From positions 560,334-624,333 of the forward strand of contig JAXLYR010000002.1 of the NCBI GenBank assembly GCA_046351325.1: a DNA stretch of 64,000 nucleotides. Reading direction: 5' to 3'. How positions within the stretch are numbered: the first letter of the stretch is position 1; each line of letters starts with the position of its first letter. Under the pieces are notes generated by a model, which worked only from the letters and a program-made list of their open reading frames with translations, did no database searches and was not told the origin of the DNA. Of this stretch, positions 1-64,000 are shown one piece after another. The stretch is from Polyangiaceae bacterium (lineage in GTDB: Bacteria > Myxococcota_A > Polyangia > Polyangiales > Polyangiaceae). Made by a program: the position numbers and the translations under genes.

Positions 1-70
1 CACGTCGTCGAGCGCGCGACTGAGGTCTTCGGCGCGGCGAACGACGAAGAGGACGCTTACCGGCGCGGGC

Positions 71-2548
71 TCAGGTCGCTCGGGTCGCATGGGATACCTT
101 CGGGGTTGTAAGGGTTGATTGGTGGGTAGCGTCCGCAGGTCGGCTTGTCTGGCGGACCCATTGTCCATTGTGGAGCGCGTATACCGCTCCCTCTCTGTCA
201 TCCAGTTGGAAGAGCGACAACCAGCCATTTTGCGCGAGGTCGCGCACCGTCGCATGCTTCTTCAATACGGCGTCGATGGCAGCCCGCGGGGCCTCGATGA
301 AGACGCTCAGTCGGAGCGGCGTGTGCATCCAACGTGCCCCGTCGTGGAGCGATTGGATGGGTAGCCCGATTCGGAGGTCACCGCTGTTCCCTTCGAATAC
401 GCCCAAGTGACCGCCGACGACGTTGTGCAAGGTTTTGTCGCCGCTTCCATAACGTGGGTTGTCGACCGTCGACGCATAGTATTGGAGGTTGATCCAGTGC
501 GTCACGACCATTGGCGCCGTCATGATGAGCTCGAGGACTGTATGGTTCTCGTCCTCCTCGTAGCGATATTCATGCAAGAAGCAGCGGCCGCGTAGATTGA
601 TATGCCGACAGTGCTCGCGCGGCGCGACGATGAGCGCTGCGTTGTCAGCCAACCCCCACTCCGGGCGAACTTGCGACCAATCCCGACTCCTCGCCTCGAG
701 GGCTCGGCCCAGCGCGGTTGTGGCGAGACCGCTCAGCCCGAGTCGGTCCGAGCGCTCAGCGCGTGCTCGCGCCGTCGCCGCTGCGAGCCACGCTCGGAGA
801 GCCCCCAGATCACCGGAGTGCGATTGCGGCACATCGTCGAGTTCGAAGAGCTCGACCTCGTCGGTCGTCGTGTTGTGGAGCGCCGCTATGAACCACGTGC
901 TCTCGGGAATGTTCACCCCGCGCTCCGCGAGGCTCGCGCGCACGAGCGGATCGTTCAAGAGCGCCGCAGCAGCGCGAGCGTTGACCTCACCGGTCTGCCC
1001 GCCGCAGGCCCCGCAATCGAGCCCGGCCGCGTGCGGATTGTTCCGCGTCGCGCTCCCGTGCCCGACGAGGAGCACGAGCCTCGCGAAGCTCCGCGTCAGG
1101 CTCATTCCCTTGAGCATCGAGAGCGCGAGAGCGCTGCGCGCCTCGAGGTCGAGCGGCTCGCCGTCGACGGTACTAACTAGGCGCGGCCGCCGTCGAGCCT
1201 CCGCGGCAGGTGAGAGCCCCTGTCGGCGCGTTGCGTGTTCACCCAAGCCGAAGCTCGCTTTGAAGAGGTCGACGGCGCTCACGAGCCCGAGCGCTTCGAC
1301 GAACGTGAACGTCGAGACAGCGTCGGCTTTGAAAGCTCTCATCGACGAGCCGAGCTCGAGATGTCTCTCGCGCTGAAGCGCGGCCGACGCTTCGAGGCCG
1401 ATATCTCCAGCCCGAAGTCGCGGCGCGAGCAAACCTGGCAGCTGCGGTCGCGCCGAGGCCGCGCCGAGCGGCTGATACTCGAGGGGAAGGCCGAAGAACC
1501 CAGCGAAGCCGAGCGTCTGAACCTTCGGCGAGGTGGACTCGAGGGCTCGGCGGAGCACCTCGGAGCGGACGTCGATGCAGAAGACGGCCTGGACCGCAGG
1601 GCTCTCCGGGCGCGCGGCGCTGAGCCCGGACGCGAGCGGGCGAAGGAGCGGCTCTCGCCAAGCCTCCTCCAAAGCAGCTTGAAGGAGCCAGTCGCTGACT
1701 CTCGCTTGGGCGGCAGCCTCGTCGACCCTCGGCCAATTGGACATCGCGACAGCCCAGCGCCGCGCGACAACCTCGCCCCCTAGACGATAAAGCAGCCACT
1801 CCCAAGCCACACGAATCGCCAGGAGCTCGACGATCGCCTCGTCGTTACGACCCTGTAAGCGCGCTGTCCATCGTCGATAGGCGCACCACGAGGCCCAGCC
1901 ATTGACGTCCAGCAGCAAGCTCCAGAGATAGTCCGCTCGGTCGGCGGGTTGGACCTCGAGGGAGTCGAGCCCCACGGCGATCATCTGTCGAGCCGACGCG
2001 GGGAGCTCACGAGCGAGCGCACGGTAGCCGCGGGCGCCCATGCGAGCCGCCGGGCTCCGGTCGTCGACCGCAGAGCGCAGCCAACTCTCGTAGAGGCCGC
2101 CGTCCCGCTGCGGATCGAACGAGGCTTGTCCCTCGTCGAAGTAGGCCGCGGCGAATTGACTGATGCTCTGGACGATGAAGCTTCGCCACGAGAGGTCGGC
2201 ATTGATGCTGACATCGACGACGCGAGCGCGCGTGGGCACTGTCGGCTCTTCCTCGTCGAGCAGCGCGCGCAGGCTCGTCAGCGACTCGCCCGACCCGCTC
2301 GCCGCGAGCGCCGCCAAGATATGTTCGTCGCGGAGCTGGCCGCTCCGATAAGCCTCTTTGAAGAAGGCGCGCGGCATGAGCAGCTCGGCGCCGGACAATG
2401 CTCTCAACCTCGCGGCGACCTCGGGAAGCGGCGCGCTCACGAGCCCCCAAAAGGGGTTAACTGCGATGAAGCGATCGAGCGGCCAAGTCGGCGCGATGCG
2501 CGCGCACACCTCGTCGATGACCTCGTGGAGATTGGCGGCCTTGCTCAT
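71..2548 (-). CDS. dabA: DabA, DUF2309/UPF0753 subunit of the DAB inorganic-carbon pump (about 826 aa)
   Basis: Family hallmark residues are visible: FCIDVRSE (Cys/Asp pair), and LVGHGSATRNNPHAAGLDCGACGG (His plus Cys cluster). The ATG (revcomp of 2546-2548) overlaps the dabB TGA (2545-2547) as ATGA. The 1165-aa six-frame ORF (71..3568) has an Arg-rich N-terminal artefact overlapping dabB; the real start is MSKAANLHEVIDE. Confidence 0.8.
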   Translation of the reverse strand: MSKAANLHEVIDEVCARIAPTWPLDRFIAVNPFWGLVSAPLPEVAARLRALSGAELLMPRAFFKEAYRSGQLRDEHILAALAASGSGESLTSLRALLDEEEPTVPTRARVVDVSINADLSWRSFIVQSISQFAAAYFDEGQASFDPQRDGGLYESWLRSAVDDRSPAARMGARGYRALARELPASARQMIAVGLDSLEVQPADRADYLWSLLLDVNGWASWCAYRRWTARLQGRNDEAIVELLAIRVAWEWLLYRLGGEVVARRWAVAMSNWPRVDEAAAQARVSDWLLQAALEEAWREPLLRPLASGLSAARPESPAVQAVFCIDVRSEVLRRALESTSPKVQTLGFAGFFGLPLEYQPLGAASARPQLPGLLAPRLRAGDIGLEASAALQRERHLELGSSMRAFKADAVSTFTFVEALGLVSAVDLFKASFGLGEHATRRQGLSPAAEARRRPRLVSTVDGEPLDLEARSALALSMLKGMSLTRSFARLVLLVGHGSATRNNPHAAGLDCGACGGQTGEVNARAAAALLNDPLVRASLAERGVNIPESTWFIAALHNTTTDEVELFELDDVPQSHSGDLGALRAWLAAATARARAERSDRLGLSGLATTALGRALEARSRDWSQVRPEWGLADNAALIVAPREHCRHINLRGRCFLHEYRYEEDENHTVLELIMTAPMVVTHWINLQYYASTVDNPRYGSGDKTLHNVVGGHLGVFEGNSGDLRIGLPIQSLHDGARWMHTPLRLSVFIEAPRAAIDAVLKKHATVRDLAQNGWLSLFQLDDREGAVYALHNGQWVRQTSRPADATHQSTLTTPKVSHATRAT

Positions 2549-4146
2549 GATGATTGGACCTCCAGGGCCGCGGGGGTCGAGAGCGCGCGCGTCGCTACCT
2601 GCTTTGGACGGGGCAGGTGCGGCGGCCAGACTCGAAACATGAGCCTCGTGAGGAAATCGTCGAGGTAGAGCCCCGAGAACAGCCAGGGATGAAGAGCCCG
2701 GGCGAACGCGCCATTCGGTCGAAGCGCGATTGTCGACTTCGTGATGAACAGTCCGACGAAGCCGAGGCCGACGAGCCAAAGGCCCGCTGAGCTCGATTGG
2801 AGGGTAGGCGTGGGGACGAGGCGCTCCGCCGCTGCGTGCCAGCCGAAATAGAGGGCCACGACGACCAACATGCGCAGCGCGACTCCACTCCAGATTCGGG
2901 GGCTGCGAGGGGCGCTCATGAGCGGTGGCAGCGACAGCCCGACCAAGAGCGTGAGGACGATCGCGGTCGGCCAATGCGCGGGCTTTGCACCCCAATAGGA
3001 CTGCAGGAGCGTGGCTCCGAGGAGCGCGGCGCCGGCGAACAGCAAGGAGAGAGCGCCCTCGAGGATTTGCCGGCCTATCGTCGCGGGCCTCTTCGTGAGC
3101 ACGCGCGTCTCCCAGGCTTCGACGGCCCCGCCCGCGCTCAAGAAGGCGTGGGCCTTGTAAAGCGAGTGCGCGACGATATGCAGGAACGCGAGCGGCCAAA
3201 GCCCGAGGCCACACTGCACGAGCAGGAAGCCCATCTGCGCGCAGGTCGACCAAGCGAGCGCGACCTTCACGCTTACCCGCGTCATCATGACGAGCGCCGC
3301 TGCGATCGTGGACGTCAGTCCAATCGCCACGAGGAGGAGCTGCGCCGGCTCCGCGCGCGATATCCAAGGCGCCAATCGAATGAGCACGAAGCCGCCGATG
3401 TTGACGACACCTGCGTGGAGCAGCGCCGAGACAGGGGTCGGAGCCTCCATCACTTGGGTGATCCAGCCATGAAATGGGAGCTGCGCCGACCTCAACGCGA
3501 CCGCGGAGACGAGGAGCGCTGCGGCGACCTGCATCGACAATGGCAGGTTGCTCTCTGCGCTCAGCCACGCGGCGATGACGTCGAGCTCGAAGCTGCCGAC
3601 GTTCGAGTAGACCAGCAAAAGAGCGGGCGCGAGCGCGAGGTCGGCGAGTCGACTGACCAAGAATTTTTTGTGTGCGGCGACCTGGGCCGCTTCACGGTCC
3701 TCATAGAGGGTGAGGAGCTGGTGGAGGGCGAGGCTGGTCGCGGTCCAAGAGGCCGCCATCACGAGGAGGTTATTGGAGACGACCAGCGTGGTGACCGCGC
3801 TCAAGGTGAAGAGGAGCCAGCGCTGGTAATGATGCCATCGCTCGCTCCGCCGGCCCGTGTCGCCCCCGAGGTAATTCTCTGAGAAGCGAGCGACGATTGC
3901 TCCGAGCGACGTGACCAACACGAGCATGAGGGCCGTCAGCGCGTCGACTCGAACACCGAAGTCCGACGCCGGTCGACCCAGGTCGTAAGCCCCAAAGACG
4001 ACGACCGCAAAGAGCGAGGCCAAGAGGAACGCTGCGCGGAGCAGCGCCGTGGCCCTGCGCGGGAGCAGCGCCCCGCCGAGCGCGAGCGTCACGGGGATCG
4101 CTGCGGCCACGAGCGGCGCGATCGGCCATGTCGGGAGTCCGTTCAT
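2545..4146 (-). CDS. dabB: DabB, NuoL/MrpA/ND5-like proton-translocating membrane subunit
   Basis: Polytopic membrane protein with complex I antiporter-subunit signatures (HGWITQVMEAPTPVSALLHAGVVNIGGF; HSLYKAHAFLSAGG). Sits immediately upstream of, and overlapping, dabA. ATG at 4146 (MNGLPTWPIAPLV) is preferred over the TTG at 4179. Confidence 0.8.
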   Translation of the reverse strand: MNGLPTWPIAPLVAAAIPVTLALGGALLPRRATALLRAAFLLASLFAVVVFGAYDLGRPASDFGVRVDALTALMLVLVTSLGAIVARFSENYLGGDTGRRSERWHHYQRWLLFTLSAVTTLVVSNNLLVMAASWTATSLALHQLLTLYEDREAAQVAAHKKFLVSRLADLALAPALLLVYSNVGSFELDVIAAWLSAESNLPLSMQVAAALLVSAVALRSAQLPFHGWITQVMEAPTPVSALLHAGVVNIGGFVLIRLAPWISRAEPAQLLLVAIGLTSTIAAALVMMTRVSVKVALAWSTCAQMGFLLVQCGLGLWPLAFLHIVAHSLYKAHAFLSAGGAVEAWETRVLTKRPATIGRQILEGALSLLFAGAALLGATLLQSYWGAKPAHWPTAIVLTLLVGLSLPPLMSAPRSPRIWSGVALRMLVVVALYFGWHAAAERLVPTPTLQSSSAGLWLVGLGFVGLFITKSTIALRPNGAFARALHPWLFSGLYLDDFLTRLMFRVWPPHLPRPKQVATRALSTPAALEVQSS

Positions 4147-4225
4147 GTCACCGACTATGGCCTGTATAATCGTTCTCAAAAATAAGATTAAAGTGATCGA
4201 TACGTTCTCCTATTGAGAATGAAAG
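4147..4225. promoter_or_regulatory. AT-rich divergent control region between dabB and the LysR gene
   Basis: Lowest-GC stretch in the window. Inverted repeat TTCTCAA (4173-4179) / TTGAGAA (4213-4219) and direct repeat CGTTCTC (4171-4177, 4203-4209). Candidate LysR operator plus divergent promoters. Confidence 0.45.
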
Positions 4226-5146
4226 ATGAACGTCGAACAGCTCAATTTTCACCACCTCCGCTACTTCTGGGCGGTCGCCAAAGACGGGAATCTGACCCGT
4301 ACGGCGGCTCGTCTGCGCGTCGCGCAGTCAGCGCTGTCGTCGCAGATCCATCAGCTCGAGGAGCAGCTCGGCTGCGCTCTCTTCGATCGCAGTCGCCGCC
4401 GGCTCGCCCTCACGGAGGCCGGCCAGATCGCGCTCGCTTACGCCGAAGAGGTGTTCATGGCCTGCACCGAGATGGTGGCGACGCTCGAGCGCGGTCGGCG
4501 CAGCGACCCGTGGATTCGCATCGGCGCGGTCGCGACGCTGTCGAGGAACTTCCAAGAGTCCTTCGTGAGGCCGCTCCTCGCGCAGTCGGGCGTGTGCCTC
4601 CGCCTCGAGTCTGGGCTGTTCGACGATCTGCTCGAGCGACTGGAGAAGCACGCGCTCGACCTCGTCCTCGCGAATCGCGCTCCCCGTCGAGGCGCGGCGA
4701 CACCCCTACGTTCACGTCGGATCGCACGCCAAGCGGTCAGCATCGTCGGGGTGAAGCGCCGACGACGCTTTCGTTTCCCGAAGGACGTCGCGGACGCGCC
4801 GATGATCCTCCCGGGTCGGGAGAGCGACCTCCGCTCCGAGTTCGACGCCATGTGCGAGCAGTTCGGCGTCCGCGTTCGAGTCCTGGCCGAGGTCGACGAC
4901 ATGGCCACGATGCGGTTGCTCGCTCGCGACGCGGACGCGCTCGCGCTCTTGCCCACGGTGGTCGTCCGTGACGAGCTCCACAGCGGGGTCTTGCACGAGC
5001 ACTGCGCTGTCCCTGGCCTGTTCGAGAATTTCTACGCCATCACCGCGGAGCGCATGTTTCAGCATCCGCTCATCGAGACCGCGCTCGCGCGTGACGAGCG
5101 CGACCTGCTCGAGACGACTGCGCCCCGCCGGCCGAGGAACGCCTGA
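4226..5146 (+). CDS. LysR-family transcriptional regulator
   Basis: N-terminal HTH motif LNFHHLRYFWAVAKDGNLTRTAARLRVAQSALSSQIHQLEEQLG, about 306 aa. Divergent from dabBA. Confidence 0.85.
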   Translation: MNVEQLNFHHLRYFWAVAKDGNLTRTAARLRVAQSALSSQIHQLEEQLGCALFDRSRRRLALTEAGQIALAYAEEVFMACTEMVATLERGRRSDPWIRIGAVATLSRNFQESFVRPLLAQSGVCLRLESGLFDDLLERLEKHALDLVLANRAPRRGAATPLRSRRIARQAVSIVGVKRRRRFRFPKDVADAPMILPGRESDLRSEFDAMCEQFGVRVRVLAEVDDMATMRLLARDADALALLPTVVVRDELHSGVLHEHCAVPGLFENFYAITAERMFQHPLIETALARDERDLLETTAPRRPRNA

Positions 5147-5149
5147 TTT

Positions 5150-5164
5150 CGCGTGTCGTACGCG
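5150..5164. terminator. Short GC hairpin between convergent stops
   Basis: CGCGT-GTCGT-ACGCG (5-bp stem) sits exactly between the LysR stop (5144-5146) and the TCA/TGA at 5165-5167. Confidence 0.3.
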
Positions 5165-8100
5165 TCAGAGCCCGAGCTCGAGCCCGAGCGCGATCGTCGC
5201 CGCGTGCGTCGGGATCGCGTAGAACGCCCGTCGCGTCGGCTCCTCGCGGATGCGCGCGGCCCGCGTGTGGAGCCGCTCCAGCGCGTCGCGCGCCGCGTGC
5301 GCGGCCCGTGGATCGCTCGTCGCCATGAGCGCGCGGACCCACGCGAGGCAGACGACGGCCTCGCCCTCGTCGAGCACCCAGCGGCGCGCCTCGGCGTGTT
5401 CGATGGCCTCTCCGCGAGCGTGACAGCGCGCGCAGCGTCTCCGGCGGCGAGCGTCGCGAGCGCCTCGGTGGCGGTGGCGTACGGCAGGTGTTGCGGGTGG
5501 AGCTCGGCGCGCCGTCGCCCCGCGCGCGCCTCGGCGAGCGCTTGTTCGACGAGGCCTTCGGTGAGCAAGATCTCGCTCCTGTAGATGCGGCACGAGACCT
5601 CGTGGTGCATCGAGATCCCCGGCATCTCGAGGCATCGCTCGATGTGTCGCCGCCCGAGCGCGGGCCTGCCGGCGCGCGCGACCGCGAGCCCGAGGTTGTG
5701 GAGCGTGACGACGCGCAGGCCGTCGAGATCCATCCGCTCGGCGGTCGCGTACGCGGGCTCGAGCATCGCGATCGCGTCGGACAGCAGGCCGAGCTCGATG
5801 CTCATGAAGCCGGCGTTCGCGCGGTCGACCGCGGCGGAGCGCCGATTGCCGGCCTCGTCGTGGAGCGGAAACGCCCGAGCGAGGTGGCGACGCGCGCTCT
5901 CGAGATCGCCCGCGAGCTGTCGATCCCAGCCGAGCGCTCGTTCGAGGTAAGCGCGCACGTTCGCGGGCACCGGGTCGAGCGCGCGCGACGCCTTCTCGGC
6001 CGACGCGAAGAGCGCGCGGCGCAGCTCGGCGTCCGCGGCGAGCGCGATGCTCGAGGCGAGCCAAGCGCACCCCACGGCGAAGGACTCGACCGCGTCGGGG
6101 TCGGGCTTCGTCGCGATGAGATCGCGCAGCGCTTGCTGGAATCGGGGCGTGTCGGCGAGGCGCTCGGCGCTCATCGCGAGCTCGTAGAGCGCGACGCATC
6201 CATGGCGCGAGCCGGGTCGCAGAGCGCGGGCGGCGCGCGCGGCGTAAGCGGCCGCGCGATCGAAGCGGCCGCGCCAGCGCAGGGCCTCGGCGGCGACCAA
6301 GGCGAGGCGACCGGAGACGGGCTCGAGCGCGGGATCCTCGCGTCGCTCGAGGATCGCGAGCGCGCGCTCCGCGTGGCTCAGCGCGAGCGCGGTGTCGTCC
6401 GAGGCGAGCGCCCTCTCAGCGGCGTCGAGCCTGAACGGGAGCGCCGAGTCGGGGCGATCTCCACGTTCGAAATGCTCGGCGATCACCGCGGGATCGGCGC
6501 CCGCGAGCTCTGCGAGCCGCGCGCCGGCGCGGCGATGCCCTCGCGCGCGATCCGCTTCGGTGAGGCCTTGGTAAGCGCCCTCGGCGACGACCCGCTGACA
6601 AAACCGAAAGCGACCCGGAGCGCCGCCGTCGTCGGGCACGAGGAGCTCGAGCTCGAGCAGGCGAGGCGCCGCGCGCGCTGTCGCGCCCGGCTCGTCGAGG
6701 AGGTCGTCGACGAGGTCCGCGGTGAACGCGACGCCGAACACGCTCGCCGCGCGCAGGACGCGCCGCTCTTCGACCTCGAGCGCGTCGAGCCGGCCCTGCA
6801 CGACCGCGAGCAGAGAGTCGGGGAGCGCGTCCCCCGAGGCCTGCGTGCGCGCGAGCTGCTCCAAGAAGAGCGGGTTGCCGCCGGCGCGCTCGGCGATCTC
6901 GGTGACGCGCGTCGCGGGGGCGTCGGGTGGCAGGAGCGCGCGAGAGAGCTTGAGCGACGCCGCGCGCGAGAGCGGCGAGAGCGGCAGCCCGAGCGCGCGC
7001 GGCCCTGCGAGCTCGCGCGCCGGAGAGTCGTCCTCCTCCTCGAGCGGCCGACCGAGTGACACGATTGTAATCGGCGCCTCGGAGAGCGTGCGCTGCAAGC
7101 GGGCGAGGAGCGCGGCGCTCGCGCGGTCGGCCCACTGCGCGTCGTCGACGATCAGCACCGTCGGGGTCCGCGTCGTCAGCGCGCGCACGACCTCTTCGAA
7201 GGCGCGGCGCATGGCCTCGGCGGTGCCAGTCGGATCGCCGAGCCTTGCCTCGAGCCCGAGCGGCGCGCGCACGAGCGCCCCGAAATCCGCCAGCGTTCGA
7301 GCGTCGAGCGCGGGGCCGACGGACGCAGCGAGCTTCGTGATCGCGCGATCGATCTCGGCGCTCGACGAAGAGGTCGTCGCGCCGCAGAGCGCCCCCGCGA
7401 GGTGCGCGACGCACGCGAGCGCGCTCCCCGCCTCGAAGGCGTCGGCGGTCGCACGATAACAACGAAAGCCGAGCCCGCTCAGGCGTCGCTCGAGCTCGAA
7501 CGAGAGCCTCGTCTTGCCCGCACCGGGCGCGCCGGTCACGAGCGCGGCCCCCGCGGTGCGCTCGTCGCGCGACTCCTCCGCCAACGTGACGAGCTGGGTC
7601 ATCTCGCGATCTCGCCCGACGAAGGGGCCCCCGCCAGTCCCGGTCGGTAGCGCGAGTCGATCCATCGAGATCCAAGCGCCGGACGCGTCGTGCTCGACGG
7701 CGAGGTGCGGCTCGAACGCCGCGACGGCCTGGTCATCGAGCGCGATGCGCTCGACCGCGCCGCGCGGATCGGCGAGCCGCGCGCGAGCTGCCGCGAGTCG
7801 CTCGGGCGCGCGCGCCACGAGCGGTTCGCGAGAGGAGTCCTTGTCGACGCGGAGCACGCCGAGCCACGTGCGCTCGGCCCAGCCGGCCTCGACGAGCTCG
7901 GCCGCGCAGCGGAGCGCGGTCGTCGCGAGCTCGACCAGCGTGGCGCCGCGATCGACCACGACCGCGAAATGCTGTTCGTCGATCGCCTCGGGCGTGCCGA
8001 ACCGCGCGCAGCTTCGCAGGAGCCACGCGACCGACTCGTCGGCCGCGCCCGTGTGATCGAGCTTCGCGATGACGAGGCCGGCGACGCGGACCTCGTGGTC

Positions 8101-9189
8101 GCTCATGCGCGAGATCGGCGCGAGCTCGAGCTCGCTCTCGACGCGCACCGTGGGTGGCGCGGCGTCGATATCGTCGAACTCGCTCGAGTTGATGGTCGGA
8201 CCGGCGTCGCTCCCCGAGCCGCTCGGGGCCGCAGGCGAGGGGGCTTGGGGCGTCGTCGGCGCGATCGTCACCGCCGCTCCCGGCGCGGTCTCGCTCGGCG
8301 CGAGCGTCGCTGTGGCGAGGGCAGCGTGGGGCGCAGGCAGCCCGTCGATCCGGATCGCGCCGCGCGACAGGAGGTGCGCGAGGAGCGGCCGCAGATCGCT
8401 CATCCGCCGCTTGCGATCGCGCACCAGCATCGCGTCGACGAGCGCCGCGAGCGCCGGATCGATCGCGCGCGCGACCGACGCGAGCGGAGGGATCGGATCG
8501 AAGAGGATGCTCCGCAGGAGCGACGCGATGCTCGCGGTCGTGAACGGCGAGCGCCCCGCGAGCGCCTCGAACAAGACGACGCCGAGCGCCCAGACGTCGA
8601 CGCGCTGGTCGATCTCGCGATCGGCGAGCAGCTGCTCGGGCGCCATGAACGCGGGCGTCCCGATCGCGGCGCCGGTCTTCGTGAGGTTCGACGCGAGGCC
8701 GACGCGGCCCTTCAGCTTCGCGAGCCCGAAATCGAGGATCAGCCCGCGGCCGTCGCGAGTTACAAAGATGTTACCGGGCTTCACGTCGCGGTGGACGATG
8801 CCGTGCGCGTGCGCCGCGGCGAGCGCGCCCGTCACCGATCCGAGCAGCGCGAGCGCGCGCTCCTCGGCGAGCGGCCCCTCGCGCGCGAGCAGCGCGTCGA
8901 GCGACTCGCCCTCGCAGAGCTCCATCGCGAGCCCGAGCTCCTCGCCGCCCGCCTCGAAGACCTCGTGCACGCGGCGCACGCCCGGGTGCTGCACGATGCC
9001 GATCGCGAGCGCCTCGCGGCGGAGCCGCTCGCGCGCCACGCTGTCGCCCGCCGCGTGGAGCAGCTTCAGCGCGACGAGCGCGCCGCTCGCCCGATCGCGC
9101 GCGGCCCAGACCTCGCCGACGCCGCCTGCGCCGAGCTTGTCGACCAGTTCGAAACGCCCCTGGATGACCTCACCGGGGAGGTGCCCCAT
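5165..9189 (-). CDS. Ser/Thr protein kinase fused to an AAA (P-loop TGAPGAGKTRL) NTPase and a TPR/helical C-terminal region; the 3' end is frameshifted in this sequence
   Basis: N-terminal kinase motifs GAGGVGEVW, HRDVKPGNIF, DFG, APE, then a Walker A motif. The annotated six-frame ORF (5059..9189) becomes Arg/Ser-rich junk after about 5410 and would overlap LysR. A different frame continues protein-like (…GEAIEHAEARRWVLDEGEAVVCLAWVRALMATSDP…AIPTHAATIALGLELGL) to the stop at 5165. Confidence 0.75.
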
Positions 9190-9190
9190 C

Positions 9191-10528
9191 TCAATTGCTC
9201 GAGCCTGAATTGCACGCGAGCTTGCACTGCGCCTCGGCCGTGAAGCACTTCGAGTTGCAGTTCATGAAGGCCTGATAGAGCGAGGCCTCGGTCGGCTCTT
9301 TCCCGCACGCTGCGACGCACGCGTTCTTCTCCCGGCCGCACGACGCGCACTTGCCGCTCGGCTTCGGCTGCGTGGTCGCGGTGCTCGTCGGCCGCGGATC
9401 GGGCGTCGGTCGCGGCGTGGCCGTTCGCTTGCCAGTCGGCTGCGGGCGCGGATCGATCGTCGGCTCCGCGGTCGCGTCGATCTTGGGCGGAGGCGGCTGA
9501 TCGCGCTCGTCGGGCGGGATGCCGAGCTGCGCGAGCTCCTTCTCCCGCTTGCGACGCAGGCGCTCGGCCTCGTCGCGACCACACGCCTGCTGCGCGAGCA
9601 GGAGCACCTCGCGCGTGGGCGTCCCGCTCACGTCGAGACCACACGTGTCCGCGACGTGCATCAAGCTGTCCGCGAGCACGAACGAAGCCGAGAGCGCGAT
9701 CTCGTTCACGCTCGCGCTCGGCGCGGCAGCGCTCGCGTTCGCGCTGCTGCGCTTCGACAAATACAAGCCCGCGCCGAACGCGACGACGACGAGCACGAGC
9801 GCGCACCCGGCGATCACGAGCACGAGGCCCGTCTTCGACTCCGACTGCGGCTTGGCGGTCATCGCCGACGGCTCGAGAAAGAGGAGGCCAGGCTGCGGCG
9901 CGGTCTTGGGCTTGGTCGAGAGCGGCGCGACCGGGGGAGGCGTCGGCGCTGGAGCGACCTCGTTCGGCGCGGGCGTGCCTTGCGCGCTCGGCCCGATCCC
10001 TTGCAGCGTCGCGGCCGGCAGTCCGTCGAACGTCGGTCGACGGCGTGCAGACCGAGCGATCTCGCTCGCGAAGTTCCCCGACGACGACGACGGAGGCGGC
10101 GGCGTCTGCGTGGACGGATCCACCATGGCGCCCTCGAGCGGCCCCGCAGCGCGCGTCGAGGTGAAGGTCTGCGCGGCGCCGGCCGTTCCGTCCGCGCCCG
10201 CCGCGATCGCTCGCGCCTCGGGCAGATCGTCGACCGTCGGTGCGATCGGCTGGCGCGCCGAGAGCGCGCCGCCCGCCCACCGCGAGTCGTCTGCGGCCGC
10301 AAGCTCCGGCCACTCGACGAGCGGCTTCTCCGAGCGCAGCTTGCGCACGAGCTCGTCCGCGCCGAAGTGCCGAACCCCGACACGGACGACGCTGAGCGCG
10401 AGCGCCGACGGGTCGCCCGCGAGCTCCTGCTGCGTCGCGCCCCAGGTCTCGAGCAGCCTGCGGAGATCGGCGCCGCTGAAGCTCGCTTGGACGCGGAACC
10501 GCAGGTCGTTCAGATCGACGCCGCTCAC
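9191..10528 (-). CDS. Hypothetical single-pass membrane protein: cytoplasmic N-domain, Pro-rich linker, TM helix (LVLVIAGCALVLVVVAFGAGLYL), Cys-rich C-terminal ectodomain
   Basis: GTG start; stop is 1 nt before the kinase start codon (same operon). C-terminal motif CASCGREKNACVAACGK…CNSKCFTAEAQCKLACNSG. Confidence 0.55.
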   Translation of the reverse strand: MSGVDLNDLRFRVQASFSGADLRRLLETWGATQQELAGDPSALALSVVRVGVRHFGADELVRKLRSEKPLVEWPELAAADDSRWAGGALSARQPIAPTVDDLPEARAIAAGADGTAGAAQTFTSTRAAGPLEGAMVDPSTQTPPPPSSSSGNFASEIARSARRRPTFDGLPAATLQGIGPSAQGTPAPNEVAPAPTPPPVAPLSTKPKTAPQPGLLFLEPSAMTAKPQSESKTGLVLVIAGCALVLVVVAFGAGLYLSKRSSANASAAAPSASVNEIALSASFVLADSLMHVADTCGLDVSGTPTREVLLLAQQACGRDEAERLRRKREKELAQLGIPPDERDQPPPPKIDATAEPTIDPRPQPTGKRTATPRPTPDPRPTSTATTQPKPSGKCASCGREKNACVAACGKEPTEASLYQAFMNCNSKCFTAEAQCKLACNSGSSN

Positions 10529-10545
10529 AGGGTGGTGAGCTTAGC

Positions 10546-11643
10546 TCAATGCGGCGGGTCGATGATGGGCGCGACCGTCGTGACGCCCGCGCCGGCCCAG
10601 GTATGGCCCGCATAGGTGTCGATGAGACAAGCGCCCCCGTCGACGTTGTCGATCTCGATCGCGTAGCCGTTCCCGCTCTTGCGCGAGAAGCCGTAGACCT
10701 TGCCGAGCCAAGCGGCGATCCCGTAGACGCTGCCGTAACCCGTGGCGGTGTCCGAGCAGCTCGGGCGCCGCACGATTTGCCCGCGGACGCTCTTCAGGAC
10801 CGACTGCGTGGTCGACGTCGCGAGCGCGGGCACGTCGAGATCCACCAGCGTGTCGATGTTCGAGCAGCCCGTCGTGTCGGGCGGCGTCGGGCAGTCGCGC
10901 AGCGTGGCGAACCCCACCGGCGAGCCGTTGTTCTCGAAGAACGCGATGTCGCCCGAGAGCTCCCACGTCTTGCCGACGTTCGCCGCGTCGTACGAATGAC
11001 CGTGGCCGTCGTTCGCCGGCACGATGCCGAGCGTCCCGCGCTGCGCGAGGTTGCCGTCTTTGTCGACGCTCCAGAGCTCCCCGGCCGAGTTGCCTGCGAT
11101 GAGCACCTCATCGGTCGGCGACAGCACGCCGCGCGGCGCGAACGTGAGCCCGTAGAAGCGGATCCCCTGGGGGTTGTTGAGCGGGATCGTCTCCGCGCAA
11201 TGCACCGTCGAGCCCTCGATGGTGATTCGATATATGCGTGTCGCAGATATCGCCCAGACCTCACCTGCGTCGTTTACAGCCACGTCAGTCATCGCCGTGG
11301 ACTCACCCGTCCCGCCGATGCAGTCGAAGTCACCGATCTGCGTGAGCGTCAGCGGGCTCACCGACGGGTCGCCTTGAAACAGCGTCGTGTTGTCGTGGAC
11401 GTAGAGCACGCTCGGCGCGGCAGCCCCGCCTGTCCCGCCCCCGCCGTCCGTCATGAAGCTCGAGGAGCTCCCGCCGCTCCCGCCAGCGCCTACCGCAGTC
11501 GCGCCGGCACCTCCGTCTCCACCAGCTCCCCCTGTCGCGCCCGTTCCCCCGCCAGCTCCCCCCGACCCATCGTCGCCGCAGCCCATCCCGACGATGCCGA
11601 AGACCACAGCAAGCCAAAGAGCGTTCGATAAGGGCAAGCGCAT
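10546..11643 (-). CDS. Hypothetical secreted lipoprotein with a Gly-rich linker
   Basis: Start MRLPLSNALWLAVVFGIVGMGCGDDGSGG (signal peptide plus Cys). The upstream part of the six-frame ORF only reads through the tandem repeats. First gene of the operon, 17 bp before the next gene. Confidence 0.6.
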   Translation of the reverse strand: MRLPLSNALWLAVVFGIVGMGCGDDGSGGAGGGTGATGGAGGDGGAGATAVGAGGSGGSSSSFMTDGGGGTGGAAAPSVLYVHDNTTLFQGDPSVSPLTLTQIGDFDCIGGTGESTAMTDVAVNDAGEVWAISATRIYRITIEGSTVHCAETIPLNNPQGIRFYGLTFAPRGVLSPTDEVLIAGNSAGELWSVDKDGNLAQRGTLGIVPANDGHGHSYDAANVGKTWELSGDIAFFENNGSPVGFATLRDCPTPPDTTGCSNIDTLVDLDVPALATSTTQSVLKSVRGQIVRRPSCSDTATGYGSVYGIAAWLGKVYGFSRKSGNGYAIEIDNVDGGACLIDTYAGHTWAGAGVTTVAPIIDPPH

Positions 11644-11654
11644 CCCTGGAGGAT

Positions 11655-11820
11655 AGCCCTTCCCCGACGAGCCCCACGAGTCCTTCGGTCGTGGGGCCCC
11701 CCCTCCAGAGCCCCACGAGTCCTTCGGTCGTGGGGCCCCTCCCTCCAGAGCCCCACGAGTCCTTCGGTCGTGGGGCCCCTCCCTCCAGAGCCCCACGAGT
11801 CCTTCGGTCGTGGGGCCCCG
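11655..11820. repeat. About 4 tandem copies of a 40-bp unit, each carrying a perfect 9-bp-stem hairpin
   Basis: Unit AGCCCCACGAGTCCTTCGGTCGTGGGGCCCCTCCCTCCAG with copies at about 11669, 11709, 11749 and 11789 (last truncated). Hairpin GCCCCACGA-GTCCTTCGG-TCGTGGGGC. No spacers, so not CRISPR. Lies between the divergent starts at 11643 and 11880. Confidence 0.85.
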
Positions 11821-11879
11821 CACGCTGGTGTTCGCTACTGCACTCGACTAAGCCACCGAGGGGCCAGGTCTGGAGAGCA

Positions 11880-14582
11880 ATGACGAGGGACAACGTAACG
11901 TTCGGGCTCGTCGGTGGCGCACGCGCGCCGTTCACGGGCCGCCGCAAAGAGAGTGGGCTGCTCGATCGCGCGCTCGACGCCGTGATCAACCGCGGCGAGA
12001 CGCGGGTCGTCACCCTGCTCGGCTCGCAGGGCACGGGCAAGAGCCGCCTCATCCAAGAGTTCGTGATGCGCCACCGCGCTGGCAATTCGCTCGTCCCGCG
12101 CGTCTATCGCGGCAGCGCGCGCGACGGCGACTCGGCCTACGGCGTGTTCGCGCGCCTGCTCCGCATGCGGTTCGGCCTGGTCGAGGGCATGCCCCTCGAC
12201 GAGCTCAAGAACGCCGTCCGCGAGCAGGTCTCGCGCGTCGTCGGCGATCGCCGCGTCGGCGACGTCGTCTACTACCTCGGCCAATTCCTCGAGGTCCCCT
12301 TCGACGAGAGCCCGCTCACGCGCGCCGTCAGCGACGACCCCGCGCAGGGCCGCTTGCTCCGCCGCGCCGTCGTCAAATCCTTCATCGAGGCCGACGCCGC
12401 GCACAGCCCGCTCTGCCTCGTGTTCGACGACCTTCACGCCGCGCACGCCGACTCGATCGAGCTCCTCCGCTACCTCATCGAGTACCTCTCCGGTCCCGTC
12501 CTCATCGTCTGTGCGGCGCGCCCCGAGCTCCTCGCCCTCGCCGAGGATTGGGCCATCGCCGGCGAGCCTCGCCACGAGACCATCGAGCTCGAGCCCCTCG
12601 CCGACGCCGAGTCTCGCGCCCTCATGTCCGCGCTGCTCGCGCCTTGCGCCGCGCCCGACGGCACCGTCCCCGCGAAGCTCGTTGACAACGCTGTAACCTT
12701 CGCGGCCGGCAACCCCATGCTCCTCGAGCAGATGCTGCGGGTCTATCACGACCGCCGCGTCCTCGAAGAAGAGGCCGCGCTCAGCGACACGCCGCGCTGG
12801 GTCGTCCACCTCGAACGCATCGCGGAGGCCGCGCTCCCGCTCACGATCGAAGACGCGATCCACGCGCGCCTCGCGTCGCTCTCGCAGAACGAGCGTCGCC
12901 TCCTCGAGCTCGCGGCGACCATGGGCAGCGTCTTCTGGACCGCCGGCCTCGTGCCGCTCGTGCGCGCCGGCCGCGAGGCCCCCGACGTCTGGGTGCAGGG
13001 CGTCGGTGACGAGACCGAGAACCTCCGCAAGACGCTCGACGCGCTCGCGCGCCGCGACTTCGTCCTGCGCCTGCCGGACTCTTCGTTCCCCGGCAGCGAC
13101 GAGTACGCCTTCAAACACAACCGCGAGCGTGAGGCCATCCGCGCCCGCACGAGCCCCGCGGCCCAACGTAAGTATCACGCTGTCTTCGCAGATTGGCTGG
13201 ATTTTCAGGCCCACACGCGCTCGAGTGAGGAAGCGATCGTCATGCTCGCCGAGCACCGCGCCGAGGCCGGCGATCTCACCGCCGCAGGCTTCGCTTACCT
13301 CGAGGCCGGCGACGCCGCGCGCGCCGCGTACGCCGCGCAGGCCGCGTGCAACCACTACGAGAAGGGGCTCGAGCTCCTCGGCGACACGAGCGCCTCGCGC
13401 CGCTTGAACGCCCTGCACAACTACGGCGACGTGCTCCTCCTCACGGGGCGCATCGACGACGCGCTCTCCGCCTTCCGCGAGATGCTGACGCTCGCCTACC
13501 AGCTCGACGTGAAGTCGAAGGGTGGGGCCGCGCACAACCGCATCGGCCGCCTCTACCGCGACACCGGCGCCCTCGAGGACGCAGCTCGCTACCTCGAGGC
13601 CGGCATGGCCCTCTTCCTCGCGGCCAAGGACGACCGCGGCGTCGCCTCTTCGATCGACGACATCGGCAAGCTCCAATGGCGCAAGGGCGACTATCAGGCC
13701 GCGCTCGCCTCGCTCCGCGACGGGCTCAGCAGGCGTCGCCGCCTCGGTGATCGCCGTTCGATCGCGCTCAGCCTCAACAACATGGGCATCGTCCTCCAAG
13801 AGACGGGCGAGTTCTCGCAGGCGATCGAGGCCTTCGAGCAGGCGCTCGGCATGCGCCGCGAGATCGGCGATCTGCCCGGCGTCGTCGCGACCCTCAACAA
13901 CCTCGGCACCGTGTTCCAAGATCGCGGCGAGCACGAGAAGGCCCTGCCCCTCTTCGAGGAGGCGCTCGACGTCGCGAAGCAGGTCGGCGATCGCAACAAG
14001 GTCGCCGTCATCCTCACCAACGTCGGCGACACCTTGCACCGCACGGGTCAGGCCGACCGCGCCATCCAGGTCCTCCAGCAGGCCGAAGAGCAGCTCGACG
14101 AGCTCGGCGACAAGCTCGGCCTCGCCGACGCCCTGCGCGCGATGGGTGAGGCCCACCTCGCACGTGGCGAGCTCGTGAAGGCTCGCGAGTGCATCGGCCG
14201 CTGCGTCGATCTCTTCGCCATCGTGCGCAGCAAGGTCCAGCTCGGCATCGCCCTGCGCACCCTCGGTGAGATCACCGCGGCCGGCGGCTGGGGTCCGACC
14301 CACACGCGCGGCGCTCGCGAGTACTTCGCGCGGAGCGTCACCATCTTCGAGCAGACGGGCAACGAGATCGAGCTCGCGCGCACGTTCACCTCGTTCGCGA
14401 AATTCCTCCGCACGCAGGACGACTTCAAGCGCGACGCCTCCGCGCAGGCCGACGCCCAACGGATGGAGGAGTCGGCGCGCTCGATCTTCGCCCGCATGGT
14501 CTCGGCGACGGGCAGCACCGCAGGTCGCCGCACCGCACCGGGCGCGAGCTCGGCGGGCGCACGCAGCCCTGCTCCCAAGTAA
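11880..14582 (+). CDS. STAND-type AAA ATPase (LGSQGTGKSRL) with a long TPR array
   Basis: ATG 11880 is preceded by GGAGAG. Walker A motif, then many TPR-like repeats (…NNMGIVLQETGEFSQAIEAFEQAL…). The in-frame region upstream of 11880 is repeat-derived artefact. Confidence 0.8.
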   Translation: MTRDNVTFGLVGGARAPFTGRRKESGLLDRALDAVINRGETRVVTLLGSQGTGKSRLIQEFVMRHRAGNSLVPRVYRGSARDGDSAYGVFARLLRMRFGLVEGMPLDELKNAVREQVSRVVGDRRVGDVVYYLGQFLEVPFDESPLTRAVSDDPAQGRLLRRAVVKSFIEADAAHSPLCLVFDDLHAAHADSIELLRYLIEYLSGPVLIVCAARPELLALAEDWAIAGEPRHETIELEPLADAESRALMSALLAPCAAPDGTVPAKLVDNAVTFAAGNPMLLEQMLRVYHDRRVLEEEAALSDTPRWVVHLERIAEAALPLTIEDAIHARLASLSQNERRLLELAATMGSVFWTAGLVPLVRAGREAPDVWVQGVGDETENLRKTLDALARRDFVLRLPDSSFPGSDEYAFKHNREREAIRARTSPAAQRKYHAVFADWLDFQAHTRSSEEAIVMLAEHRAEAGDLTAAGFAYLEAGDAARAAYAAQAACNHYEKGLELLGDTSASRRLNALHNYGDVLLLTGRIDDALSAFREMLTLAYQLDVKSKGGAAHNRIGRLYRDTGALEDAARYLEAGMALFLAAKDDRGVASSIDDIGKLQWRKGDYQAALASLRDGLSRRRRLGDRRSIALSLNNMGIVLQETGEFSQAIEAFEQALGMRREIGDLPGVVATLNNLGTVFQDRGEHEKALPLFEEALDVAKQVGDRNKVAVILTNVGDTLHRTGQADRAIQVLQQAEEQLDELGDKLGLADALRAMGEAHLARGELVKARECIGRCVDLFAIVRSKVQLGIALRTLGEITAAGGWGPTHTRGAREYFARSVTIFEQTGNEIELARTFTSFAKFLRTQDDFKRDASAQADAQRMEESARSIFARMVSATGSTAGRRTAPGASSAGARSPAPK

Positions 14583-14867
14583 TCGCAGCGTTGGATTTGG
14601 GGCCACCCTCCCCACCGAACGAAGCGCTCTCTGGCGCTCCGCGCTCGATCGGCTTACATGTCTGTCACCCCATCCAGCGCGCCCCGCGCGTGGTATTTTG
14701 CGCCCATGTCCGCTCCGCGCTCGCTGCGCGCGTTCGCCGAGCGCGACTGGCAGGCCGCCGACGCCGCGAAGGAAGCGTATTGGGTGGAGCGCAAGCGCTC
14801 GGGCGGCCCCGACGACGAACGCGAGGCGATCGGCGCACGCACCTCTTCGTCGCCGGAGTGACAGCGC

Positions 14868-15260
14868 GTGTCGGGCGCCTCGCTCGCTGATCTCCTGCGC
14901 GCGCACGAACTACCGCTCGTGCACTCGCCATCGGCGATCCCCGTCGACATGCTCATCGCCGCGCCAGGGCTCGACGAAGAGCTCCTCGATCGCGCAGTGT
15001 GGCTCGATCTCGGCGGCGTCGAGGTGCCGGTGATCTCCGCCGAGGATCTCGTCGCGCTCAAGTTCCTCGCCGGCCGCCGAAAGGATCTCGAGGACTGTCG
15101 AGGTGTGCTCCTCGAGCGGGCGGCCCGCCTCGATCTCGAGCGCACGAGGGCGCTCGTTCGGGCGTTCGCGGACGCGACCGAAAACCCGAAGCTCCCCGCG
15201 CGCCTCGAGCGCCTCGTGCGCGCCGCGGCCCGTCGACGAAGCTCGCCGCGAACCGGTTGA
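14868..15260 (+). CDS. Nucleotidyltransferase-fold C-terminal-like domain protein; may be the 3' part of a gene interrupted by an in-frame TGA at 14859-14861
   Basis: …PVDMLIAAPGLDEELLDRAVWLDLGGVEVPVISAEDLVALKFLAGRRKDLEDCRGVL resembles the C-terminal helix region of minimal nucleotidyltransferases. The upstream in-frame ORF 14658..14861 has high GC3 and is separated only by a TGA. Confidence 0.35.
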   Translation: MSGASLADLLRAHELPLVHSPSAIPVDMLIAAPGLDEELLDRAVWLDLGGVEVPVISAEDLVALKFLAGRRKDLEDCRGVLLERAARLDLERTRALVRAFADATENPKLPARLERLVRAAARRRSSPRTG

Positions 15261-15291
15261 CGACCGCACGTCGCGCGTCGACATCCTCTTC

Positions 15292-16929
15292 ATGCGGTAC
15301 TCCGGCACGATCTTCGACCCGCTCGGGCGTCGCAGCTTCCGCGGCCACGTCGACGTAGAGGACGGCCACATCGCCCGCCTCGTCGAGGACGCGAGCGTCG
15401 AGCCCTCACGCTGCATCCTGCCCGGCTTCGTCGACGCCCACATCCACATCGAGAGCTCGATGCTCCCGCCCGCCGAGTTCGCGCGGCTCGCGACCGTGCA
15501 CGGCACCGTCGCGGCGGTCTGCGACCCGCACGAGATCGCCAACGTCCTCGGCGTGGACGGCGTGCGCTTCATGCTCGTGGACGCCGCGCGCGTGCCCTTC
15601 CACTTCGCGTTCGGCGCGCCGTCGTGTGTGCCCGCTACCTCGTTCGAGACGAGCGGCGCGACGCTCGGCGCGGCCGAGCTCACGCCGCTCTTCGAAGCGA
15701 GCGACGTGACCTTCCTCAGCGAGGTCATGAACTACCCCGGCGTCCTCGCGGGCGACCCCGAGGTCCTCGCGAAGGTCGCCCTCGCGCGCAGGCTCGGACG
15801 CCCCATCGACGGCCACGCGCCGGGCCTGCGCGGCGAGCCGCTTCGTGGTTACGCGGCTGTAGGCATAAGCACCGATCACGAGTGCACCTCGCTCGCCGAG
15901 GCGCGCGACAAGCTCGACGCCGGAATGAACATCATTGTCCGCGAGGGCTCTGCAGCGCGCGACTTCGAGGCCCTGCACCCGCTCCTCGCGACCCACGCGG
16001 ATCGCTGCATGTTCGGGAGCGACGACCGCCACCCCGACGATCTCGCCGAGAGCCACATCGACGGCCTCGTCGCGCGCGCCCTCGCGCACGGGCACGCTCC
16101 GCTCGAAGTCCTTCGCGCCGCGTGCGTCGTGCCCGTCCTGCACTACGGCCTTCCTGTCGGCCTCTTGCGCCCTGGAGATCCGGCCGATTTCCTCATCGCC
16201 GAGGGGCTCACGGAGCCACAGCGCGGCGCGCTCCGCGTCCTCGAGACCTACGTCGCGGGTCGACTCGTCGCCGCGAACGGCGCACCCCTCCTCGAACATC
16301 ACGGAGCTCGCGAGCTCGGCCGCGTCGCTCACCCTCCGCTCGAAAAGAGCTCGCTCGTCCTCCCCGCCGAGCGCCCCGACGTTCGCGTCATCGGCGTCGA
16401 GGACGGGCAGCTCGTGACCCGCGCGCTCGTTGGGCGGGCTCGCTTGACTGACGGCGCTGTAACCGCCGACCCCCAAAACGACATCCTCAAGCTCGTCGTC
16501 GTCAATCGCTACGGGCTAGCCCCCCCAGCCGTGGCCTTCATTCGTGGGTTCGGCCTCGCGCGCGGCGCGCTCGCGTCGAGCGTCGCGCACGACTCACACA
16601 ACCTCATCGCCGTCGGGGCCTCCGACGAGGACCTCCTCGCGGCCCTCGACGCGATCATCGAGAGCGGCGGCGGCGTCGCGGTGTCGAGCGCGGGTCGGAC
16701 CGACGTCCTCGCGCTGCCCATCGCCGGCCTGATGAGCCCGCTCGACGGCTACGAGGTCGCGCGGCGATATCGCGCGCTCGACGCGCACGCCAAAGCCCTC
16801 GGCTCCACGCTGCGCGCGCCCTTCATGACGCTCTCGTTCATGGCGCTGCTCGTCATCCCCTCGCTCAAGCTGAGCGACCGTGGTCTCTTCGACAGCGAGG
16901 AGTTCCGCTTCGTCTCGCCGCTCTTATGA
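15292..16929 (+). CDS. ade: Adenine deaminase
   Basis: Amidohydrolase motifs PGFVDAHIHIESSM, …DGHAPGL, …STDHE; 545 aa from the ATG at 15292. Confidence 0.8.
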   Translation: MRYSGTIFDPLGRRSFRGHVDVEDGHIARLVEDASVEPSRCILPGFVDAHIHIESSMLPPAEFARLATVHGTVAAVCDPHEIANVLGVDGVRFMLVDAARVPFHFAFGAPSCVPATSFETSGATLGAAELTPLFEASDVTFLSEVMNYPGVLAGDPEVLAKVALARRLGRPIDGHAPGLRGEPLRGYAAVGISTDHECTSLAEARDKLDAGMNIIVREGSAARDFEALHPLLATHADRCMFGSDDRHPDDLAESHIDGLVARALAHGHAPLEVLRAACVVPVLHYGLPVGLLRPGDPADFLIAEGLTEPQRGALRVLETYVAGRLVAANGAPLLEHHGARELGRVAHPPLEKSSLVLPAERPDVRVIGVEDGQLVTRALVGRARLTDGAVTADPQNDILKLVVVNRYGLAPPAVAFIRGFGLARGALASSVAHDSHNLIAVGASDEDLLAALDAIIESGGGVAVSSAGRTDVLALPIAGLMSPLDGYEVARRYRALDAHAKALGSTLRAPFMTLSFMALLVIPSLKLSDRGLFDSEEFRFVSPLL

Positions 16930-18185
16930 ACGCCGCGCGCCCCTTCCGAATGAGCTCTTCGCGGATCGCGTTCGAGACGCCGCTCCGCCCGCAGCTCGCG
17001 TGGGGCGCGTGGGGCCTCGGGCTCGCGCCGATCCTCGTGCGCATCCTCGGGTCACTCCTGCACGTGCCCCAGCCGCCCTTCTGGAAAGAGAGCGTCGAGG
17101 TGAGCTGGGCGCTCTGCCTCGTCGCCGTCGTCGCGTGGGCCGCGTTGCGCGCGCGAGGGCAGGGCGCGAGCGGCACGCTCGAGGTCGAGCCCGACGCGCT
17201 CGCGCTCACGATGGGGTCCACGCGGCGTCGCGTGCCCCGGCAGAAGATCGCGAGCGGCGTCATCTACCAGGACGGCGCGGGCTTCGGCGTCGAGTTCGGT
17301 TTGCCGGGCCGCGTGCTTCGCGTCCGCGCTCGAGACGAGGGCGCCGCGCGTGCGCTCTTGCGCGCGACCGGCTTCGACGCTGGCGCCCATCGCTTGACGG
17401 TCCCCGCGGTGAGCGCGGCTTCTCGGATCCGCGTCGGCTGGGGTCTCGCGGCGCTCGCCGTCATCACGATCGGGTTGCCGTTCTCCCTGCTCGCGCGGTT
17501 CACCCAACTACCCGCGTGGAGCACCTGGGTTTGGGTGTTCGGCTCGGCCGCGCTCGCGGCGGCGGTGCAGCCGCTCTCGGCCCGCGGCACCGTGTCCGTC
17601 GGCCTCGACGGCGTCGAGATCACCGGCATGTTCCGGCGACGCTTCATCCCCTACAAGAATGTCAGCGCTGCGCACGCGGCCGCCTCCGATCTCGTGATCG
17701 AGCTCCGCGACGACGAGCCCCTGCGGGTCCACGTCGGCGACGCCATTCAGGGCGCCTCACCCCACTTGGCGCGCGCGCTCGCCGAGCGGATCCAAGAGGC
17801 TCGCGCGCTCGCCGGCGGCGTGTCCTCCCCCAAAGCTCTGCTCGCGCGCGGCGGACGCACCGTGAGTGAGTGGCGCGCGGCGCTCGCCGAGCGCGTCCGA
17901 AACGCCGCCGGTTACCGCGACGCGCCGCTCGATCGCGAGACGCTCGCGCGCGTCCTCGCCGAGCCCTCGTCAGGCGTGGAGCAACGGGTCGGCGCCGCGC
18001 TCGCGCTCGTCGGCAGCGAGGACCCGGAGGCTCCCGACAAGATCCGCGTCGCGCTCGACACGACCGCCGACGCCGCCGTGGGGCGTGCGCTCCAGGCCGT
18101 GCTCGACGGCAGCCTCGAGGACGCACAGCTCGAGGAGGCGCTCGCCGCCGAAGAGAGCTCCGAGGTCACCTCCAATAGTGACTGA
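16926..18185 (+). CDS. Hypothetical membrane protein with a soluble C-terminal domain and an acidic tail
   Basis: ATGA overlap with the ade stop. Several TM helices (WALCLVAVVAWAAL; GWGLAALAVITIGLPFSLLARF; VWVFGSAALAAAV). Confidence 0.5.
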   Translation: MNAARPFRMSSSRIAFETPLRPQLAWGAWGLGLAPILVRILGSLLHVPQPPFWKESVEVSWALCLVAVVAWAALRARGQGASGTLEVEPDALALTMGSTRRRVPRQKIASGVIYQDGAGFGVEFGLPGRVLRVRARDEGAARALLRATGFDAGAHRLTVPAVSAASRIRVGWGLAALAVITIGLPFSLLARFTQLPAWSTWVWVFGSAALAAAVQPLSARGTVSVGLDGVEITGMFRRRFIPYKNVSAAHAAASDLVIELRDDEPLRVHVGDAIQGASPHLARALAERIQEARALAGGVSSPKALLARGGRTVSEWRAALAERVRNAAGYRDAPLDRETLARVLAEPSSGVEQRVGAALALVGSEDPEAPDKIRVALDTTADAAVGRALQAVLDGSLEDAQLEEALAAEESSEVTSNSD

Positions 18186-18208
18186 CATGTCTGTTATTGG
18201 GTTGATGA

Positions 18209-18817
18209 CTACACGACCTTCGCGAGGACCCGCGCGAGCTCGCCGACGAAGGTCCGATCGACGTGCTCCAGGTCGGCCTCGCGCGGCTGGATGAGGAGGC
18301 CCGTCACGAGCGGCCTCGTGATGAACGGCGGCGGCAAGGGCGGCAGCGCGGGCGCGGCGCGCAGGTAGGTCGCGTAGCCGAAGACGGGCTTGTCGTTCGC
18401 GAACGGCGGGAGCGGCGGGCGTGGCCACTCGTCGACCGCGACGTGGCCGTACGTCGGACTGACGACCTTCGCGAGCCCCTCGAGGAGGAGCGCCGCCTTG
18501 CCGAGCTCCAACCCGCCGCGGAACCGCACCACGATCTGATGAGGGATCCACGCCGACGGTAAGGGCCAATCCACCCCGGCGATCATGGACAGCGTTGTAA
18601 CTCGACCGGCGAGCTCCACGCCGAACGCCGTGCGCGCGCCGCCGACCTCACAAGGGCGCCTCGATCGCTCGACGGTCGCGCGCGGGTCGCGGCAGGCTGG
18701 GGCCCAGCTCGCGTCGCCACGCCCGAGGACCTCGAGCACTGCTGCCAAGCGACCAGCGACAGCGTCGACGTCCTCTCGCTTCGGCGCGTCGTAGAGCCGC
18801 ACGGACAGCGACCTCAC
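18209..18817 (-). CDS. Putative cognate immunity protein for the lipase effector
   Basis: GTG start overlaps the effector TGA (GTGA). About 200 aa with no recognisable catalytic motifs. Confidence 0.45.
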   Translation of the reverse strand: MRSLSVRLYDAPKREDVDAVAGRLAAVLEVLGRGDASWAPACRDPRATVERSRRPCEVGGARTAFGVELAGRVTTLSMIAGVDWPLPSAWIPHQIVVRFRGGLELGKAALLLEGLAKVVSPTYGHVAVDEWPRPPLPPFANDKPVFGYATYLRAAPALPPLPPPFITRPLVTGLLIQPREADLEHVDRTFVGELARVLAKVV

Positions 18818-20802
18818 GACGCGTCCTCCGCGGGGAGCCCGTAGAACTCGCGCGCCTCGGCCGAGATGCCCTTCACGAGCTCGTCGCGGACGGTCGCGTC
18901 CACCGCGAGCTCGGCGTGGGGGACCTGGCTCAGCTTGACGAAACGCTCGGAGAGCGGGCTCGAGACGAGCTCGTCCGGCGGACACGCTGACAAGAGTGGA
19001 ACCGCGCCGTCGCCCCAGAACGCCGCGCCCGTGGCGTCGGGTGTAGCGGGCGGGGTCGCGAACGGTGGGGTCGGCAGATACGACCACACGATGGAGTTCG
19101 CGTCGTAGCTCGAGCGGACGTCGAGGCATGCGAGGGTGCCCCCCGACTCGACAGCAATGTCCGAGGTCGCGTACGCGCTCGTCCGCGGGTGCACGTACGC
19201 GCGCGGCTTGATCTTGACCGCCGCTCTGTCCGCGGGCCGCTCGTCGAGCCTCTTCTTGAGCGCGGTCATGGCGTCCGTCTGCGTCTTGCTGTTTGCGACC
19301 GCGCGCCCGGCGGCCTCCGTGAAGGCTGCGGTCAGCGTCTCGGGCGCGGGCATCGATGGATTGAGCGTCAAGCTGTCCTCGAACCTCCGCGCGAGATCGA
19401 GCCCGAGCTTCGACAGGGGACGCAGGTCGACCCGATCGAGTAGGCCTACAAAGATGTCATTGTAAAGCGCGACCGGGTTCCGACTATTGATGAAGTGCTT
19501 GAGGATACGCTCCATAATGGCCTGTATGCGGGCCCCCAATCGATAGGCCTCTCGCGCGACCTTGCCCTCGGGGATCGTCATGAGCCCGATGAACGCCTCG
19601 GCGAACGTCTCCTTGTTCGCGCGCGTCAGCCTCGTGTCCTGCTCGACCGAAGCGGACGAGCGGGCGCGCTCCTCGGCCCGCGCGATCTCCGCGCCGAACA
19701 CCTGGATCCACGGGTTCTCCCCCGAGGTGGGCTTGTCGTGGATGGTCGTCGGGTCGAGCGGCGTCGGCAGCATCACGACATAGCCGCGCTGCGGATACGC
19801 CGTGTGCCACGGGTCGAAGCGCATCCAATGGCGCTCTCGGTCGCAATAGATGGCGTGGGGCATCGACTGGAAGATCGAGGGCATCGCGCGGAGGAACGCG
19901 ACAGTCTCGGCCCGCGTGAGACAGCGCCCCGCGCCGTGGACGAGCAACATATACAAGAGTGTCAGGTAGCCGACGTTCGCGACGCCGCCGCTCGCCGCGG
20001 TCGCGATCGCCGCCGCGATGTTGCCCGCGTCGGTGAGCGCTCCCTGCACGGTCGCGGCGACGTCGTCTTCCTCCTCGGGGTCGACGTGGAAATAGTCCTT
20101 CACGTAGGCGCCGGGGAGGCCATGTTTGAGGTGTACGAACATCTCGGGCGCGCCCAAGATCGGCGAGCCCAAGAGGTGCATCGCGAAGATCTTCGGCTCG
20201 CCGGCGAGCACGCGGCTGTAATAGCGAGCGACGCTACCGCCCATTCCGTGCGCGACGAGGACACATTGGGACTCTCCTGTCTCGGCGAGCACGCGGTCCA
20301 CGTATTGGGAGAGCCGCGCGGCCGACTTGCAGAGGTCGAGTCGCCAGTCGTATCCGAAGCAGTAGACCCTCACCCCGAGATCCAGCTCGGGGTGGTCTTT
20401 GCTCAACCTGTCTGTAAGCGATACGAGCAGATCCTCGAGGAGCAAGTCGTAGAAGGGCAGGACCAGCGCGCCGAGGTCGATGGGCTGATCGATGCGCTCG
20501 ACGGGCGCCTCGGCGTGGTGATCGACGACCTTTTCGGGGTCCGAGCGGTCGTAGAAGTCAGTCGCGGGCACGAGCTCGGTCGGCTCGAGCAGGCGGCCGT
20601 ATTGAATGACGAACGGCCCGCTCGTCGCGATCGTCATGGGGAAGCCGCTCGGGTTCCAGACGAGCTGGTCCGTCCCGGGGTCCTTGAGCCTCGTCATGAA
20701 GAGGTCCGGGATCACCACGACAGGCAGGAGGCGCCGCCGCAGGCCGAGCCGCACGCGCCGCCCCCCGCTCCGCTCGATCGTCCCTGACAAGATGCCGCTC
20801 AT
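18814..20802 (-). CDS. T6SS cargo effector candidate: LCAT/PGAP1-like alpha/beta-hydrolase lipase with Ser to Gly at the canonical nucleophile
   Basis: LCAT-family landmarks FGYDWRLD and LLGSPILGAPEM (cf. LGAPWGGS). Nucleophile elbow reads VLVAHGMGGSV rather than GHSxG. Sits 12 bp overlapped with, or downstream of, vgrG. Confidence 0.6.
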   Translation of the reverse strand: MSGILSGTIERSGGRRVRLGLRRRLLPVVVIPDLFMTRLKDPGTDQLVWNPSGFPMTIATSGPFVIQYGRLLEPTELVPATDFYDRSDPEKVVDHHAEAPVERIDQPIDLGALVLPFYDLLLEDLLVSLTDRLSKDHPELDLGVRVYCFGYDWRLDLCKSAARLSQYVDRVLAETGESQCVLVAHGMGGSVARYYSRVLAGEPKIFAMHLLGSPILGAPEMFVHLKHGLPGAYVKDYFHVDPEEEDDVAATVQGALTDAGNIAAAIATAASGGVANVGYLTLLYMLLVHGAGRCLTRAETVAFLRAMPSIFQSMPHAIYCDRERHWMRFDPWHTAYPQRGYVVMLPTPLDPTTIHDKPTSGENPWIQVFGAEIARAEERARSSASVEQDTRLTRANKETFAEAFIGLMTIPEGKVAREAYRLGARIQAIMERILKHFINSRNPVALYNDIFVGLLDRVDLRPLSKLGLDLARRFEDSLTLNPSMPAPETLTAAFTEAAGRAVANSKTQTDAMTALKKRLDERPADRAAVKIKPRAYVHPRTSAYATSDIAVESGGTLACLDVRSSYDANSIVWSYLPTPPFATPPATPDATGAAFWGDGAVPLLSACPPDELVSSPLSERFVKLSQVPHAELAVDATVRDELVKGISAEAREFYGLPAEDAS

Positions 20803-20814
20803 GGTCGTGCTCCC

Positions 20815-23800
20815 TCAGCTCCGGTAGGTCGTTGGGTCGAGGGCCTTCTCGGTCGCGCCGCCTTGGATGAGCTCGCCGCTCGGCGCGAGGCCCTGATCAC
20901 GCTGGTAGAGCGCGAGCGCTGCGACGTTCGCGGCGTCGGACGCGAGGGCTGCCTGCGCGCCCTTCTTCTCGAGCGGCGGCTCGATGGCCCGCGGGCTCGC
21001 GGGGTAGCCCAAGTTGAGGAGGCGCTGGCGCGTACCCTCCGCGGACTCGAGCGCGGCAAGTTCGTCAACCAGCTTGACGGACCACACGAGCGGCGCGTCG
21101 AAGAGGCGGTCGTCGGGCGCGACTTGATCGACGAAGAGGACCAAGGTCCCGCGCTCCTCCTTCAGGAGATCGCTCGGCACAGTGAGATCCGCGAGGCCGT
21201 CGTCGTCGGTCTCGCCGGCGAAGACCTGCGCGCGGAGCGTGAGCTCGAACCGCGTCTTCTTGAACGGGAGGAGACCGTGGTGGAGCGCGAGCTTGAGGGT
21301 CTCGGTCTTGGGCTCGCTGCTCTCTTCGCTCGCGTCGCTCGCGCTCGCGTTCGCCGAGCCGCTATCGAGCTTCACCGCTGGGGACTGGACGGTCGCGGCG
21401 TTCGCAGCTTTGAGCGTGGCCGAGTCCTTCTCGAGGACGAACGACGTCGACTGCGTCTCGAGCTTGAGCTTGGTGAGCGCCGAGCTCGCGACCCCCTCGT
21501 CGCTGAAGCTGAGCTCCTCGGTCTTGCGGCCCAGGGTGAGTTTGTCGTCCGCGTGGAGGTCGACGGTCTTCGCGGCTCGAATGACAACCTTGTCACTCGA
21601 GAGCGTGATCGTGTCCTTCGTGAGCTCGAGGAAGCTCGCGCCGCACGAGAGGCGCACCGTCGCGCCGTCTTTGTCCGTCAGCGTCGTCAGCTCGATCCGC
21701 TCGGTCGCGGTCGTGAGGACGCTGCCTTGTACGAACGTCGCGAGACGTCGCGCGGTCGGCGCGCCCTGGCCGACCTCGAGCGAGGCGTCGCCGAAGACGA
21801 TCTCGGTCGCGTCGCCCCCGACGGCGCGGTGACGCTCCCTCTTCACGCGCTCGAACGACACGCCGTCGACCTCGCGCGAGGCGCTGCCCCCGACGTGCTC
21901 GTCGAGGTTCTGCGCGACGTCGACGATGCGCCGCCCCTCCACCCTGATGACGGACGCGCCGCCAACAAGCTCGGTCGCGTCGCCGCCGCTCACCGCGAGG
22001 CGCGCGCCCTCCACGTCGCTCTCGAGCGTGCCGACGACGCGCTCTCGTCGGTCGCCGAGCACCGTCGTCGAGTGCGTGTCGGTGACGATCTCCTCGAGGT
22101 CCTTCTGGGCGTGCAAGAAGACCCGCTCGCAGCCCTGCGTGTCGTCGAACGAGAGCTCGTTGAAGCCGTCCCCGGTCGGGATCGACTGCGTGCGGAGCCC
22201 TGATTTGCCGAGCTGCTCGGGCAGCACGAACGGCAGCGGGTGGGTCGCGTTGTAGAGCGCCCCCATCACGAAGGGTCGGTCTGGGTCGCCGCCGACGAAC
22301 GCGACGACGACCTCCATCCCGACGCGCGGGAAGAACTGGAAGCCGAAGCCAGTGCCGGCCCACGGCTGCACGACACGCAGCCAATAGGAGGAGCGCTCGT
22401 CGTAGCGTCCTTGTCGGTCCCAATGGAATTGCACCTTCACCCGGCCGAGCCTGTCGACGAAGAGCGGCTTGCCAGGCGGGCCGACGACGACCGCAGTCTC
22501 GGGCGCGGCGGCGCGCAAGCGCTCAGGCGGCTCTGGACGATAGGCCACGTCCGCGGCGACCCACTCGAACGTGTTCGCGTATCCGGGCGCCCCGGACTGG
22601 GCTCCTGAGTTGACTTCGCAGTAAGCCGAATGGGTCACTCTGACAGGCGTGTAATCGCCCTCTTCGAAGGTTCGCGGCGTGCGGAGCCAATGCACCTTGT
22701 GACCCGGGAGGAGCCGCGGACAGTCGGACGCTCCCGACACGATGCGCGCGCGCCTGCGGTGCTGTTCGAGCGTCGCGCCCGCGAGGTCGGCCGTGAGGTC
22801 GGGTTTGTCATATTCACCGTGGTGCTCGTAGACCTCGAGCAGCGCCTGCGCGGCGAGGGCCGGCGCCTCGTGGAGCGAGCTCTCGGCTTTGTGGATTTGC
22901 AGCGGCTTGCGGTAGTCGCGGTCGCGGATCTCGACGCGCTGGACGGCCGCGGCCCGCCGCGCGACGACCGCTCGGATCGCGCGTGGCGCGCGTGGCTCGG
23001 CGCCGCTCGGTGCGCTCGACTCTACCCAATAGAGCTCGTCGCGCTGCGGAGCAGGCTCGGTTGCGGTCGAGAGCCCAGCCATCGCGTGAATCGGCGCCTC
23101 ATAATGGAGCGGGTCCAATCGCGCTGTGCCGCGGTGGCGCGTCGACCGGAATCGCTCGGCCGGTGCGTCCTCTCCCGCAGCGCCCGTCTCGGTCATATCG
23201 TCGTAGCCGTCGTCCCGAATGACGAGGACATCACAAGGGTGCGAAATCGAGGGTCCGCGGCCCTCGAAGATCCGCGACCTCGGGTCTTCAGGCTCTTCCT
23301 CGAGCGTCGAAAACACCATATCGGCGAACATGTTCGCTTGCCCCGCTTGGGCGTTCGAGCCGCCGGCGAACTGCGCCGACCCACCCGCAGCCGGCCCGGC
23401 CGCCGCACCTGCGCCGCCGCCAATTCCGAGCGCGACGCCCGCGGCGACGACGATGTCGGGCGGCTCGGGGATGGGGTCACCGCGACCGACGTGCTCCTCG
23501 ACGTGTTCGTAATACCAATAGACGCCAGCCTCGGCGAGGAGCCGGGTGACGAACTGCCAATCCGTCTCCTCGTATTGGGTCGTATACGGCCTGCGCTTAT
23601 AGGTCCTGTGGAGCGCGAGTCTGTGCGGTACGCCCGCGGTAGAGAGCACGCGGCTCACCACGTCGTGGAGGTGCATCGCTTGGAAGGACTGGGTGTTCTT
23701 GCGCAGGGTCGCGACGTGGGTGTGCGGGCGTATCTCGAGCTTGAGCACGAGCGGGAGAGCACAGTCGCCCGGTGCGAGCTCGACCGCCGTCACGATGCCG

Positions 23801-24012
23801 CTGCGCGGGACGCCGGCCACGTGCATGGAGAACGTCGCGGCGACGCCGAGCAGGTCGTGCGCGAGCGTGTCCACGTCGGCAGGGTGGTCGACCGGCGCGT
23901 GCCTCAGCTCGATGGTAAAAAGAAAGGGCTCGTTCACGGCCTCCACCCCCGAGATGGAGGTGATGGACCAATCGTCGAGTTGGTACGCGGCGTCGTGGAG
24001 CTCGAGGTGCAT
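20815..24012 (-). CDS. vgrG: VgrG spike protein with a C-terminal extension containing a peptidoglycan-binding-like (PG_binding_1-like) module
   Basis: N-terminal gp27-like region (TDWQFVTRLLAEAGVYWYYEH) and gp5-like beta-helix. C-terminal RQRLLNLGYP…AANVAALALYQRDQGLAPSGELIQGGATEKAL. Confidence 0.8.
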   Translation of the reverse strand: MHLELHDAAYQLDDWSITSISGVEAVNEPFLFTIELRHAPVDHPADVDTLAHDLLGVAATFSMHVAGVPRSGIVTAVELAPGDCALPLVLKLEIRPHTHVATLRKNTQSFQAMHLHDVVSRVLSTAGVPHRLALHRTYKRRPYTTQYEETDWQFVTRLLAEAGVYWYYEHVEEHVGRGDPIPEPPDIVVAAGVALGIGGGAGAAAGPAAGGSAQFAGGSNAQAGQANMFADMVFSTLEEEPEDPRSRIFEGRGPSISHPCDVLVIRDDGYDDMTETGAAGEDAPAERFRSTRHRGTARLDPLHYEAPIHAMAGLSTATEPAPQRDELYWVESSAPSGAEPRAPRAIRAVVARRAAAVQRVEIRDRDYRKPLQIHKAESSLHEAPALAAQALLEVYEHHGEYDKPDLTADLAGATLEQHRRRARIVSGASDCPRLLPGHKVHWLRTPRTFEEGDYTPVRVTHSAYCEVNSGAQSGAPGYANTFEWVAADVAYRPEPPERLRAAAPETAVVVGPPGKPLFVDRLGRVKVQFHWDRQGRYDERSSYWLRVVQPWAGTGFGFQFFPRVGMEVVVAFVGGDPDRPFVMGALYNATHPLPFVLPEQLGKSGLRTQSIPTGDGFNELSFDDTQGCERVFLHAQKDLEEIVTDTHSTTVLGDRRERVVGTLESDVEGARLAVSGGDATELVGGASVIRVEGRRIVDVAQNLDEHVGGSASREVDGVSFERVKRERHRAVGGDATEIVFGDASLEVGQGAPTARRLATFVQGSVLTTATERIELTTLTDKDGATVRLSCGASFLELTKDTITLSSDKVVIRAAKTVDLHADDKLTLGRKTEELSFSDEGVASSALTKLKLETQSTSFVLEKDSATLKAANAATVQSPAVKLDSGSANASASDASEESSEPKTETLKLALHHGLLPFKKTRFELTLRAQVFAGETDDDGLADLTVPSDLLKEERGTLVLFVDQVAPDDRLFDAPLVWSVKLVDELAALESAEGTRQRLLNLGYPASPRAIEPPLEKKGAQAALASDAANVAALALYQRDQGLAPSGELIQGGATEKALDPTTYRS

Positions 24013-24039
24013 GGGAGGGTCCCTTCGCTTACAGTCGTG

Positions 24040-25161
24040 TCAAGGTTTGGCGCGCTCGCGCAGGGCCCTCACGCGGTCGTCGAGCGCGCTCAGGAACCTG
24101 CGCTGCAGGGCGGGGTCCCGCATGAACATCGTGGCGAAATGCACGCGAACGGCCTCTCGCGCGGCGCTCGTGGTGAGGCCGTAGTCAGCCCACGCCTCCG
24201 CCGACAGATCGCCGTCGACGAGCAATTGCGCGCGGATCGCGACGTAGTCGTCGAGGCTGGTTTGTGGCAGCGCGAGCGTCTCGTCAGCGGGGTCGCGCGG
24301 CGCAGTGCTCTCGCGGACTGGAGTCCCAAACATCTCGGCGACGACCGCGCGCGGCGTCGTACCCCCGAATGGCAAGGCCGGGCGCGGCGCGAGCGGCGCG
24401 GCGATCGGGACTGTCGCGTCCGCAAAATCCTGAACTTGCTTTATCGACAATAAAGGAACCCTCGATTCGGTCGTGTTCGTCGACAGGGCACCGAGAGGGG
24501 CCGCGAGCTCGCGCGGCGCCGACAGGCCTCGTTTCGTCGCCAAGGCCATTTCGAGGATCGCGAAGCGAGCGTCGTCGTCGTCGTGCTCCGCGCCGCGCGC
24601 GTGGGCCTGAATCAGCCATCCGTCGCCGAGCCGCGTCTGTGTGGCTCCGCGCGGGAGCGGCTCCGGCACGGGGCGAAGGCGGTAGTTGAGCCATCCGAAG
24701 GGCAGGTGCCTTTGTTCGAAGGGGCGAATCGTCGCCGCGTCGAGCTGCCCTTCTTCGACCCACTCGCGGAGGAGCTCGGCCCACGGGATCGGGCCGCAAT
24801 GGACGAGCGCCTCGAGGCTCAGGCCCGGCTGTGTGGTTGCGACGCGAGAAGCAAAGACGATGTCCACGCGCCCTTCGACCGACTTGGGATCACCCTCGGT
24901 CGAGAACGACAGGCGCGCAGATGGCTGACCCGTGCGCGCCCCGGCCGCGCTCGGACTGCGCGGTGACAGGACGAGCGGCTCTCTCAGGGCGCGCGAGAGC
25001 ACTCCGAGCCAGGTCGAGGCGAGCGTCGCGGCCTGCTCGATGTCGAGGGGGCGCGTATGGCGACTGAGCTCCAGTTGAATCCTGCTCACGGCAGGGGAGT
25101 CGACGGGCGCTCCGAGCCGGTGACAGCCCTTCGTTGGGCGTCTCGCTCGACGAGCTGTCAC
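24040..25161 (-). CDS. Hypothetical protein immediately upstream of vgrG (possible T6SS accessory or adaptor)
   Basis: Ends 27 bp before vgrG. Protein-like composition. No motif that I can name. Confidence 0.4.
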   Translation of the reverse strand: MTARRARRPTKGCHRLGAPVDSPAVSRIQLELSRHTRPLDIEQAATLASTWLGVLSRALREPLVLSPRSPSAAGARTGQPSARLSFSTEGDPKSVEGRVDIVFASRVATTQPGLSLEALVHCGPIPWAELLREWVEEGQLDAATIRPFEQRHLPFGWLNYRLRPVPEPLPRGATQTRLGDGWLIQAHARGAEHDDDDARFAILEMALATKRGLSAPRELAAPLGALSTNTTESRVPLLSIKQVQDFADATVPIAAPLAPRPALPFGGTTPRAVVAEMFGTPVRESTAPRDPADETLALPQTSLDDYVAIRAQLLVDGDLSAEAWADYGLTTSAAREAVRVHFATMFMRDPALQRRFLSALDDRVRALRERAKP

Positions 25162-25229
25162 GGCTCTTGCTTGGCTCGGATCGGCTCGCCGTCCGCGAAT
25201 TGTCTGCGGACCGGATTTGGAGGGCTGCC

Positions 25230-28200
25230 ATGCTCGCTCGTCGCGCGCTTCTCTTGCCGGCTCGTGTGTTCGGACTGGTGGCTTTGCTGTCCAGTTGTGA
25301 AGAGAACGACTCCAATGCGCCCGACGCGCAGCCGAGCGCAGCGGTTGCGGCGCCGAGCGCGATGCCTGCGCCGAGGCCCGAGCTCCAAGCTGTCCCGGAG
25401 GGCGCCCCCATCTTCACGCGCACGGCCGCGGGGTGGACGGCGCTCGGCGCATCCCTGAGCGTGACCGTCGATGACAGTGACGTCAGCCTCACCTCGGAGC
25501 AGGCCACGCTCCATGTGGAGACGGAGCAGATGGGCCGTGGTGAGGACGCAGCGGTCGGCGCCCGTGAGGTGCACGAGAGACCCGACGGGGCGGTCGCGAT
25601 CGCTTACAGCAGTGTAGAGGAAATCTGGCGCGCGAGCGACACCTCCGCGGAGCAGAGCTTTCATTTCGCCGAGGTCCCCGAGGGCGCTGGGGATTGGACG
25701 GTTCGACTCGGCGTTTCAGGGTTGGAGCGCGCCTCCGCAGGGGAGGGGGGCGTCGTCTTCGAGGGGGCTGACGGCGCGTTCTTCCGCTATGGCGTCGCGA
25801 CCTGGGTCGACGCGCTCGGGGCCCGAACGACCATCGTGCCGAGCTACGAGGCAGGTCGCATCGTCCTGCGCGTGCCCGAGGCCTTGCTCGAATCGAGCGC
25901 GTACCCCGCAGTCCTCGACCCGGTCATTACCCCGCTGTCGGAGCTCGACGTGGGGAACCCTGGCGCCGGCCCCAACTTGGATCGCTTCGGCCCTGGAAAG
26001 TGGGCCGCGTGCGGCGCGTCGCGCTGCCTCATCGCGATTCGCCCGACGAGCGGGGTGAGCTTGCTCATTTGGACCGAGCTCGACGGCGGTCCGATCGGCG
26101 GCGGCGCTTATGCCCCAATCCCGACTCCCACGGTCGCTGGCGTCGGCTATGACAGCGGGCGCTTCACCGTCCTCACCCAGCCGTCGACCGCCGTGCTCCA
26201 CCTCACTCGTTATGACGAGAGCGGCGCCACAGTGGGCGGCTTCGACGCGGTCACCACCAACAACACCAAGTTCAACCCGGCCATCAACTGTGGCCACGGC
26301 TTCTGCCTCCTCACCTGGGTACAAGACAGTTTGCCCGGCCCCAGCTTCGCCGCGCGCGTGATGGCGGACGACTCGTTGCCCGACTTCCTCGGCTTCCCAC
26401 TGATCCCCTACACTGTGCGGCGCGTGACGGCAGCGATTGGCCCCACGCAGATGGCGGTCCAATTCGATAGCTCCTCGATCAGCCGCTACAACCACGACAC
26501 GACGTACATCGACTCGGGTGGGTCGTACACGGCAAACCCCGACACGATTGTAGGCACAGTCGTCGCGGGACCGAGCGCGTTCGTGTTCTCGACCGAGAAG
26601 TTCGTCTGGGCGCTCGACTACTCCTGGGTTCCGCTCCCGATGTCGGCGTCCGCTCGAGTCCTTTGCGATGCAGGGAGCGTCGATGGCTTCCAGTACTACT
26701 ATCCTGGGGATACCGGCCTGACCTACGCGAGTGATCGCCTCTTCATGGCGGTGGTGAGGGACCCCGACCCGAACGGCTACGTCCTCGCCAACAATGTCCT
26801 CATTGGTGCACAAGACCCGGCGTTTGTCGCGTGTCTCACCTCGGACGGCTACCAGTCCCTCGCGCAGAACCTCCTCGCCAAACAGAGCCGACCCGTCCTC
26901 GTGACCTCGGGGACCGACGCGCTCGCGCTCTTCCAACACGCCGACATGCGGCTGAAAGAGCTCGACACGGTCCGCGTGCGCCGGTTTGGCGCGACAGGGC
27001 CGACAGGCCCTGAGTACGTCCTCACCCAACACCAGGCTGTCCAATTTCGCCCGGCGCTCGCGTCCGACGGCGCTGGTTACATGGCTGTCTGGACCGAGGC
27101 CCGACTCGGCGGCTTCGCCGTCATGGCGCTGCCGCTCGACGGTCTCGGGAGCCCGACAGCGTCCCCGCGCCTCTTGGATTTCAACCAGGCCGGTCCCATC
27201 GAGACTGGTGCCTTCCCGCAAACCATAGAGCGGACCCCGAGCGTCGCTTGGAATGGCTCGCGCTACATCGTCGGCTGGAGTCGCTTCGACCCTGACGCGC
27301 CTTCGAGCCAATGGGTGGTACGGCTCGACTCGACTGGCAACCCGCTCGATCCGGCGCCCATCCGTGTGAGCCCAATCGACACGGTCACGCGCAACGAGGC
27401 GATCGTCGCCTCGAACGGTGCTGTGGATTTGGTCGGGTTTCACACCTCCACCGGGGAGTTTCGCGTCTATCGCCTCGGCGCGAGCGGCGCCCCGCTCGAG
27501 TCGCAAGGCATCTATCTCGGGGGCGGCGCGGGCACGGCTGTCGACGCCGCGTGGGACGGGACGCGGTTCTTCGTCGCGAGCAGCGCAGGGCTACATCGGC
27601 TGAGCGCGGCGGGGACGCTGCTCGAGGCCAACGTCTTTGGTCCGGCCCTCGCGGGGCCGCGGCTCGCGTGCTCGCCGACGGCGTGCCTCGTCGTCCACGC
27701 GCAGGCGCGTCTCTTCGCTGGCGACTCGAGCGCGATCGGTGGCGCGATCACCTACGCAACGGGGACTCCGAGCGAGTGGTCGGCGACTTACAATGGTGTA
27801 GACTATGTCGTCGCTTACACGGACGCGTCCGGCACGCTGTGGGGGCGCACGCTGTCGTCCGCCGGCGTCCCCCAGGGCTCGAGCCCGTTCCTCGTCCTGA
27901 GCGGACAGAACAGTCAGCCTGCTGTGGCGAGTCGTGGAGACGGCACCGCCATCGTCCTCACTGCCCGCCGCGACGGGACCTCGCCCTCGGGTCGACTCCG
28001 GATCTTCTCGGGGCGCATCGAGGCGTCTCTGTCGCTCGGTCAGGCCTGCTCGACGAACGACGATTGTGGCTCGCAATATTGCGTAGACGGGGTCTGCTGC
28101 AACTCGCTTTGCGGCGCAGGTGCCGCGGATTGCCAGGGCTGCAGCGTCGCGACTGGCGCGCTCACCAATGGGACCTGCAGGGTATATTCCGCGAGCTCGG

Positions 28201-30458
28201 TGTGTCGCGCGGCGACCTCCGAGTGCGACGTCGCTGAGGTTTGCAACGGCATTGTGGGCTCCTGTCCAGCGGACGCGGCCAAGCCAGTCGACACGATCTG
28301 CGGGGCTCCCGTGGCCGGCCCTTGCGACCTCGAGGATCGGTGCGCGGGCACTGTGGGCGCCTCCGCGACGTGCCAAGCGCGGTTCGTTTTGGGGGGGACG
28401 ATCTGCAGAGCCAGCACTGGGCCTTGTGACCCTTCGGAGTCCTGTAGTGGTGGGAACGCCGCGTGCCCGGCTGACACGCTGTTCCCCGCGGGCATGCTTT
28501 GCCGCTCGGCCTCGGGGCCGTGTGACGCGCCAGACTATTGCTCCGGTTCGAGCGGGACGTGCGCGGACGCGGTCCTCGATCCGAGCACGATCTGTCGCGC
28601 AGCGGTCTCTCAATGTGATCTCGACGAGGCGTGCAATGGCGTAGCCAAGACGTGTCCGACCGACGCCGCGCGCCCTGTCGGGTCTGCGTGCAATGGCGCT
28701 CCCGTTGGAGCCTGTGACCTGCAAGACACCTGCTCTGGGACTGTCGGCGCTACGGCTATATGCAACGCGAGGCTCGCCACCAGCGGCACTGTCTGTCGAG
28801 CGGCGGCTGGCACTTGCGACCAGCCGGAGACCTGCACAGGAGCGGCCCCGAGCTGTCCAGTCGACTCCTTCAAGAACACTGTCTGCAGGCCCTCGACGGG
28901 CGTCTGCGATTTGGTCGAGTGGTGCACAGGAGCGGCCCCCGACTGCCCAGCCGACGTCCTCGAGGTCGGGACGCTTTGTCGCGCAGCGGCCGGGGACTGT
29001 GATGTCGCGGAGACCTGTAATGGCCTCTCCGGACAATGCCCTGCCGACGCGCGCTCGGTCGCGGTCTGTAGGCCTTCGGCGGGCCCGTGTGACGAGGCAG
29101 AGTCCTGCGACGGCGTCGCGGTCAGCTGCCCGGCAGACGCGTTCGCACCTGCGAGTCAGGTGTGTAGAACCGCAGCGGGCGCATGTGATCTCGCCGAGGC
29201 CTGCACGGGCTCGTCCGCGACTTGCCCACCTGACGGCCTGCGGGCCTCGGGCGCGCTCTGTCGCGGTTCGACTGGAATTTGCGACGCCGCAGAGACCTGC
29301 AACGGCAGCTCTCCTGCTTGCCCTACGGACTTGTTCGCGCCGCCGACGACAGTATGTCGGCCCTCTCTTGGGGTCTGCGACCTCGAGGAGAAATGCAATG
29401 GCGTGAGTGGCTCGTGTCCCGCGGACGAGGTGGCGTCCCCGACGACAGTTTGTCGGGCCTCAGCAGGGGTCTGCGACCCCGAGGAGAAATGCAATGGCGT
29501 GAGTGTATTGTGCCCTTCAGATTGGCTCTCCACGGCGGCGTGTCGACCATCGGCTGGTCCTTGCGACTACACGGAGTTCTGCAATGGCGCCATGGCCGAC
29601 TGCCCGCCCGACGGGCTCGTCGCGGCCAACACCGTTTGCCGCTCCGCGGCCGGCGCGTGCGACATCGTCGAGCGCTGCGATGGGGCGTCCCCTGCTTGCC
29701 CGAGCGATGGCCACGCGCTCGTGGGCACGCTTTGCAGACCCTCTCTCAGCGAGTGCGACGCGCCCGAGCACTGCGACGGGAGCGCGGTCTGTCCATTGGA
29801 CGCGGCGGTCGCGGCGGGCACTGCCTGTGGGGTTCAGCCGACAGGCAGCTGCGACCTATGGGACCTTTGCACGGGGACAGTCGGCGCCAGCGCATACTGT
29901 CAGGCTCGTCTCGCCTCGAGCGGGACCATTTGCAGGCCGCCCGATGGCCCGTGCGACGCCCTCGAGCTCTGTGACGGCTCGCACGTGAACTGTCCTGTTG
30001 ACAAGCTTGTCATCGATGGAACTGCCTGTGGTGAGGCTGGCGTCTGTTTGGGCGGTATCTGCGACGAGGGGGGTGGTGGTTCAGGCGGCGCGGGTGGCTT
30101 CGGCGGTGGTGGCGCCGGCGGCCTCGGCGGTGGTGGTGCTGGTGGCGGCGCGGGTGGCCTCGGCGGCGGTGGAGCTGGCGGTCTCGGCGGTGGCGGTGGT
30201 CTCGGCGGCTCGGGTGGCTCCCCAACGGGAGGATCGAGTCTGGGTGGTGGTGGAGACGGGACCGCAGGTACTGGTGGCGCGAACTCGGGTGGTGGTGGAG
30301 ACGAGCCGACCGGCGGAATGGGCGGCGGCGGTGGTGGTGGACAGGGTTGCGACTGTCGCGCGAGCCCGACGAGCTCCGCGCTCGGCGCCCCCTATTGGGT
30401 GCTCGCATTGGCGCTCTTGCTCTCGCGGCGGAAGGGCACTCGCTCGGACAACACCTAG
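25230..30458 (+). CDS. Giant (about 1742 aa) lipoprotein: N-terminal beta-rich region, about 20 tandem Cys-rich repeats, Gly-rich spacer, MYXO-CTERM sorting tail
   Basis: GGAGGG sits 6 nt before ATG 25230. Signal LLSSCEEN. Repeats of type T.CR...G.CD..E.C.G....CP.D. Ends …GGGQGCDCRASPTSSALGAPYWVLALALLLSRRKG. Confidence 0.8.
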   Translation: MLARRALLLPARVFGLVALLSSCEENDSNAPDAQPSAAVAAPSAMPAPRPELQAVPEGAPIFTRTAAGWTALGASLSVTVDDSDVSLTSEQATLHVETEQMGRGEDAAVGAREVHERPDGAVAIAYSSVEEIWRASDTSAEQSFHFAEVPEGAGDWTVRLGVSGLERASAGEGGVVFEGADGAFFRYGVATWVDALGARTTIVPSYEAGRIVLRVPEALLESSAYPAVLDPVITPLSELDVGNPGAGPNLDRFGPGKWAACGASRCLIAIRPTSGVSLLIWTELDGGPIGGGAYAPIPTPTVAGVGYDSGRFTVLTQPSTAVLHLTRYDESGATVGGFDAVTTNNTKFNPAINCGHGFCLLTWVQDSLPGPSFAARVMADDSLPDFLGFPLIPYTVRRVTAAIGPTQMAVQFDSSSISRYNHDTTYIDSGGSYTANPDTIVGTVVAGPSAFVFSTEKFVWALDYSWVPLPMSASARVLCDAGSVDGFQYYYPGDTGLTYASDRLFMAVVRDPDPNGYVLANNVLIGAQDPAFVACLTSDGYQSLAQNLLAKQSRPVLVTSGTDALALFQHADMRLKELDTVRVRRFGATGPTGPEYVLTQHQAVQFRPALASDGAGYMAVWTEARLGGFAVMALPLDGLGSPTASPRLLDFNQAGPIETGAFPQTIERTPSVAWNGSRYIVGWSRFDPDAPSSQWVVRLDSTGNPLDPAPIRVSPIDTVTRNEAIVASNGAVDLVGFHTSTGEFRVYRLGASGAPLESQGIYLGGGAGTAVDAAWDGTRFFVASSAGLHRLSAAGTLLEANVFGPALAGPRLACSPTACLVVHAQARLFAGDSSAIGGAITYATGTPSEWSATYNGVDYVVAYTDASGTLWGRTLSSAGVPQGSSPFLVLSGQNSQPAVASRGDGTAIVLTARRDGTSPSGRLRIFSGRIEASLSLGQACSTNDDCGSQYCVDGVCCNSLCGAGAADCQGCSVATGALTNGTCRVYSASSVCRAATSECDVAEVCNGIVGSCPADAAKPVDTICGAPVAGPCDLEDRCAGTVGASATCQARFVLGGTICRASTGPCDPSESCSGGNAACPADTLFPAGMLCRSASGPCDAPDYCSGSSGTCADAVLDPSTICRAAVSQCDLDEACNGVAKTCPTDAARPVGSACNGAPVGACDLQDTCSGTVGATAICNARLATSGTVCRAAAGTCDQPETCTGAAPSCPVDSFKNTVCRPSTGVCDLVEWCTGAAPDCPADVLEVGTLCRAAAGDCDVAETCNGLSGQCPADARSVAVCRPSAGPCDEAESCDGVAVSCPADAFAPASQVCRTAAGACDLAEACTGSSATCPPDGLRASGALCRGSTGICDAAETCNGSSPACPTDLFAPPTTVCRPSLGVCDLEEKCNGVSGSCPADEVASPTTVCRASAGVCDPEEKCNGVSVLCPSDWLSTAACRPSAGPCDYTEFCNGAMADCPPDGLVAANTVCRSAAGACDIVERCDGASPACPSDGHALVGTLCRPSLSECDAPEHCDGSAVCPLDAAVAAGTACGVQPTGSCDLWDLCTGTVGASAYCQARLASSGTICRPPDGPCDALELCDGSHVNCPVDKLVIDGTACGEAGVCLGGICDEGGGGSGGAGGFGGGGAGGLGGGGAGGGAGGLGGGGAGGLGGGGGLGGSGGSPTGGSSLGGGGDGTAGTGGANSGGGGDEPTGGMGGGGGGGQGCDCRASPTSSALGAPYWVLALALLLSRRKGTRSDNT

Positions 30459-30463
30459 AGATC

Positions 30464-30498
30464 TCTCGCTTTTCAGGAGGGCTCGCTTTTCAGGAGGG
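30464..30498. repeat. Tandem 18-bp direct repeat containing an SD-like CAGGAGGG, in the 5' leader of the next gene
   Basis: CTCGCTTTTCAGGAGGG occurs at 30464-30480 and 30482-30498. Confidence 0.6.
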
Positions 30499-30521
30499 CG
30501 TGGTTCGGGTAGGAGTCCCCT

Positions 30522-31100
30522 GTGGACGCAGCCTTCACGGAGCCCGACTTAGCTGCAGGGTTGGATGTCGCTGGCCACCTCCAAAGAGTCCCGCGCGACG
30601 CGATCGTCAAAGGGCTGTTTCTTCAGGGCGCGATTCACACCGCCACGCGCGCTCGTGGCAACCCGCCGCCGGTTGCTCACGTCTCCAAGTTCGCGAGTTA
30701 CCCCGCTCAAGAGGCTGCGGACATCATCGCTCGCTGCGCATCGCACGGGTTCCCGAAGCTCCCACCGCGCGAGGCCCTGCGTCGGGTCGGGCTCGACGCC
30801 TATCCAACGTTGCTCGAGTCGAGCGCGGGCAAGGTCTTGGTCGCGCTCACTGGGCTCGATTGGTCGATGGCTGTCGACCTCCTGCCCAAGGCCTACGCGC
30901 TCGCGGGCTCGGCCCGCGTTCGCACTGTCAGTCGCGAGGCTGGGCGCGCCATCATCGAGCTCCGGTCCCTTTGGACCTTCGTCGACTGCTACCACGTCGG
31001 CGTGTTTCAAGGCGGCATGAAGGCCTTCGGCGTGCAGGGCACCGTCGCGGTTCGGCCGATCGGACCCGCGGACGCGGACTTCGAGTTGCGCTGGCAGTGA
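30522..31100 (+). CDS. Conserved hypothetical cytoplasmic protein (possibly the myxobacterial paralogous family TIGR02265/DUF2378)
   Basis: GTG start with AGGAG 8 nt upstream. 192 aa, globular composition. Family assignment is from memory only. Confidence 0.45.
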   Translation: MDAAFTEPDLAAGLDVAGHLQRVPRDAIVKGLFLQGAIHTATRARGNPPPVAHVSKFASYPAQEAADIIARCASHGFPKLPPREALRRVGLDAYPTLLESSAGKVLVALTGLDWSMAVDLLPKAYALAGSARVRTVSREAGRAIIELRSLWTFVDCYHVGVFQGGMKAFGVQGTVAVRPIGPADADFELRWQ

Positions 31101-31230
31101 CCGCCAGGTCGTGAGCGTCAGCGCTCATGGCTTACTCGATTGTCAATATCATGCAGGTCGAGGGGCTCGGTCGATCCGCCTTGAAGAGAGCGCCGCGGGC
31201 CGATTACCCTCCACTCGAAGAGGACTGCCC

Positions 31231-31698
31231 ATGCTGACCAATCCGCTGCTCATCACCATTGCACTGGCTTCGTTCGCGTCCGGCCATCAGCGGCTCCCCA
31301 CGATCGCTGCCCCCGCCGACGCACCGGCCGTCGCCGCCGATCGCTCGAACCCGCCCACGGTCGACGAGTGGAACGCTCAAACCAAAGAGGTGACCGTCAC
31401 CGGCTCGAGCACGTTGAACTGCGAGACCAAGATGGTCCGCGAGTGGCTGCGCGTGTCTTGCCGCGGCAAGAACAAGAGCGGCGGGACGACGAACGGTGTG
31501 GTCGTGACCAAAGGCGACAACAAGAACGACGTCTTCACCTTTGCCGGCAAGGGGGTGTCGAGCCTCGTCGTCCGCTTCGTGGAGGGCGTGGATCTCGACG
31601 CTACCTTCAGCTGGACGGACGGCTCTCACGACTTGCACGTCGTCTGGGCGAAGGGCTCCCCCGAGCCCGCGGCGAAGGGCAAATTCGACGGCGTCTGA
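31231..31698 (+). CDS. Small secreted hypothetical protein
   Basis: AGAGGA sits 7 nt before the ATG. Signal peptide MLTNPLLITIALASFASG. About 155 aa. Confidence 0.55.
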   Translation: MLTNPLLITIALASFASGHQRLPTIAAPADAPAVAADRSNPPTVDEWNAQTKEVTVTGSSTLNCETKMVREWLRVSCRGKNKSGGTTNGVVVTKGDNKNDVFTFAGKGVSSLVVRFVEGVDLDATFSWTDGSHDLHVVWAKGSPEPAAKGKFDGV

Positions 31699-31780
31699 CC
31701 CACGGTTCGGCCGCTGAGCTCCATTCTATTGGCGGCAGCGACACATTGACTCGAGGGCCTCTGTCTGGGACCTTCGAGCG

Positions 31781-33613
31781 GTGCCGTTGGTAAAGGTGAG
31801 GGGGATCGTCAGGCTCGGGGGCTTGGCCGTTGGGGCGTTGGCCGTTGGGGGCTTGGCCGTTGGGGGCGCGTGTGATGCGCGCCGCTCCCAGCAAAACTCG
31901 GCCTCCAGCGTGGTCGTCGCGCCGTCCGCATCAGCGCCGTCGGCTTCTCAGGCGCGCGGCTCGACGTCACCCCGTTCGGGCGCGGGCGACCCTATCCCGC
32001 CTTTGCTCCTCGATACTCGGTCGGTCGGCGCGAGCCCGGACCCGGACCCGATCGTGGCGACCATGGAGCCGCTGCCTGCAAAGTACGCTTGTGCGACGCT
32101 GACCGCCCGTGGCCACAAGCTGCGCAAGGTCCCTCGGCGAACAGCGGATACCTATGCAAAGTGTAAAGCTGTACTTGACGCACCCGCGGGTGACCTCCAA
32201 TCGTGTGTAGAGCTCGCGAGGCTCCTCGAGGTCGCTCCCCGCGACGAGGTGCTTAGTGACAACGTCGCAGCGCGGGCGTGTGCTCGGGGCAACCGAGTCG
32301 CCTGTCGCAGGCTCGCGCTGGGGCGGCTCGACTCCGGCGCGCGGTTCGATCCCATCTGTGCGGCGAGTCTATTGGACACACTCTGCGGCGAGGGCGATCT
32401 GTCGGCCTGCTTTCGGCTCGGCACCCTCAAAGTGGAGGGGGAGCTCGCAGTCCAGGACGTCGCGGCCGGCGAAGCGCTGGTCAAGCGCGCTTGTGACGAG
32501 GGCGAATATATGGCGTGTCTCGACATCGTCGAGCGCGGGGCGCACAAGCTAGTAGGTGGCCAGCGCCCGTCGGAGATGTCCGACGAGGAGAAGCGCCGCA
32601 TCGTCGAAGGGGCGTTCACCAGCGTCACGAAGGCCTGCTCTCTCGACGACGCAGACGCTTGTTTGGAGCTCGGTCGAGCCTATTCGCACGCTGGACAATG
32701 GTATTATCTAGCGTCCCAACCGGCCGACGAGGCGAAGTCGGTCGCGGCGAATCGCCGCGCGTGCAACCTCGGACTCGAGGACGCCTGCAGTGAACTCGAG
32801 CGTGACCAGCGGACTGACACGTACAAAGACGACTGTGACGAGTCGCGTATGGCGTGTGCGCCGCCGCTCAACTCCAAAGACCCCGACCAATATCCCGAGT
32901 GGATATTTCATCGCTGTGCTGCGGGCTGGGACAGCGCATGCGAGGGGCTGAGGCTGTCTCTGCGCGTCAACCGTTCGAAGGATCCAGCCGTGATCGAGCG
33001 CCGCACGCGCGTGCTCGAGACGGGCTGTCTCGAGGGCGCGGCCGGCGCCTGCTCCTTCTTGTTGGTGGGCAAGCTCGGCCCGTTCGAGCCCTCCGAGGCC
33101 TTCTTGAAGACTGGCTGTGAGCTCGGGGTCGCGGAGAGCTGCCGTCGACTCGCGACCAAGGCCGGCGCGACTGGCGACCACACTCTGGAGCTCGAATATC
33201 TGGAGCTGGGCTGTCCAGTCGTGACGCCGCTCGGGGGGACCTCGACCTCGCGGCTCGCGTGTCGACTCGCAGGCCTCATGTACAAAGACGGCGTCGGCAC
33301 CCAGCCCGATCTCGGGCGCGCGGCGATCCTCCTCCAGAAGGGTTGCGTCGAGCGTCGCTACGTCCTCGACGGTGAGTCCTGCCTGGTCCTCGGGACGATG
33401 TTCGAGAGCGGACTCGGCGTGGAGAAGAACCTGGCCCGCGCCCTCGACCTTTATGCAGCAGGCTGCGCGGACGAGAATTACATGGATATCGTTCGGTCGC
33501 GTGCGGAGCGACGCCGCTCTCCGAACAGCCCTCCACTCGAGCCCAAACCCGAGCGGCGCGAGCCCTCGGCCTGCGCACGACTGCGAGCGAGCGAGAGCGG
33601 GGGTGCCCAATGA
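31781..33613 (+). CDS. Sel1/Hcp-like Cys-rich repeat lipoprotein
   Basis: Lipoprotein-type signal (…LAVGGLAVGGAC). Repeated AC..G...AC..LG..Y..G.GV..D modules. The N-terminal signal is encoded by 15-bp tandem DNA repeats. Confidence 0.7.
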   Translation: MPLVKVRGIVRLGGLAVGALAVGGLAVGGACDARRSQQNSASSVVVAPSASAPSASQARGSTSPRSGAGDPIPPLLLDTRSVGASPDPDPIVATMEPLPAKYACATLTARGHKLRKVPRRTADTYAKCKAVLDAPAGDLQSCVELARLLEVAPRDEVLSDNVAARACARGNRVACRRLALGRLDSGARFDPICAASLLDTLCGEGDLSACFRLGTLKVEGELAVQDVAAGEALVKRACDEGEYMACLDIVERGAHKLVGGQRPSEMSDEEKRRIVEGAFTSVTKACSLDDADACLELGRAYSHAGQWYYLASQPADEAKSVAANRRACNLGLEDACSELERDQRTDTYKDDCDESRMACAPPLNSKDPDQYPEWIFHRCAAGWDSACEGLRLSLRVNRSKDPAVIERRTRVLETGCLEGAAGACSFLLVGKLGPFEPSEAFLKTGCELGVAESCRRLATKAGATGDHTLELEYLELGCPVVTPLGGTSTSRLACRLAGLMYKDGVGTQPDLGRAAILLQKGCVERRYVLDGESCLVLGTMFESGLGVEKNLARALDLYAAGCADENYMDIVRSRAERRRSPNSPPLEPKPERREPSACARLRASESGGAQ

Positions 33614-34017
33614 GGCCCTCTCAGCGTTGCTCGCTTTATTGGCTTTGCGCGGTCGCGCTCATCGCGCTCTCTTCGGTTCGGTCCGCTTACGCCGATGTAG
33701 CTCCCGACCCCCCGGAGGCCTGCGCCGTACGCTCGGCGGGCGAGCGCTGCTTCGATTCTGTCGGGCGCCCTGGGCGTTGCGAGCCGGGGGACTACACCCG
33801 AGGGCATTGCGTCCTCACACAAGACAGCGCGGTCGCCTCGCCCAGCAGCGCGTCGGCAGCGTCTTCCTCGGAGCCGGAGAATCACCAGGCTCCGCCGCTC
33901 GAGCAGGAGCACGTGTCTGGCTGCTCCGCAACGGCAGAGCCGCTGGTCGGTGGCCTCACGTGGGGCCTCGCTGTCCTTGCGTTCCTGGCGATGCGCCGTC
34001 GTCGGCCACGGCGTTGA
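33610..34017 (+). CDS. Small secreted protein with a MYXO-CTERM-like tail
   Basis: ATGA overlap with the upstream gene. Signal peptide, Cys pairs, and ending …GCSATAEPLVGGLTWGLAVLAFLAMRRRRPRR. Confidence 0.55.
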   Translation: MRPSQRCSLYWLCAVALIALSSVRSAYADVAPDPPEACAVRSAGERCFDSVGRPGRCEPGDYTRGHCVLTQDSAVASPSSASAASSSEPENHQAPPLEQEHVSGCSATAEPLVGGLTWGLAVLAFLAMRRRRPRR

Positions 34018-34059
34018 GTCGCCAGCCGGGCAGGGGTGATTGGTATATCCTCTGCCAAC

Positions 34060-35187
34060 ATGCGAGTGCTCGATTGGGTTATTGCCATTGCGACCTTGGC
34101 GTCGATGGGTTGTGGGGATGACGGGTCGCAGGGGGGCGGCGGCGCTGGCGGCTCGCCCATTAGCGGCGGCGCAGGTGGGCTGGGCACGGGTGGGGACGGC
34201 GGCGCCAGCGTCGAGAGCCGCGTCCTCGTCTCCGTCGCGCTCCACCTCGAGCCCAGCACTGCTTATTCCCAGTGCGCTGTGGCTGGTTATTACGGGACCC
34301 GTGACCGCCTCGTCGAGTTCGTCAAAGCGACCAGCGCGCTCGGCGCGACGCTCAACATCCAGTCGGACAATACCTTCTTGGAAGGGATCCGAGACTGCGA
34401 AGCGACCGCCACGCACACGAACACGGACGGGATGAGCCTGGGTGATTGGCTCGCGGCGCAATCGGGGGTCGAGTTCGACGCTCATAAAGAGGGCGGCAAC
34501 GAGCTCAACGGCACAGGCACTGGGCCTGACGATTTCCTTTACGCTGATGTCCACGCGCTCCTCGACGCGGACGTACCGAACCCGAGCGACGTCGTCGGTG
34601 GCCTCATTTGGCAGGACGCCAATCAGCTCGCCCGACTGGAGGATCCTGCGGGGGCGACGGGCGTCGATCCTGCCTCTCCTCCTTGGTTCCCCGCGATCCT
34701 CAGCCTCGCTGTCGGCACGAACCACCACCTCGGGAACTTCGACGACGACGACTTCTCGAGCGGCGTCTGGCGCCCCAAAGGCGCCAACGCGGACTTCACG
34801 ACGGACGACCCGGCCAAGCTGCCTTATGTCGGGCCGGGGCTTCAGCACACCGACTGGGGCAACACCTGTCCTTATGGCTTCCACGACGCGCGTGATTACA
34901 TCCCTGTAATCCTCACGATGGTGGACGAGGGGTCAGCCGCGCCCGGGCTCTACACCGCGACGCTCGCTTTGCCCGAGGACACGTTGAAGCTCGGGGACCC
35001 TGCGGGGCGGTGGGCGCACGCCATCGAGATCATCGAGGGCGTCAATGAGCTCGCCGCGGCCGACGCCCGAATCCAGTGGGCGAACTACAGCACAGTCGTC
35101 GAGACGTGGCAGACGGAGTTCGCGAGCTCACCGACCCGCGTCGCGCTCACCGACATCCCCGCCGAGCGGTGGACCTGCGCTCCGTGA
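34060..35187 (+). CDS. Hypothetical lipoprotein with a Gly-rich linker
   Basis: MRVLDWVIAIATLASMGCGDDGSQGGGG. Alternative GTG start at 34036. Confidence 0.55.
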   Translation: MRVLDWVIAIATLASMGCGDDGSQGGGGAGGSPISGGAGGLGTGGDGGASVESRVLVSVALHLEPSTAYSQCAVAGYYGTRDRLVEFVKATSALGATLNIQSDNTFLEGIRDCEATATHTNTDGMSLGDWLAAQSGVEFDAHKEGGNELNGTGTGPDDFLYADVHALLDADVPNPSDVVGGLIWQDANQLARLEDPAGATGVDPASPPWFPAILSLAVGTNHHLGNFDDDDFSSGVWRPKGANADFTTDDPAKLPYVGPGLQHTDWGNTCPYGFHDARDYIPVILTMVDEGSAAPGLYTATLALPEDTLKLGDPAGRWAHAIEIIEGVNELAAADARIQWANYSTVVETWQTEFASSPTRVALTDIPAERWTCAP

Positions 35188-36345
35188 TCAATCGGCGAGA
35201 GACACGCTGAGCGGAGAGGCCACCAGCGTCGGGACCTCGGGCGCGCGCACGCTGAGGCCGAGCGCGTCGAGCGACTCCATCGTGTGGGCACGAGCCAAGA
35301 TCGCGACGCGCGCCTTCATCGCGCCGGTGGGGATCGGCACGGTCGCGTCGCGCGCCTCGCCAGGACTCAGCGTCGACGAGCGCATGGACGTCGCGTCGAC
35401 GAGCAGCGTGACGGGGCCGCTCGCGCCCTCTCCGAACACACCGAGGACGAGCGGCGATTCGTGGAGGACTCGGCCGTCCGCATCGACATCGCCGTAAGCG
35501 GAGAGCACCACGTCGCGCTCGTCGAGGAACTCGATTCGCACCCATATACGACGTAGCGCCGCGACCCCCGTCGGGACTGCGTGGCCCGCGCCCGAGTTCG
35601 AAAATCGCACGCGCAACGCTCCATTGTCTGACTCTGCTGTCAGTGTTAGCGCGCGCTCGAGCATCGCTCGGCTCGCCTCGGCGCGCTCGTCGCGCGCGGC
35701 CTCGTCCGCCCCCCAAGCCGCTCGCAGCCCGACGAAGGTGTGGTCTCTCAAGCTGCGTTCGGACGGACCGCCGTCGGCCGCCGGTCCTTCGGCGAGCGCG
35801 GGCATGTGACAATCGATACAGCTCTCCTCACCACCGCCGGCGCGGAAGGCGCTGTACTCCGCGGCCGTCGACTCCACGAAGTGAACAGGACCAGTGACCT
35901 CGTGACACGTGAGGCAGAGCTCCGCGTCCGCGAGGAAGCCAGCAGGCCGCGCGCCGTGTGGGCCGCCGTCGCTGCCGAGCGGGCCCGCCGGCGGACGCCC
36001 CAAGTCGACGATGAGCTTTCCGTCGCGCGGCTCCACGTTGCCGAGGGCGTCATGACAAGAGACACACGAGACGTGTTCGTCGGGGCTGTGCTTCGGCTTG
36101 TGGCAAGCATCACAGCGCTTGCGCGCGCCGATCCCCCAAGCTGCCTCGACGCGCGGGCGTAGCGCATTGAAGACTGGGGAGTCCGCGCTCGTGCCGTGCG
36201 CCGAGTCCGCTTGCTCGCTTTGCTGGCGAGAGTGACACGCCCCGCAGTCGGCATCCTCCATTTGCTCGGTGTCCGGAGGCGCTGCGCACCCGAGCGTCCC
36301 GAGCGCGCCGGAGAGCGCGACCCACAGGAAGACTGAGCGGCTCAT
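35188..36345 (-). CDS. Pentaheme c-type cytochrome lipoprotein
   Basis: Five CxxCH motifs (CGACH, CDACH, CVSCH, CLTCH, CIDCH). Signal with Cys (ALGTLGCAAP). ATGA overlap with the upstream outer-membrane-protein gene. Confidence 0.8.
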   Translation of the reverse strand: MSRSVFLWVALSGALGTLGCAAPPDTEQMEDADCGACHSRQQSEQADSAHGTSADSPVFNALRPRVEAAWGIGARKRCDACHKPKHSPDEHVSCVSCHDALGNVEPRDGKLIVDLGRPPAGPLGSDGGPHGARPAGFLADAELCLTCHEVTGPVHFVESTAAEYSAFRAGGGEESCIDCHMPALAEGPAADGGPSERSLRDHTFVGLRAAWGADEAARDERAEASRAMLERALTLTAESDNGALRVRFSNSGAGHAVPTGVAALRRIWVRIEFLDERDVVLSAYGDVDADGRVLHESPLVLGVFGEGASGPVTLLVDATSMRSSTLSPGEARDATVPIPTGAMKARVAILARAHTMESLDALGLSVRAPEVPTLVASPLSVSLAD

Positions 36346-36932
36346 GGCTGGACGTGGACCGACAGCCCGAGGATCGCTTGGCCGAGTCCGAAGGTCCGAT
36401 ATTCCTCCCCGACCGAGCCCGACCAACCGAGCGCGGACCGATCATGGCCGAGGTAACCGATCGCTTTCAGGTCTGTAAATAGAGACAGCTCGTCGATGAG
36501 CGCGACGTCGAGGCCGGCGCCCGCCTGGAGTCCAAAGAGGACGTCATCGGAGCGGGGGCCGTCCGGCTGATCGGGGTCCTGCAATGAGAAGACGACACAC
36601 ATCCCCGCGAGCGGTCGGATTCGTACGCGCTCCCCGAGCCGAATGGGAACGAACATATCGAAGCCGACAGGATGGTCGTGGCGAAACCCTCCAGGGCTGT
36701 CGACAAAGACAGCCTCGGCGAAGAGCTCCAGTCCAAACCACTTGTGGGGCACGATCGCCAGGCGTCCGCCCGCGCCTCCACCCGAGTAAGCGCCAGCCCA
36801 GCCCACGCCATAAGCCGAGAGCGAGATCATTCGATCGAAGGTCGAGAGGCTGGGGGCGTCTTCGGCGGCGAATGTACTGTGCGTTACGAATAGAGATGCG
36901 CCGACGACAAAGGAGAAGACGAGCTTCCGCAT
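36342..36932 (-). CDS. Small outer-membrane beta-barrel-like protein
   Basis: Signal peptide MRKLVFSFVVGASLFVTHSTFA, about 196 aa, alternating amphipathic strands with Gly/aromatic-rich composition. Confidence 0.55.
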   Translation of the reverse strand: MRKLVFSFVVGASLFVTHSTFAAEDAPSLSTFDRMISLSAYGVGWAGAYSGGGAGGRLAIVPHKWFGLELFAEAVFVDSPGGFRHDHPVGFDMFVPIRLGERVRIRPLAGMCVVFSLQDPDQPDGPRSDDVLFGLQAGAGLDVALIDELSLFTDLKAIGYLGHDRSALGWSGSVGEEYRTFGLGQAILGLSVHVQP

Positions 36933-37010
36933 GACGAGCCTCCACCCGAGTCGATCGAATGTCGACTTGGACAACCTCGAGTGGAGCGAGCCGTTCGTTC
37001 TTCTGATCGA

Positions 37011-38204
37011 TCAGGCAACGAATCCCTTCGGGATCTCGCGGAGCCCCGACTGGGATGGAGACCGCTCGAAGCTCCGCGCCAGGTTCGCGGAGCACGCCCA
37101 GCCGAGCGCCTGGGGGACCTTGCGGCTCGTGAGGAGCCAAGCCGTCGACTCAAAGTCCGCGAGCTCCACCCCGAAGAGCCATACGTCATTGTCGCCGACG
37201 AGCGCAGCGCGCGACCGAACACCGCCCTCCGTCGGGCCGGCTCCAAAGATGTATGTGTCGACGTCGAACATGCGCGCCCGCTCTTTGGCGACAATGGCGC
37301 AACGCTCGAACTCGGCGCGGGTGCGCCCGACTGCGCGGACGACTTCGGACCGCCGGTCGAGGACGACGACAGCCCGCGCCTCGTTGCCACGCTCGAGGAG
37401 CTCGCGGAGGGACCGCGCTTCGAGCGAGCCCCCGACGAAGGTCGCGATTGGCGGCGGCGCTGAGCTCGAATGGGAGCCCACGGGCGTCGGCGGAGCCAAG
37501 CCCAAGCGGGACACGGCCGCGCCATAGCTGCTCGGCCTGGTTGCACACCATATCCTGTGTGCGGCGCCGCTCGGGTGAACCCCCAAGAGGGCGACTGTCG
37601 GGCTCCTGAAGGCGACGAAGTCCACCGCCCCGTTCAGCTGACAAGACAGTTCGTCAGGGACGCTCGAGCGAGCCGCAGGAGGCGCGCTGTCCACGGTGTC
37701 CTGGTTTGCGACCTCCACCCAAACGGCGCCCGGAATGGATTCACGAATGGAGCGCGCGCTAGGGGCAGCGGGGGAGTGCGGGCGCGCCGCGAACGCGTCG
37801 AGAGTGAAGGTCAGCGCTGTATCGTATTGAGTGAAGTGGTTGCGAGTCAGAAAGACGGTGCGCCCACCCTCCAGTTCGGAGAGCGCGCCCGTCGACCGCG
37901 CGATCTGGTGGTGCAGCGCGGCCCGCACATCGTCGTAGGACACGACGCCCCAAGCCACGAGCGTCTCACCGAGAGGCAAGCGCCGCTGCCTGCACTCTTC
38001 AACGACAGAACGCAGCGCCGAATCCTCGATTTGGCAACGCGCTTTGAGGGCGCGCACGAACTCGAGCGGGTGGGTCGAGGTGGTCGCCCAAGCGACGCGT
38101 CCGCGCTGGAGGTAAACGTGAATCTCGACCGTCTTGGAGCTGGCAATGAACTCGCCACTCGCCTCCGCCCTTGTAAGTGCTTCGAGTTCGTCGAACGGTC
38201 GCAT
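37011..38204 (-). CDS. Hypothetical protein with an N-terminal DUF4388-like domain
   Basis: AGGAGG sits 7 nt before the ATG. N-terminus GEFIASSKTVEIHVYLQRGRVAWATT is typical of DUF4388. Sits between the enhancer-binding protein and the outer-membrane/cytochrome genes. Confidence 0.5.
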   Translation of the reverse strand: MRPFDELEALTRAEASGEFIASSKTVEIHVYLQRGRVAWATTSTHPLEFVRALKARCQIEDSALRSVVEECRQRRLPLGETLVAWGVVSYDDVRAALHHQIARSTGALSELEGGRTVFLTRNHFTQYDTALTFTLDAFAARPHSPAAPSARSIRESIPGAVWVEVANQDTVDSAPPAARSSVPDELSCQLNGAVDFVAFRSPTVALLGVHPSGAAHRIWCATRPSSYGAAVSRLGLAPPTPVGSHSSSAPPPIATFVGGSLEARSLRELLERGNEARAVVVLDRRSEVVRAVGRTRAEFERCAIVAKERARMFDVDTYIFGAGPTEGGVRSRAALVGDNDVWLFGVELADFESTAWLLTSRKVPQALGWACSANLARSFERSPSQSGLREIPKGFVA

Positions 38205-38377
38205 TGCACCCCTCCTGTCCCGACTGTCGACTATGCAACGATCGGACTCACGGGCCTCGCGGGCGGTGTTCCCGTCGGACTCGGCTCACACGCAGCTTCG
38301 AGGTCCGAATGGCAGGCAACGGACCGTCGAGACCCGACGGCCGAGTGGCGGAACTCGACATGGACTGTCGGAATCCG

Positions 38378-39727
38378 TCAGCGCAGGCCCAGCTTGCGGA
38401 GTTTGTCGCGCAGGGTGGAGCGCGGCAGGTCGAGGGCGCGGGCGGCGCGCGTGAGGTTGTGGCCGTGGTCCGCCCACGCCCTCACGATGAGGTCTCGCTC
38501 GAAGTCTCTGAGGCTGTTGGATTGGACAGGCACCTTCGGCTCGGAGGGCGGTGTGATGCTCGGGCGCGTCAGCCGAGGCATCTGCGCGAGCGCTACGCGA
38601 ATGTGCTCCGCGTCGAGCGTGCCGGCCGTCGACACGATGGCCGCGTGGTCCAGGACTGCGCGCAGCTCGCGGACGTTGCCCGGCCAAGACGCGCCACGCA
38701 GGAGCTCGAGCGCGTCCTCGGTGAGGTCCACGCTGTCGAGGTTGTGGCGCTTGCTGAACGCCTGGAGAAACTCTCGCGCGAGCGTCTCGATATCGTGGAC
38801 TCGCTCGCGGAGCGGCGGCAGCGAGATCGTGAACCCGGCGAGGCGATAGAGAAGGTCGGGTCGGAGATGCGCGGCGCTCAGGCTCGAGAGGCGATTGGTC
38901 GCGCTCACGACACGCGCATCGAGGGGGCGATCCTGGTTCGATCCCAAGCGACGGAACCTCCTCGTCTCGAGCACGCGCAAGAGCTTGGCCTGCGTGGCCA
39001 GCGGCATCTCCGTGACCTCGTCGAGGAAGAGCGTGCCGCCGTTCGCGGCCTCAGCCAACCCGATGCGCGGCGTCCTCGCGCCCGTGAACGCGCCCGCCTC
39101 GTGCCCGAAGAGCTCGCTCTCCAAGAGCTGCTCGGGGATGGCCGCGCAATTGACAGCAATGAAAGGACGGTCGGGGGCGTGGCTGAGCCGATGAATCTCC
39201 TCGGCCACGAGCTCCTTGCCGGTGCCTGTCTCTCCGAGGATGAGGACTGACACTTCACGGTAGGACGCCACGCTCCGGACCTGCTCGCGAACGAGCCGAA
39301 TCGCCAGCGTATTGCCGAGGATCGCGCTGTCTCCGAGGGCGACCTCGCGGGCTGGGAGGAGGGCGCGCACGTCGTTGAGCAGCGCTTCGAGCGCGGCGCG
39401 GGAGTAGGCCTGACTGCGCGCCGCATATCGCCGAGGAGGCTCGGGCTGCACGAGGAGGAGAATGGTGTCGTGCGGGACGACGCTGTTCACGACCGGGCAC
39501 CGCTCACACTTGGACGCTGTGCAAGCAGGGCACGCGCGTGGGACCAGGGTCGAGGTGCGGTCGAGCAGCTTGGCCACGTAGTCTTGAGAGGCCAGCATCG
39601 CCGCGGCGTGATCCACAGTCCCGGCGATCTCGAGGATGGCGTGCGCTTGCCCCACCACGTGCGCGACACGCTCGATGATCTCGCTGTCTTCGCTGATGAG
39701 CGCAACCTTCGGTGCTGGTGGCGTCAC
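38378..39727 (-). CDS. Sigma-54-dependent transcriptional activator (NtrC family): REC-like domain + CxxC-x4-CxxC knuckle + AAA + HTH
   Basis: GETGTGKE Walker A, GAFTGA motif (HEAGAFTGA), ESELFGHE, C-terminal Fis-type HTH. Inserted motif [14 protein letters not shown]. Confidence 0.85.
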
Positions 39728-40011
39728 GAGTCACTCCCCCAGATCCGAGAAATCTGCTCGCTGCTGAGAACGCGAGTCGACCACTTGAAGCCCACGACTC
39801 TAGCGCACCCGAGCTTACCGGATGGTTCCGCTAAAGAAACGCCGGTGTCCGTTTGCGCCGGGCAAAGCGAGCTCTGCGACAGTCGTCCAATGCGTCGGTG
39901 TCACGACTGTCAGCGTGGTCGCTCGCGAGCTGACAACAGCCGGACGCGAATGTTCGACTGGAGCCGTGGACCACGCCGGCTCCGCTTGATGTCGGCTCGC
40001 TCCGCCGGCTC

Positions 40012-40033
40012 GGACTCCGGGGGACCGGAGTCC
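40012..40033. terminator. Strong GC hairpin (9-bp stem, GGGA loop) downstream of the metallophosphoesterase gene
   Basis: GGACTCCGG-GGGA-CCGGAGTCC. No U-tract, as is common in high-GC genomes. Confidence 0.3.
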
Positions 40034-40083
40034 CAGTCTCGCTTGCGCTCGACCCACGCCGGCTCCGCTTGGGGCCAGCGCCC

Positions 40084-41559
40084 TCAGCGGGTCTCGAACG
40101 CTACAGGTCCATTCGAGGCGCACCATCGCAAGAGCGCGCCCGTCACGCCGCGTCTCCGCGGATGGACGACCAAGTGCGTGCGGGGCGCGGGGCTCGCGCC
40201 CTCTTCCTCGGACCAGCCGCCTACATTTACGTAAGTCGATTCGCCGTGAGCGAGCTTCACGAGCCTCGGCGTGTGGGTGTGGCCCATGACCACGAAGCGC
40301 GAGGGGAAGAGCCTGACCAACTTGCTAGCTCGCTCGCGGAGCCGATCGTCGGCGTCCACCGTTCGTTGATTGGCGATATACCGATAAGCCACCATCGAGA
40401 GACCGAGGACGGCCGCCGCTCCAATCCAGAACGCGGCCCCCGGCAGGCGGAGCAGCGCGAGAATCAAGAGGGCTGTTCCCGCGACGAAGAGGAGCGCGAG
40501 CCGATCGACCAAGAGGCTCGCCATCACGCCGCGCACGGTCCTCGTGATGGGGGGTGTCTGGAGCACGCGGGCCGCGCGCACGTGTCGCAGCCGGATGCGA
40601 TGCCTGCGAGCGAAGCGCACGAGCGCCCCCCAATGTTGGCGCCGCAGGGTGCGCGCCGACGCCGACCAGTGCTGCCGCCACAGCCTGAAGAGCTGCGCCA
40701 CCGCTCGGACATAGCGCCAAAAGAGCTGCGTCATGCCGACGAGCCCCATGCGCACGCCGAGTCGAACATAATCGACGACGCCGAGCTCCTCATGACCGTG
40801 CTCGGGGAGCCCGCGCGTAGGGCGGACCACGTGTCGCAGCAAGACCTCACAGAACCCGAACGAGAGGCGCTGACGGTCACCGGCAGCGAGCGGCATCATC
40901 GGATGATCGGTCGCGCAGAACGGGTCGTATTGGTGGCCGTGCTCGACGTAGACGGCCCCCGCCACGTAATAGAACCAGGGGTTGTGGTCGACGCGCGCCG
41001 CGAAGTCGCGGCGTGAGATCGCGGTCGTGCGATGCGCGAGCAGGATCTCGAGGAGCTCGGCGCGGACAGAGCCCCAATAGAGCTCCAAATCATGATTGCC
41101 GTGCACGAACGTGAGCGCGTTGCCGGCCTCGACGAAGGCCGCGAGCGCGGCGAAGACCTCGGCGTGGCGCTGGGCCACGCGCCGCAGCTTCTCTCGGCTG
41201 TGGTCTTCAGCGTTGCCGAGGCCGTGAGCGCGCTCTTCCTCGGTCAGGGGGGTTTGGAGCGACAGTCCGTCGGGGGCGACGGACATGCCGATGAAGTCGA
41301 TGAAGTCACCCGCGACGACGAGCCGCCAGCGCCGGCCCTCTGCGGGCGTGCGCCGATAATGGTCGAGGAGCCCGACGAGGTCGCGATCGACCTCGGCCGA
41401 GCGACGCGCGCCGTGAGGCGTGAGGTCGTTGATGTCGCTACCGAGGTGGACGTCGGACAGGACGAGCAAGCTCTCTTTGAGGGGAGCTCTCCCGCGCGTC
41501 CGGTCGAGTCGTGCGCGCAGCCATGTCATTGTCTTCAGCGTGGTGCTTCGGGTCCTCAC
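40084..41559 (-). CDS. Membrane-associated calcineurin-like metallophosphoesterase
   Basis: Motifs LVLSDVHLG, GDFIDF, GNHD, GH. TM helices in the C-terminal half. Probable start at 41529 (MTWLRARL). Confidence 0.7.
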   Translation of the reverse strand: MRTRSTTLKTMTWLRARLDRTRGRAPLKESLLVLSDVHLGSDINDLTPHGARRSAEVDRDLVGLLDHYRRTPAEGRRWRLVVAGDFIDFIGMSVAPDGLSLQTPLTEEERAHGLGNAEDHSREKLRRVAQRHAEVFAALAAFVEAGNALTFVHGNHDLELYWGSVRAELLEILLAHRTTAISRRDFAARVDHNPWFYYVAGAVYVEHGHQYDPFCATDHPMMPLAAGDRQRLSFGFCEVLLRHVVRPTRGLPEHGHEELGVVDYVRLGVRMGLVGMTQLFWRYVRAVAQLFRLWRQHWSASARTLRRQHWGALVRFARRHRIRLRHVRAARVLQTPPITRTVRGVMASLLVDRLALLFVAGTALLILALLRLPGAAFWIGAAAVLGLSMVAYRYIANQRTVDADDRLRERASKLVRLFPSRFVVMGHTHTPRLVKLAHGESTYVNVGGWSEEEGASPAPRTHLVVHPRRRGVTGALLRWCASNGPVAFETR

Positions 41560-41952
41560 GGACCGTCACGAATTGGACATGATTGGTCCGGAGGCCGTCA
41601 CCCGCCGCACGATCCGGACCTTGACGTCGTCATGATCGCCGACATTCAAGACAGCGCAGGCGGCGAGACCGCGCTCGTGACGACACCTACGCGGTGACGC
41701 TCGACGTCTCGCTCGGCGCGACCCCTCACGCGAGCTTCACGGACGTCGAGCAAACGAAGGTCGGGGCGTGCATCTCGATCGACGCGGGAGCGACCAAACA
41801 GTTGCCATCGCGGTCGTCGTGGGTCCTCACGACTGTCGCAGTCGCGGCGCTATGGGCCGCGCGTCGAGCCCGCCGGTCGAGGCCCGCGCGTGACGGCCAG
41901 TCGACCTGACCCTGCCAGCGCCCCGGTCGATCTCGAGTATGCTGGCCTCCTT

Positions 41953-42681
41953 ATGAGCCCTCGCGTGGTTGCCTGCTTCTTGATCCTGGGCGCAGGGTGC
42001 AACGGCGTCTTGGGGATGGATGAGGTCGAGCTGCGGAATGACGGCGGTGGTGGCGCTGGAGTTGGCGGCAATGGCGGCGGGCCTGGGGCTGGTGGCGATC
42101 AGGGCGTTGGTGGGCAAGGCGGCGCTATGGGCCCGACGCTCTGTCAGCCCATCCCAGCCGACAATATCGTGGTGGACGGGTCGTTCGAGCAGCCGATTGG
42201 ACAGTATTGGAGCGGGTACAACGCGCATGTTACCCAAATGCCGTTTACCGGTTCTGACAGCTGCGACGGTGACAACTATGTCAACATTCTCGACTTTGAC
42301 TACACTGCGGAGGCCTGGGGTTCGGGCGACAAGGAAGTGCTGAAAGCGGCCAATACCGATTGTGTCGAGTGGAGCTACTCGGCGCGCGCAGCCAGCCCGG
42401 ACGTCTATGTCTGGCTGACATTCGCGTTCGAGGGGACGCCCTACGTCGTGAACGATCTCACGGGGCAGAATGGCGTCTATATGCAGTCCCAGGCGTGGAC
42501 GCTCTATCACGGTGCGTGTCGGCTCACGCTGCCGGGCTCCATCGGTCACATCAACGTGTACGTCTCGCTCGACGAGGACCACGACGCGAACGATCCCGAC
42601 ATGATCGCGGACTTCGACTCGCTCGTTGTCCGCCCGATTCCTTGCACGGTGTCGACGCCGCCTTGCGACGTCGAGCCGTGA
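41953..42681 (+). CDS. Hypothetical lipoprotein with a Gly-rich linker
   Basis: MSPRVVACFLILGAGCNG then a poly-Gly region. Confidence 0.55.
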   Translation: MSPRVVACFLILGAGCNGVLGMDEVELRNDGGGGAGVGGNGGGPGAGGDQGVGGQGGAMGPTLCQPIPADNIVVDGSFEQPIGQYWSGYNAHVTQMPFTGSDSCDGDNYVNILDFDYTAEAWGSGDKEVLKAANTDCVEWSYSARAASPDVYVWLTFAFEGTPYVVNDLTGQNGVYMQSQAWTLYHGACRLTLPGSIGHINVYVSLDEDHDANDPDMIADFDSLVVRPIPCTVSTPPCDVEP

Positions 42682-42711
42682 GCGCCGACTGACCGCTGAG
42701 CCCGACTGCGA

Positions 42712-43479
42712 CTACAGCATGAAGCCGGCGACGATCGCGCCGACTAGCATGAGCGCGCCGAACACGAGGAGCGCGCCGCCGAGCGTGCGCCTGCCTGTTC
42801 GTTGTTCGGTGAGCCCCGCTTCATCCGAGTCGAAGACTCGCACGCCGGCCCCCGCGCTCTCGAACAAGCCGAGCCCGTTTGGCGTCGGCGCGACCCAACC
42901 CACTACGCTGATGAGCTCTCCCGGCTCGATGCGTGTCTCCAAGACGGCCTCGATGTTCTCTCCGCTGCCACCGAGGCGCTGCCCCATGCTTCGCTGCTGC
43001 GCGGTGGTGAGCGGCCCGGCGAAGGCCCCGCCCACGACGATGAGTCCGCTGCGGTTCGTCCAATAGTATTGCGTCTTGACCACCGAGATCCTCGCGGTCG
43101 AGACCAAGAGCCACGCTGCGCCGTCGACGATGTAGAAGTCACGCTCGAGCCTCTCGACGGTGTGCAGCACGCGCCGAGCGACGAGCTGCGCTGCCGTCTC
43201 GTAGAAGACAGTCGGCACGGCCGCCGCAGGACTGAGCTCGACGCCGCGCGGGCCGGGCTGAGCCACGCCGCGGACCCGGACGCGCGTCCCTGGTCGCGCG
43301 GCCGAGAGCGGTGTCAGCGGGAGCTTCGCGTCTCGGACGAGGGCGCTCATGCCGCCGCCGAACATGATGAAGAGCCCGAACGCGGCGAGCGCGAGCCCCA
43401 TGATTGCGCCACCCACGCAGAGACCCATCAAGTCCCGCGCGGCCCCCGCCAAAGCCGTCATTCGAATGAAATACCTCAC
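42712..43479 (-). CDS. Hypothetical membrane protein
   Basis: N-terminal and C-terminal TM helices flank a soluble domain. 255 aa. Confidence 0.45.
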   Translation of the reverse strand: MRYFIRMTALAGAARDLMGLCVGGAIMGLALAAFGLFIMFGGGMSALVRDAKLPLTPLSAARPGTRVRVRGVAQPGPRGVELSPAAAVPTVFYETAAQLVARRVLHTVERLERDFYIVDGAAWLLVSTARISVVKTQYYWTNRSGLIVVGGAFAGPLTTAQQRSMGQRLGGSGENIEAVLETRIEPGELISVVGWVAPTPNGLGLFESAGAGVRVFDSDEAGLTEQRTGRRTLGGALLVFGALMLVGAIVAGFML

Positions 43480-43561
43480 GTTCGGGCGCGGGGAGAGTGC
43501 CCTTCAGTTTCCGCGGGGGCTCGAGGATGATGCGCGCCGTCGAGTACGAGAAGGTTCACGC

Positions 43562-44602
43562 ATGAGCAAGGCTGTTGTCATAGGCGGGGCGGGATTCATC
43601 GGGCGGCGACTCGTCGAGATGCTGGCTGGCAATGAGCCACACCCCGATTGGGCTCGCTTCGATCATGTCCACGTCGTGGACTTGGCGCCCGCGACCATCG
43701 CAGAAGGTGAAGCTCCGCGCGTCACCACCGCGAAGGCGGACGTGCGCTCCCACGACGATCTGCGGCGCGCGTTCGAAGGCGCGGACACCGTCTTTCATTT
43801 GGCGTCGGTCGTCGACGTCGGCTTGAAGAAGAGCGCGACGATCGAGCCGACGAACGTCGGCGGAGCGCGCAACGTCGTGGCTGCGGCGCGCGAGGCCGGG
43901 GTGCGAGCGCTCGTCTACACGAGCTCCGAGGACGTGTTGCTCTCGGAGATCCCCGTGCGCGGCGGCGACGAGACCATGCCTTATCCGGCGCGACCGATTC
44001 ACGACTACGTGCGGACCAAGATCGAGGGCGAGCGCATCGTCCTCGGCGCCGACGATCCGAGCGGCCTTCGCACGTTGGCGATCCGCCCCGTCCACGTGTA
44101 CGGGCCCCGCGATCCGCATGCGATCGTCACGAGCCTCCGCGCCTTCGCGAAGGGCTCGGTGCCGTTCCTCCTCGGGAACGGCGAGGCGCTCTTCGACGTC
44201 GTGTACGTCGACAACGTCGTCCACGCCCACCTACTCGCGGCGCGCGCGCTCCACGAGGCTCCCCATCGCGTCGCGGGCCGCCCCTACATCGTGAACGAGG
44301 ACCACGCGGTCAACTACTTCGAGTGGCTGCGTCCTTATGCCGCGCGCAAGAACGTGAAGATGCCTCGCTTGCGGCTCGGGCGCAGGCCGACCCACGCCCT
44401 CGCGCGGGCGATGGGCCTCGTTCATCGCGTGACCGGTCTCGAGGTTCCCTTCCATTCCTTTCACGCGCACGTCATCGGCGAGGATTTCTACTTCTCGTCG
44501 CGCCGAGCAAAGACGGAGCTCGGCTACACGCCGATCGTCTCCGTCGAGGACGCGCGGCGCCGCACGCTCGAGTGGCTCGATCACGTGGCGCTCGAGGGCT
44601 GA
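43562..44602 (+). CDS. NAD(P)-dependent epimerase/dehydratase (3-beta-HSD-like)
   Basis: VVIGGAGFIGRRLVEML Rossmann motif; YxxxK (YVRTK). Confidence 0.8.
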   Translation: MSKAVVIGGAGFIGRRLVEMLAGNEPHPDWARFDHVHVVDLAPATIAEGEAPRVTTAKADVRSHDDLRRAFEGADTVFHLASVVDVGLKKSATIEPTNVGGARNVVAAAREAGVRALVYTSSEDVLLSEIPVRGGDETMPYPARPIHDYVRTKIEGERIVLGADDPSGLRTLAIRPVHVYGPRDPHAIVTSLRAFAKGSVPFLLGNGEALFDVVYVDNVVHAHLLAARALHEAPHRVAGRPYIVNEDHAVNYFEWLRPYAARKNVKMPRLRLGRRPTHALARAMGLVHRVTGLEVPFHSFHAHVIGEDFYFSSRRAKTELGYTPIVSVEDARRRTLEWLDHVALEG

Positions 44603-44673
44603 GGATCGGATTCTCGTCGAAGGGCTGCGTCCTTTCCGCGAGGTCCCCGTCTTGAGGGCAGGAGACTACGAAG

Positions 44674-45501
44674 ATGAACGAGCAGACGAAGGATGAAGTT
44701 CGCGCCGCCGTGCGGGATCAATACGGCAAGGTCGCACGGCAGAACGCGACGGGCTGCGCGCCCAGCTGCTGCGGCAGCGGCGCGGACATGAGCTTGAAGC
44801 TCGGCTATTCGGCCGAGGATCTGGCGGCAGTCCCCGAGGGCGCGAACATGGGTCTCGGGTGCGGCAATCCGCAGGCGATCGCGGCCCTCAAGGCTGGCGA
44901 GACGGTCCTCGACCTCGGAGCAGGTGGTGGCTTCGATTGCTTCTTGGCGGCCAAACAGGTCGGTCCGACGGGCAAGGTGATCGGCGTCGACATGACACCC
45001 GACATGGTGTCGAAGGCCCGGGTCAACGCACAGAAGGTCGGCGCGACCAACGTCGAGTTCCGCCTCGGGGAGATCGAGCATCTGCCTGTCGCTGACAATA
45101 CTGTAGACGTCATCCTCTCGAACTGCGTCATCAACCTCAGCCCGGACAAGGGCGCCGTCTTCCGCGAGGCCTTTCGTGTCCTCAAGCCCGGCGGTCGTCT
45201 CGCGATCTCGGACGTCGTCAAATTGAAGGCTCTGCCCGAAGCACTCGAGCGCGACATGGCGGCGCTCACGGGGTGCGTGTCGGGGGCCGCGACGGTCGAC
45301 GACGTGCGAGCCATGCTCGCTGCGGCAGGCTTCGGCACTGTCGTGGTCGACGTCCGGCCCGAGAGCCGCGAGTTCATCCGCGAGTGGATACCGGACTCCA
45401 ACGTCGAGGACTTCGTCGCCTCGGCTGCCATCGAGGCCGTGAAGCCAGGTGGGAAGTCCTGCTGTGGCCCCTCGTGTTGCGAGCCCGGAGCCTCGGCGTG
45501 A
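44674..45501 (+). CDS. arsM: Arsenite S-adenosylmethionine methyltransferase
   Basis: SAM-binding motif VLDLGAGGG. Conserved Cys signatures [25 protein letters not shown]-terminal CCGPSCC. Confidence 0.8.
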
Positions 45502-46115
45502 TCGACGCCGCGGCGCGCGGTGCATGGCGCGAGCTCGAGACTCGCCTCAGGCCGTTCATCGCGCGGCGCGTGCCCACGGCGAGTGATGTCGATGACGTTG
45601 TACAAGATATTTTCTTGCGAATGCAGCGCGGCTTGGGTGGTCTTCGCGACGACGAGCGCTTCGGGCCCTGGGTGTACCAGGTCGCGCGGAGCGCCATCGT
45701 CGAGCATCGACGCTCCCTCGCGCGCCACCCCATCGCCGAGGGCGTCACGGTGGAAGAGCCCGTCGAGGACGGTGACGATCGCGCGGTCGAGGAGGAGCTC
45801 GCGCTCCACGTCGCGCCGTTCGTCGCGATGCTGCCGTCGCCCTACCGCGAGGCCCTCACCCTCGTCGAGCTCGAGGGCCTCACGCAGAAGCAGGCGGCCG
45901 AGATGCTCGGCGTTTCGCTCTCGGGGATGAAGTCGCGCGTGCAGCGGGGGCGCGTGCAGCTGCGCCGCGCCCTCGAGGATTGCTGTCACATCGCGCTCGA
46001 CGTTCGAGGTCGCGTGGTCGCCTGCGAACCGCGACCGGATGGGCGTCTGCCGAGCGGGTGCTGCGAAGCGACTCGGTGCGCTGCGAGCGATTCACCCTCG
46101 AGCCGCGCGCGTTGA
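45498..46115 (+). CDS. ECF sigma factor with a C-terminal Cys-rich extension (CorE/ECF44-like)
   Basis: Sigma-2 ([10 protein letters not shown]…) and sigma-4 ([25 protein letters not shown]) regions, then [36 protein letters not shown] start overlaps the arsM TGA. Confidence 0.7.
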
Positions 46116-46390
46116 TTGGCCCCGCGCTCGTGGGTCGCGCAGTCTACCAGAAGTCGCCGGAGAGCCGCGGGTAGCTTGCACACCTCGCAAGCAATCAGCC
46201 TTCTCTTCTAGGTCGAGACCAGTGAGCGGCGACGTGAACCGCACTCGGGTTTTGTCTTTTTCGAGTTCGCAACGGGAATGTTTGCGGAGTGAGGAGCCTT
46301 GCCCTGTACGATCCCTCCTACCGGTCCAGTCTTCCGCCGAGTGGCCCCGAAAACACAGCTGGGTCGCTTCCGCGCAGAAAAGGAAGGGCT

Positions 46391-46750
46391 ATGAACATCT
46401 CGATCACGTTCCGGCATATGGATGGCACGGATGCGGTCAAAAACTATGCGAACGAGAAGATCTCTCGGCTGCAGAAGTTCCTGCGTCAGGCGATGACGGC
46501 GCAAGTCACGCTCTCCGTCGAGGGCTTGGAGCACATCGCTGACGTGCGCATCCACTCGGGGAGCGCGACGTTCCACGCGAACGAGCGCAAGGAGGACATG
46601 TACGCTTCGATCGACCTCGTCCTCGACAAGCTGGAACGTCAGATCCACGCCCAGAAGGGGGCGAACGTCGCAAAGAAGCACGGTGGGATGAGCGCTGGTG
46701 AGTTCGCGGTCGCGGTCGAACGCGAGTCGCAGCGCGGCACGCGCGGCTGA
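46391..46750 (+). CDS. hpf: Ribosome hibernation-promoting factor / sigma-54 modulation protein
   Basis: MNISITFRHMDGTDAVKNYANEKISRLQKF. AGGAAGG RBS. Confidence 0.85.
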   Translation: MNISITFRHMDGTDAVKNYANEKISRLQKFLRQAMTAQVTLSVEGLEHIADVRIHSGSATFHANERKEDMYASIDLVLDKLERQIHAQKGANVAKKHGGMSAGEFAVAVERESQRGTRG

Positions 46751-47005
46751 GTTCTTCGGCAGAGTTTTTCGGCTGAGTTTCTCGTAAGTGGCCGTGGCCT
46801 TCGCTGGCGCGAGCGAACAGGACCGGTGAGGAGGTCGAGCCTGCGAGGGCTCGCGGCCACAGCAGGGTAGACACAGCAGGGTGGACGCAAGACGCGTCGT
46901 TCAGCGGGGGGCGCCGAACGACGCGGGCAGTTGTCCCGTCGGTGCGGGGCGATCGCAAAAGGCAGTTCGTGTTGTGGCGTGTGCTAAGGTTCCGGAGCCT
47001 TAGCC

Positions 47006-47497
47006 ATGCTGGTCGTCGACATCCTCAGTCCGAGTCGAGTGTCGGTCGCAGGTCTCGGTGCCGGCGCGAAAGGTGCGGACGTCGAGACCAAGCAAGCCGT
47101 CCTGCATCGGCTCGCGGAGCTCCTCTGCTCCGGGGAGAGCGCCCTCGATCCGGTGAAGATCGAGCAGATGCTCCTCAAGCGAGAGGAACAACAATCCACC
47201 GGCGTCGGCGGTGGTGTCGCCATCCCCCACGCCGCGATCGAGGAGCTCGATCACATCGTCGGTGCGGTCCTGCTCTGCCCGAAACCCGTGGGTTTCGATG
47301 CGATCGATGGTCTGCCCGTCTCGATCTTCTTCGCGGTCATCGGTCCGCGTCGCGCGGTCGGCGAGCACCTGAAAACGCTGGCGCGCGTGTCGCGCCTGCT
47401 GCGGGACGACCATTTCCGCAAGCGGCTCGTCTCGGCCGTCGACGGTCGTACGGCGTTCGAGCTCATCGCCAGTGAAGAGGGGCGCCCCGCGGTGTGA
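47006..47497 (+). CDS. ptsN: PTS IIA-Ntr (nitrogen-regulatory EIIA)
   Basis: …HRLAELL…VGGGVAIPHAAIEELDHIVGAVLL. Confidence 0.85.
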   Translation: MLVVDILSPSRVSVAGLGAGAKGADVETKQAVLHRLAELLCSGESALDPVKIEQMLLKREEQQSTGVGGGVAIPHAAIEELDHIVGAVLLCPKPVGFDAIDGLPVSIFFAVIGPRRAVGEHLKTLARVSRLLRDDHFRKRLVSAVDGRTAFELIASEEGRPAV

Positions 47498-47570
47498 TGC
47501 GGGGCTCGCGTTCGCTTCACGACGTTCTCGCGCTCAGTCTCCCGCTTCTTGGAAAGGCAGCCTGGAAGCC

Positions 47571-48929
47571 ATGAAATCCGACGACGATCCTCCGTCCCGG
47601 GCGGCGCCCTCGAGCTCGAAGAACAGCACGCCCGGCGGGCAAGTGTCCTACGACTGGCCCGACGACGAGACCTTCGCGGGGCCGGCTCCATCCGAGTCTC
47701 CCGCGAAGCGTCCGCTCATGTCGGCGCGCGCGCTGCTCGACGAGACGCTCCACGGTCTGTCGCTGGCCCTCCTCGCCGGGAGAGCCGGTCTTGATCGACC
47801 CATCGCGCACACCCGAATCCAGAAGAGCGGGCTCGCGCTCGCGGGGCACTTCCACGGCATCGTGCCCTCGCGCATCCAGATCCTCGGTCAGACCGAGCAA
47901 TCGTTCGTCGATCGGTTGGAGCCGAACGCTCGCGAGCGCGCGCTCGCCGGCTTCTTCGGGCTCGGCCTCAGCTGCGTGGTCCTCACGGGTGAGCTCGGGC
48001 GCGCGGCGCCCAAAATCATCGAGCGCGCCGACGTGACCGACACACCTCTTCTGCACGCACCGGAGCGATCGAGCCTGACGATCACCTCGCTCCACGCGCT
48101 CCTCGATGAGCGGCTCGCGCCTCGCAAGCGCCTTCACGGCGTGCTCATCGACGTGTTCGGCGTCGGCCTCTTCTTGATGGGAGGCAGCGGCGTCGGCAAG
48201 AGCGAGTGCGCGCTCGAGCTCGTGATGCGTGGTCACCGCCTCGTCGCCGACGACGTCGTCGAGTGCGACTTCCGTCCTCCGGGGATGGTCTTCGGCGCGC
48301 CGGCGAAGCTCCTGCGACACCACCTCGAGGTTCGCGGTCTCGGCATCCTCAACATCAAGGATCTCTTCGGTGTGACGGCGATCCGCGAGCGCAAGCGCGT
48401 CGACGTTGTCGTGCGCCTCGTCGACGAAGCGAGCGCCGAAGCAGACTTCGATCGGCTCGGGCTCGACGAGCGATTCCACACGATCCTCGGCGTGTCGATC
48501 CCCGAGCTCGTCGTGCCTGTGCGACCCGGTCGCGATATGGCCTCCATCCTCGAGGTCGCGGCTCGCAACGAGCTGCTGAAGAACGCGGGACACCACGCTG
48601 CGCGCGAGCTCTTCGGCGCGATCGAGACCCAGATCGCGACGGGCGCCCCGCGTGAGCCCATGCTTCGACTCGACGCGAGCGTGCCGTCCTCGACGGTCAC
48701 GCCTGCGACAGCGCGTACGCCGATCGCGCACGACGCCGAGGGCGAGCGGCTCCCGCTTCGACAGGCCGCGGCCTTCACGCAGCGCGGCTCTCCGCTTCGT
48801 CCGCGCGAGAGCGAGTTCGGCATGCCTGCGGTGCGCGCGCCGCGCACCGACGAGTCTTCCGCGCCTCCGCCGGTCGGCCCGCACCAGGGCCGGCTCGGCC
48901 CCCTCGGCGGCGGCAGGGAACGCAAATGA
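47571..48929 (+). CDS. hprK: HPr kinase/phosphorylase with an N-terminal Pro/Ser-rich extension and a C-terminal low-complexity extension
   Basis: LIDVFGVGLFLMGGSGVGKSECALELVMRGHRLVADDVV. Alternative start at 47718 (MSARALLDE…). Confidence 0.8.
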   Translation: MKSDDDPPSRAAPSSSKNSTPGGQVSYDWPDDETFAGPAPSESPAKRPLMSARALLDETLHGLSLALLAGRAGLDRPIAHTRIQKSGLALAGHFHGIVPSRIQILGQTEQSFVDRLEPNARERALAGFFGLGLSCVVLTGELGRAAPKIIERADVTDTPLLHAPERSSLTITSLHALLDERLAPRKRLHGVLIDVFGVGLFLMGGSGVGKSECALELVMRGHRLVADDVVECDFRPPGMVFGAPAKLLRHHLEVRGLGILNIKDLFGVTAIRERKRVDVVVRLVDEASAEADFDRLGLDERFHTILGVSIPELVVPVRPGRDMASILEVAARNELLKNAGHHAARELFGAIETQIATGAPREPMLRLDASVPSSTVTPATARTPIAHDAEGERLPLRQAAAFTQRGSPLRPRESEFGMPAVRAPRTDESSAPPPVGPHQGRLGPLGGGRERK

Positions 48930-49873
48930 ACGAGAGTCCGTCGAGTGAGCGCAGGAGAACCCACGTCGTGGTCGTGACGGGTCTCTCCGGGGCTGGCAGA
49001 TCGACGGCGATGGCGGCCCTCGAGGATCTCGGGTTCTACAGCATCGAGAACGCTCCGCCGTCGGTCATCGTCGAGGCCATCGAGGCCTGCGAGCAAGCGG
49101 GCGTTCGTCGCATCTCGCTCGGCATCGGCAACTCCGTTCCGGCGTTCATCGAGAGCACCGCGGATGCCGTCGCGAAGCTCGCCCCACAATCGAATCGACG
49201 CGTCACGACGCTCTTCCTCGACGCGACCGATGAGGTCCTGCTCCGCCGCTTCAGCGAGACGCGGCGGCCTCACCCTGCGTTCTCACGCGAGCAAGACGCG
49301 GCCGGCGTGCTCGAGGGAATTCGCATCGAGCGTCGTAGGTTGTCACCGCTGCGTGCGCTGTCTCCGCTCGTCGTCGACACCAGCATGCTGACCGTGCACG
49401 AGCTGCGTCGTCACGTGTTCGCCTTGTTGCGCCCCGAAGCCGGCGCGCACCAGATGGTCACGCGCGTCGTGTCCTTCGGCTTCAAGTATGGATTGCCGAG
49501 CGACGCTGACCTGGTGTTCGACGTCCGTTTCTTGGATAATCCTCACTTCGTAGCGGAGCTTCGGCCGCTGACCGGCCAAGATCGGCGCGTCTCCGACTAC
49601 GTGCTTCAGGCCAAAGGGGCGGGGGACTTCGTGGATCGAACGGCCGAGCTCTTGAACACACTGCTCCCTCGTTACGAGGAAGAGGGAAAGAGCTACCTCA
49701 CCATCGCGGTCGGTTGTACGGGCGGGCGTCATCGCTCGGTCGCTCTCGCCGAAGCGATCGCCGAGCGGCTTCGTCGCGCTGCAGCCGATCCGGGCGCGCC
49801 GGGCGGGCGCGTCACCATCGTTCACCGCGACATCGAGCGCGCCGACAAGCACATACGGGAGTCGGCGCCGTGA
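48926..49873 (+). CDS. rapZ: RNase adaptor protein RapZ (YhbJ)
   Basis: VVVTGLSGAGRSTAMAALEDLGFYSIENAPP. ATGA overlap with hprK. Confidence 0.85.
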   Translation: MNESPSSERRRTHVVVVTGLSGAGRSTAMAALEDLGFYSIENAPPSVIVEAIEACEQAGVRRISLGIGNSVPAFIESTADAVAKLAPQSNRRVTTLFLDATDEVLLRRFSETRRPHPAFSREQDAAGVLEGIRIERRRLSPLRALSPLVVDTSMLTVHELRRHVFALLRPEAGAHQMVTRVVSFGFKYGLPSDADLVFDVRFLDNPHFVAELRPLTGQDRRVSDYVLQAKGAGDFVDRTAELLNTLLPRYEEEGKSYLTIAVGCTGGRHRSVALAEAIAERLRRAAADPGAPGGRVTIVHRDIERADKHIRESAP

Positions 49874-49923
49874 CCGCCGACGCTGGTGGGACACGCGACG
49901 GCGGTCGCGAGGCTGCGGAGGCC

Positions 49924-50184
49924 GTGTTCGAGATCGTGAACGAGCGCGGGATGCACGCGCGCGCCGCGACGAAGCTCGTTCAGCTCGCGGGCCGATACCG
50001 CTGCGACGTCCTGCTCTCGAGCGACGAGGCCGAGGGCGTGAACGCGAAGAGCGTGATGGGCGTGCTCCTGCTTTGTGGAGCGAAGGGGACGATGCTCCAC
50101 GTCCGCGCCGACGGGCCCGCAGCGGGTGAGTGCGTGGACGCCATCGGGGTCCTCATCGCCAACCGCTTCGGAGAGCCGGAGTGA
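49924..50184 (+). CDS. ptsH: HPr/NPr phosphocarrier protein
   Basis: (M)FEIVNERGMHARAATKLVQLAG… with the active-site His. Alternative GTG start at 49870 would give a GTGA overlap with rapZ. Confidence 0.7.
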   Translation: MFEIVNERGMHARAATKLVQLAGRYRCDVLLSSDEAEGVNAKSVMGVLLLCGAKGTMLHVRADGPAAGECVDAIGVLIANRFGEPE

Positions 50185-51989
50185 GCGCCGACAACGACAC
50201 CAGCACGCTCGCCGGCCTTCCGGGGTCGCCCGGCCTCGCGATCGGCACCGCCTACGTCCTCGGTCATCAGCTCGTACGCATCCCGCGTCGCAGCGTGCCC
50301 GTCAGCGAGCGCGCGTTCGAGATCGACCGGTTTACCTCGGCGCGCAGGCGCGCTCGGGACGATCTTCGCCGCTTGGTCTCGGCGCTGAGCGATCGATCTT
50401 CAGGGTCGGCGAGCGCCGTCCTCGAGGCCTACGCGCTCATGGTCGACGACCCGATGCTCACCGGCGAGGTCGAGCGTCGCATCACCGAAGAGGCGCGCTG
50501 CGCAGAGTGGGCCGTCGCGCTCGCGGTTCAGGCCTTCTCGCACAAGCTCGGTGAGGCCGACGATCCGTACTTGCGCGAACGCAGCCGCGACATCGAGTTC
50601 GTCGGTGAGCACCTGCTTCGCGCGTTTGGTCAGACCGGCGAGCTGAAGAAGCTCCCGGCCGGTCCTGTCGTGCTCGTCGCCCGCGATCTGTCCCCCGCGG
50701 AGACCGCGGGCTTCGTCAACGACTCGGGTGGTGGCCGGGGTGAGGGTCGCGACGGGGCGAAGAGCTTCGTCGTCGCGTTCGCGACCGAGGGCGGGACCCG
50801 CACGAGCCACACGTCGATCACGGCGCGCGCGCTGAAGCTGCCCGCGGTCGTCGGGGTCTCGGAGCTCTGCTCGATCGTCTCCACGGGCGATCTCTGCATC
50901 ATCGACGGCATCCGCGGCACCATTATCGTCAACCCAACTGACGAAGCTCTCGCCGAGGCTCGAGCCCGCGCCGAGCGCTACCGCGCTCTCTCCGTCGAGC
51001 TCACGCGCGCAAGGGAGCGCGCGGCGACCACGCTCGACGGCACGACCGTCGCGGTGCGCGCCAACGTCGAGGTCCCCGACGAAGCGCGCGAAGCGAGCGG
51101 CGAGGGCGCCGAGGGCGTCGGCCTCTACCGCACCGAATATCTCTACGTCGACCGCCTCCATCCGCCGAACGAAGAGGAGCAGTTCGCTGCGTTCCGCTCG
51201 GTCGCCGAGGCCATGCCCCACCACCCTGTGGTGCTGCGCACGTTCGACATCGGTGGTGACAAATTTGTCTCCACGTTCAAGGTCCCTGTCGAGCTCAACC
51301 CGATGCTCGGGCTGCGCGCGGTCCGGCTCGCGGTGTCGCGCCCCGACATCTTCCTCGAGCATTTGCGCGCGATGGTCCGCGCGAGCGCACACGGCGACGT
51401 TCGCATCATGGTGCCCATGGTGAGCGGGATCGGCGAGCTCCGGTGGGTCCGCTCGATGCTCGACAAAGCCATCGAGCAGGTCCGCCAAGCGGGGCATCCC
51501 GTCGCCGAACACATCCCGCTCGGGGTGATGATCGAGGTCCCCTCCGCGGCGATCCTCGCGGATCACTTCGCGCGCGAGTGCTCGTTCCTCAGCATCGGGA
51601 CCAACGATCTCATCCAGTACACACTCGCCGTCGATCGCGCGAGCCGGCGGCTGGCCTACCTCGCGTCACCGTTCGATCCCGCGATCGCTCGCTTGATCCG
51701 GCGGATCGTCGCCGCGGGTGAGGACCACGGTCGCAGCGTCAGCGTCTGCGGCGCGATGGCCGGTGACCCTCTCGGTGCGGTGCTGTTGCTCGGGCTCGGC
51801 GTCCGTGAGTTCTCGATGGAGGTCGGGGCGATCGCCGAGATCCGCGAGACGCTGCGCCGCGTGTCGCTCGACGAGGCCGTGCGGGTCGCCGAGCGCGCGC
51901 TCGAGCTCGCGACCGCCGAGGAGGTCGAGTCGCTGGTAGTCGAGTCGTTCGCGCCCCGGCTGCACGATCTCTTGAGCGGTGAGGCGTGA
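50181..51989 (+). CDS. ptsI: PTS Enzyme I (no GAF domain)
   Basis: GTG start overlaps the HPr TGA, with GGAGAG upstream. Motifs GGRTSHTSITARALKLPAVVG, GLYRTEYL, SIGTNDLIQY. Confidence 0.85.
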   Translation: MSADNDTSTLAGLPGSPGLAIGTAYVLGHQLVRIPRRSVPVSERAFEIDRFTSARRRARDDLRRLVSALSDRSSGSASAVLEAYALMVDDPMLTGEVERRITEEARCAEWAVALAVQAFSHKLGEADDPYLRERSRDIEFVGEHLLRAFGQTGELKKLPAGPVVLVARDLSPAETAGFVNDSGGGRGEGRDGAKSFVVAFATEGGTRTSHTSITARALKLPAVVGVSELCSIVSTGDLCIIDGIRGTIIVNPTDEALAEARARAERYRALSVELTRARERAATTLDGTTVAVRANVEVPDEAREASGEGAEGVGLYRTEYLYVDRLHPPNEEEQFAAFRSVAEAMPHHPVVLRTFDIGGDKFVSTFKVPVELNPMLGLRAVRLAVSRPDIFLEHLRAMVRASAHGDVRIMVPMVSGIGELRWVRSMLDKAIEQVRQAGHPVAEHIPLGVMIEVPSAAILADHFARECSFLSIGTNDLIQYTLAVDRASRRLAYLASPFDPAIARLIRRIVAAGEDHGRSVSVCGAMAGDPLGAVLLLGLGVREFSMEVGAIAEIRETLRRVSLDEAVRVAERALELATAEEVESLVVESFAPRLHDLLSGEA

Positions 51990-53404
51990 CCTTCTCGGTG
52001 CGACGCGGGCTCTTGTTCTTCGGTCTCGTCGCAGCCTGCGAGGCCCCGTCGGCGTCGCCTTCGGATGAAGCGACGGCGAGCGCGAGCCAAGCCTCGAGCG
52101 CGTCGTCAGCGACGCTCCCGACCAACAACGGGAGCGCTGCGACAGCCGCCGCCTTCGAACCGCAGGGCCCCTTTCAGACGGGGTTCTCCGATCCGGTGGG
52201 GCTCACCGCAATTGCTGCCTCGGGGCGCACGATCGCGGTCGCCGCTGGCCCGAACCTCGTGATCCTCGATCCCTCGAGCGGTCAGCGCCTCTGCACGACC
52301 TACGCAGACGACCTCGATCGAAAGGCCGAGTTCACCGCGCTGGCGGTGTCGCGCGATGGCAGTCGCGTCGCCGCTCGGCAGGGCGCCGCTGGTGTGGTCG
52401 TCCTCGAGCGCGACACCTGCCGCGCGGTCTTCCACGGCAAGGTCAGCGATGGGCTCGCGCACGGCTCGCTGCGCTTCTCGGCGGATGGCGAGACGCTCGC
52501 GGTCCTCACCGACGGCACCCGCAAATACCAGCTCGTCCAAGCCCTCGATCTGCGCAGTGGCGCCGCCCATTCGCCGCTCCGCGCGCTCGACGCCACGCCA
52601 GAAGAGGACCCGCGCCCCGAGGCCTTTCTCGCGCCCGACGGTCGGACCGCGCTTCGGCTCGTCGAGCTCGACGTCGAGAAGAAGAAGGAGGGCTGCGAGA
52701 CCCAAGCGACCCCGAAGCGCTGGGCACTCGAGAGCGTTCAGCTCGGGGCTCGCCCGAGCGACAGCGCGCTGACCTTCGGGGACGCAGCGACGATCAGCGC
52801 GGACTTCACCGAGCACCCCAAGCCCATCGCGTTCAGCGACGACGCGGCGCTCGCGGTCATCGTCTCCGGTGCTCAGGTCGGTCTCTACGATCTCGCGCGC
52901 AGCGAGCGCAAATTCAGCTTCGAGAGCAGTCCGCCGCTCGCGGCCGCCATCGCCCCCGACGGGTCGCGAGTCCTCATCCTCTATCCAGATCGCCTCGAGG
53001 TCCGCGCGAGCTCGGGCGTTGTCTCGACGACGCCGCTGCCGACTCGCACGGTTGCAACGCAGCCCTTCGCGCCGATCGCGAGTACGGTCGTGACCCCACG
53101 CGTCGGGTTCAGCAGCGCTGGCGCAGGCGTTTTTGCGACTTACGCTCTCGACGCAGGCACCAACGCACAAACCCTTCGCGGCACTGCGATTTACCTCGCG
53201 TGCAGCGGCGCTTCGCTCGATGCATGTGTCGAGCAGCGTGGCGAATTCAGTATCGATATGCCGTTCCCGAATTTCGCCTGGCCTGACATGGTGGGTGGCT
53301 TCTCCGACGACGGGCGCTCGGTCGCTCTGCCGAATGGAACGTTGCTGCAGTTTGGCAAGTCCGTGATGGGCAGCAGCACCTCGTCCGCGTCGAGTGCGCC
53401 GTGA
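51986..53404 (+). CDS. Hypothetical beta-propeller-like lipoprotein
   Basis: GTGA overlap with ptsI. Signal LVAACEAP. Repeated beta-strand-rich modules. Confidence 0.5.
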   Translation: MTFSVRRGLLFFGLVAACEAPSASPSDEATASASQASSASSATLPTNNGSAATAAAFEPQGPFQTGFSDPVGLTAIAASGRTIAVAAGPNLVILDPSSGQRLCTTYADDLDRKAEFTALAVSRDGSRVAARQGAAGVVVLERDTCRAVFHGKVSDGLAHGSLRFSADGETLAVLTDGTRKYQLVQALDLRSGAAHSPLRALDATPEEDPRPEAFLAPDGRTALRLVELDVEKKKEGCETQATPKRWALESVQLGARPSDSALTFGDAATISADFTEHPKPIAFSDDAALAVIVSGAQVGLYDLARSERKFSFESSPPLAAAIAPDGSRVLILYPDRLEVRASSGVVSTTPLPTRTVATQPFAPIASTVVTPRVGFSSAGAGVFATYALDAGTNAQTLRGTAIYLACSGASLDACVEQRGEFSIDMPFPNFAWPDMVGGFSDDGRSVALPNGTLLQFGKSVMGSSTSSASSAP

Positions 53405-54024
53405 GCCTGCGGTTTTCCCTGGGCGCGCTGGCTCCGACTGCGCTGCTCGTGGGGTGTGGCAGCGCGCCGCTCGCGCACGTGGAGACCTCGGTCCCGGACG
53501 CGGTCGCCGTGCGCGGCGCGGTGGAAGAGTACTCGCTCGTCGGAGACAACGTCGCGGTCGAGGCCGATGTCCGAGCGTCCGCTGCGTATACGGTGCACTT
53601 CCCCAATTCGAAGGGGACGCTCAAGTTCGCGCCGGACGCGCATGACGCCTCGAGCTTCGAACTCGACATCGATGTAACCGTCGCGACGTCGAGCCTGCAG
53701 ATCGTCGCCGACATCGCTCGCGACAAGTTCCTTCACGCGGGCGATTACCCGACAGCCCGCTTCGCGACACGGTCGCTTCGCCCGGGACTCGAGGCCGGCA
53801 GTTATACCCTCTTTGGCGATCTCACCTTGCACGGCAAGACCTTGAGCCTCTCGATGCCGGCGCACGTCGTCGCCGACGACTGCCACGTCTCGATCGATGT
53901 GGAGTTCGGCGTCGATCGGCAAGCCTTCGGGGTCGTCGCCACAGGCGTCCTCGAGGACGTCGTATCCAACACGGTCGTCGTGCGGATCAAGACCTCCGTC
54001 TTGCGACAGTCGTGCAAGGGATGA
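53401..54024 (+). CDS. YceI-like family lipoprotein
   Basis: GTGA overlap. Signal LLVGCGS. …TLKFAPDAHDASSFELDIDVTVATSSLQ… is YceI-like. Confidence 0.6.
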   Translation: MSLRFSLGALAPTALLVGCGSAPLAHVETSVPDAVAVRGAVEEYSLVGDNVAVEADVRASAAYTVHFPNSKGTLKFAPDAHDASSFELDIDVTVATSSLQIVADIARDKFLHAGDYPTARFATRSLRPGLEAGSYTLFGDLTLHGKTLSLSMPAHVVADDCHVSIDVEFGVDRQAFGVVATGVLEDVVSNTVVVRIKTSVLRQSCKG

Positions 54025-54046
54025 CTGACAGTGTTGTAACAGTGGT

Positions 54047-54961
54047 TCAGGCGACCGCAGCGAGGACGAGGATCTTCACCGCGGGGCCGCCGCGCTCGTC
54101 GCGAGCCTCCGCGACCCCGACGCCGATCGCGGTGGCAGCCGGCGTCAGGAGCGAGGCGCTCGGCGTGTACTCCGTCGCGGAGACGACGCGCTGTCCTGTC
54201 ACCGTGATCGAACCTGCCTTGCCGCGCTTCTTCTGATCCTCGGCGACGCGACGACCGACCTCGGCGAGCGCCGCGTCGCTGAGCGAGTCCTCGAGCTCGG
54301 TGACCTTCGCGCGCGCGACCTCATCGAGGTTCGCGTCGATCGTCGCCGGCGGCAGGCCGAGCCGCTTTCGCTCCTCGCCAATTCGTTCGATGACGGTCTG
54401 CCGCGCCACATCCGTCGATTGGCGGATTGCAGGCTTCGCGAAGACCTGGACGAAGAGCCGATTGCCCGCGTCTTTGAATCCACCCTCGGCGACGCCTATT
54501 CCGATATGCGTGACATCGGTGCTCAGCAGGTTCTCTCGATGTCCTGGGCTCGCGAGGAGGCCATCCTCCGCCGCGTCGACGTCGGGGGCATCCGCCAGAT
54601 TCTCACGGGCGAAGAGCACAGCGATTCGAGCGCGCGCGAGGCGATCTTCGAGCTTTCCCGTGGTGGGCGACGTGTGTGAAAAGAACCGGGCGCGGCGCAT
54701 GTCGTCGGCGTGCGCGCGGGCGACCGACGTGAGCGCGTCGTCGTGAGCGAGGGCCGGCACGCCGGCGGCCTGCCGATCGCGATTGACCCGCTCGAGCATG
54801 GAGCGCTCGAGGTCCTCGAGCGACGGAGCTTTGGGGCGCTCGGGCGTGCCCGCGCAACGCGCGCAGCCCATCGCCAGAGCGCCCGCGAGCAGCTGACGCC
54901 GGCGGAGGCCTCCATCGTGATCTCCAGTGAGCTTGATCGAGCCGGGGGAGCGGCGCACCAT
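54047..54961 (-). CDS. Secreted CAP (SCP/PR-1) domain protein with a Tat-like signal
   Basis: RRRQLLAGALAMG. CAP-domain motifs FFSHTSPTTG and HRENLL. Confidence 0.7.
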   Translation of the reverse strand: MVRRSPGSIKLTGDHDGGLRRRQLLAGALAMGCARCAGTPERPKAPSLEDLERSMLERVNRDRQAAGVPALAHDDALTSVARAHADDMRRARFFSHTSPTTGKLEDRLARARIAVLFARENLADAPDVDAAEDGLLASPGHRENLLSTDVTHIGIGVAEGGFKDAGNRLFVQVFAKPAIRQSTDVARQTVIERIGEERKRLGLPPATIDANLDEVARAKVTELEDSLSDAALAEVGRRVAEDQKKRGKAGSITVTGQRVVSATEYTPSASLLTPAATAIGVGVAEARDERGGPAVKILVLAAVA

Positions 54962-54967
54962 GACGGC

Positions 54968-55762
54968 ATGATGAAGTCGTTCTTTGCTTGGCGTAAGAGC
55001 GGTTCTCCTCGGTCCGTCGCGCGCGGCGCCACGCTCGCGCTCGTCGCCCTCGGGGTGTGGAGCGGCTGCTCCGACGACGCCCCGACCGGCGGCTCAGGGG
55101 GCTCGGGCGCGAGCACCACGGGCGGCGGTGGCAATGTGGCTACGGGCGGGGCCGGTGGCGGCGGCGGCTCCTCGCAAGGCGGCCAAGGTGGCTCGGCGGG
55201 TGGGACTAGCCAGGGCGGCGCGGGTGGCAGCGCCCAGGGCGGCGCGGGCGGCGGCACCGTCGCAACACCCGAGTGCGCAGTGCCCGCGGACTGCCAGCTA
55301 GTCAACGACTGCTGCACGTGTGCAAGCATCCCGACGGGTGACACGCCTCCCGATTGCAACGTCCCCGAGTGCTTCGCGACGGCGTGCTCCACTGCGGGAT
55401 ACAATGGCTCGCTCGACTGCCAGCTCGGGCAATGCGTGGCGGGCTTCGATTGTGATGGTTCGATGACGGTCTGCGCGCAGCCCCCGCCAGAGTGCGAACC
55501 CGGCAAGACGCCTGCCGTCGTGAACGGTTGCTGGGGCGGTTGTGTGTTCGCGAGCGAGTGTCGAGTCGTCGGCGATTGCAATCAGTGTGGGCCGAGCGAC
55601 GTCTGCGTTCATCGATCCGTCGGCCCCGCCGACCAGCTGCACTGCGTGGCGGTCCCGCCCGAGTGCGGCACGAAGGCTTCGTGCGACTGTATGGGTATGG
55701 CCGTTTGCGGAGGTGTCCAATGCGCCGAGGTGAACGGTGAGCTCGAGTGTCTGACCCAGTGA
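54968..55762 (+). CDS. Cys-rich lipoprotein with a Gly-rich linker
   Basis: LALVALGVWSGCSDD, poly-Gly, then about 30 Cys in the C-terminal domain. Confidence 0.6.
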   Translation: MMKSFFAWRKSGSPRSVARGATLALVALGVWSGCSDDAPTGGSGGSGASTTGGGGNVATGGAGGGGGSSQGGQGGSAGGTSQGGAGGSAQGGAGGGTVATPECAVPADCQLVNDCCTCASIPTGDTPPDCNVPECFATACSTAGYNGSLDCQLGQCVAGFDCDGSMTVCAQPPPECEPGKTPAVVNGCWGGCVFASECRVVGDCNQCGPSDVCVHRSVGPADQLHCVAVPPECGTKASCDCMGMAVCGGVQCAEVNGELECLTQ

Positions 55763-55770
55763 CGTCAGGC

Positions 55771-56946
55771 ATGCAGCGCGCTCGACTCGTCGTCGCGACT
55801 CTGGCGTTCGCCGGCGCGCTGTCCGCCGTCCTACCGTCGTGTCGCGAGGTCGTCGTCGGTGAACCCGTCGACCTCACGGATCGGGTCTGCACGCTCCTCG
55901 AGAGCTGTTATGGAACGAGCGCGTTCACCTGCACCGATATTCGCGCCCGGTTCGAGGGCGCCGACGACGCGACTCGCGCGGCGTTTCTGGGCAATTTCGA
56001 CACGCAGACTTGCTTCGCGACGTGTCCTGGGGCGCGCGCGTGTCTCGATGCTCCCCCGTTTTGCGGAGTGAGCGAGTGCCAATCGGATACCGACTGCTGC
56101 GGCTGGTCGACGGGGACTGCCGCGTGTCTATCGGGTTATTGCTGTCGCCCCGACGGGGTGGCTTGTGGTGACGACGCGCTGTTCTGTTGCAATGGCTTGT
56201 GCGAAGACGGGGGCTGCGGCGGGTACGTCTGCGCCGATATCGGCGCGACCTGTGCGACCGACTTCGATTGTTGTTCGCAGTACTGTGTCGATGACGTCTG
56301 CCAAATACGCAATTGCTCGAATCCCGGGGAGCCGTGCCTCGGTGACGACGATTGCTGCACCATCGGCGGCACCAGTCTGAAGCTCACGTGTGATCCCCAA
56401 TCGAGCACGTGTGTCGGTGGGGATCAGGCCTGTATCCCGCAGGGTGAGACTTGCTTCGCCACGGACGTCCTCCCTTGCTGCGACGGGCTCCCTTGCCAGC
56501 TCGGGGCGGACGCGCAGACGGGGGTCTGCGCGAACAGCTCCACGTGCCTCGGCCCCGAGTCGGACTGCGATCCGATGTTGGGTAATCCCTGCTGCCCGCC
56601 ATATTTCTGCAGTCCGACGACGGCGCGGTGCCAGCCGCAGACGAACAACTGCGCCGGCCCGACCGAGCCCTGTAATGGTGATACGGACTGCTGCACGGGC
56701 TTGCAATGCGCGGGCAATGTCTGCGAAGCCCCGACCTGCAATACGGCGTCGTGTCACAGCCCTTGCGTCACCGGTGCCCCGATTGACCTGCCGTGTCCGT
56801 CGACTCCCGCGCTGTCGACGGACGCGCTCGATTGCATCACGAAGGTCCTCGGTATTCGGCCCGCGTGCGGCTGCGTCGAATGGGCGAGTGAGTGCGTGGA
56901 CGCCGCGAGGATGGCGTGCGGCCCGCTCTGCGCGAACACCAACTAG
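55771..56946 (+). CDS. Cys-rich secreted lipoprotein (knottin-like CC/CxC modules)
   Basis: MQRARLVVATLAFAGALSAVLPSC. Repeated …DCC…C…C… modules. Confidence 0.6.
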   Translation: MQRARLVVATLAFAGALSAVLPSCREVVVGEPVDLTDRVCTLLESCYGTSAFTCTDIRARFEGADDATRAAFLGNFDTQTCFATCPGARACLDAPPFCGVSECQSDTDCCGWSTGTAACLSGYCCRPDGVACGDDALFCCNGLCEDGGCGGYVCADIGATCATDFDCCSQYCVDDVCQIRNCSNPGEPCLGDDDCCTIGGTSLKLTCDPQSSTCVGGDQACIPQGETCFATDVLPCCDGLPCQLGADAQTGVCANSSTCLGPESDCDPMLGNPCCPPYFCSPTTARCQPQTNNCAGPTEPCNGDTDCCTGLQCAGNVCEAPTCNTASCHSPCVTGAPIDLPCPSTPALSTDALDCITKVLGIRPACGCVEWASECVDAARMACGPLCANTN

Positions 56947-56994
56947 CTGGTTGCCGGCCACTCCGCCAAGGCGCGCGGCCGCTCCGCCAGGAGG

Positions 56995-58620
56995 TTACTC
57001 CGCGCCGCACCCGAGGACGGCGACGCCGAACTCGTTCTTGCCCTCCACCATCTCGCAGTCGGGCGCTCGACAGAAGTGCTCGCAGAACTCGCCAGTCGCG
57101 GCGGTGCAGCCGTGGGTGCCGCCGGGGATCGTCCACACGCAGCCGTCGCCTTTGCAGCTGACCTTGAGGTCATCGAACTCGCGGTCGCCCTGCGCGCACT
57201 CACGCACGCATACCCCGCTCGCGTCTTTGGTCAGGCCCTCGCGGCAAGCCGAGTCGAGATCCTTGCAGCCGCCCTCCTCTTCGAGCGCGCCGTCGGGACA
57301 GATTTTACGGCATTTGCCGTCGAAGCCCGCGGCCTGGCCCTCGGCGCAGTTCTCCACGAGGACATCGCTGTTGCGGCGCACGACCACGCTCGCGGCGACT
57401 TGGAGGTTCGCCTCGGCGGTGGGGAAGGAGATATAGCCATAGCCTGCGTCGCCCCACGCGCTGCCCCAGCTATTTCGGATCTCGAAATAGGACTTACCGC
57501 CGATGTTCTTGAAGCCCACGAGCAAGACCGCGTGCCCGAAATTCCGGCCCTCGTCGTAGTCCTCAATCACCCCACCCGGGAGCAGGTTCTGCGAATACCA
57601 GTTATCGCTCATCCGGAAGCCGACCATCAGGTCCTCTCCGTCGGCGATGGCGTGGGCCATCTGGTCGGCGGTGATGTGATCGTTGCCACCCTCGGGGCCG
57701 AGCTCGTGGACCGCGGCGACCTCGAAGGCGATCTTTCCGTCAAGGTCCTTGACCTTCGTCTCGTCGGGCGCCTCTTCGCCCTTGAGCCAGCCAGCCGCGA
57801 CCGTGGAGTCGTATTTGAAGCCCTCCGCGTCGGCGAGCTCCTCGAGCACCGTGCCGGTCTGCAGCGTGCGGATCGCGTCCTGGTATCGCGTCGTGTGGTA
57901 GTGCGAGAGAAAGTGCAGCTCGCTGAGGATGATGTGACTGCCGGTCTCGGCGGCGACCGCGCCCTCGAGCGCCGCGGTGCTCGCGAAGGAAATGCACGCG
58001 GGGGCGGACCCTTGGTTCTTGATCGAGCCGTAGCGCGCTCGATGGCTGATCTCGTCGGGGAGGGGACCCGCTGCGGCTTGCAAGTCGGCGCTCGGCGCGA
58101 CGCCCTTCGCGCCGAAGTCGCGTGATGGGTTCGTGTCTTCGGTCGCCTCTTCGCACTCGACGGCGATCCAGTCCGAGCCGTTGGGGAACCAATCGCAGAT
58201 GACCTTGCCGTCGGCCGCGCTCGGCGGGTGGTTGGCGGACGGTTTGCCGTCGGCGCCGCACTCGCCGGGATACACGCCGACGCCTGCGGGCACGAGATCG
58301 CAGACCCAATCACACGCGGGGTAGGTCTTGCCGTCGGTCCCGCAGTACTTGTCCGCGTTCTCGGTCGCGTCCTTCGCGCAGCCGGTCTTGCACTCGTCGT
58401 CGGTCTCTTCGTGCTTCGCCGCTGGTGAGGCGCCCGCAGCCGGTGCGCTCGATGGGGCGGTGCTGCTCGTCGCAGCGGTCGCTGAAGGCTTCGCGCTCGA
58501 GGTGGACGCCGCGCTCGAGGTGGTCGAGGTGCTCGACGTCGAACCGCTCTTCTTCTCGCCGCAGCTCGTGAGGGCGAGGATCACCAAGAACAAACGCGCG
58601 GATATCGGACGAGGCCCCAT
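56995..58620 (-). CDS. Secreted multidomain lipoprotein: Kazal-like domain + papain-like (C1) cysteine peptidase + Cys-rich C-terminal domain
   Basis: Lipobox LTSC. Kazal motif CGTDGKTYPACDWVC. C1 motifs NQGSAPACISFAS (Cys nucleophile), HAVLLVGF (His), NSWGSAWGDAGY. Confidence 0.7.
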   Translation of the reverse strand: MGPRPISARLFLVILALTSCGEKKSGSTSSTSTTSSAASTSSAKPSATAATSSTAPSSAPAAGASPAAKHEETDDECKTGCAKDATENADKYCGTDGKTYPACDWVCDLVPAGVGVYPGECGADGKPSANHPPSAADGKVICDWFPNGSDWIAVECEEATEDTNPSRDFGAKGVAPSADLQAAAGPLPDEISHRARYGSIKNQGSAPACISFASTAALEGAVAAETGSHIILSELHFLSHYHTTRYQDAIRTLQTGTVLEELADAEGFKYDSTVAAGWLKGEEAPDETKVKDLDGKIAFEVAAVHELGPEGGNDHITADQMAHAIADGEDLMVGFRMSDNWYSQNLLPGGVIEDYDEGRNFGHAVLLVGFKNIGGKSYFEIRNSWGSAWGDAGYGYISFPTAEANLQVAASVVVRRNSDVLVENCAEGQAAGFDGKCRKICPDGALEEEGGCKDLDSACREGLTKDASGVCVRECAQGDREFDDLKVSCKGDGCVWTIPGGTHGCTAATGEFCEHFCRAPDCEMVEGKNEFGVAVLGCGAE

Positions 58621-58663
58621 CGGCTCACGCTACGAGCACGCCGCGGACCCGGTCAAGGCGCGC

Positions 58664-59653
58664 TCAGCTGTCCTTCTTTCGCCGCGCGAGCTCTTCGCCG
58701 CGTAGGGTCGCGACCTCGACCTCGATGTCGACGTCGATCTCGACCTCCCACGGCGCATCGATCGGCGCCGCAGCCTTCTGCGGTCGCGTGGGGATCTCGG
58801 CGATCGCTCGCAAGACGGACCACATCTTCCCCACGCTCGCGAACCGATCGATCGCGTTCGGCGCGAGCGCCTTCTCCACCCACTCGTCGATGGCTGCGGG
58901 CAGCTCGGGGCGATCGCCGCGGAGGCTCGGGCGCGGCCCGCGCGTGACCGCGATGAGGAAGCGATCGATCGGCTGCTTGGGGTCGAACGGTGGTCGGCCC
59001 GCGAGCGCGCGGAACACCACCGCACCGAGCGAGTAGACGTCGATGCGGCGGTCGGCGTCCTTGGCTTTGCCGCGCCAGATCTCGGGCGCGATGTAAGCGG
59101 GTGAGCCCGCGACCATGCCCTCACGCGTGAGGGCGCTCGCGTTCAGATCCTTCGCCAGGCCGAAGTCGAGGAGGCGCACGCCGCCGCGGGTCATGCTGTC
59201 GAGGACGAAGATGTTCCCAGGCTTGACGTCGCGATGGATGATCCCGGCCTCGTGCGCAGCGTCGAGCGTCTCGGCGATCGGACCGAGCAGGTTGACGAGG
59301 CGCTTCAGCTCGATGCGCGCGCCGTGGTGCTCGAGCTCACCGAGGTAAGCCTCGAGGTCGCGCCCCGCGAGCAGCTCCATCACGATGTAGAGCTCGTCGC
59401 GTGAGGACTTCGCGAACGCGAAGATCTGCGCCGCGCTCGTGCCGCTCAGGGCGCCCATCGCGCGCGCCTCGCGGTGCATGCGCGTCTTGAAGTCGGGGTC
59501 TTGCGCGAGGTCGCTCGCGAGGCATTTGACAGCGACTTTGGACCCGAGCGTCTCGTCGACCGCGGCGTAGACCACCCCGTGTCCCCCGCGGCCGATAGTG
59601 CCGGTCACGCGATAGCGACCATCGATGCGCTCCCCGACTGCGTAGAGGCTCAT
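58664..59653 (-). CDS. Ser/Thr protein kinase
   Basis: GRGGHGVVY, VAVK, HRDVKPGNIF, DFG, APE. 43 bp upstream of the peptidase gene. Confidence 0.8.
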   Translation of the reverse strand: MSLYAVGERIDGRYRVTGTIGRGGHGVVYAAVDETLGSKVAVKCLASDLAQDPDFKTRMHREARAMGALSGTSAAQIFAFAKSSRDELYIVMELLAGRDLEAYLGELEHHGARIELKRLVNLLGPIAETLDAAHEAGIIHRDVKPGNIFVLDSMTRGGVRLLDFGLAKDLNASALTREGMVAGSPAYIAPEIWRGKAKDADRRIDVYSLGAVVFRALAGRPPFDPKQPIDRFLIAVTRGPRPSLRGDRPELPAAIDEWVEKALAPNAIDRFASVGKMWSVLRAIAEIPTRPQKAAAPIDAPWEVEIDVDIEVEVATLRGEELARRKKDS

Positions 59654-59750
59654 TCGTGGCTCTTGCTCCCGAAAATGCTGGTCAAGCTCCGTCATCCTAT
59701 CCGAGGACGCGTGCTCGCGCCCAACGAGCCGTGTAAGGATGCGCGCTCCC

Positions 59751-61283
59751 ATGGCGCTCTCGAAGCGGCTCGTGTCACCCGCGCTGCTCGCCTCGGTCTT
59801 CGTCATCGCGACGAGCGGCCTGGTCTATCAGCTCATCAGCGGCACGCTCGCGAGCTACGTCCTCGGCGACAGCGTCGCGCAGTTCAGCTTCGTCATCGGG
59901 CTCTATCTCTTCGCGATGGGGGTGGGCTCCTATCTGTCGAAGCTCCTCGAGCGGGATCTCTTGGTCCGCTTCGTCGAGGTCGAGCTCGCGATCGCGCTCG
60001 TGGGTGGTCTCTCGGCGCCGATCCTGTTTCGCGTCTACACGGCGTACGGCGCCTTTCGCACGGTGCTCTACGCGCTCGTGTTCGTCATCGGGACGCTCGT
60101 GGGGCTCGAGATCCCGCTGCTCCTGCGGCTGCTCACGTTCTCCCTCGACCTGAAGGAGCTCGTCGCGCGCGTGCTCACGGTCGACTACGTCGGTGCGCTC
60201 GTCGGCAGCGTGCTCTTCCCGAGCGTGCTCCTGCCCAAGCTCGGCATCCACCAAACGAGCTTGCTCGTCGGCGCCCTCAACGGGCTCGTCGCGCTGCTCG
60301 GTACGTTCCTCTTTCCGCTCGAGCCGCGCGTCGTCGTTCGCCTGCGCGCGACCGCGGCGCTCGTCCTCGCCGTCCTCGCGTCGGTCGCGATCTGGGTCGC
60401 CGACGTGGTGAAGTCGAGCGAGAGCCAGTACCTCGGCTCGCCGATCATTTACGTGATGCAGTCGCCTTATCAGCGGGTCGTCATCACACAGTCGAAGCAC
60501 GCGACGCGTCTCTTCTTGAACGGCAATTTGCAGTTCAGCAGCGAGGACGAGTACCGCTACCACGAGGCCCTCGTGCACCCACCGGTCGCGGCTTTCGGTG
60601 CGCCGCTGCATCGCGTCCTCGTGCTCGGTGGCGGCGACGGCCTCGCGGTTCGCGAGCTGCTCCGCTACCCGTCGATCGAGCGCATCGACCTCGTCGATCT
60701 GGACTCGGCGGTCACCGACTTCTTTCGCACGCACGAGCTCGGCGTGAAGCTCAACAGCGGCTCGCTCAACGACGCCCGCGTGCACGTGCGCAACGAGGAC
60801 GCCTTCCGCTTCCTCGACGAGACCGACGAGCTCCCGTACGACCTCGCGATCGTCGACTTCCCCGATCCGTCGAACTACTCGGTCGGCAAGCTCTACACCG
60901 ACACGTTCTATCGATTGCTCCGCGATCGCATCGGCGCGCGCGGCGTGATCGTCGTGCAGGCGACGTCGCCGGGGTACGCGCGCCAGACCTATTGGAGCGT
61001 CGTGCGCACCGTCGAAGCCGGCGGCTTCAAGGTCCTCCCCTATCACGCGTACGTGCCGAGCTTCGGCGACTGGGGCTTCGTCCTCGGCGGCGGCCCGGAG
61101 CTCGAGGTGCCGACGCAGGTCGCGACAGACACCTCCGCGCTTCGCTTTCTCGACGACGAGACGATGGCGAGCCTCTTCCGCTTTCCCAAGGATTTGGCTC
61201 GCGTCGAGGCCCCCATCAACCGCCTCAACGACCAGCGAATCGTGCCCATCTACACGACCGAGTGGGCCGAGTGGTCGCGGTAG
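59751..61283 (+). CDS. Spermidine-synthase-like aminopropyltransferase with an N-terminal polytopic membrane domain
   Basis: N-terminal half has about 7 TM helices. C-terminal VLVLGGGDGLAVRELL, DLVDLD, VDFPDP motifs. Confidence 0.75.
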   Translation: MALSKRLVSPALLASVFVIATSGLVYQLISGTLASYVLGDSVAQFSFVIGLYLFAMGVGSYLSKLLERDLLVRFVEVELAIALVGGLSAPILFRVYTAYGAFRTVLYALVFVIGTLVGLEIPLLLRLLTFSLDLKELVARVLTVDYVGALVGSVLFPSVLLPKLGIHQTSLLVGALNGLVALLGTFLFPLEPRVVVRLRATAALVLAVLASVAIWVADVVKSSESQYLGSPIIYVMQSPYQRVVITQSKHATRLFLNGNLQFSSEDEYRYHEALVHPPVAAFGAPLHRVLVLGGGDGLAVRELLRYPSIERIDLVDLDSAVTDFFRTHELGVKLNSGSLNDARVHVRNEDAFRFLDETDELPYDLAIVDFPDPSNYSVGKLYTDTFYRLLRDRIGARGVIVVQATSPGYARQTYWSVVRTVEAGGFKVLPYHAYVPSFGDWGFVLGGGPELEVPTQVATDTSALRFLDDETMASLFRFPKDLARVEAPINRLNDQRIVPIYTTEWAEWSR

Positions 61284-61293
61284 CTCGGCGACC

Positions 61294-62277
61294 TCAGCCG
61301 TCGTAGCGACCCGTCTCGCGCGCCCACGCGTTGTGCGCCATCACCCACGAGCGCGCGGCAGCGGCGCGAGCCCGATGTCGCGTCGAGCGCCTGCCGTTGA
61401 GCATCCGCGCGGCCAGCGAGTAGAAGTGCGCAGCCTCCTCGTCGTGGACGGACGCGGCTCGCTCCACCGCGTCGCCGAGCGTGGCGCGCTCCTGGTGCGC
61501 GACGACCGTCACCAAGTTCATGACCTCGCCGCTCGCGACCTCTCGACGAAAGGTGAAGAGGTCGTTCGCATAGCCGACGAGGCGTCCAGCGCGCTCCTCG
61601 AGCGTCGCGACGAGCGGAGCGGGTTCGGTGATGTCGCCGTGCGCGAGCTCGTGGATGACGAGCAAGAGCGGGATGCCCGAGGTCTGCGTGCGGATCGCTG
61701 CATAGGTCCTCGGCATGACCGGCGCTGCGCTCGCGCGCGGTCCGACCTCACGACCGAAGGCGTCGAAGAGCCTCGTGACGGCGACCCGCCAGCGTGCGAG
61801 CCAAGCCTCGCTCGCGATCGCCGAGAGGCGCCCGTAGATGTCGGCGCACGCGCTCACGGGGCCAGGTTCGGCGGTGATCGAGCGCGGCCTCGTCAGGGCG
61901 TCGACGATCTCGGCAGTCGCGCCCTCCTCGGAGTGGGACTCGAGCCAATCGTCGAGCAAACAGAAGAGCACCGTCCAATCCGAGGCGATCTGGACGATCG
62001 CCGCGGGCGCGTCGTACATCGCTCGCGCGACCAAGCGACCCACTCGGCTCGCGCGCAGCCGCGGCAGGCCGCGCTCTTCGGCGACGAGCCTATGCGAGAG
62101 CGCCCAGGTCACCGACGTCGCCTCGATGCGGTCGGCGTCGGGGTGCAGGCAGCGCGCCTCGGGAGCGAAGATGCCGCTCGTGCGGCTCGTGTCCCCTGCG
62201 GCGAGCTCTCGGGCGAGGCGCTCTACAGTGTTATCAGTGGATTCGATTCGGGCTTGGGCGGGACGCGAGGTTGTCAT
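61294..62277 (-). CDS. Class I terpene synthase/cyclase
   Basis: Asp-rich motif LLDDWLE and NSE/DTE motif NDLFTFRRE. About 327 aa, as expected for bacterial sesquiterpene cyclases. Confidence 0.7.
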   Translation of the reverse strand: MTTSRPAQARIESTDNTVERLARELAAGDTSRTSGIFAPEARCLHPDADRIEATSVTWALSHRLVAEERGLPRLRASRVGRLVARAMYDAPAAIVQIASDWTVLFCLLDDWLESHSEEGATAEIVDALTRPRSITAEPGPVSACADIYGRLSAIASEAWLARWRVAVTRLFDAFGREVGPRASAAPVMPRTYAAIRTQTSGIPLLLVIHELAHGDITEPAPLVATLEERAGRLVGYANDLFTFRREVASGEVMNLVTVVAHQERATLGDAVERAASVHDEEAAHFYSLAARMLNGRRSTRHRARAAAARSWVMAHNAWARETGRYDG

Positions 62278-62467
62278 GTCGAGCGCTACAGATTGCAGCG
62301 TCGATGCCAGGACGGTTTGCTAGGTGTTTTGCAGGGATTTTCGACGATCGATCGTGTGCGTTGCGCAGCTCCCAGCGCTGCGCACGGTTGCGCATTGAGC
62401 AAGGTGCGCGCAGCGAGAGGCTGCTCGGCCCTCGCGAACCCCTGGGGAACTGCACTACATTGCTCGA
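62278..62467. promoter_or_regulatory. Divergent intergenic region with a near-perfect palindrome
   Basis: TTGCGCAGC-TCCCAGC-GCTGCGCA at about 62345-62375, plus a third TTGCGCA copy. Confidence 0.3.
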
Positions 62468-63988
62468 GTGAAGCGCACGAACTTCGGACTCGGTGGGATC
62501 CTTCTTACGACTCTCGCGGCCGCGCTCGGCGTCGGCTGCGGTGACGACTCGACGGGCGGCGGCGGAACCGGCGCGACGGGGGGCACAGGCGGTAGCGGTG
62601 GTCAAGGCGGCACCGGCGTGACGACGACGACGCACACGTCCTCGACGAGCACGGGGATGGTCACGATGAGCAACGTCGGCGAGCCGTGTGAGATGGACGC
62701 GGACTGCGGCGACGGCGGGGTCTGCATCCCGCAGGTGACCTCGGGCTGGGCGAAGGGCTACTGCACCCAGCCCTGCATGGACGACTCCGAGTGCATCACA
62801 GGCGACACCTGCAACCTCGATATCCAGAGGTGCTTACATTCTTGTCAGAATGTCGGCGACTGCCGCGCGGGCTACGACTGTCTGCAGGCCTCGCAGACGG
62901 ACACCTCCACGACCTGCATTCCATATTGCTCGATGACCTCGGATTGCGCCGCGCCGGCCGAATGCATCACCGACACGATGAGCCAGCAGCTGGGCCTCTG
63001 CATCGAGGCCGAGCAATGCCAGGACACGCTGGACAACGACCTCGACAGCCTGCCCGATTGCGCCGATCCCGACTGCGCGGCCGACGCGATGTGCGTCGCC
63101 TTGGTCGACGCGGCGTGCGCGGCGTCGGCCCCGCTCGTCAGCCCGCTGAACGGGACGACCGTGGGGGGCAGCGCGCTCTTCGCCTCTCAGTGCGGCGCCT
63201 TCGTGTCGGGGCTCGGCGCCGAGCAAATTTACAGCATCTCCGTGCCGGGTCGCGGGCAGCTGCACGTCGAAGCGACGCCCATCGGCGGCTCGACGGACCT
63301 CGCTCTCTACGCTCGCGCGACCTGCGCGGACGCGGCGACGCTCGCGGATTGCTCGGACGACCCGCAGGACCCGGCCACGACCGAGGTGCTCGACATCGGC
63401 GCGCAAGCTGCGCAGGACTACACCGTCTTCGTCGACTCGTACCTCAACACGACGGAGGGCGCGTTCAGCCTGACCGCGACCTTCACGCCGGCGGTCTGCG
63501 GTGATGGAGCGATCACGCTGCCCGAGACCTGCGACGACTCGAACGAGATGGATGGCGACGGCTGCACCGCCAACTGCGACATCGACCTCGCGTTCTACTG
63601 CGCTCAGGCCACGTCGATCGGGCTCGGCGCGACGAACGGCACCACGATCGGCGGCACGAGCCTCTTCGAGGCCCCGCAAGACGCGGTCGAGTGCGCCTAC
63701 GGCACAGGTGGCGGCGGCAACGAGAAGCTCTACGTCTTCACCCCCGCGACGAGCGGGATGCTCACCGCGGCGCTCGCGCCGACGGGCGACTACGACATGG
63801 GGCTCTACGCACGGACCAGCTGCGCAGACGGCGCGACCCAAATCGGCTGCTCGGACGTCAACTTCACGACCGGCATGCAAACCGAGTCGCTCACGGTGCC
63901 CGTCACCGCCGGCGTCCCCGTCACGATCTTCGTCGACTCCTACCACAACGTCGGCGGAGCCTTCACGCTCACGCTCTCACAGAACTGA
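62468..63988 (+). CDS. Secreted lipoprotein with Cys-rich modules, including a Myxococcus-type disulfide repeat
   Basis: Signal LGVGCGDD then a Gly-rich linker. CGDGAITLPETCDDSNEMDGDGCTANC (TIGR02232-like). Confidence 0.65.
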   Translation: MKRTNFGLGGILLTTLAAALGVGCGDDSTGGGGTGATGGTGGSGGQGGTGVTTTTHTSSTSTGMVTMSNVGEPCEMDADCGDGGVCIPQVTSGWAKGYCTQPCMDDSECITGDTCNLDIQRCLHSCQNVGDCRAGYDCLQASQTDTSTTCIPYCSMTSDCAAPAECITDTMSQQLGLCIEAEQCQDTLDNDLDSLPDCADPDCAADAMCVALVDAACAASAPLVSPLNGTTVGGSALFASQCGAFVSGLGAEQIYSISVPGRGQLHVEATPIGGSTDLALYARATCADAATLADCSDDPQDPATTEVLDIGAQAAQDYTVFVDSYLNTTEGAFSLTATFTPAVCGDGAITLPETCDDSNEMDGDGCTANCDIDLAFYCAQATSIGLGATNGTTIGGTSLFEAPQDAVECAYGTGGGGNEKLYVFTPATSGMLTAALAPTGDYDMGLYARTSCADGATQIGCSDVNFTTGMQTESLTVPVTAGVPVTIFVDSYHNVGGAFTLTLSQN

Positions 63989-64000
63989 GCGCGGTCGGCG

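Follow-up and report, generated by a model that had tools for sequence, protein, structure and literature searches.

A predicted DAB2-type inorganic-carbon pump with a divergent NhaR-like LysR-type regulator in a Polyangiaceae bacterium

What would an inorganic-carbon pump do in a myxobacterium, and is the one proposed for a Polyangiaceae genome complete and regulated? The locus lies in a 64,000-nucleotide stretch of that genome (hereafter the window), in which a preliminary description had seen a two-gene DAB (DabB-DabA) module next to a LysR-type gene. We find that homology, motif content and gene layout show both genes of a DAB inorganic-carbon pump to be intact, and identify the product as a predicted membrane-energised carbonic anhydrase with its own divergent LysR-type regulator (Table 1). 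Every sequence feature in the preliminary description was confirmed and its interpretation is supported, but it contains nothing new. Non-autotrophs with DABs had already been described (10.1101/476713; PMC6689103; 2018-19), a 2017 paper had noted a divergent LysR gene beside nuoL-like/ybcC operons (PMC5700660), and Myxococcota often carry the cassette; the locus is thus less unusual than the preliminary description implied. The Polyangiaceae locus is an unexceptional example of a cassette already known from many bacterial groups. What our analysis adds is a regulator that resembles NhaR without being NhaR, a candidate operator shared across phyla, the absence of a conserved third gene, and an arginine in DabB in place of the TM7 lysine.

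Table 1. Features of the dab locus, in window coordinates
Feature	Position	Strand	Length	Match or description
dabA	71..2548	-	825 aa	PF10070, 868 bits
dabB	2545..4146	-	533 aa	PF00361 and PF00662; NF006029
dabB/dabA ATGA stop/start overlap	2545..2548	-		sequence read directly
dabB–lysR divergent control region	4147..4225		79 bp	37% GC
CATAGT, candidate dabB -10	4154..4159	-		7 nt before dabB ATG
TATAAT, candidate lysR -10	4165..4170	+		55 nt upstream of lysR ATG
Candidate proximal box, ATTTTTGAGAACG (dabB strand)	4171..4183	-		equivalent of family consensus ATTTTACaGAAc
Candidate distal LysR-type box, CGTTCT-N7-AGAATG	4203..4221			imperfect dyad containing T-N11-A
lysR	4226..5146	+	306 aa	HTH_1 and LysR_substrate

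The pump subunits and their junction

Each of the three ORFs is intact, running full length without internal stops. The initial ORF list had frames that were too long, reaching 3568 for dabA and 4179 for dabB; the genes actually begin with the ATGs at positions 2548 and 4146, respectively, and the position of the latter is kept in seven myxobacterial loci.

DabA matches PF10070 over the entire profile (positions 1 to 747 of 747; E = 8e-261), and an NCBI record with a 100% identical DabA is annotated "DUF2309 domain-containing protein". Its identity to H. neapolitanus DabA2, whose structure was determined by cryo-EM (PDB 9rd0_A), is 43.5% over 775 columns (E = 3.9e-182). In this alignment all 11 mapped functional residues of DabA2, whose roles are described in 10.64898/2026.03.13.711513, are kept: C351/D353/R355/S356/A376/E444 correspond to C324/D326/R328/S329/A349/E418 of the window protein, and H524/C539/H585/D590/L658 to H497/C512/H558/D563/L633. 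The FCIDVRSE and His/Cys residues singled out in the preliminary description are present, and its four zinc-site positions fall exactly on DabA2 C351, D353, H524 and C539. VFCIDVRSEV (C324, D326) and GHGSATRNNPHAAGLDCGACGG (H497, C512) are the stretches that carry the D326-R328 dyad and the zinc site (C324/H497/C512). The membrane "finger" residue E418, within STFTFVEALG, aligns to the essential Glu of DabA2. Among the six positions checked in relatives, C324, D326, R328, H497, C512 and L633, each is invariant in 81/81.

The three DAB-specific motifs defined in 10.64898/2026.05.01.722082 are a G(I/F)(A/G)GFFG lid, NNP....LDCGACGG, and DW...RPEWGL with Leu for the canonical Gln/His. In the window protein they read GFAGFFG (at 347), NNPHAAGLDCGACGG (at 503) and DWSQVRPEWGL (at 623, where the Leu is L633). 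Traits of the DAB2 subtype are also found: DabC is absent, with no ORF between or beside dabB and dabA; DabA has close to the expected ~830 residues; and HAAG replaces YESA in the NNP motif. On these grounds DabA is predicted to be a cytoplasmic beta-carbonic-anhydrase-like subunit of DAB2 type.

DabB carries both of its expected Pfam domains, scores 472 bits against NCBIfam NF006029 (cut-off 380), and is 39.2% identical to DabB2 (9rd0_B; E = 1e-67); it is, by this homology, the putative NuoL-like cation/proton-translocating membrane subunit. R166 and D169 are the conserved equivalents of DabB2 R182/D185. T135 occupies the NuoL TM5 Glu position, and DabB2 likewise lacks that Glu. An H-x3-H-x3-K pattern (LHIVAHSLYK) was seen by eye in a transmembrane helix. 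R219 stands at the position of the DabB2 TM7 lysine K235 (NuoL K229 equivalent), where 5/73 aligned DabB sequences, this one included, have Arg. Arginine cannot easily shuttle protons, which is a point against a working proton-driven pump, although complementation by DabB2 was weakened but not abolished by K235A.

The junction reads ...TCATCATGAGC, with the dabB stop TGA (2547-2545) overlapping the dabA start ATG (2548-2546) and a GGAGG Shine-Dalgarno sequence at 2559-2563, 10 nt 5' of the dabA ATG. The identical ATGA junction is present in three related loci (L081, L082 and L083). This recurrent overlap indicates that dabB and dabA are probably co-transcribed and translationally coupled.

The regulator and the control region

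The divergent gene encodes a LysR-type transcriptional regulator, with an N-terminal HTH_1 and a LysR_substrate domain and a T-N11-A dyad in the spacer that it shares with dabB. Against NCBIfam it scores highest with NhaR (NF008284), reaching 155 bits over the full length, and CynR comes second with 103 bits (cut-off 277). The NhaR equivalog assignment was rejected, and orthology is not established, because the score is below the cut-off of 219. CbbR was likewise rejected (67 bits; NF045990 cut-off 450). PDB 5y2v ("Rubisco operon transcriptional regulator") matches residues 5-153 only, the N-terminal half. Profile scores thus place the regulator in an NhaR-like subfamily yet not as NhaR itself, a new point of this analysis. 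The named family to which it comes closest responds to Na+ rather than to inorganic carbon. E. coli NhaR, the activator of nhaA, and CynR, the regulator of the cynTSX carbonic anhydrase/cyanase genes, are each encoded adjacent to their target genes. Although they are the top two LysR-family matches, both scores fall under the cut-offs and their target genes differ from dabBA.

Regulator orthologues (47-73% identity) stand divergently beside dabB in 56/80 loci. Counting only related loci with upstream sequence long enough to hold the gene, it is present in 53/63, and reverse look-ups from LysR homologues recovered the dabB linkage in 3/3. These counts mean that the pairing is not a coincidence of one genome. 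We propose that this lysR is a dedicated regulator of dabBA.

The spacer is AT-rich, as first described, within a window of 68% GC, and its counterparts in three other myxobacterial loci measure 79-80 nt. The distal box, centred near -66 relative to the dabB start and lying 5 nt before the lysR ATG, is a proposed recognition site; its CGTTCT is invariant in seven myxobacterial loci, and its cross-phylum consensus is aTCT-N7-aGAACG. The proximal box would be the activation site, overlapping the -35 region of the predicted dabB promoter, and its GTTCT (4172-4176) is invariant in the same number of myxobacterial loci. The candidate dabB -10, CATAGT, matches a family box GGCAnAGTC about 17 nt after TTTACA. 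Across 57 loci, many of them related Burkholderiales so that counts are not independent events, TCT-N7-AGA occurs in 22 (1.5 expected in shuffled sequences), TTTTAC in 46 (2.2) and the GGCAnAGTC-type pattern in 29 (1.1), and the GAAC-N21-TTT[AT][CG] spacing is fixed in 34. In Myxococcota, Pseudomonadota, Acidobacteriota and Actinomycetota alike the boxes keep a fixed spacing, and they recur much more often than in the shuffled controls. This cross-phylum candidate operator appears to sit in canonical LysR-activator geometry and is among the new contributions of the analysis.

A generic sigma-70 scan called no promoter in the spacer, neither at CATAGT nor at TATAAT, and the candidate dabB promoter is therefore assigned from cross-locus conservation. 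The closeness of CATAGT to the dabB ATG tentatively suggests a leaderless or near-leaderless dabB transcript. TATAAT shows no conservation in the seven-locus alignment; if it is the lysR -10, the distal box would lie within the lysR leader, where it could allow autorepression.

Distribution and known relatives

The three-gene cassette occurs in at least four phyla. Corallococcus exercitus has the same cassette, with its gene order shown, and close DabA homologues in C. caeni and Archangium gephyra suggest that Archangium probably has it as well. All three species are cultured predatory organoheterotrophs. In 58 loci, no third gene is conserved with the cassette, nor is any gene downstream of dabA.

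The closest comparison is H. neapolitanus DAB2 (PDB 9rd0, 9rd8 and 9rd9), which has the same dabB-dabA order and a DabA of 827 aa. The zinc site, the Asp-Arg dyad, the Leu658 and Glu444 equivalents, the DabB2 R182/D185 pair, and the absence of both the NuoL TM5 Glu and DabC are common to the two systems. Its host, in contrast, is a chemoautotroph with carboxysomes, and a lysR-type gene that shares the high-CO2-requiring phenotype is shown in a genomic context of its own, apart from the DAB2 operon. Its DabB2 has K235 where the window protein has Arg, and its motif reads NNP-HRAG-LDCGACAG rather than NNP-HAAG-LDCGACGG. DAB1 (H. neapolitanus Hneap_0907-0909; Thermocrinis albus DabABC) resembles the window system in its beta-carbonic-anhydrase-like active site and in all three DAB motifs, but is a heterotrimer that requires the small membrane protein DabC; its DabA is apparently longer (zinc cysteine C709 versus C512) and has a strict NNPYESALDCGACGG motif, unlike the window protein.

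Compared by description, S. aureus MpsAB (related to B. subtilis NdhF-YbcC) is another pairing of a NuoL-like subunit with a DUF2309 protein; its host is not an autotroph, and the system provides the bicarbonate needed to grow in ambient air (PMC6689103, PMC8552792). It differs in its proposed Na+/bicarbonate coupling, its Firmicutes host and the mpsC gene in its operon, and an NhaR-like divergent regulator is not reported for it. The "Clade A" nuoL-homologue/ybcC operons found with COGNAT have the same layout, a reverse COG0583 LysR gene 5' of the nuoL-like gene and then ybcC; that work predates the assignment of DAB function and left the regulator's subfamily and operator undescribed (PMC5700660). 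In the cyanobacterial NDH-1MS/CupA vectorial carbonic anhydrase a NuoL/NdhF-type membrane subunit also gives CO2 hydration its direction, but that system draws on redox chemistry in an NDH-1 complex of many subunits, and DabA is not related to its CupA.

Mechanism, competing readings and meaning

We consider it highly likely that the locus encodes a working inorganic-carbon accumulation complex of DAB2 type with two subunits, produced from one transcript and under the proposed control of the divergent NhaR-like regulator. By analogy with the homologues from which the catalytic and energy-coupling mechanism is taken, a zinc-bearing DabA would be seated on DabB, and CO2 diffusing into the cell would be converted to bicarbonate in the buried DabA active site. 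Cation flow, most likely of protons, through DabB/DabA would make hydration one-directional, and cytoplasmic bicarbonate would therefore build up. In a non-autotrophic Polyangiaceae cell it could feed acetyl-/propionyl-CoA carboxylase, pyruvate carboxylase and carbamoyl-phosphate synthetase. Translation from the single dabBA transcript would be coupled by the ATGA overlap. The regulator would bind the dyad box near -66 and a half-site over the dabB -35, activating dabBA on some signal and repressing its own gene. The physiological role would presumably be anaplerosis or pH homeostasis; the effector, the promoter positions and the sign of regulation are likewise presumptive. Function outside autotrophs has precedent in S. 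aureus MpsAB (PMC6689103), and DAB homologues rescue carbonic-anhydrase-free E. coli (10.1101/476713).

An MpsAB-like, Na+-coupled system would read the same genes differently, as a Na+/bicarbonate transporter or a membrane-potential-generating cation pump serving mainly Na+/pH homeostasis, with the regulator sensing Na+ or alkaline stress and bicarbonate secondary. The full-length NhaR match would fit this, as would the JGI name for close regulator homologues ("LysR family transcriptional activator of nhaA"), although the NhaR score stays below its cut-off. S. aureus MpsAB is argued to use Na+ and rescues Na+-transporter-deficient E. coli (PMC6689103), whereas H. neapolitanus DAB2, the closest solved relative, is Na+-independent and does not rescue a delta-nhaAB strain. 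The TM7 arginine of DabB, a poor proton carrier, is a further point in its favor, but K and R are both found at this position among close myxobacterial relatives. A Na_H_Exchanger-domain gene lies ~4 kb from the cassette in L081, the single locus with such a neighbor. Moreover, the carbonic-anhydrase apparatus, invariant in relatives, is something that a pure cation pump does not need, and we regard this reading as improbable.

Lower still is the probability that the pump belongs to a true CO2-concentrating mechanism for autotrophic or mixotrophic fixation (Rubisco/CBB or other) encoded elsewhere in the genome. DABs were discovered as essential CO2-concentrating parts of chemoautotrophs, many DabA-bearing genomes also have Rubisco, and the 64-kb window is a small part of a contig at least 1.14 Mb long. 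However, no Rubisco, phosphoribulokinase, carboxysome-shell, CBB or CbbR-type gene is among the Pfam-annotated genes of the window, and the regulator scores far from CbbR. The cassette and its close DabA homologues occur in Corallococcus and Archangium, and no carbon-fixation gene is conserved beside it in the 58 loci. The other genes of the window are typical of myxobacteria, as the preliminary description said, and from the 64 kb in view the host would be a heterotroph. Finally, we give very little credence to the cassette being a decaying or silent horizontally acquired passenger without function in its present host. Flanking genes do differ between myxobacterial loci, a few other-phylum sequences are nested in the mostly myxobacterial DabA clade, dabA of L081 has an in-frame stop, and cassette GC and GC3 are slightly below those of the immediate neighbors. 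Against this, the three genes are undamaged with every functional residue kept and the operator boxes are conserved; cassette GC (66.1%) is near the window mean (68.4%), and the apparent drop is due to an adjoining gene that is unusually GC-rich.

The regulated bicarbonate-accumulating pump thus remains the reading we favor. Beyond it, we raise more tentatively, as a possibility with the balance against it, that the NhaR-like LysR and its operator (gTTCT-N7-AGAAC, 21 nt, TTTAC-AGAAC and a -10-like box) form a dedicated sensor/switch that travels with dabBA over at least four phyla and may directly sense the state of inorganic carbon. Candidate effectors would be bicarbonate, CO2, or a metabolite reporting carboxylation. 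If true, regulators of this kind would be an uncharacterised, inorganic-carbon-responsive family in bacteria that are non-photosynthetic and for the most part heterotrophs, and would offer a ready-made bicarbonate/CO2 biosensor and a promoter apparently giving a leaderless dabB transcript in myxobacteria.

These results add little to present understanding; they confirm that an apparently intact, regulated DAB2-type pump is common in Myxococcota, cultured predatory genera included. A useful by-product is a testable regulatory module, now defined by its regulator subfamily and by the two conserved operator boxes with their arrangement, which could be used to seek the signal that induces DAB pumps outside autotrophs, a matter unaddressed in the literature we found. 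The locus fits a growing view that heterotrophs spend membrane energy to secure bicarbonate, which could matter for dense swarms and fruiting bodies and for producers of many malonyl-CoA-derived metabolites.

Gene layout and the two predicted pump subunits

The preliminary description placed a DUF2309 gene beside a NuoL-like partner, joined by an ATGA overlap, with a divergent LysR gene across an AT-rich control region. This layout is correct: the coordinates, the junction, and a 37% GC spacer can all be read from the sequence (see table). The dabB/dabA junction reads GGAGGtccaatcatcATGAgc, where the dabB stop codon TGA (2547-2545) overlaps the dabA start codon ATG (2548-2546), and GGAGG lies 10 nt upstream of the latter. 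The ORF list instead started dabA at GTG 3568 and dabB at TTG 4179. We adopted ATG 2548 and ATG 4146 in their place, on the grounds of homology extent, conservation between loci, and a Shine-Dalgarno sequence or overlap.

Features of the dabA-dabB-lysR cassette, its control region, and other loci in the window
Feature	Position	Strand	Description
dabA	ATG 2548 to 71	-	825 aa; within mechanical ORF 71-3568
dabB	2545-4146	-	533 aa; ATG at 4146; within ORF 2545-4179
lysR	4226-5146	+	306-aa LysR-type regulator
dabB-lysR spacer	4147-4225		79 bp; 37% GC versus 68% GC in the window
Distal box (putative)	4203-4221		CGTTCT-N7-AGAATG; imperfect dyad with T-N11-A
Proximal box (putative)	4183-4171	-	ATTTTTGAGAACG; read on the dabB strand
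-10-like box (candidate)	4159-4154	-	CATAGT; 7 nt before dabB ATG
lysR -10 (candidate)	4165-4170	+	TATAAT; not conserved in the seven-locus alignment
Kinase-AAA_16 ORF	5059-9189	-	1376 aa; convergent; as called, shares 88 nt (5059-5146) with the 3' end of lysR
VgrG-like region	18814-25161	-	Spike gene 20815-24012; 662-aa protein 18814-20802
Disintegrin-matching ORF	25134-30458	+	1774 aa
rpoN-associated cluster	46289-51989	+	Nitrogen-PTS-type module
Terpenoid locus (possible)	59739-62277		514-aa protein (+); terpene synthase 61294-62277 (-)

DabA matches the whole PF10070 profile (868 bits) and DabB matches PF00361 and PF00662 (Pfam), which bears out the assignment of both proteins. Furthermore, DabA carries all three DAB-specific motifs (GFAGFFG, NNPHAAGLDCGACGG, and DWSQVRPEWGL). 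In PDB searches, DabA matches the DabA2 structure from Halothiobacillus neapolitanus (E = 3.9e-182; 43.5% identity over 775 columns), and DabB matches its partner DabB2 (E = 1e-67; 39.2% identity over 444 columns). Cryo-EM structures of DabA2/DabB2 are available in the Protein Data Bank (9rd0, 9rd8, and 9rd9). DabB also scores 472 bits against the short NuoL-like family NF006029 (NCBIfam), above the curated cut-off of 380.

We mapped the residues picked out by structural papers on DAB. The Cys/Asp/His/Cys positions highlighted in the preliminary description all match DabA2 in the alignment: the zinc ligands C351, H524, and C539 correspond to C324, H497, and C512, and the Asp353-Arg355 dyad to D326 and R328. 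Also kept are the relay residues S356, H585, and D590 (S329, H558, and D563), A376 (A349), the strictly conserved L658 (L633), and the essential finger-motif E444 (E418). The three ligands, the dyad, and L633 are invariant in all 81 aligned DabA sequences. By DabA size, by HAAG in its NNP motif, and by having no DabC gene, the system belongs to the two-subunit DAB2 subtype.

In DabB, R182 and D185 of DabB2 are kept as R166 and D169, and the TM5 glutamate of NuoL is missing (T135), as it is in DabB2. The sole departure among the mapped DabB residues is at DabB2 K235, the TM7 lysine (NuoL K229), which is replaced by R219 (nucleotides about 3490-3492). Of 73 aligned DabB sequences, 5 have arginine here, the window copy included; arginine occurs in some Nannocystaceae, Kofleriaceae, Labilithrix, Polyangiales, and Corallococcus relatives and in one Burkholderiaceae sequence, while another Polyangiaceae copy keeps lysine. 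A DabB2 K235A variant still complements, with reduced yield. Since both residues occur among relatives and K235A still complements, R219 is taken here as a probable conservative polymorphism of an ion-pair residue, and we do not read a change of mechanism into it. The idea that arginine marks a functionally distinct subclade was downgraded, as close myxobacterial relatives have either residue.

No conserved gene was found downstream of dabA across 58 related loci. The cassette thus comprises three genes, and probably nothing essential is lost where the window stops, 70 nt beyond dabA. In one related locus (Polyangiales MAG JAWKRC010000004.1, 2858-5347), an in-frame stop splits the dabA orthologue into 550-aa and 264-aa pieces beside intact dabB and lysR; the split reflects either pseudogenization or an assembly error.

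A linked NhaR-like regulator and its putative operator

The pairing of LysR with dabBA is systematic. Among GTDB species representatives encoding a DabA relative, 56 of 80 loci have a full-length LysR orthologue (47-73% identity) that is divergent and directly upstream of dabB; among the loci whose upstream sequence is long enough, LysR is present in 53 of 63. The linked loci span Myxococcota, Burkholderiales, Lysobacterales, Methylotenera, Lacimicrobium, Acidobacteriaceae, and Actinomycetota. The linkage also holds in reverse. Three LysR homologues were picked because their contigs were absent from the DabA hits; they come from a Polyangiales MAG, a Polyangiaceae MAG, and Corallococcus exercitus. 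Each adjoins dabB-dabA, the spacer measures 79-80 nt, and the two dab genes overlap by four bases. The ten loci with enough upstream sequence and no divergent LysR (L006, L007-L010, L045, L051, L055, L058, and L079) include other Polyangiaceae and Kofleriaceae MAGs, three of which form a separate DabA branch. Myxococcota thus harbor two or more DAB lineages that differ in regulation.

The regulator comprises HTH_1 and LysR_substrate domains. Among curated families it matches NhaR best, over the full length; the score of 155 bits is below the equivalog cut-off (219). The next match, CynR, scores 103 bits, and CbbR reaches only 67. We therefore describe it, by homology, as NhaR-like and outside NhaR proper. 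Close homologues carry the JGI label “LysR family transcriptional activator of nhaA”. PDB matches were N-terminal only, covering at most residues 5-153, and included no close solved effector domain. Among the papers listed in our literature searches, none characterizes a DAB-linked LysR regulator.

The dabB-lysR spacer contains putative operator boxes that recur in four phyla. The first GAAC served as the anchor in 48 of 57 intergenic regions; nine had no GAAC in the searched stretch. The cross-locus consensus is aTCT-N7-aGAACG ... aATGtATTTTACaGAA ... GGCAnAGTC, and 34 loci have exactly 21 nt between GAAC and TTT[AT][CG]. Relative to base-shuffled controls, TTTTAC (46/57 regions; 2.2 expected), TCT-N7-AGA (22/57; 1.5 expected), and the combined pattern (35/57; 0.1 expected) are all overrepresented, although many of these loci are related and the counts overstate their independence. 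In seven aligned myxobacterial spacers, GTTCT (4172-4176), CGTTCT (4203-4208), and the dabB start codon are invariant and their spacing is fixed. In LysR-type activators, the recognition site usually lies near -65 and the activation site near -35. Measured from the dabB ATG, the distal box has its center at about -66 and the proximal box overlaps the -35 region, so the putative boxes have the usual activator geometry.

A -10-like box lies 6-8 nt upstream of the dabB start in the window and three related loci (L002-L004), and is poorly conserved in the three loci reached from LysR homologues (L081-L083). All seven myxobacterial copies lack a Shine-Dalgarno sequence before dabB. Together, the close -10-like box and the missing Shine-Dalgarno suggest that dabB mRNA may be leaderless. 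This reading is tentative, because a generic sigma-70 scan called no promoter in the spacer. A terminator scan gave terminator-like hits only at chance level. In Burkholderiales and Acidobacteriota relatives, dabB leaders, read by eye, appear to be about 25-45 nt. On the opposite strand of the window spacer, TATAAT could serve lysR. This would place the distal box within the lysR leader, consistent with autorepression.

Host context and likely role

The window copy of DabA is 100% identical to one in an NCBI record, on a 1.14-Mb contig of a Polyangiaceae MAG. Surrounding genes encode Ser/Thr kinases with AAA_16, a DUF2378 protein, a sigma-54 activator, VgrG, an rpoN-associated PTS-Ntr cluster, a terpene synthase, and secreted proteases, a mix typical of myxobacteria. 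Rfam and tRNA scans of the window gave no matches. Myxococcota are rich in DabA homologues at 60-71% identity, including those of cultured Corallococcus and Archangium. A neighbor-joining tree places the window DabA inside a mostly myxobacterial clade with a few Acidobacteriota, Nitrospira, and Verrucomicrobia sequences. The genes flanking the cassette vary among myxobacterial loci. Horizontal transfer seemed plausible from a sliding-window composition profile and was rejected: the cassette (66.1% GC versus 68.4% for the window) is not anomalous, and its apparent contrast arises because the adjacent kinase gene is 74% GC.

Several other loci were observed in the window. The VgrG-like gene (Phage_GPD, Phage_base_V, and Gp5_trimer_C) is flanked by a 662-aa protein that weakly matches LCAT/lipase and a 373-aa protein without a family match; the region may encode a type VI secretion spike accompanied by a lipase-type effector. 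The 1774-aa ORF matches the Disintegrin domain (PF00200, 263 bits whole-protein), which is unusual for a bacterial protein. Many short Cys-rich repeats probably account for the score, since the best single stretch is only ~30 residues long; the GC3 of this ORF (0.77) is below that of neighboring genes. The rpoN-associated cluster encodes a hibernation factor (S30AE), PTS EIIA-2 (PtsN-like), HPr kinase, RapZ, and a PEP-utilizing enzyme I, and amounts to a nitrogen-PTS-type module. A spermidine-synthase-domain protein adjoining a family-2 terpene synthase could form a small terpenoid locus.

In homologues, DabA hydrates CO2 at a buried zinc site reached via gated tunnels. Protons that pass through DabB and the finger helices of DabA are proposed to drive the conformational changes behind one-directional hydration, and CCCP abolishes uptake. 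From the 43.5% identity and complete conservation of functional residues, we infer that the window proteins would share this hydration and proton-coupling mechanism. By analogy with S. aureus MpsAB, for which bicarbonate supply in a non-autotroph has been shown (PMC6689103), the likely role is to supply bicarbonate to carboxylases in a non-autotroph, as proposed for heterotrophs generally.

The affinity of the regulator to NhaR would fit a different role, Na+-coupled homeostasis under an NhaR-like sensor, which we consider improbable. A true CO2-concentrating mechanism serving autotrophy is less probable still, as the 64-kb window contains no Rubisco, carboxysome, or CBB genes. That the cassette is a silent passenger is the most doubtful of these explanations, given its unremarkable composition.

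Every element of this locus has been described previously. DAB function and its occurrence in heterotrophs are known (10.1101/476713; PMC6689103), structures of DAB2 and the DabC-containing DAB1 are published (10.64898/2026.03.13.711513; 10.64898/2026.05.01.722082), and a divergent LysR gene has been described at the nuoL-like/ybcC operons called “clade A” in PMC5700660. Among the papers listed from the searched library, none deals with DAB/MpsAB in myxobacteria. What is new here is incremental and drawn from sequence comparison: an NhaR-like regulator, a putative operator conserved across phyla, and a cassette of three genes only.

Follow-up and report, generated by a model that had tools for sequence, protein, structure and literature searches.

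A conserved VgrG cargo cassette of Myxococcota and a Tle4-like effector of a Polyangiaceae MAG with a glycine in place of the nucleophilic serine

Gene layout and genomic context

The cassette is found in a 64,000-nucleotide stretch of a Polyangiaceae MAG (the window), where four co-directional genes occupy positions 18209-25161 of the minus strand (NCBI locus tags U0271_09390 to 09405). They encode a hypothetical protein, a VgrG, an LCAT/Tle4-like alpha/beta-hydrolase and a 202-aa protein (Table 1). The open reading frames lie where the sequence-only reading had placed them (24040-25161, 20815-24012, 18814-20802 and 18209-18817), 27 nt (24013-24039) separate the upstream gene from vgrG, and the GTG of the small gene overlaps the hydrolase stop by 4 nt, readable in the sequence as GTGA. 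The start of the upstream gene, which that reading had put at 25161 to give 373 aa, is revised. The coding GC3 signal begins at 25089, which is also the start used by NCBI, and 25089 is the most likely start.

Table 1. Positions of genes, protein domains and active-site residues in the window
Feature	Position	Strand	Basis or remark
Upstream hypothetical gene, 349 aa from GTG 25089	24040..25089	-	GC3 profile and NCBI call
vgrG/tssI, 1065 aa	20815..24012	-	Pfam; TIGR03361; TIGR01646; NCBI name TssI/VgrG
VgrG residues 715-882, beta-helical spike continuing past gp5_C	21367..21870	-	Alignment with 16 related VgrGs
VgrG residues 906-985, beta-sandwich domain	21058..21297	-	Conserved in cassette VgrGs
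VgrG residues 990-1065, degenerate PG_binding_1-like module	20818..21045	-	Homologous-module HMM; PF01471 in relatives
Tle4/LCAT-fold alpha/beta-hydrolase effector, 662 aa, non-canonical active site	18814..20802	-	PF02450; Tle4 profile; AF2/Foldseek
Effector D33	20704-20706	-	Codon GAC
Effector H185-G186	20245-20250	-	Gly codon GGA at nucleophile position
Effector D598	19009-19011	-	In GDGAVP
Effector H629	18916-18918	-	Triad His
Putative divergent Imm52-family immunity gene, 202 aa from GTG	18209..18817	-	GC3 0.89; cassette-homologue HMM

The region is probably an accessory ("orphan") T6SS cargo operon and belongs to a conserved cassette type of Myxococcota. As had been proposed, it forms a vgrG cargo island with no adjoining T6SS core gene: Pfam models detected no gene of the core apparatus (TssA-M, Hcp, ClpV) among the open reading frames of the 64-kb window that were chosen by codon-position GC. 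The window also contains no tRNA and no DUF4280/PAAR-like gene. T6SS genes have been reported in Polyangiales (PMC10196010).

Conservation across Myxococcota

At least 20 loci of Myxococcota share the conserved combination of VgrG, hydrolase and small gene, and its gene order recurs in Polyangiaceae, Myxococcaceae, Sandaracinaceae and other Myxococcota. In 17 genome loci (L007-L023), a VgrG with a homologous C-terminal extension is followed by the effector, and most of those whose contig reaches beyond the effector have an Imm52-like gene directly downstream of it. Three more cassettes come from metagenomes (L027-L029). A gene for a DUF4280 (PAAR-like) protein is present in about seven of the 17 genome loci and often precedes vgrG in this cassette type, as in the order DUF4280-VgrG-effector-Imm52 around the effector homologue P0002.

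The upstream hypothetical gene had been suggested to encode an adaptor, a suggestion that we abandon: the protein carries no adaptor domain, and no homologue flanks any of the 17 genome cassettes. It has no Pfam or NCBIfam match and no relative in the metagenome scan. The T6SS adaptor and chaperone families DUF4123, DUF1795, DUF2169 and PAAR/DUF4280 were rejected for this gene on the same grounds of no family match and no conserved linkage. Its sole similarity is a 60-residue stretch (residues 147-206 in the 373-aa numbering) that resembles the C-terminal part of the Imm52-like proteins of the cassettes. This stretch aligns with the Imm52-like alignment A4 over 60 columns in hhalign (probability 91%, E 1.1e-6), and it scores 19.2 bits against the Imm52-like HMM, compared with 16.1 for the best of 1000 shuffles.

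VgrG and its C-terminal extension

The VgrG is full length, as the sequence-only reading had it. Hub, OB fold and beta-helix are all present (Phage_GPD, 2.6e-45, 155 bits; Phage_base_V, 2.6e-17, 63 bits; Gp5_trimer_C, 3e-23, 82 bits). The gp27-like domain is split by a low-complexity insert of about 165 aa (residues ~175-340), and is followed by the gp5 OB fold (520-587), the gp5 C-terminal beta-helix (604-714) and a 350-aa C-terminal extension. Because these domains are common to phage gpD and gp5 proteins, and relatives of the C-terminal module that carry LysM look like the initiator proteins of phage tail tubes (9g8s_T), the gene might instead encode the spike of an extracellular contractile injection system or of a phage tail. 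This origin is highly improbable: the T6SS-specific models TIGR03361 (391.9 bits, cutoff 186.35) and TIGR01646 (278 bits) are matched far above their cutoffs, and phage, sheath, tube and baseplate genes are absent from the scanned open reading frames of the window and from the flanks of the related loci.

The extension comprises three parts. Residues 715-882 form strand-rich repeats that are readable in the sequence. The beta-sandwich domain has weak profile matches to the C-terminal structure of P. aeruginosa VgrG2b (6h56; E 0.17 and 0.78), and is possibly transthyretin-like. The terminal module contains RLLNLGY ... ALALYQRDQGLAPSGE and a loop lengthened by some 12 inserted residues; the C-terminal peptide that had been quoted as resembling PG_binding_1 is indeed present in VgrG. 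That resemblance holds through homology to relatives that bear PG_binding_1, but the window copy itself falls below the Pfam gathering score (PF01471; E 0.038; 14.6 bits, with 23 required; 26 of the 57 profile positions covered). PF01471 is matched by 15 of 17 homologous C-terminal extensions (best E 6.8e-10), and the window module scores 39.7 bits against an HMM of 14 homologous modules, compared with 17.6 for the best shuffle. Profile matches of the extension in the PDB are marginal and are to PG-binding domains (4xxt, 4c2g, 5tv7 and 4lpq; E 0.02-0.2). A single-sequence AF2 model of the window copy has a mean pLDDT of 36.

The beta-sandwich and the PG_binding_1-like module would constitute an accessory of the spike tip that either docks cargo or grips peptidoglycan. 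If it grips peptidoglycan, the module would bind that of the prey and anchor or orient the spike after penetration, instead of docking the effector. The homology to PF01471 domains fits this possibility, as does the occurrence of the same beta-sandwich and PG_binding_1 pair in stand-alone proteins that begin with a fused LysM domain, which truly binds peptidoglycan (PDB profile matches 4uz2, 6.8e-5; 9g8s_T, 8.4e-4; and 1e0g). V. cholerae VgrG3 also has a peptidoglycan-binding domain (PMC3069435). However, an LCAT/Tle4-like gene follows every VgrG-fused copy whose downstream region is readable, in the genome and metagenome cassettes alike, and in EAEC a TTR extension of VgrG binds the effector Tle1 (PMC9860674). 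In addition, proteins can contact one another through the PG_binding_1 fold, an example being the MMP prodomain (weak profile matches), and among the copies compared, that of the window has degenerated furthest. Anchoring in peptidoglycan is doubtful for this VgrG.

An effector with a non-canonical active site

The hydrolase had been read as a lipase-like effector. The fold bears this out, and the active site does not. The match to PF02450 (LCAT; E 9.7e-7, 28.8 bits, cutoff 21) is limited to residues 147-228. A profile of the effector family finds the Tle4 structure 4r1d_A in hmmsearch with an E value of 1.8e-17, and the AF2 model (pTM 0.82) has the same structure as its best Foldseek match (E 3.8e-10), followed by LPLA2 and LCAT. 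The protein therefore has an alpha/beta-hydrolase fold homologous to that of the Tle4 family, and the triad Asp and His are present, with the GD-x-TVP motif aligning to Tle4.

The GxSxG motif with a catalytic serine, by which Tle4 enzymes are recognized, is missing. The elbow reads AHGMGG in place of AHSMGG, so the serine nucleophile is absent; G186 aligns with the serine of Tle4 THSMGG. As judged from its sequence, the effector is therefore not a classical serine lipase and cannot be a canonical one. In addition, Asp33 stands where the oxyanion loop has a conserved glycine, which precedes the oxyanion-hole residue.

The two substitutions are coupled across the effector family. The residues at positions 33 and 186 are GS in 32 members, DG in 11, EG in one, GG in six, GC in two and GE in one, the last having a Glu at the nucleophile elbow itself. 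Asp or Glu at position 33 occurs with Gly186 in 15 of 15 cases and with Ser or Cys in 0 of 88. Position 600, beside the catalytic Asp, covaries too, whereas H185, D598 and H629 do not vary among 30 family sequences, members that lack the serine included. Neighbor-joining trees place the loss of the serine at 10 or more parsimony steps and the gain of Asp or Glu at 6-8 in all 100 bootstraps, although they are built on sequences about 35% identical and their deep branches are unreliable. Two sister pairs have 100% support, namely P0014 (DG) with L007 (GS), which are 62% identical, and L012 with P0008. Recombination among paralogues could inflate the apparent number of switches. The serine codon is AGC in 14 of 15 Ser-bearing loci, and both swaps are single transitions (AGC to GGC, and GGC to GAC).

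Copies that lack the serine are under purifying selection (dN/dS 0.27 and 0.12 for Ser-less pairs, compared with 0.26-0.30 for Ser pairs), and they retain their VgrG and immunity genes. For both reasons, the window effector is probably still a functional toxin, be it a catalyst that has been remodelled or a pseudoenzyme. In alpha/beta-hydrolases, the oxyanion loop follows strand beta3 and lies against the nucleophile elbow. By this general topology, Asp33 would adjoin Gly186 and His629. The likeliest mechanism, though a tentative one, is a remodelled active site in which the Asp33 carboxylate fills the space of Ser186 and acts with His629 and Asp598 as a nucleophile or general base. Its extension to the whole family, in which Tle4-like T6SS effectors throughout Myxococcota would have repeatedly swapped the serine nucleophile for an oxyanion-loop carboxylate (Ser186Gly with Gly33Asp/Glu), is rather doubtful.

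A non-catalytic toxin is also possible, and is nearly as likely as the remodelled active site. If the protein is a pseudoenzyme, the loss of Ser186 ended hydrolysis, Asp33 just fills the cavity, and the protein is a non-toxic passenger or kills without catalysis, for example by binding or sequestering lipids or by inserting into membranes through its large cap. Inactive homologues of alpha/beta-hydrolases, neuroligins among them, classically have a glycine at the nucleophile elbow. Moreover, six relatives have lost the serine and have neither Asp nor Glu (state GG), so Asp33 is not needed for retention of the protein. However, invariance of H185, D598 and H629 in Ser-less members would be unexpected had catalysis been abandoned, and the strict and recurrent coupling of Asp/Glu33 with Gly186, the covariation of a third active-site position, and the purifying selection and kept immunity genes of the Ser-less copies also speak against a pseudoenzyme, which we regard as no better than a tentative reading.

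The downstream gene

The small overlapping gene had been proposed to encode the immunity protein, and homology agrees, with the product predicted to be a divergent member of the Imm52 family. The 202-aa protein has no Pfam match even at an E value of 10. An HMM built from 13 cassette-linked homologues gives it 49.3 bits; none of 1000 shuffles exceeds 9.6. With the window copy added, the alignment holds 14 Imm52-like proteins, of which 12 match PF15579 (Imm52; best E 3.1e-19). tblastn links the window protein to the immunity open reading frames of four genome cassettes (L007, L010, L011 and L013). The protein has no signal peptide or lipobox, and none of the sequences in alignment A4 begins with a hydrophobic signal region. 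The putative partner of this Tle4-like effector is Imm52-like rather than a periplasmic Tli-type protein.

Imm52 proteins are known as immunity proteins of T6SS Tox-REase-5 effectors (PMC3482391; bioRxiv 10.1101/835710). Alternately, the 202-aa protein might be a chaperone or loading adaptor of the effector. Its cytoplasmic character would suit that role, given that immunity proteins of lipases are normally periplasmic, and Imm52 proteins of B. gladioli protected only when fused to, or stoichiometric with, the toxin (bioRxiv 10.1101/835710). However, toxin and immunity genes are typically arranged in this way, the immunity gene coming immediately after the toxin gene with a 4-nt overlap of start and stop, and Imm52 is listed among the immunity families (PMC3482391). 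T6SS adaptors are normally encoded upstream of their effector and come from the families DUF4123, DUF1795 and DUF2169; the protein matches none of these. A chaperone function is therefore improbable.

Proposed mechanism

The analogous systems EAEC VgrG1-TTR/Tle1 and Tle/Tli suggest how the cassette would work. A T6SS encoded outside this region of the genome would supply the Hcp tube, which the VgrG trimer would tip, and the hydrolase would ride on the C-terminal extension of the spike and be fired into neighbouring cells. Because the Imm52-like protein has no signal peptide, it would act in the cytoplasm, neutralizing the toxin there in the producer and in kin cells. Tle1-4 enzymes normally have GxSxG and a S-H-D triad and act in the periplasm, where the known Tli immunity proteins also reside, and Tle1 binds the TTR domain of VgrG (PMC9860674).

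Comparison with known systems

P. aeruginosa Tle4 (TplE, PA1510), whose immunity protein is Tli4, is the best profile and fold match of the window effector. Tle4 and the effector family have in common the motifs PG-x-MGT-x-L, GY(D/N)W, H-S-MGG-LVAR and GD-x-TVP, and Tle4 and the window effector both have a large cap insertion and are T6SS cargo encoded near vgrG. They are about 13% identical in the structural alignment. Tle4 differs in having the catalytic Ser and the oxyanion-loop Gly where the window protein has Gly and Asp, and its partner is periplasmic, whereas the window partner is predicted to be cytoplasmic. Human LCAT and lysosomal phospholipase A2 (PF02450) are second-tier fold matches (4x95 and 5bv7) and likewise have a large cap inserted between nucleophile and Asp/His. 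However, the Pfam model covers just part of the window effector, which lacks their nucleophilic Ser.

EAEC VgrG1-Tle1 resembles the cassette in that a VgrG with a C-terminal beta-sandwich extension lies directly upstream of a Tle-type effector, and extension and effector co-occur. In EAEC, the TTR extension docks the lipase effector, which is a Tle1 (DUF2235), whereas the window effector is Tle4-like, the extension adds a terminal PG_binding_1-like module, and docking is putative. V. cholerae VgrG3 also carries a C-terminal domain of peptidoglycan-binding type (PMC3069435). In contrast to the window VgrG, which has no fused enzymatic domain and whose toxin is a separate gene, the VgrG3 extension is itself a peptidoglycan-degrading effector.

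In Imm52/Tox-REase-5 pairs (Zhang et al. 2012; B. gladioli Tse/Tsi), the same immunity family is found directly downstream of a T6SS effector. None of the papers retrieved in a search of the Imm52 literature describes a pairing with an alpha/beta-hydrolase toxin; the partner in those pairs is a nuclease of restriction-endonuclease fold, whereas in the window it is an alpha/beta-hydrolase.

Gene organization and surroundings

The gene set belongs to a Polyangiaceae MAG (NCBI locus tags U0271_09390 to 09405), in a window with a G+C content of about 68%. The vgrG, effector and 202-aa genes have GC3 values of 0.87-0.89 and are clearly coding. The sequence-only reading placed four co-directional ORFs at 18209-25161, and all four are present on the minus strand. 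It probably sets the upper limit of the region 72 nt too high, because the GC3 profile gives a coding signal for the upstream gene only from near 25140, and NCBI starts this gene at the GTG at 25089. The vgrG cargo island with an overlapping downstream gene, as described in that reading, belongs to a known kind of system, the vgrG-effector-immunity module.

Coordinates of the cassette genes and other features (window positions unless a locus is named)
Feature	Position	Strand	Size	Remark
Upstream hypothetical gene	24040-25161 as ORF; 24040-25089 with NCBI GTG start	-	349 aa from 25089	
vgrG	20815-24012	-	1065 aa	27 nt downstream of hypothetical gene
Low-complexity insert in VgrG	22996-23490	-	~165 residues	residues ~175-340
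Effector gene	18814-20802	-	662 aa	
Effector cap motifs	about 19096-19464	-		residues 447-461, 564-569
Immunity-type gene	18209-18817	-	202 aa	GTG start overlaps effector stop (GTGA)
Giant lipoprotein gene	25230-30458	+	~1740 aa	divergent from cassette
STAND-like regulator	5062-9261	-	1400 aa	Ser/Thr kinase and AAA_16
STAND-like regulator	11457-14582	+	1041 aa	AAA_16 and TPR
hpf to ptsP run	46238-51989	+		unrelated to cassette
Effector with Glu at elbow	L019:7060-8901			AHEMGG
Stand-alone LysM/beta-sandwich/PG_binding_1-like proteins	L041:1732-2424; L043:4237-4908; L042:4840-5583			examples

ORFs in the window were picked by codon-position GC and then scanned with Pfam. Matches include NuoL-like, LysR, Ser/Thr kinases with AAA_16, AAA_16-TPR, adenine deaminase, sigma-54 activator, CAP, papain-like peptidase, spermidine synthase and terpene synthase. 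None of these ORFs matched a T6SS core gene, so "orphan" was a fair description of the island. The window contains no tRNAs, integrases or compositional break. T6SS genes have been reported in Polyangiales (PMC10196010).

The product of the giant gene carries a signal of the lipoprotein type (LLSSC); it also contains at least 11 Cys-rich repeats that are disintegrin-like (PF00200, 2.1e-79), and its tail is rich in Gly. Its mechanical ORF start at 25134, which overlaps the gene upstream of vgrG, is probably wrong. A run of hpf (S30AE), PTS EIIA-Ntr-like (ptsN), HPr kinase (hprK), rapZ and PtsP/EI genes is typical of an rpoN-linked regulatory cluster. Two STAND-like regulators are also encoded in the window. 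Protein kinase genes recur near related cassettes, but these are the Ser/Thr kinases that are ubiquitous in myxobacteria, and a functional link to the cassette was rejected for this reason.

A Tle4-like effector family that repeatedly loses its serine

The effector family was assembled from an exhaustive HMMER search, with 48 cluster representatives at E <1e-30 and 1427 at E <=1e-3, and from genome and metagenome locus scans. Homologues that can be placed in genomes are almost all found in Myxococcota. Pfam yields only a partial LCAT match in the effector (residues 147-228). The family profile matches Pseudomonas aeruginosa Tle4 (4r1d_A) with an E-value of 1.8e-17 and all signature motifs aligned, and an AF2 model built from 30 sequences (pTM 0.82) has Tle4 as its best Foldseek match (E 3.8e-10), ahead of lysosomal PLA2 and LCAT. 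As judged by profile and predicted structure, the effector is related to the Tle4 family, and its cap insertion is very large. D598, in the motif GDGAVP, is the catalytic Asp, and H629 follows the cap.

The "lipase-like" label of the sequence-only reading is apt for this family relationship, but not for the active site, where G186 (codon GGA) occupies the position of the nucleophile Ser. Tle4 and most relatives have (A/T)HSMGG at the nucleophile elbow, and the window effector has AHGMGG. A second change lies in the oxyanion loop, where relatives have VPG ahead of the oxyanion-hole residue and the window effector has IPD (D33). The nearest database homologue, P0002, carries both changes, and six independent samples gave identical assemblies of it, so the loss of Ser is neither an error nor a one-off.

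The states of positions 33/186 among 54 full-length members include Gly/Ser (32), Asp/Gly (11), Gly/Gly (6), Gly/Cys (2), Glu/Gly (1) and Gly/Glu (1). The two positions are coupled: among 107 representatives with both motifs readable, Asp or Glu at position 33 accompanies Gly186 in 15 of 15 cases, and Ser or Cys in 0 of 88. After these two positions, covariation is strongest at position 600, which lies two residues past the catalytic Asp. H185, D598 and H629 are invariant in Ser and Ser-less classes alike. Cys occupies the nucleophile position in the database homologues P0025 and P0049, and Glu does so in the genome cassette L019, which still has its VgrG and Imm52 neighbors.

Neighbor-joining trees were built without sites 33 and 186, and parsimony steps were counted on 100 bootstraps. 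All 100 require 10-13 steps for the loss of Ser/Cys and 6-8 for the gain of Asp/Glu. The homologue P0014 (Asp/Gly) and the genome cassette L007 (Gly/Ser), which are 62% identical, are sisters in 100% of replicates, as are L012 and P0008. The Ser codon is AGC in 14 of 15 Ser-bearing loci, so Ser to Gly and Gly to Asp are one transition each. Ser-less effectors keep their VgrG and immunity neighbors, and the dN/dS of Ser-less pairs (0.27 for L015/L017 and 0.12 for L010/L011) is similar to that of Ser-bearing pairs (0.26-0.30), which argues that the Ser-less genes are not decaying. Two MAGs carry paralogous cassettes: JBPOHC01 has L010 (Asp/Gly) and L015 (Gly/Gly), and JAEUKH01 has L009 and L018. 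From these comparisons, the loss of Ser appears to be recurrent, coupled to the gain of an adjacent Asp and under purifying selection, a pattern absent from the literature searched.

The cap insertion contains the motifs Y447-x-D449...G453..D456...R461 and S564..D567-x-N569, which are invariant in Ser and Ser-less members. These could represent a second functional site, or an interface with VgrG or with a membrane.

A possible rearrangement of the active site

The alpha/beta-hydrolase fold brings the nucleophile elbow into contact with the loop that follows strand beta3 and includes the oxyanion-hole residue. Because these elements abut, general fold topology suggests that a side chain at position 33 should be tolerated only if the side chain at position 186 is removed. 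Such packing would explain why the coupling is one-directional, with Asp or Glu never found together with Ser, and Gly/Gly intermediates in existence. The carboxylate at position 33 would then be placed where the Ser hydroxyl was, beside His629. Our tentative reading is that the Asp33 carboxylate may be a new nucleophile or general base, although the existence of Gly/Gly members speaks against an essential role for Asp33. Nearly as likely, the protein might be a pseudoenzyme that is toxic by a noncatalytic route. The retained His185, Asp598 and His629 favor continued catalysis. The remaining probability falls to other outcomes.

The VgrG spike and its C-terminal extension

The 1065-aa protein matches Phage_GPD, Phage_base_V and Gp5_trimer_C in Pfam and scores 391.9 bits against TIGR03361 (cutoff 186); by these profiles, it is a T6SS VgrG. 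A low-complexity, Gly/Ala/Pro-rich insert splits its gp27-like domain, and alignments to related VgrGs also break at this site (tblastn HSPs split at ~170 and ~360). About 350 residues extend beyond the gp5 beta-helix. Homologous extensions are found in 17 Myxococcota genome loci, whose VgrGs, recovered via the effector loci, are 1042-1099 aa long. A 263-aa ORF in locus L001 was rejected as a separate gene, being an assembly frameshift of VgrG; the same sequence is in frame in L002-L006.

The beta-helix continues into the extension; an acidic linker and then a beta-sandwich come next, and the protein ends in a module of ~60-75 residues with the consensus GAR-x-RLRNLGY...LDP-x-T-x-x-AL-x-x-FQ-x-D-x-x-L-x-x-TG-x-LD-x-AT. 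PF01471 (PG_binding_1) is matched by 15 of the 17 extensions (best E 6.8e-10), and a profile of the extension family retrieves PDB structures of PG-binding domains (4xxt, CtpB, 5tv7 and 4lpq) at marginal E-values. The window module is the most degenerate copy, with a 12-residue loop insertion. Alone it reaches only E 0.038 against PF01471, and a single-sequence structure model of it has a pLDDT of 36. Against an HMM of the other modules it scores 39.7 bits (best of 1000 shuffles, 17.6), so the PG_binding_1-like module previously proposed for the VgrG C terminus holds at the level of homology. A VgrG with a beta-sandwich and PG_binding_1-like tip coupled to a Tle4-like toxin constitutes a phylum-wide conserved cassette that does not appear in the literature searched.

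The tip might dock the effector as cargo or grip peptidoglycan, and we consider the two about equally probable. An LCAT/Tle4-like gene comes next in every VgrG-fused copy readable downstream (among the 17 genome cassettes and three metagenome cassettes), which favors docking, although sampling accounts for part of this linkage because the loci were found mostly through the effector. Docking also has a precedent in EAEC VgrG1, whose C-terminal transthyretin-like extension is the docking site for Tle1 (PMC9860674). The beta-sandwich has weak profile matches to the VgrG2b C-terminal structure 6h56.

A metagenome scan with a tighter alignment of the terminal modules found 16 further loci (L030-L045), in which the sandwich and PG_binding_1 pair occurs outside VgrG, mostly in stand-alone proteins of ~210 aa. 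The N terminus of these proteins (11 aligned) is a LysM domain, with PDB profile matches to 4uz2 (6.8e-5), 9g8s_T (8.4e-4), which is a phage tail-tube initiator, and MltD (1e0g). A LysM partner speaks for a role related to the cell wall and so pulls in the opposite direction from cargo docking. No signal peptides were found in the stand-alone proteins of these loci. One adjoins VgrG and a Het-C/phospholipase-C-like gene (L042), and another a pesticin-like/PG_binding_1/C39-like gene (L043). They may be an undescribed family of spike accessories or adaptors. Tandem copies occur at L040 and L035.

The upstream gene

The gene upstream of vgrG had been suggested to encode an adaptor, which is not borne out: neither Pfam nor NCBIfam detects an adaptor domain, and the flanks of the 17 genome cassettes contain no counterpart. 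A metagenome scan revealed no close relative. About seven related cassettes have a DUF4280 (PAAR-like) gene at this position, and the window has none. The one resemblance that the protein shows is to the last 60 residues of the cassette Imm52-like proteins (hhalign probability 91%, E 1.1e-6). It scores 19.2 bits against the Imm52-like HMM (best shuffle 16.1), and its N terminus from the NCBI start (MSRIQLEL...) resembles theirs by eye. The gene may be a second one of the Imm52-like type, highly diverged and either decayed or an orphan, with some 165 unrelated residues added at the C terminus of its product.

The putative immunity gene and comparison with known systems

The 202-aa protein has no Pfam match of its own. 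PF15579 (Imm52) is matched by 12 of 14 aligned proteins (best E 3.1e-19), which are the window copy and 13 proteins encoded at the same position in related cassettes, and the 202-aa protein scores 49.3 bits against an HMM of 13 homologues (1000 shuffles, <=9.6). This homology, reached through the cassette relatives, agrees with the proposal that the small overlapping gene is of the immunity type. The N termini of the aligned Imm52-like cassette proteins have neither a signal peptide nor a lipobox. Because the partner lacks a signal peptide, this arrangement points to the cytoplasmic side as the place where the toxin encounters its immunity protein and, probably, its target.

A vgrG-effector-immunity island as such is ordinary. 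What goes beyond the ordinary is the conserved VgrG tip architecture, the pairing of a Tle4 fold with Imm52 and, above all, the recurrent, coupled Ser to Gly and Gly to Asp remodeling under purifying selection. Should the Ser-less forms prove active, they would represent a natural relocation of the nucleophile in one of the most studied enzyme folds, and would be missed by serine-hydrolase probes and by annotation that relies on GxSxG. Should they prove toxic without being active, they would be non-enzymatic toxins with a lipase fold.

In the literature searched, Imm52 is known only as a partner of nucleases: its catalogue entry pairs it with Tox-REase-5 toxins (PMC3482391), and this pairing has been tested in Burkholderia gladioli (bioRxiv 10.1101/835710). 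Pfam finds no Tox-REase-5 match inside the effector, and the Imm52-like protein in the window is instead partnered with a lipase-fold toxin. Immunity proteins of Tle systems are periplasmic (PMC9860674), whereas the Imm52-like partner here is predicted to be cytoplasmic. A cytoplasmic Imm52 partner for a lipase-fold toxin, of which no example appears in the literature searched, would thus be a real departure from known Tle systems.

Follow-up and report, generated by a model that had tools for sequence, protein, structure and literature searches.

A vgrG-linked, Tle4-like effector of a Polyangiaceae bacterium with a putatively remodelled, serine-less catalytic centre

Gene organization of the locus

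The window, that is, the whole 64,000-nucleotide stretch of Polyangiaceae DNA analysed here, carries on its reverse strand a vgrG spike gene (20815..24012, 1065 aa), an effector gene immediately downstream (18814..20802, 662 aa) encoding a Tle4/LPLA2-like alpha/beta-hydrolase with a Ser-less active site, and a divergent Imm52-like immunity gene (18209..18817, 202 aa). The end of vgrG lies 12 nt upstream of the effector start, and its product matches the Pfam domains Phage_GPD (2.6e-45), Gp5_trimer_C (3e-23), and Phage_base_V (2.6e-17), followed by a C-terminal extension of ~350 aa. The last 351 residues have no significant Pfam match, and the tail lacks the PG_binding domain that is weakly matched at locus L001. 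No DUF4280/PAAR homologue adjoins vgrG in the window, and no T6SS core genes lie nearby, making this an orphan vgrG island. A 373-aa ORF upstream of vgrG was considered as an Imm52-like gene and rejected, as it bears no Imm52 likeness. The effector ORF is uninterrupted, with a GC3 of 0.89, and its product is identical to an NCBI hypothetical protein of a Polyangiaceae MAG. Searches of NCBIfam and PADLOC gave no useful match to the effector or to the adjoining genes.

The immunity gene (GC3 0.89) begins with a GTG codon, so placed that it shares a 4-nt overlap (GTGA) with the stop codon of the effector. An HMM of syntenic immunity proteins matches this ORF at E=2e-9 (30 bits), and phmmer reaches E=2e-10. 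The window protein has no Pfam match, including to Imm52 (PF15579), which is matched by 8 of 10 aligned syntenic homologues. Neither a signal peptide nor a TM segment is found, and the window gene thus does not encode the exported Tli-type immunity protein of Tle4-type systems. The immunity protein appears to be cytoplasmic, which suggests that the site of action of the effector may face the cytoplasm. Imm52, previously tied to Tox-REase-5 nucleases, is here linked to lipase-fold effectors; a literature search on Imm52 with lipases returned nothing relevant.

The same gene order recurs in relatives of the effector. Wherever a related locus extends far enough, a VgrG homologue lies upstream of the effector, the order VgrG, effector, and Imm52-like protein holds in 20 of 20 genome loci, and an Imm52-like ORF is present in 15 of 16 well-matched metagenome loci, the sixteenth match being weak (E=3e-4). 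This arrangement bears out the sequence-only reading, which had described the gene as a VgrG-linked effector.

Active-site positions of the effector

Several landmarks anchor the effector to LCAT-type enzymes, as had been proposed from the sequence. The YDWRL motif (residues 151-155, 20338..20352, reverse strand) contains Y151, D152, and R154, which, together with D156, are invariant in the family alignment, and the "LGAP" landmark within GSPILGAP (residues 212-219, 20146..20169, reverse strand) follows the strand 205-211 and includes P214 and G217, both conserved across the family. Pfam LCAT (PF02450) is matched at 28.8 bits against a gathering cut-off of 21, a score above chance, although the match covers only residues 147-228, corresponding to profile positions 88-175 of 392. 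In contrast, the membership in PGAP1 (PF07819) suggested alongside LCAT does not hold, with 11.6 bits against a cut-off of 24.3 (E=0.23, not significant). Of the known proteins, the T6SS phospholipase Tle4 is the closest relative, and among eukaryotic enzymes LPLA2 ranks ahead of LCAT.

The nucleophile elbow, VLVAHGMGGS (residues 181-190, 20233..20262, reverse strand), carries Gly186 (codon GGA, 20245-20247) at the place of the catalytic Ser. In a phmmer search against PDB sequences, vAHgMGG aligns on vAHsMGG of Lip_vut1 and B. subtilis LipA, and the family profile puts the effector elbow on THSMGG of Tle4; by these alignments, Gly186 sits exactly at the nucleophile position. The structural (AF2) model places strand 180-185 before this residue and helix 187-198 after it, which is the canonical elbow geometry. 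The replacement of Ser by Gly noted from the sequence is therefore real, as it aligns on the Ser of AHSMGG lipases and of Tle4 and recurs in many assemblies.

A further deviation, absent from the sequence-only reading, lies in the oxyanion loop. There, IPDLFMTRL (residues 31-39, 20686..20712, reverse strand) takes the place of the family consensus VPGIMGTRL, with Asp33 (GAC, 20704-20706) replacing a conserved Gly; the loop aligns with IPGIMGTNL of Tle4 in the family profile and comes directly after strand 24-31 in the model. The GDGAVP motif (residues 597-602, 18997..19014, reverse strand) provides Asp598 at the triad-acid position and has Ala at residue 600, where Ser-type members have Thr, and His629 (18916..18918, reverse strand) occupies the position of the triad histidine. 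Both Asp598 and His629 fall in family-conserved columns that match the triad Asp and His of Tle4. The model puts residues 33, 186, 598, and 629 directly after strands 24-31, 180-185, 596-598, and 621-624, respectively, where an oxyanion loop, elbow, acid, and His are canonically placed.

Recurrence of the Ser-less state and its coupling with residue 33

The effector family is almost confined to Myxococcota. Direct homologue searches recovered three proteins with the single sequence and two with a profile, and the wider family was collected by searching protein representatives and by locus scans. Aligned members share ~35% pairwise identity. A Ser-less elbow occurs in ~40% of the sequence clusters of this Tle4-like family and in dozens of independent assemblies (JGI, ENA, Logan, NCBI). 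The recurrence and conservation of this state across the family were not visible to a reader of the single sequence. Literature searches on natural Ser-to-Gly lipase toxins and on myxobacterial Tle effectors returned nothing relevant.

Non-redundant sequences were scored as pairs of residue 33 and residue 186, giving 84 (G,S), 15 (D,G), 3 (E,G), and 7 (G,G) forms, together with the rarer (G,C) and (G,E), found twice each, and no (D/E,S) form. A change from VPG to VPD or VPE, a new observation, is found only where the elbow is Gly, in 18 of 25 Gly-elbow forms versus 0 of 84 Ser forms (naive Fisher p=3e-15 for an acid at 33 with Gly186). Asp and Glu are the only replacements of Gly33, even though a GGC codon could mutate just as readily to Ala, Val, Ser, Cys, or Arg. 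The elbow switches between Ser and Gly, with Cys and Glu as rare variants. These comparisons of family sequences show the Asp33 and Gly186 substitutions to be coupled family-wide, and the pairing points to an active site that has been reworked, not to a dead gene.

Over 100 bootstrap NJ trees, parsimony requires the elbow to have changed 11-14 times and residue 33 to have changed 5-8 times. Contrasting elbows group together with support of 100% for L012 (Gly) with P0008 (Ser), 100% for the L015 clade (Gly) with the L009 clade (Ser), and 94% for P0001 and P0004 (D/G) with P0005 (G/S), of which the matched pair P0004 and P0005 is ~50% identical. A second subfamily of ~800 aa likewise places G/G (L021), D/G (P0043), and E/G (L039) members beside a Ser relative (P0059). 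On this phylogenetic evidence, the Ser-less state is shown to have arisen many times.

Conservation of Ser-less members

Over ~100 conserved columns, the mean number of deviations was 5.5 for members with an acid at 33 and Gly186, 3.7 for Gly/Gly members, and 5.6 for Ser members, showing, as far as sequence comparison goes, that Ser-less members equal Ser members in conservation at all other conserved positions. The Gly/Gly forms, which carry neither acid, are stable and the best conserved of all. D598 and H629 are both kept in 16 of 16 aligned members combining an acid at 33 with Gly186. D598 is retained by all Ser-less members examined and His629 by all but three aligned Ser-less sequences, being changed to Tyr only in the Glu-elbow forms (L019, L035) and, in a single Gly/Gly form, to Glu. 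Of 23 Ser members of the long family, 19 keep Thr600, whereas this residue is variable in Ser-less members, in which Asn607 is likewise relaxed. In addition, a cognate immunity gene always accompanies the Ser-less members, and the immunity proteins of Ser-less loci score as high as those of Ser loci.

The window protein is the most divergent member of the family, lies on the longest branch of the family tree, and shows 16-20 deviations at conserved columns, including G36M (in the oxyanion loop), Y222F, Y311F, D439N, and T452V. This divergence may make it less effective than other members; better conserved than it are, for example, P0002 and P0011 (D/G), P0019 (G/G), L035 (Glu186/Tyr629), and P0005 (G/S).

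Comparison with known enzymes

Tle4/TplE (PA1510) of Pseudomonas aeruginosa, with Tli4 (PDB 4R1D), is the best family-profile match (E=1.5e-16), and the window protein is homologous to it in both sequence and structure. Tle4 and the family share the PGIMGT loop, GYxW, the HSMGG elbow, and GD(E/G)TVP, and both are vgrG-linked T6SS cargo. Tle4 has a GxSxG serine and PLA1 activity (PMC9860674). The window protein differs from it in Gly186 with the elbow AHGMG, in Asp33, and in being paired with an Imm52-like immunity protein without a signal peptide, versus Tli4 for Tle4. Unlike Tle4, the family also has a cap region of ~330 residues (214 to ~540) with its own invariant motifs and is confined almost entirely to Myxococcota.

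LPLA2 and LCAT (PF02450) resemble the window protein in a homologous VPGx oxyanion loop and a D-x-T motif. However, they retain the serine (Ser165 or Ser181) and work via an acyl-enzyme, whereas the window protein has Gly186 in place of the Ser nucleophile of LCAT. Asp13 of LPLA2 lies "next to the oxyanion hole" in the VPGD loop and tunes the pH profile (PMC6027918). In these enzymes, the acid or Cys is the oxyanion residue itself (VPG-D/C), whereas in the window protein the preceding Gly is replaced. A precedent for a switch of mechanism by a side chain on the Gly preceding the first oxyanion-hole residue is provided by HbHNL versus SABP2, where Gly12 to Thr blocks the hole, lowers esterase activity 2000-fold, and turns an alpha/beta hydrolase away from ester hydrolysis (PMC10473745). 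These hydroxynitrile lyases nevertheless keep Ser, their new residue is Thr rather than a carboxylate, and they are unrelated to the window protein in sequence and biology.

Haloalkane dehalogenases and epoxide hydrolases, such as the Cif virulence factor, have a carboxylate-His-acid centre in the same fold, and the existence of such carboxylate-nucleophile enzymes means that Ser is not obligatory for catalysis in the superfamily. However, their Asp is at the elbow itself, whereas the window protein has Gly at the elbow and its acid in the oxyanion loop, at residue 33. The family's Glu-elbow forms, unlike these enzymes, have Tyr in place of the His, and no substrate of the dehalogenase or epoxide-hydrolase type is evident for a T6SS toxin.

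Proposed mechanism and alternative explanations

On the favoured reading, held at roughly even odds, the effector is a vgrG-linked, Tle4/LPLA2-like T6SS cargo protein with a naturally remodelled, Ser-less catalytic centre. It would be carried on the T6SS spike and encoded as vgrG, effector, and Imm52-like immunity gene, and its centre would combine Gly186 at the elbow, Asp33 in place of the oxyanion-loop Gly (VPG to IPD), and the retained Asp598 and His629. The acyl-serine intermediate of Tle1-4 phospholipases would not be formed, and the protein would still be a toxin, in keeping with the direction of the sequence-only reading, which had called it catalytically altered or inactive. The Asp33 side chain would reach into the space left by Ser186, at the oxyanion hole, adjoining His629; the proximity of Asp33 and His629 is itself inferred. 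Tle1-4 effectors are defined by the GxSxG serine, and Ser-less Tle4-like members retain purifying selection and immunity genes. If the Ser-less forms are active, they represent a new catalytic arrangement, and motif-based annotation discards real toxins as "inactive"; if they are inactive, they are rare pseudoenzyme T6SS cargo still needing immunity.

As for the chemistry, the mechanism that we tentatively prefer, while regarding it as more probably wrong than right, is Ser-independent hydrolysis of membrane phospholipid. Water in the cavity created by the Ser-to-Gly change would be activated by the His629-Asp598 pair, and Asp33 would be either an auxiliary base or the ligand of a cation standing in for the blocked oxyanion hole, which would amount to secreted-PLA2-like chemistry on a lipase scaffold. 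Several points run against the remodelled centre and this chemistry. With a carboxylate in the oxyanion hole, a tetrahedral oxyanion should be less favourable, and the Gly/Gly forms without the acid are stable and highly conserved. Thr600 of GDGTVP, relaxed in Ser-less forms, corresponds to Thr329 of LPLA2, which was docked against the lipid phosphate (PMC6027918), and the relaxation of Thr600 and Asn607 hints at lost or changed substrate binding. Given Tyr629 in the Glu-elbow forms and Glu629 in one Gly/Gly form, a single carboxylate-His chemistry does not explain every Ser-less form. The window protein also deviates most in the family, and the immunity protein encoded beside it is short, with a score of only 30 bits.

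A wider and doubtful form of the remodelling idea is that the Ser-His-Asp triad was converted repeatedly into a still catalytic, Ser-less carboxylate centre, the acid coming from Asp/Glu33 of the oxyanion loop or, in one lineage, from elbow Glu186. Such centres might cleave lipid by means of water activated by the His, perhaps with the help of a cation as secreted PLA2 does, or might catalyse a novel reaction of a membrane lipid. If so, they would represent a natural relocation of a catalytic group within the alpha/beta-hydrolase fold and yield toxins immune to inactivation by covalent serine-hydrolase inhibitors.

A serious rival, though on balance an improbable one, is that these proteins are non-catalytic pseudoenzyme toxins or cargo whose selected function needs no triad, such as lipid binding or extraction, membrane perturbation, or loading or stabilising of the VgrG spike. 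The pocket would then drift, with Asp33 and His629, or Glu186 and Tyr629, as structural compensation for buried polar groups. The coexistence of several Ser-less configurations (G/G, D/G, E/G, Glu186 with Tyr629, and Gly186 with Glu629), the superior conservation of the Gly/Gly members, and the relaxed Thr600 and Asn607 all favour it, and the small residues one step from AGC are Gly and Cys, exactly those seen, which fits a steric rather than a chemical constraint. Neuroligins, which keep the alpha/beta-hydrolase fold with Gly in place of Ser at the strained elbow, offer a precedent. However, neuroligins are adhesion proteins without an immunity partner, whereas in the present toxin family the elbow switches repeatedly and the change is coupled to the gain of an acidic residue. 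Residue 33 changed only to Asp or Glu, at least five times and never on a Ser background, which looks like selection for a carboxylate and not drift. The invariance of Asp598 and the loss of His629 in just three aligned Ser-less sequences at ~35% identity, together with the intact, well-conserved, and translationally coupled immunity genes of Ser-less loci, also argue against a pseudoenzyme.

The remaining explanations concern the window copy itself. That it is a decaying or inactive effector, while its Ser-less relatives may work, is less likely still. Its position as the most deviant member on the longest branch, with three Tyr hydroxyls lost in addition to G36M, points that way, as do the shortened, weakly similar immunity protein and the distance from T6SS core genes. 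Nevertheless, both ORFs are full length with a GC3 of 0.89 and the 4-nt start/stop overlap, D33, G186, D598, H629, and most invariant residues are retained, and conservative exchanges such as A to S/C/V, V to I, and Y to F account for many of the deviations. Use of another Ser or Cys as the covalent nucleophile is very unlikely. S190, four residues past the elbow and previously offered as a substitute nucleophile, was rejected, being unique to the window protein in a column that is Leu in most homologues (else Asn, His, Ala, Cys, Ser, Thr, or Met) and being modelled within the first turn of helix 187-198. Nearly all relatives have Ser or Cys at cap position 288, most of the Ser-less ones having Cys, but this residue was also rejected, since it is Val in the window protein, Thr or Val throughout its clade, and only loosely associated as Cys with Ser-less forms. 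That a normal GHSxG lipase was merely misread in sequencing or assembly, conceivable for a metagenome-assembled genome, has a negligible chance of accounting for the data: GGA is two substitutions from AGC, the codon in 13 of 14 Ser homologues, the independent assemblies repeat the Ser-less state, and Gly186 is coupled to a second change 153 codons upstream.

Identity and predicted fold of the effector

The effector ORF (18814-20802, minus strand; hereafter the query) encodes 662 aa with a GC3 of 0.89 and strongly coding-type composition, and its sequence is identical to a hypothetical protein of a Polyangiaceae MAG. The motifs named by the sequence-only reading, YDWRL (residues 151-155), AHGMGGS (within VLVAHGMGGS, residues 181-190, the nucleophile elbow) and LGAP (within GSPILGAP, residues 212-219), were each found at their place. 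Its LCAT/PGAP1-like assignment stood for LCAT, as the Pfam LCAT model matched residues 147-228 with 28.8 bits (gathering score 21), but not for PGAP1 (11.6 bits, below the gathering score of 24.3). The best PDB matches of an AlphaFold2 model built from a 31-sequence alignment (pLDDT 79, pTM 0.83) are the T6SS phospholipase Tle4 (Foldseek E 1e-10) and lysosomal phospholipase A2 (LPLA2), and the family profile aligns with Tle4 (E=1.5e-16) with the PGIMGT loop, the GYxW motif and the elbow in register. The model places residue 33 immediately after strand 24-31, residue 186 after strand 180-185, residue 598 after strand 596-598 and residue 629 after strand 621-624, the canonical sites of the oxyanion loop, elbow, acid and histidine, respectively. 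The query is a homologue of Tle4 and probably works like it, although its elbow carries Gly186 where Tle4 has Ser.

The replacement of the elbow Ser by Gly, proposed previously, was borne out. AHGMGG pairs residue for residue with AHSMGG of Lip_vut1 and B. subtilis LipA (phmmer against PDB sequences) and with THSMGG of Tle4 in the family profile alignment; therefore, Gly186 occupies the nucleophile position. Its codon is GGA, compared with AGC in 13/14 Ser homologues, and since the two differ by two substitutions, a single base-calling error is ruled out. The GGS serine (S190), put forward as a substitute nucleophile, was rejected as a conserved catalytic residue: it is unique to the query, lies inside helix 187-198 of the model, and occupies a column that is mostly Leu and otherwise Asn, His, Ala, Cys, Ser, Thr or Met.

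Recurrent Ser/Gly changes at the elbow across the family

When 1.84 billion representatives were searched exhaustively, 1427 relatives emerged, of which ~35 are full-length homologues (620-750 aa, 30-41% identity), and genome and metagenome scans recovered 38 loci. Among the genome loci, 17/20 derive from Myxococcota MAGs, whereas the remaining three, from Microbulbifer, Simiduia and an Acidimicrobiales MAG, match distantly and over a short length. In 50%-identity clusters of the full-length family, the elbow is Ser in ~55%, Gly in ~40% and occasionally Cys, and three sequences (loci L019 and L035/L036) carry Glu (AHEMGG; codons GAA/GAG). Gly forms are dispersed among Ser forms across the family tree, including the contrasts {L012 Gly, P0008 Ser} (100% bootstrap; P numbers denote homologous proteins), {L015/L017/P0019 Gly} sister to {L009/L014/L020 Ser} (100%) and {P0001, P0004 Gly; P0005 Ser} (94%), while the group {P0002, P0021, P0018} is uniformly Gly (98%). 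Fitch parsimony over 100 bootstrap trees gives 11-14 elbow changes; in the family, Ser is encoded by AGC and Gly mostly by GGC, one transition apart. Across ~100 columns, each at least 85% conserved, mean deviations were 5.5 in forms with an acidic residue 33 and Gly186, 3.7 in Gly33/Gly186 forms and 5.6 in Ser forms. Asp598 (GDG) is present in every Ser-less member, and His629 in all but three. By these sequence comparisons, Ser-less members are not degenerate.

The loop after the first core strand (family consensus VPGIMGTRL; IPGIMGTNL in Tle4, with a homologous VPGD loop in LPLA2) changes together with the elbow. The residue after VP (residue 33) is always Gly in Ser forms and usually Asp or Glu in Gly-elbow forms; the query reads IPDLFMTRL, with Asp33 encoded by GAC. 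Non-redundant counts for residues 33 and 186 were 84 Gly/Ser, 15 Asp/Gly, 3 Glu/Gly, 7 Gly/Gly, 2 Gly/Cys, 2 Gly/Glu and 0 Asp or Glu with Ser (naive Fisher p 3e-15), and parsimony places 5-8 independent changes at residue 33, every one on a Ser-less background. Because Gly33 is replaced only by Asp or Glu, although GGC could as easily have changed to a codon for Ala, Val, Ser, Cys or Arg, the sequences look as if a carboxylate has been selected. A second subfamily of VgrG-linked LCAT-like effectors (~800 aa; clade identity 45-62%) displays the likely order of events, with L021 Gly/Gly, P0043 (62% identical to L021) Asp/Gly and L039 Glu/Gly, all adjoining the Ser relative P0059. In the SABP2/HbHNL pair, changing the Gly before the first oxyanion-hole residue to Thr blocks the oxyanion hole and lowers esterase activity 2000-fold (PMC10473745); by this analogy, residue 33 should have its side chain directed into the catalytic pocket. 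Collectively, these patterns show that the Ser-less, Asp33-bearing active site of the query is one of several recurrent family configurations, all maintained by selection.

VgrG linkage and Imm52-like immunity

The query effector is Tle4-like, is linked to VgrG and has a cognate immunity gene of the Imm52-like type. Upstream lies vgrG (20815-24012, minus strand; Phage_GPD, Phage_base_V and Gp5_trimer_C domains), and downstream an immunity gene (18209-18817, minus strand; 202 aa, GC3 0.89), whose GTG start forms a 4-nt overlap with the stop codon of the effector. Alone, this immunity protein gave no match to Pfam Imm52, which matched 8/10 aligned immunity proteins; an HMM of the syntenic homologues does match it (E=2e-9). 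Related loci have a VgrG homologue upstream whenever the contig reaches that far, and an Imm52-like ORF directly follows the effector in 20/20 genome loci and 15/16 well-matched metagenome loci, the sixteenth being weak (E=3e-4). Against the family HMM, immunity proteins from Ser-less loci reach 150-260 bits, and those from Ser loci fall in the same range. The Imm52-like proteins have neither a signal peptide nor a TM segment, which suggests that they protect in the cytoplasm, in contrast to the periplasmic Tli proteins. Imm52 was earlier associated with Tox-REase-5 nucleases (PMC3482391); here, a lipase-fold effector is the partner of its members (18209-18817, minus strand, and the syntenic genes of L001-L036). 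Whereas Tle1-4 are defined by features including a GxSxG serine and an exported Tli-type immunity protein (PMC9860674), the query system has neither. No description of the Ser186/Gly33 swap, the effector family or its Imm52 pairing was found in the literature searched.

Possible activity of the Ser-less forms

With Gly186, the query is probably unable to form an acyl-serine intermediate, and Asp33 would sit in the pocket next to His629. The earlier suggestion of a catalytically altered or inactive toxin held for the altered site (Gly186), and between its two options we favor altered catalysis. Since immunity genes and Asp598/His629 persist, the query is putatively still toxic; water activated via His629/Asp598 could carry out Ser-independent hydrolysis, with Asp33 serving as a helper base or cation ligand. 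A live alternative is that the query and other Ser-less forms are non-catalytic pseudoenzymes, consistent with the stability of Gly/Gly forms and the existence of Glu186/Tyr629 forms (L019, L035 and L036, in which Tyr replaces His629 while Asp598 and the Imm52 gene are retained). The same reading gains from Thr600 (GDGTVP), the counterpart of LPLA2 Thr329, which docked against the lipid phosphate (PMC6027918): it is retained in 19/23 Ser members of the long family versus 2/20 Ser-less members with a readable motif. The query copy in particular may be partly decayed, as it diverges most within the family, departing from the consensus at 16-20 conserved columns, and the immunity protein encoded beside it is short and bears a weak similarity to the others.

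Further changes include relaxation of Asn607 in the Asp33/Gly186 class and Glu at position 629 in the Gly/Gly effector of L032. At column 288, within a conserved cap helix, most Ser-less forms have Cys and Ser forms have Ser or Cys; the query has Val (19939-19941).

Surroundings of the effector module

The module forms an orphan vgrG island whose neighbors include kinases, a TPR/STAND protein, an adenine deaminase and a sigma-54 activator. The VgrG bears a ~350-aa C-terminal extension without Pfam match (residues 715-1065; 20818-21870, minus strand), and L001 encodes the equivalent region as an ORF of its own (263 aa), which matches PG_binding_1 weakly. Directly upstream of vgrG, a 373-aa ORF (24040-25161, minus strand) had no match in Pfam or PADLOC and does not belong with the Imm52-like proteins, to which it is unrelated; no PAAR/DUF4280 gene was found near it. 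Adjoining the island, a 1774-aa ORF (25134-30458, plus strand) with 11 Pfam Disintegrin (PF00200) stretches (E=2e-79) encodes a giant cysteine-rich repeat protein.
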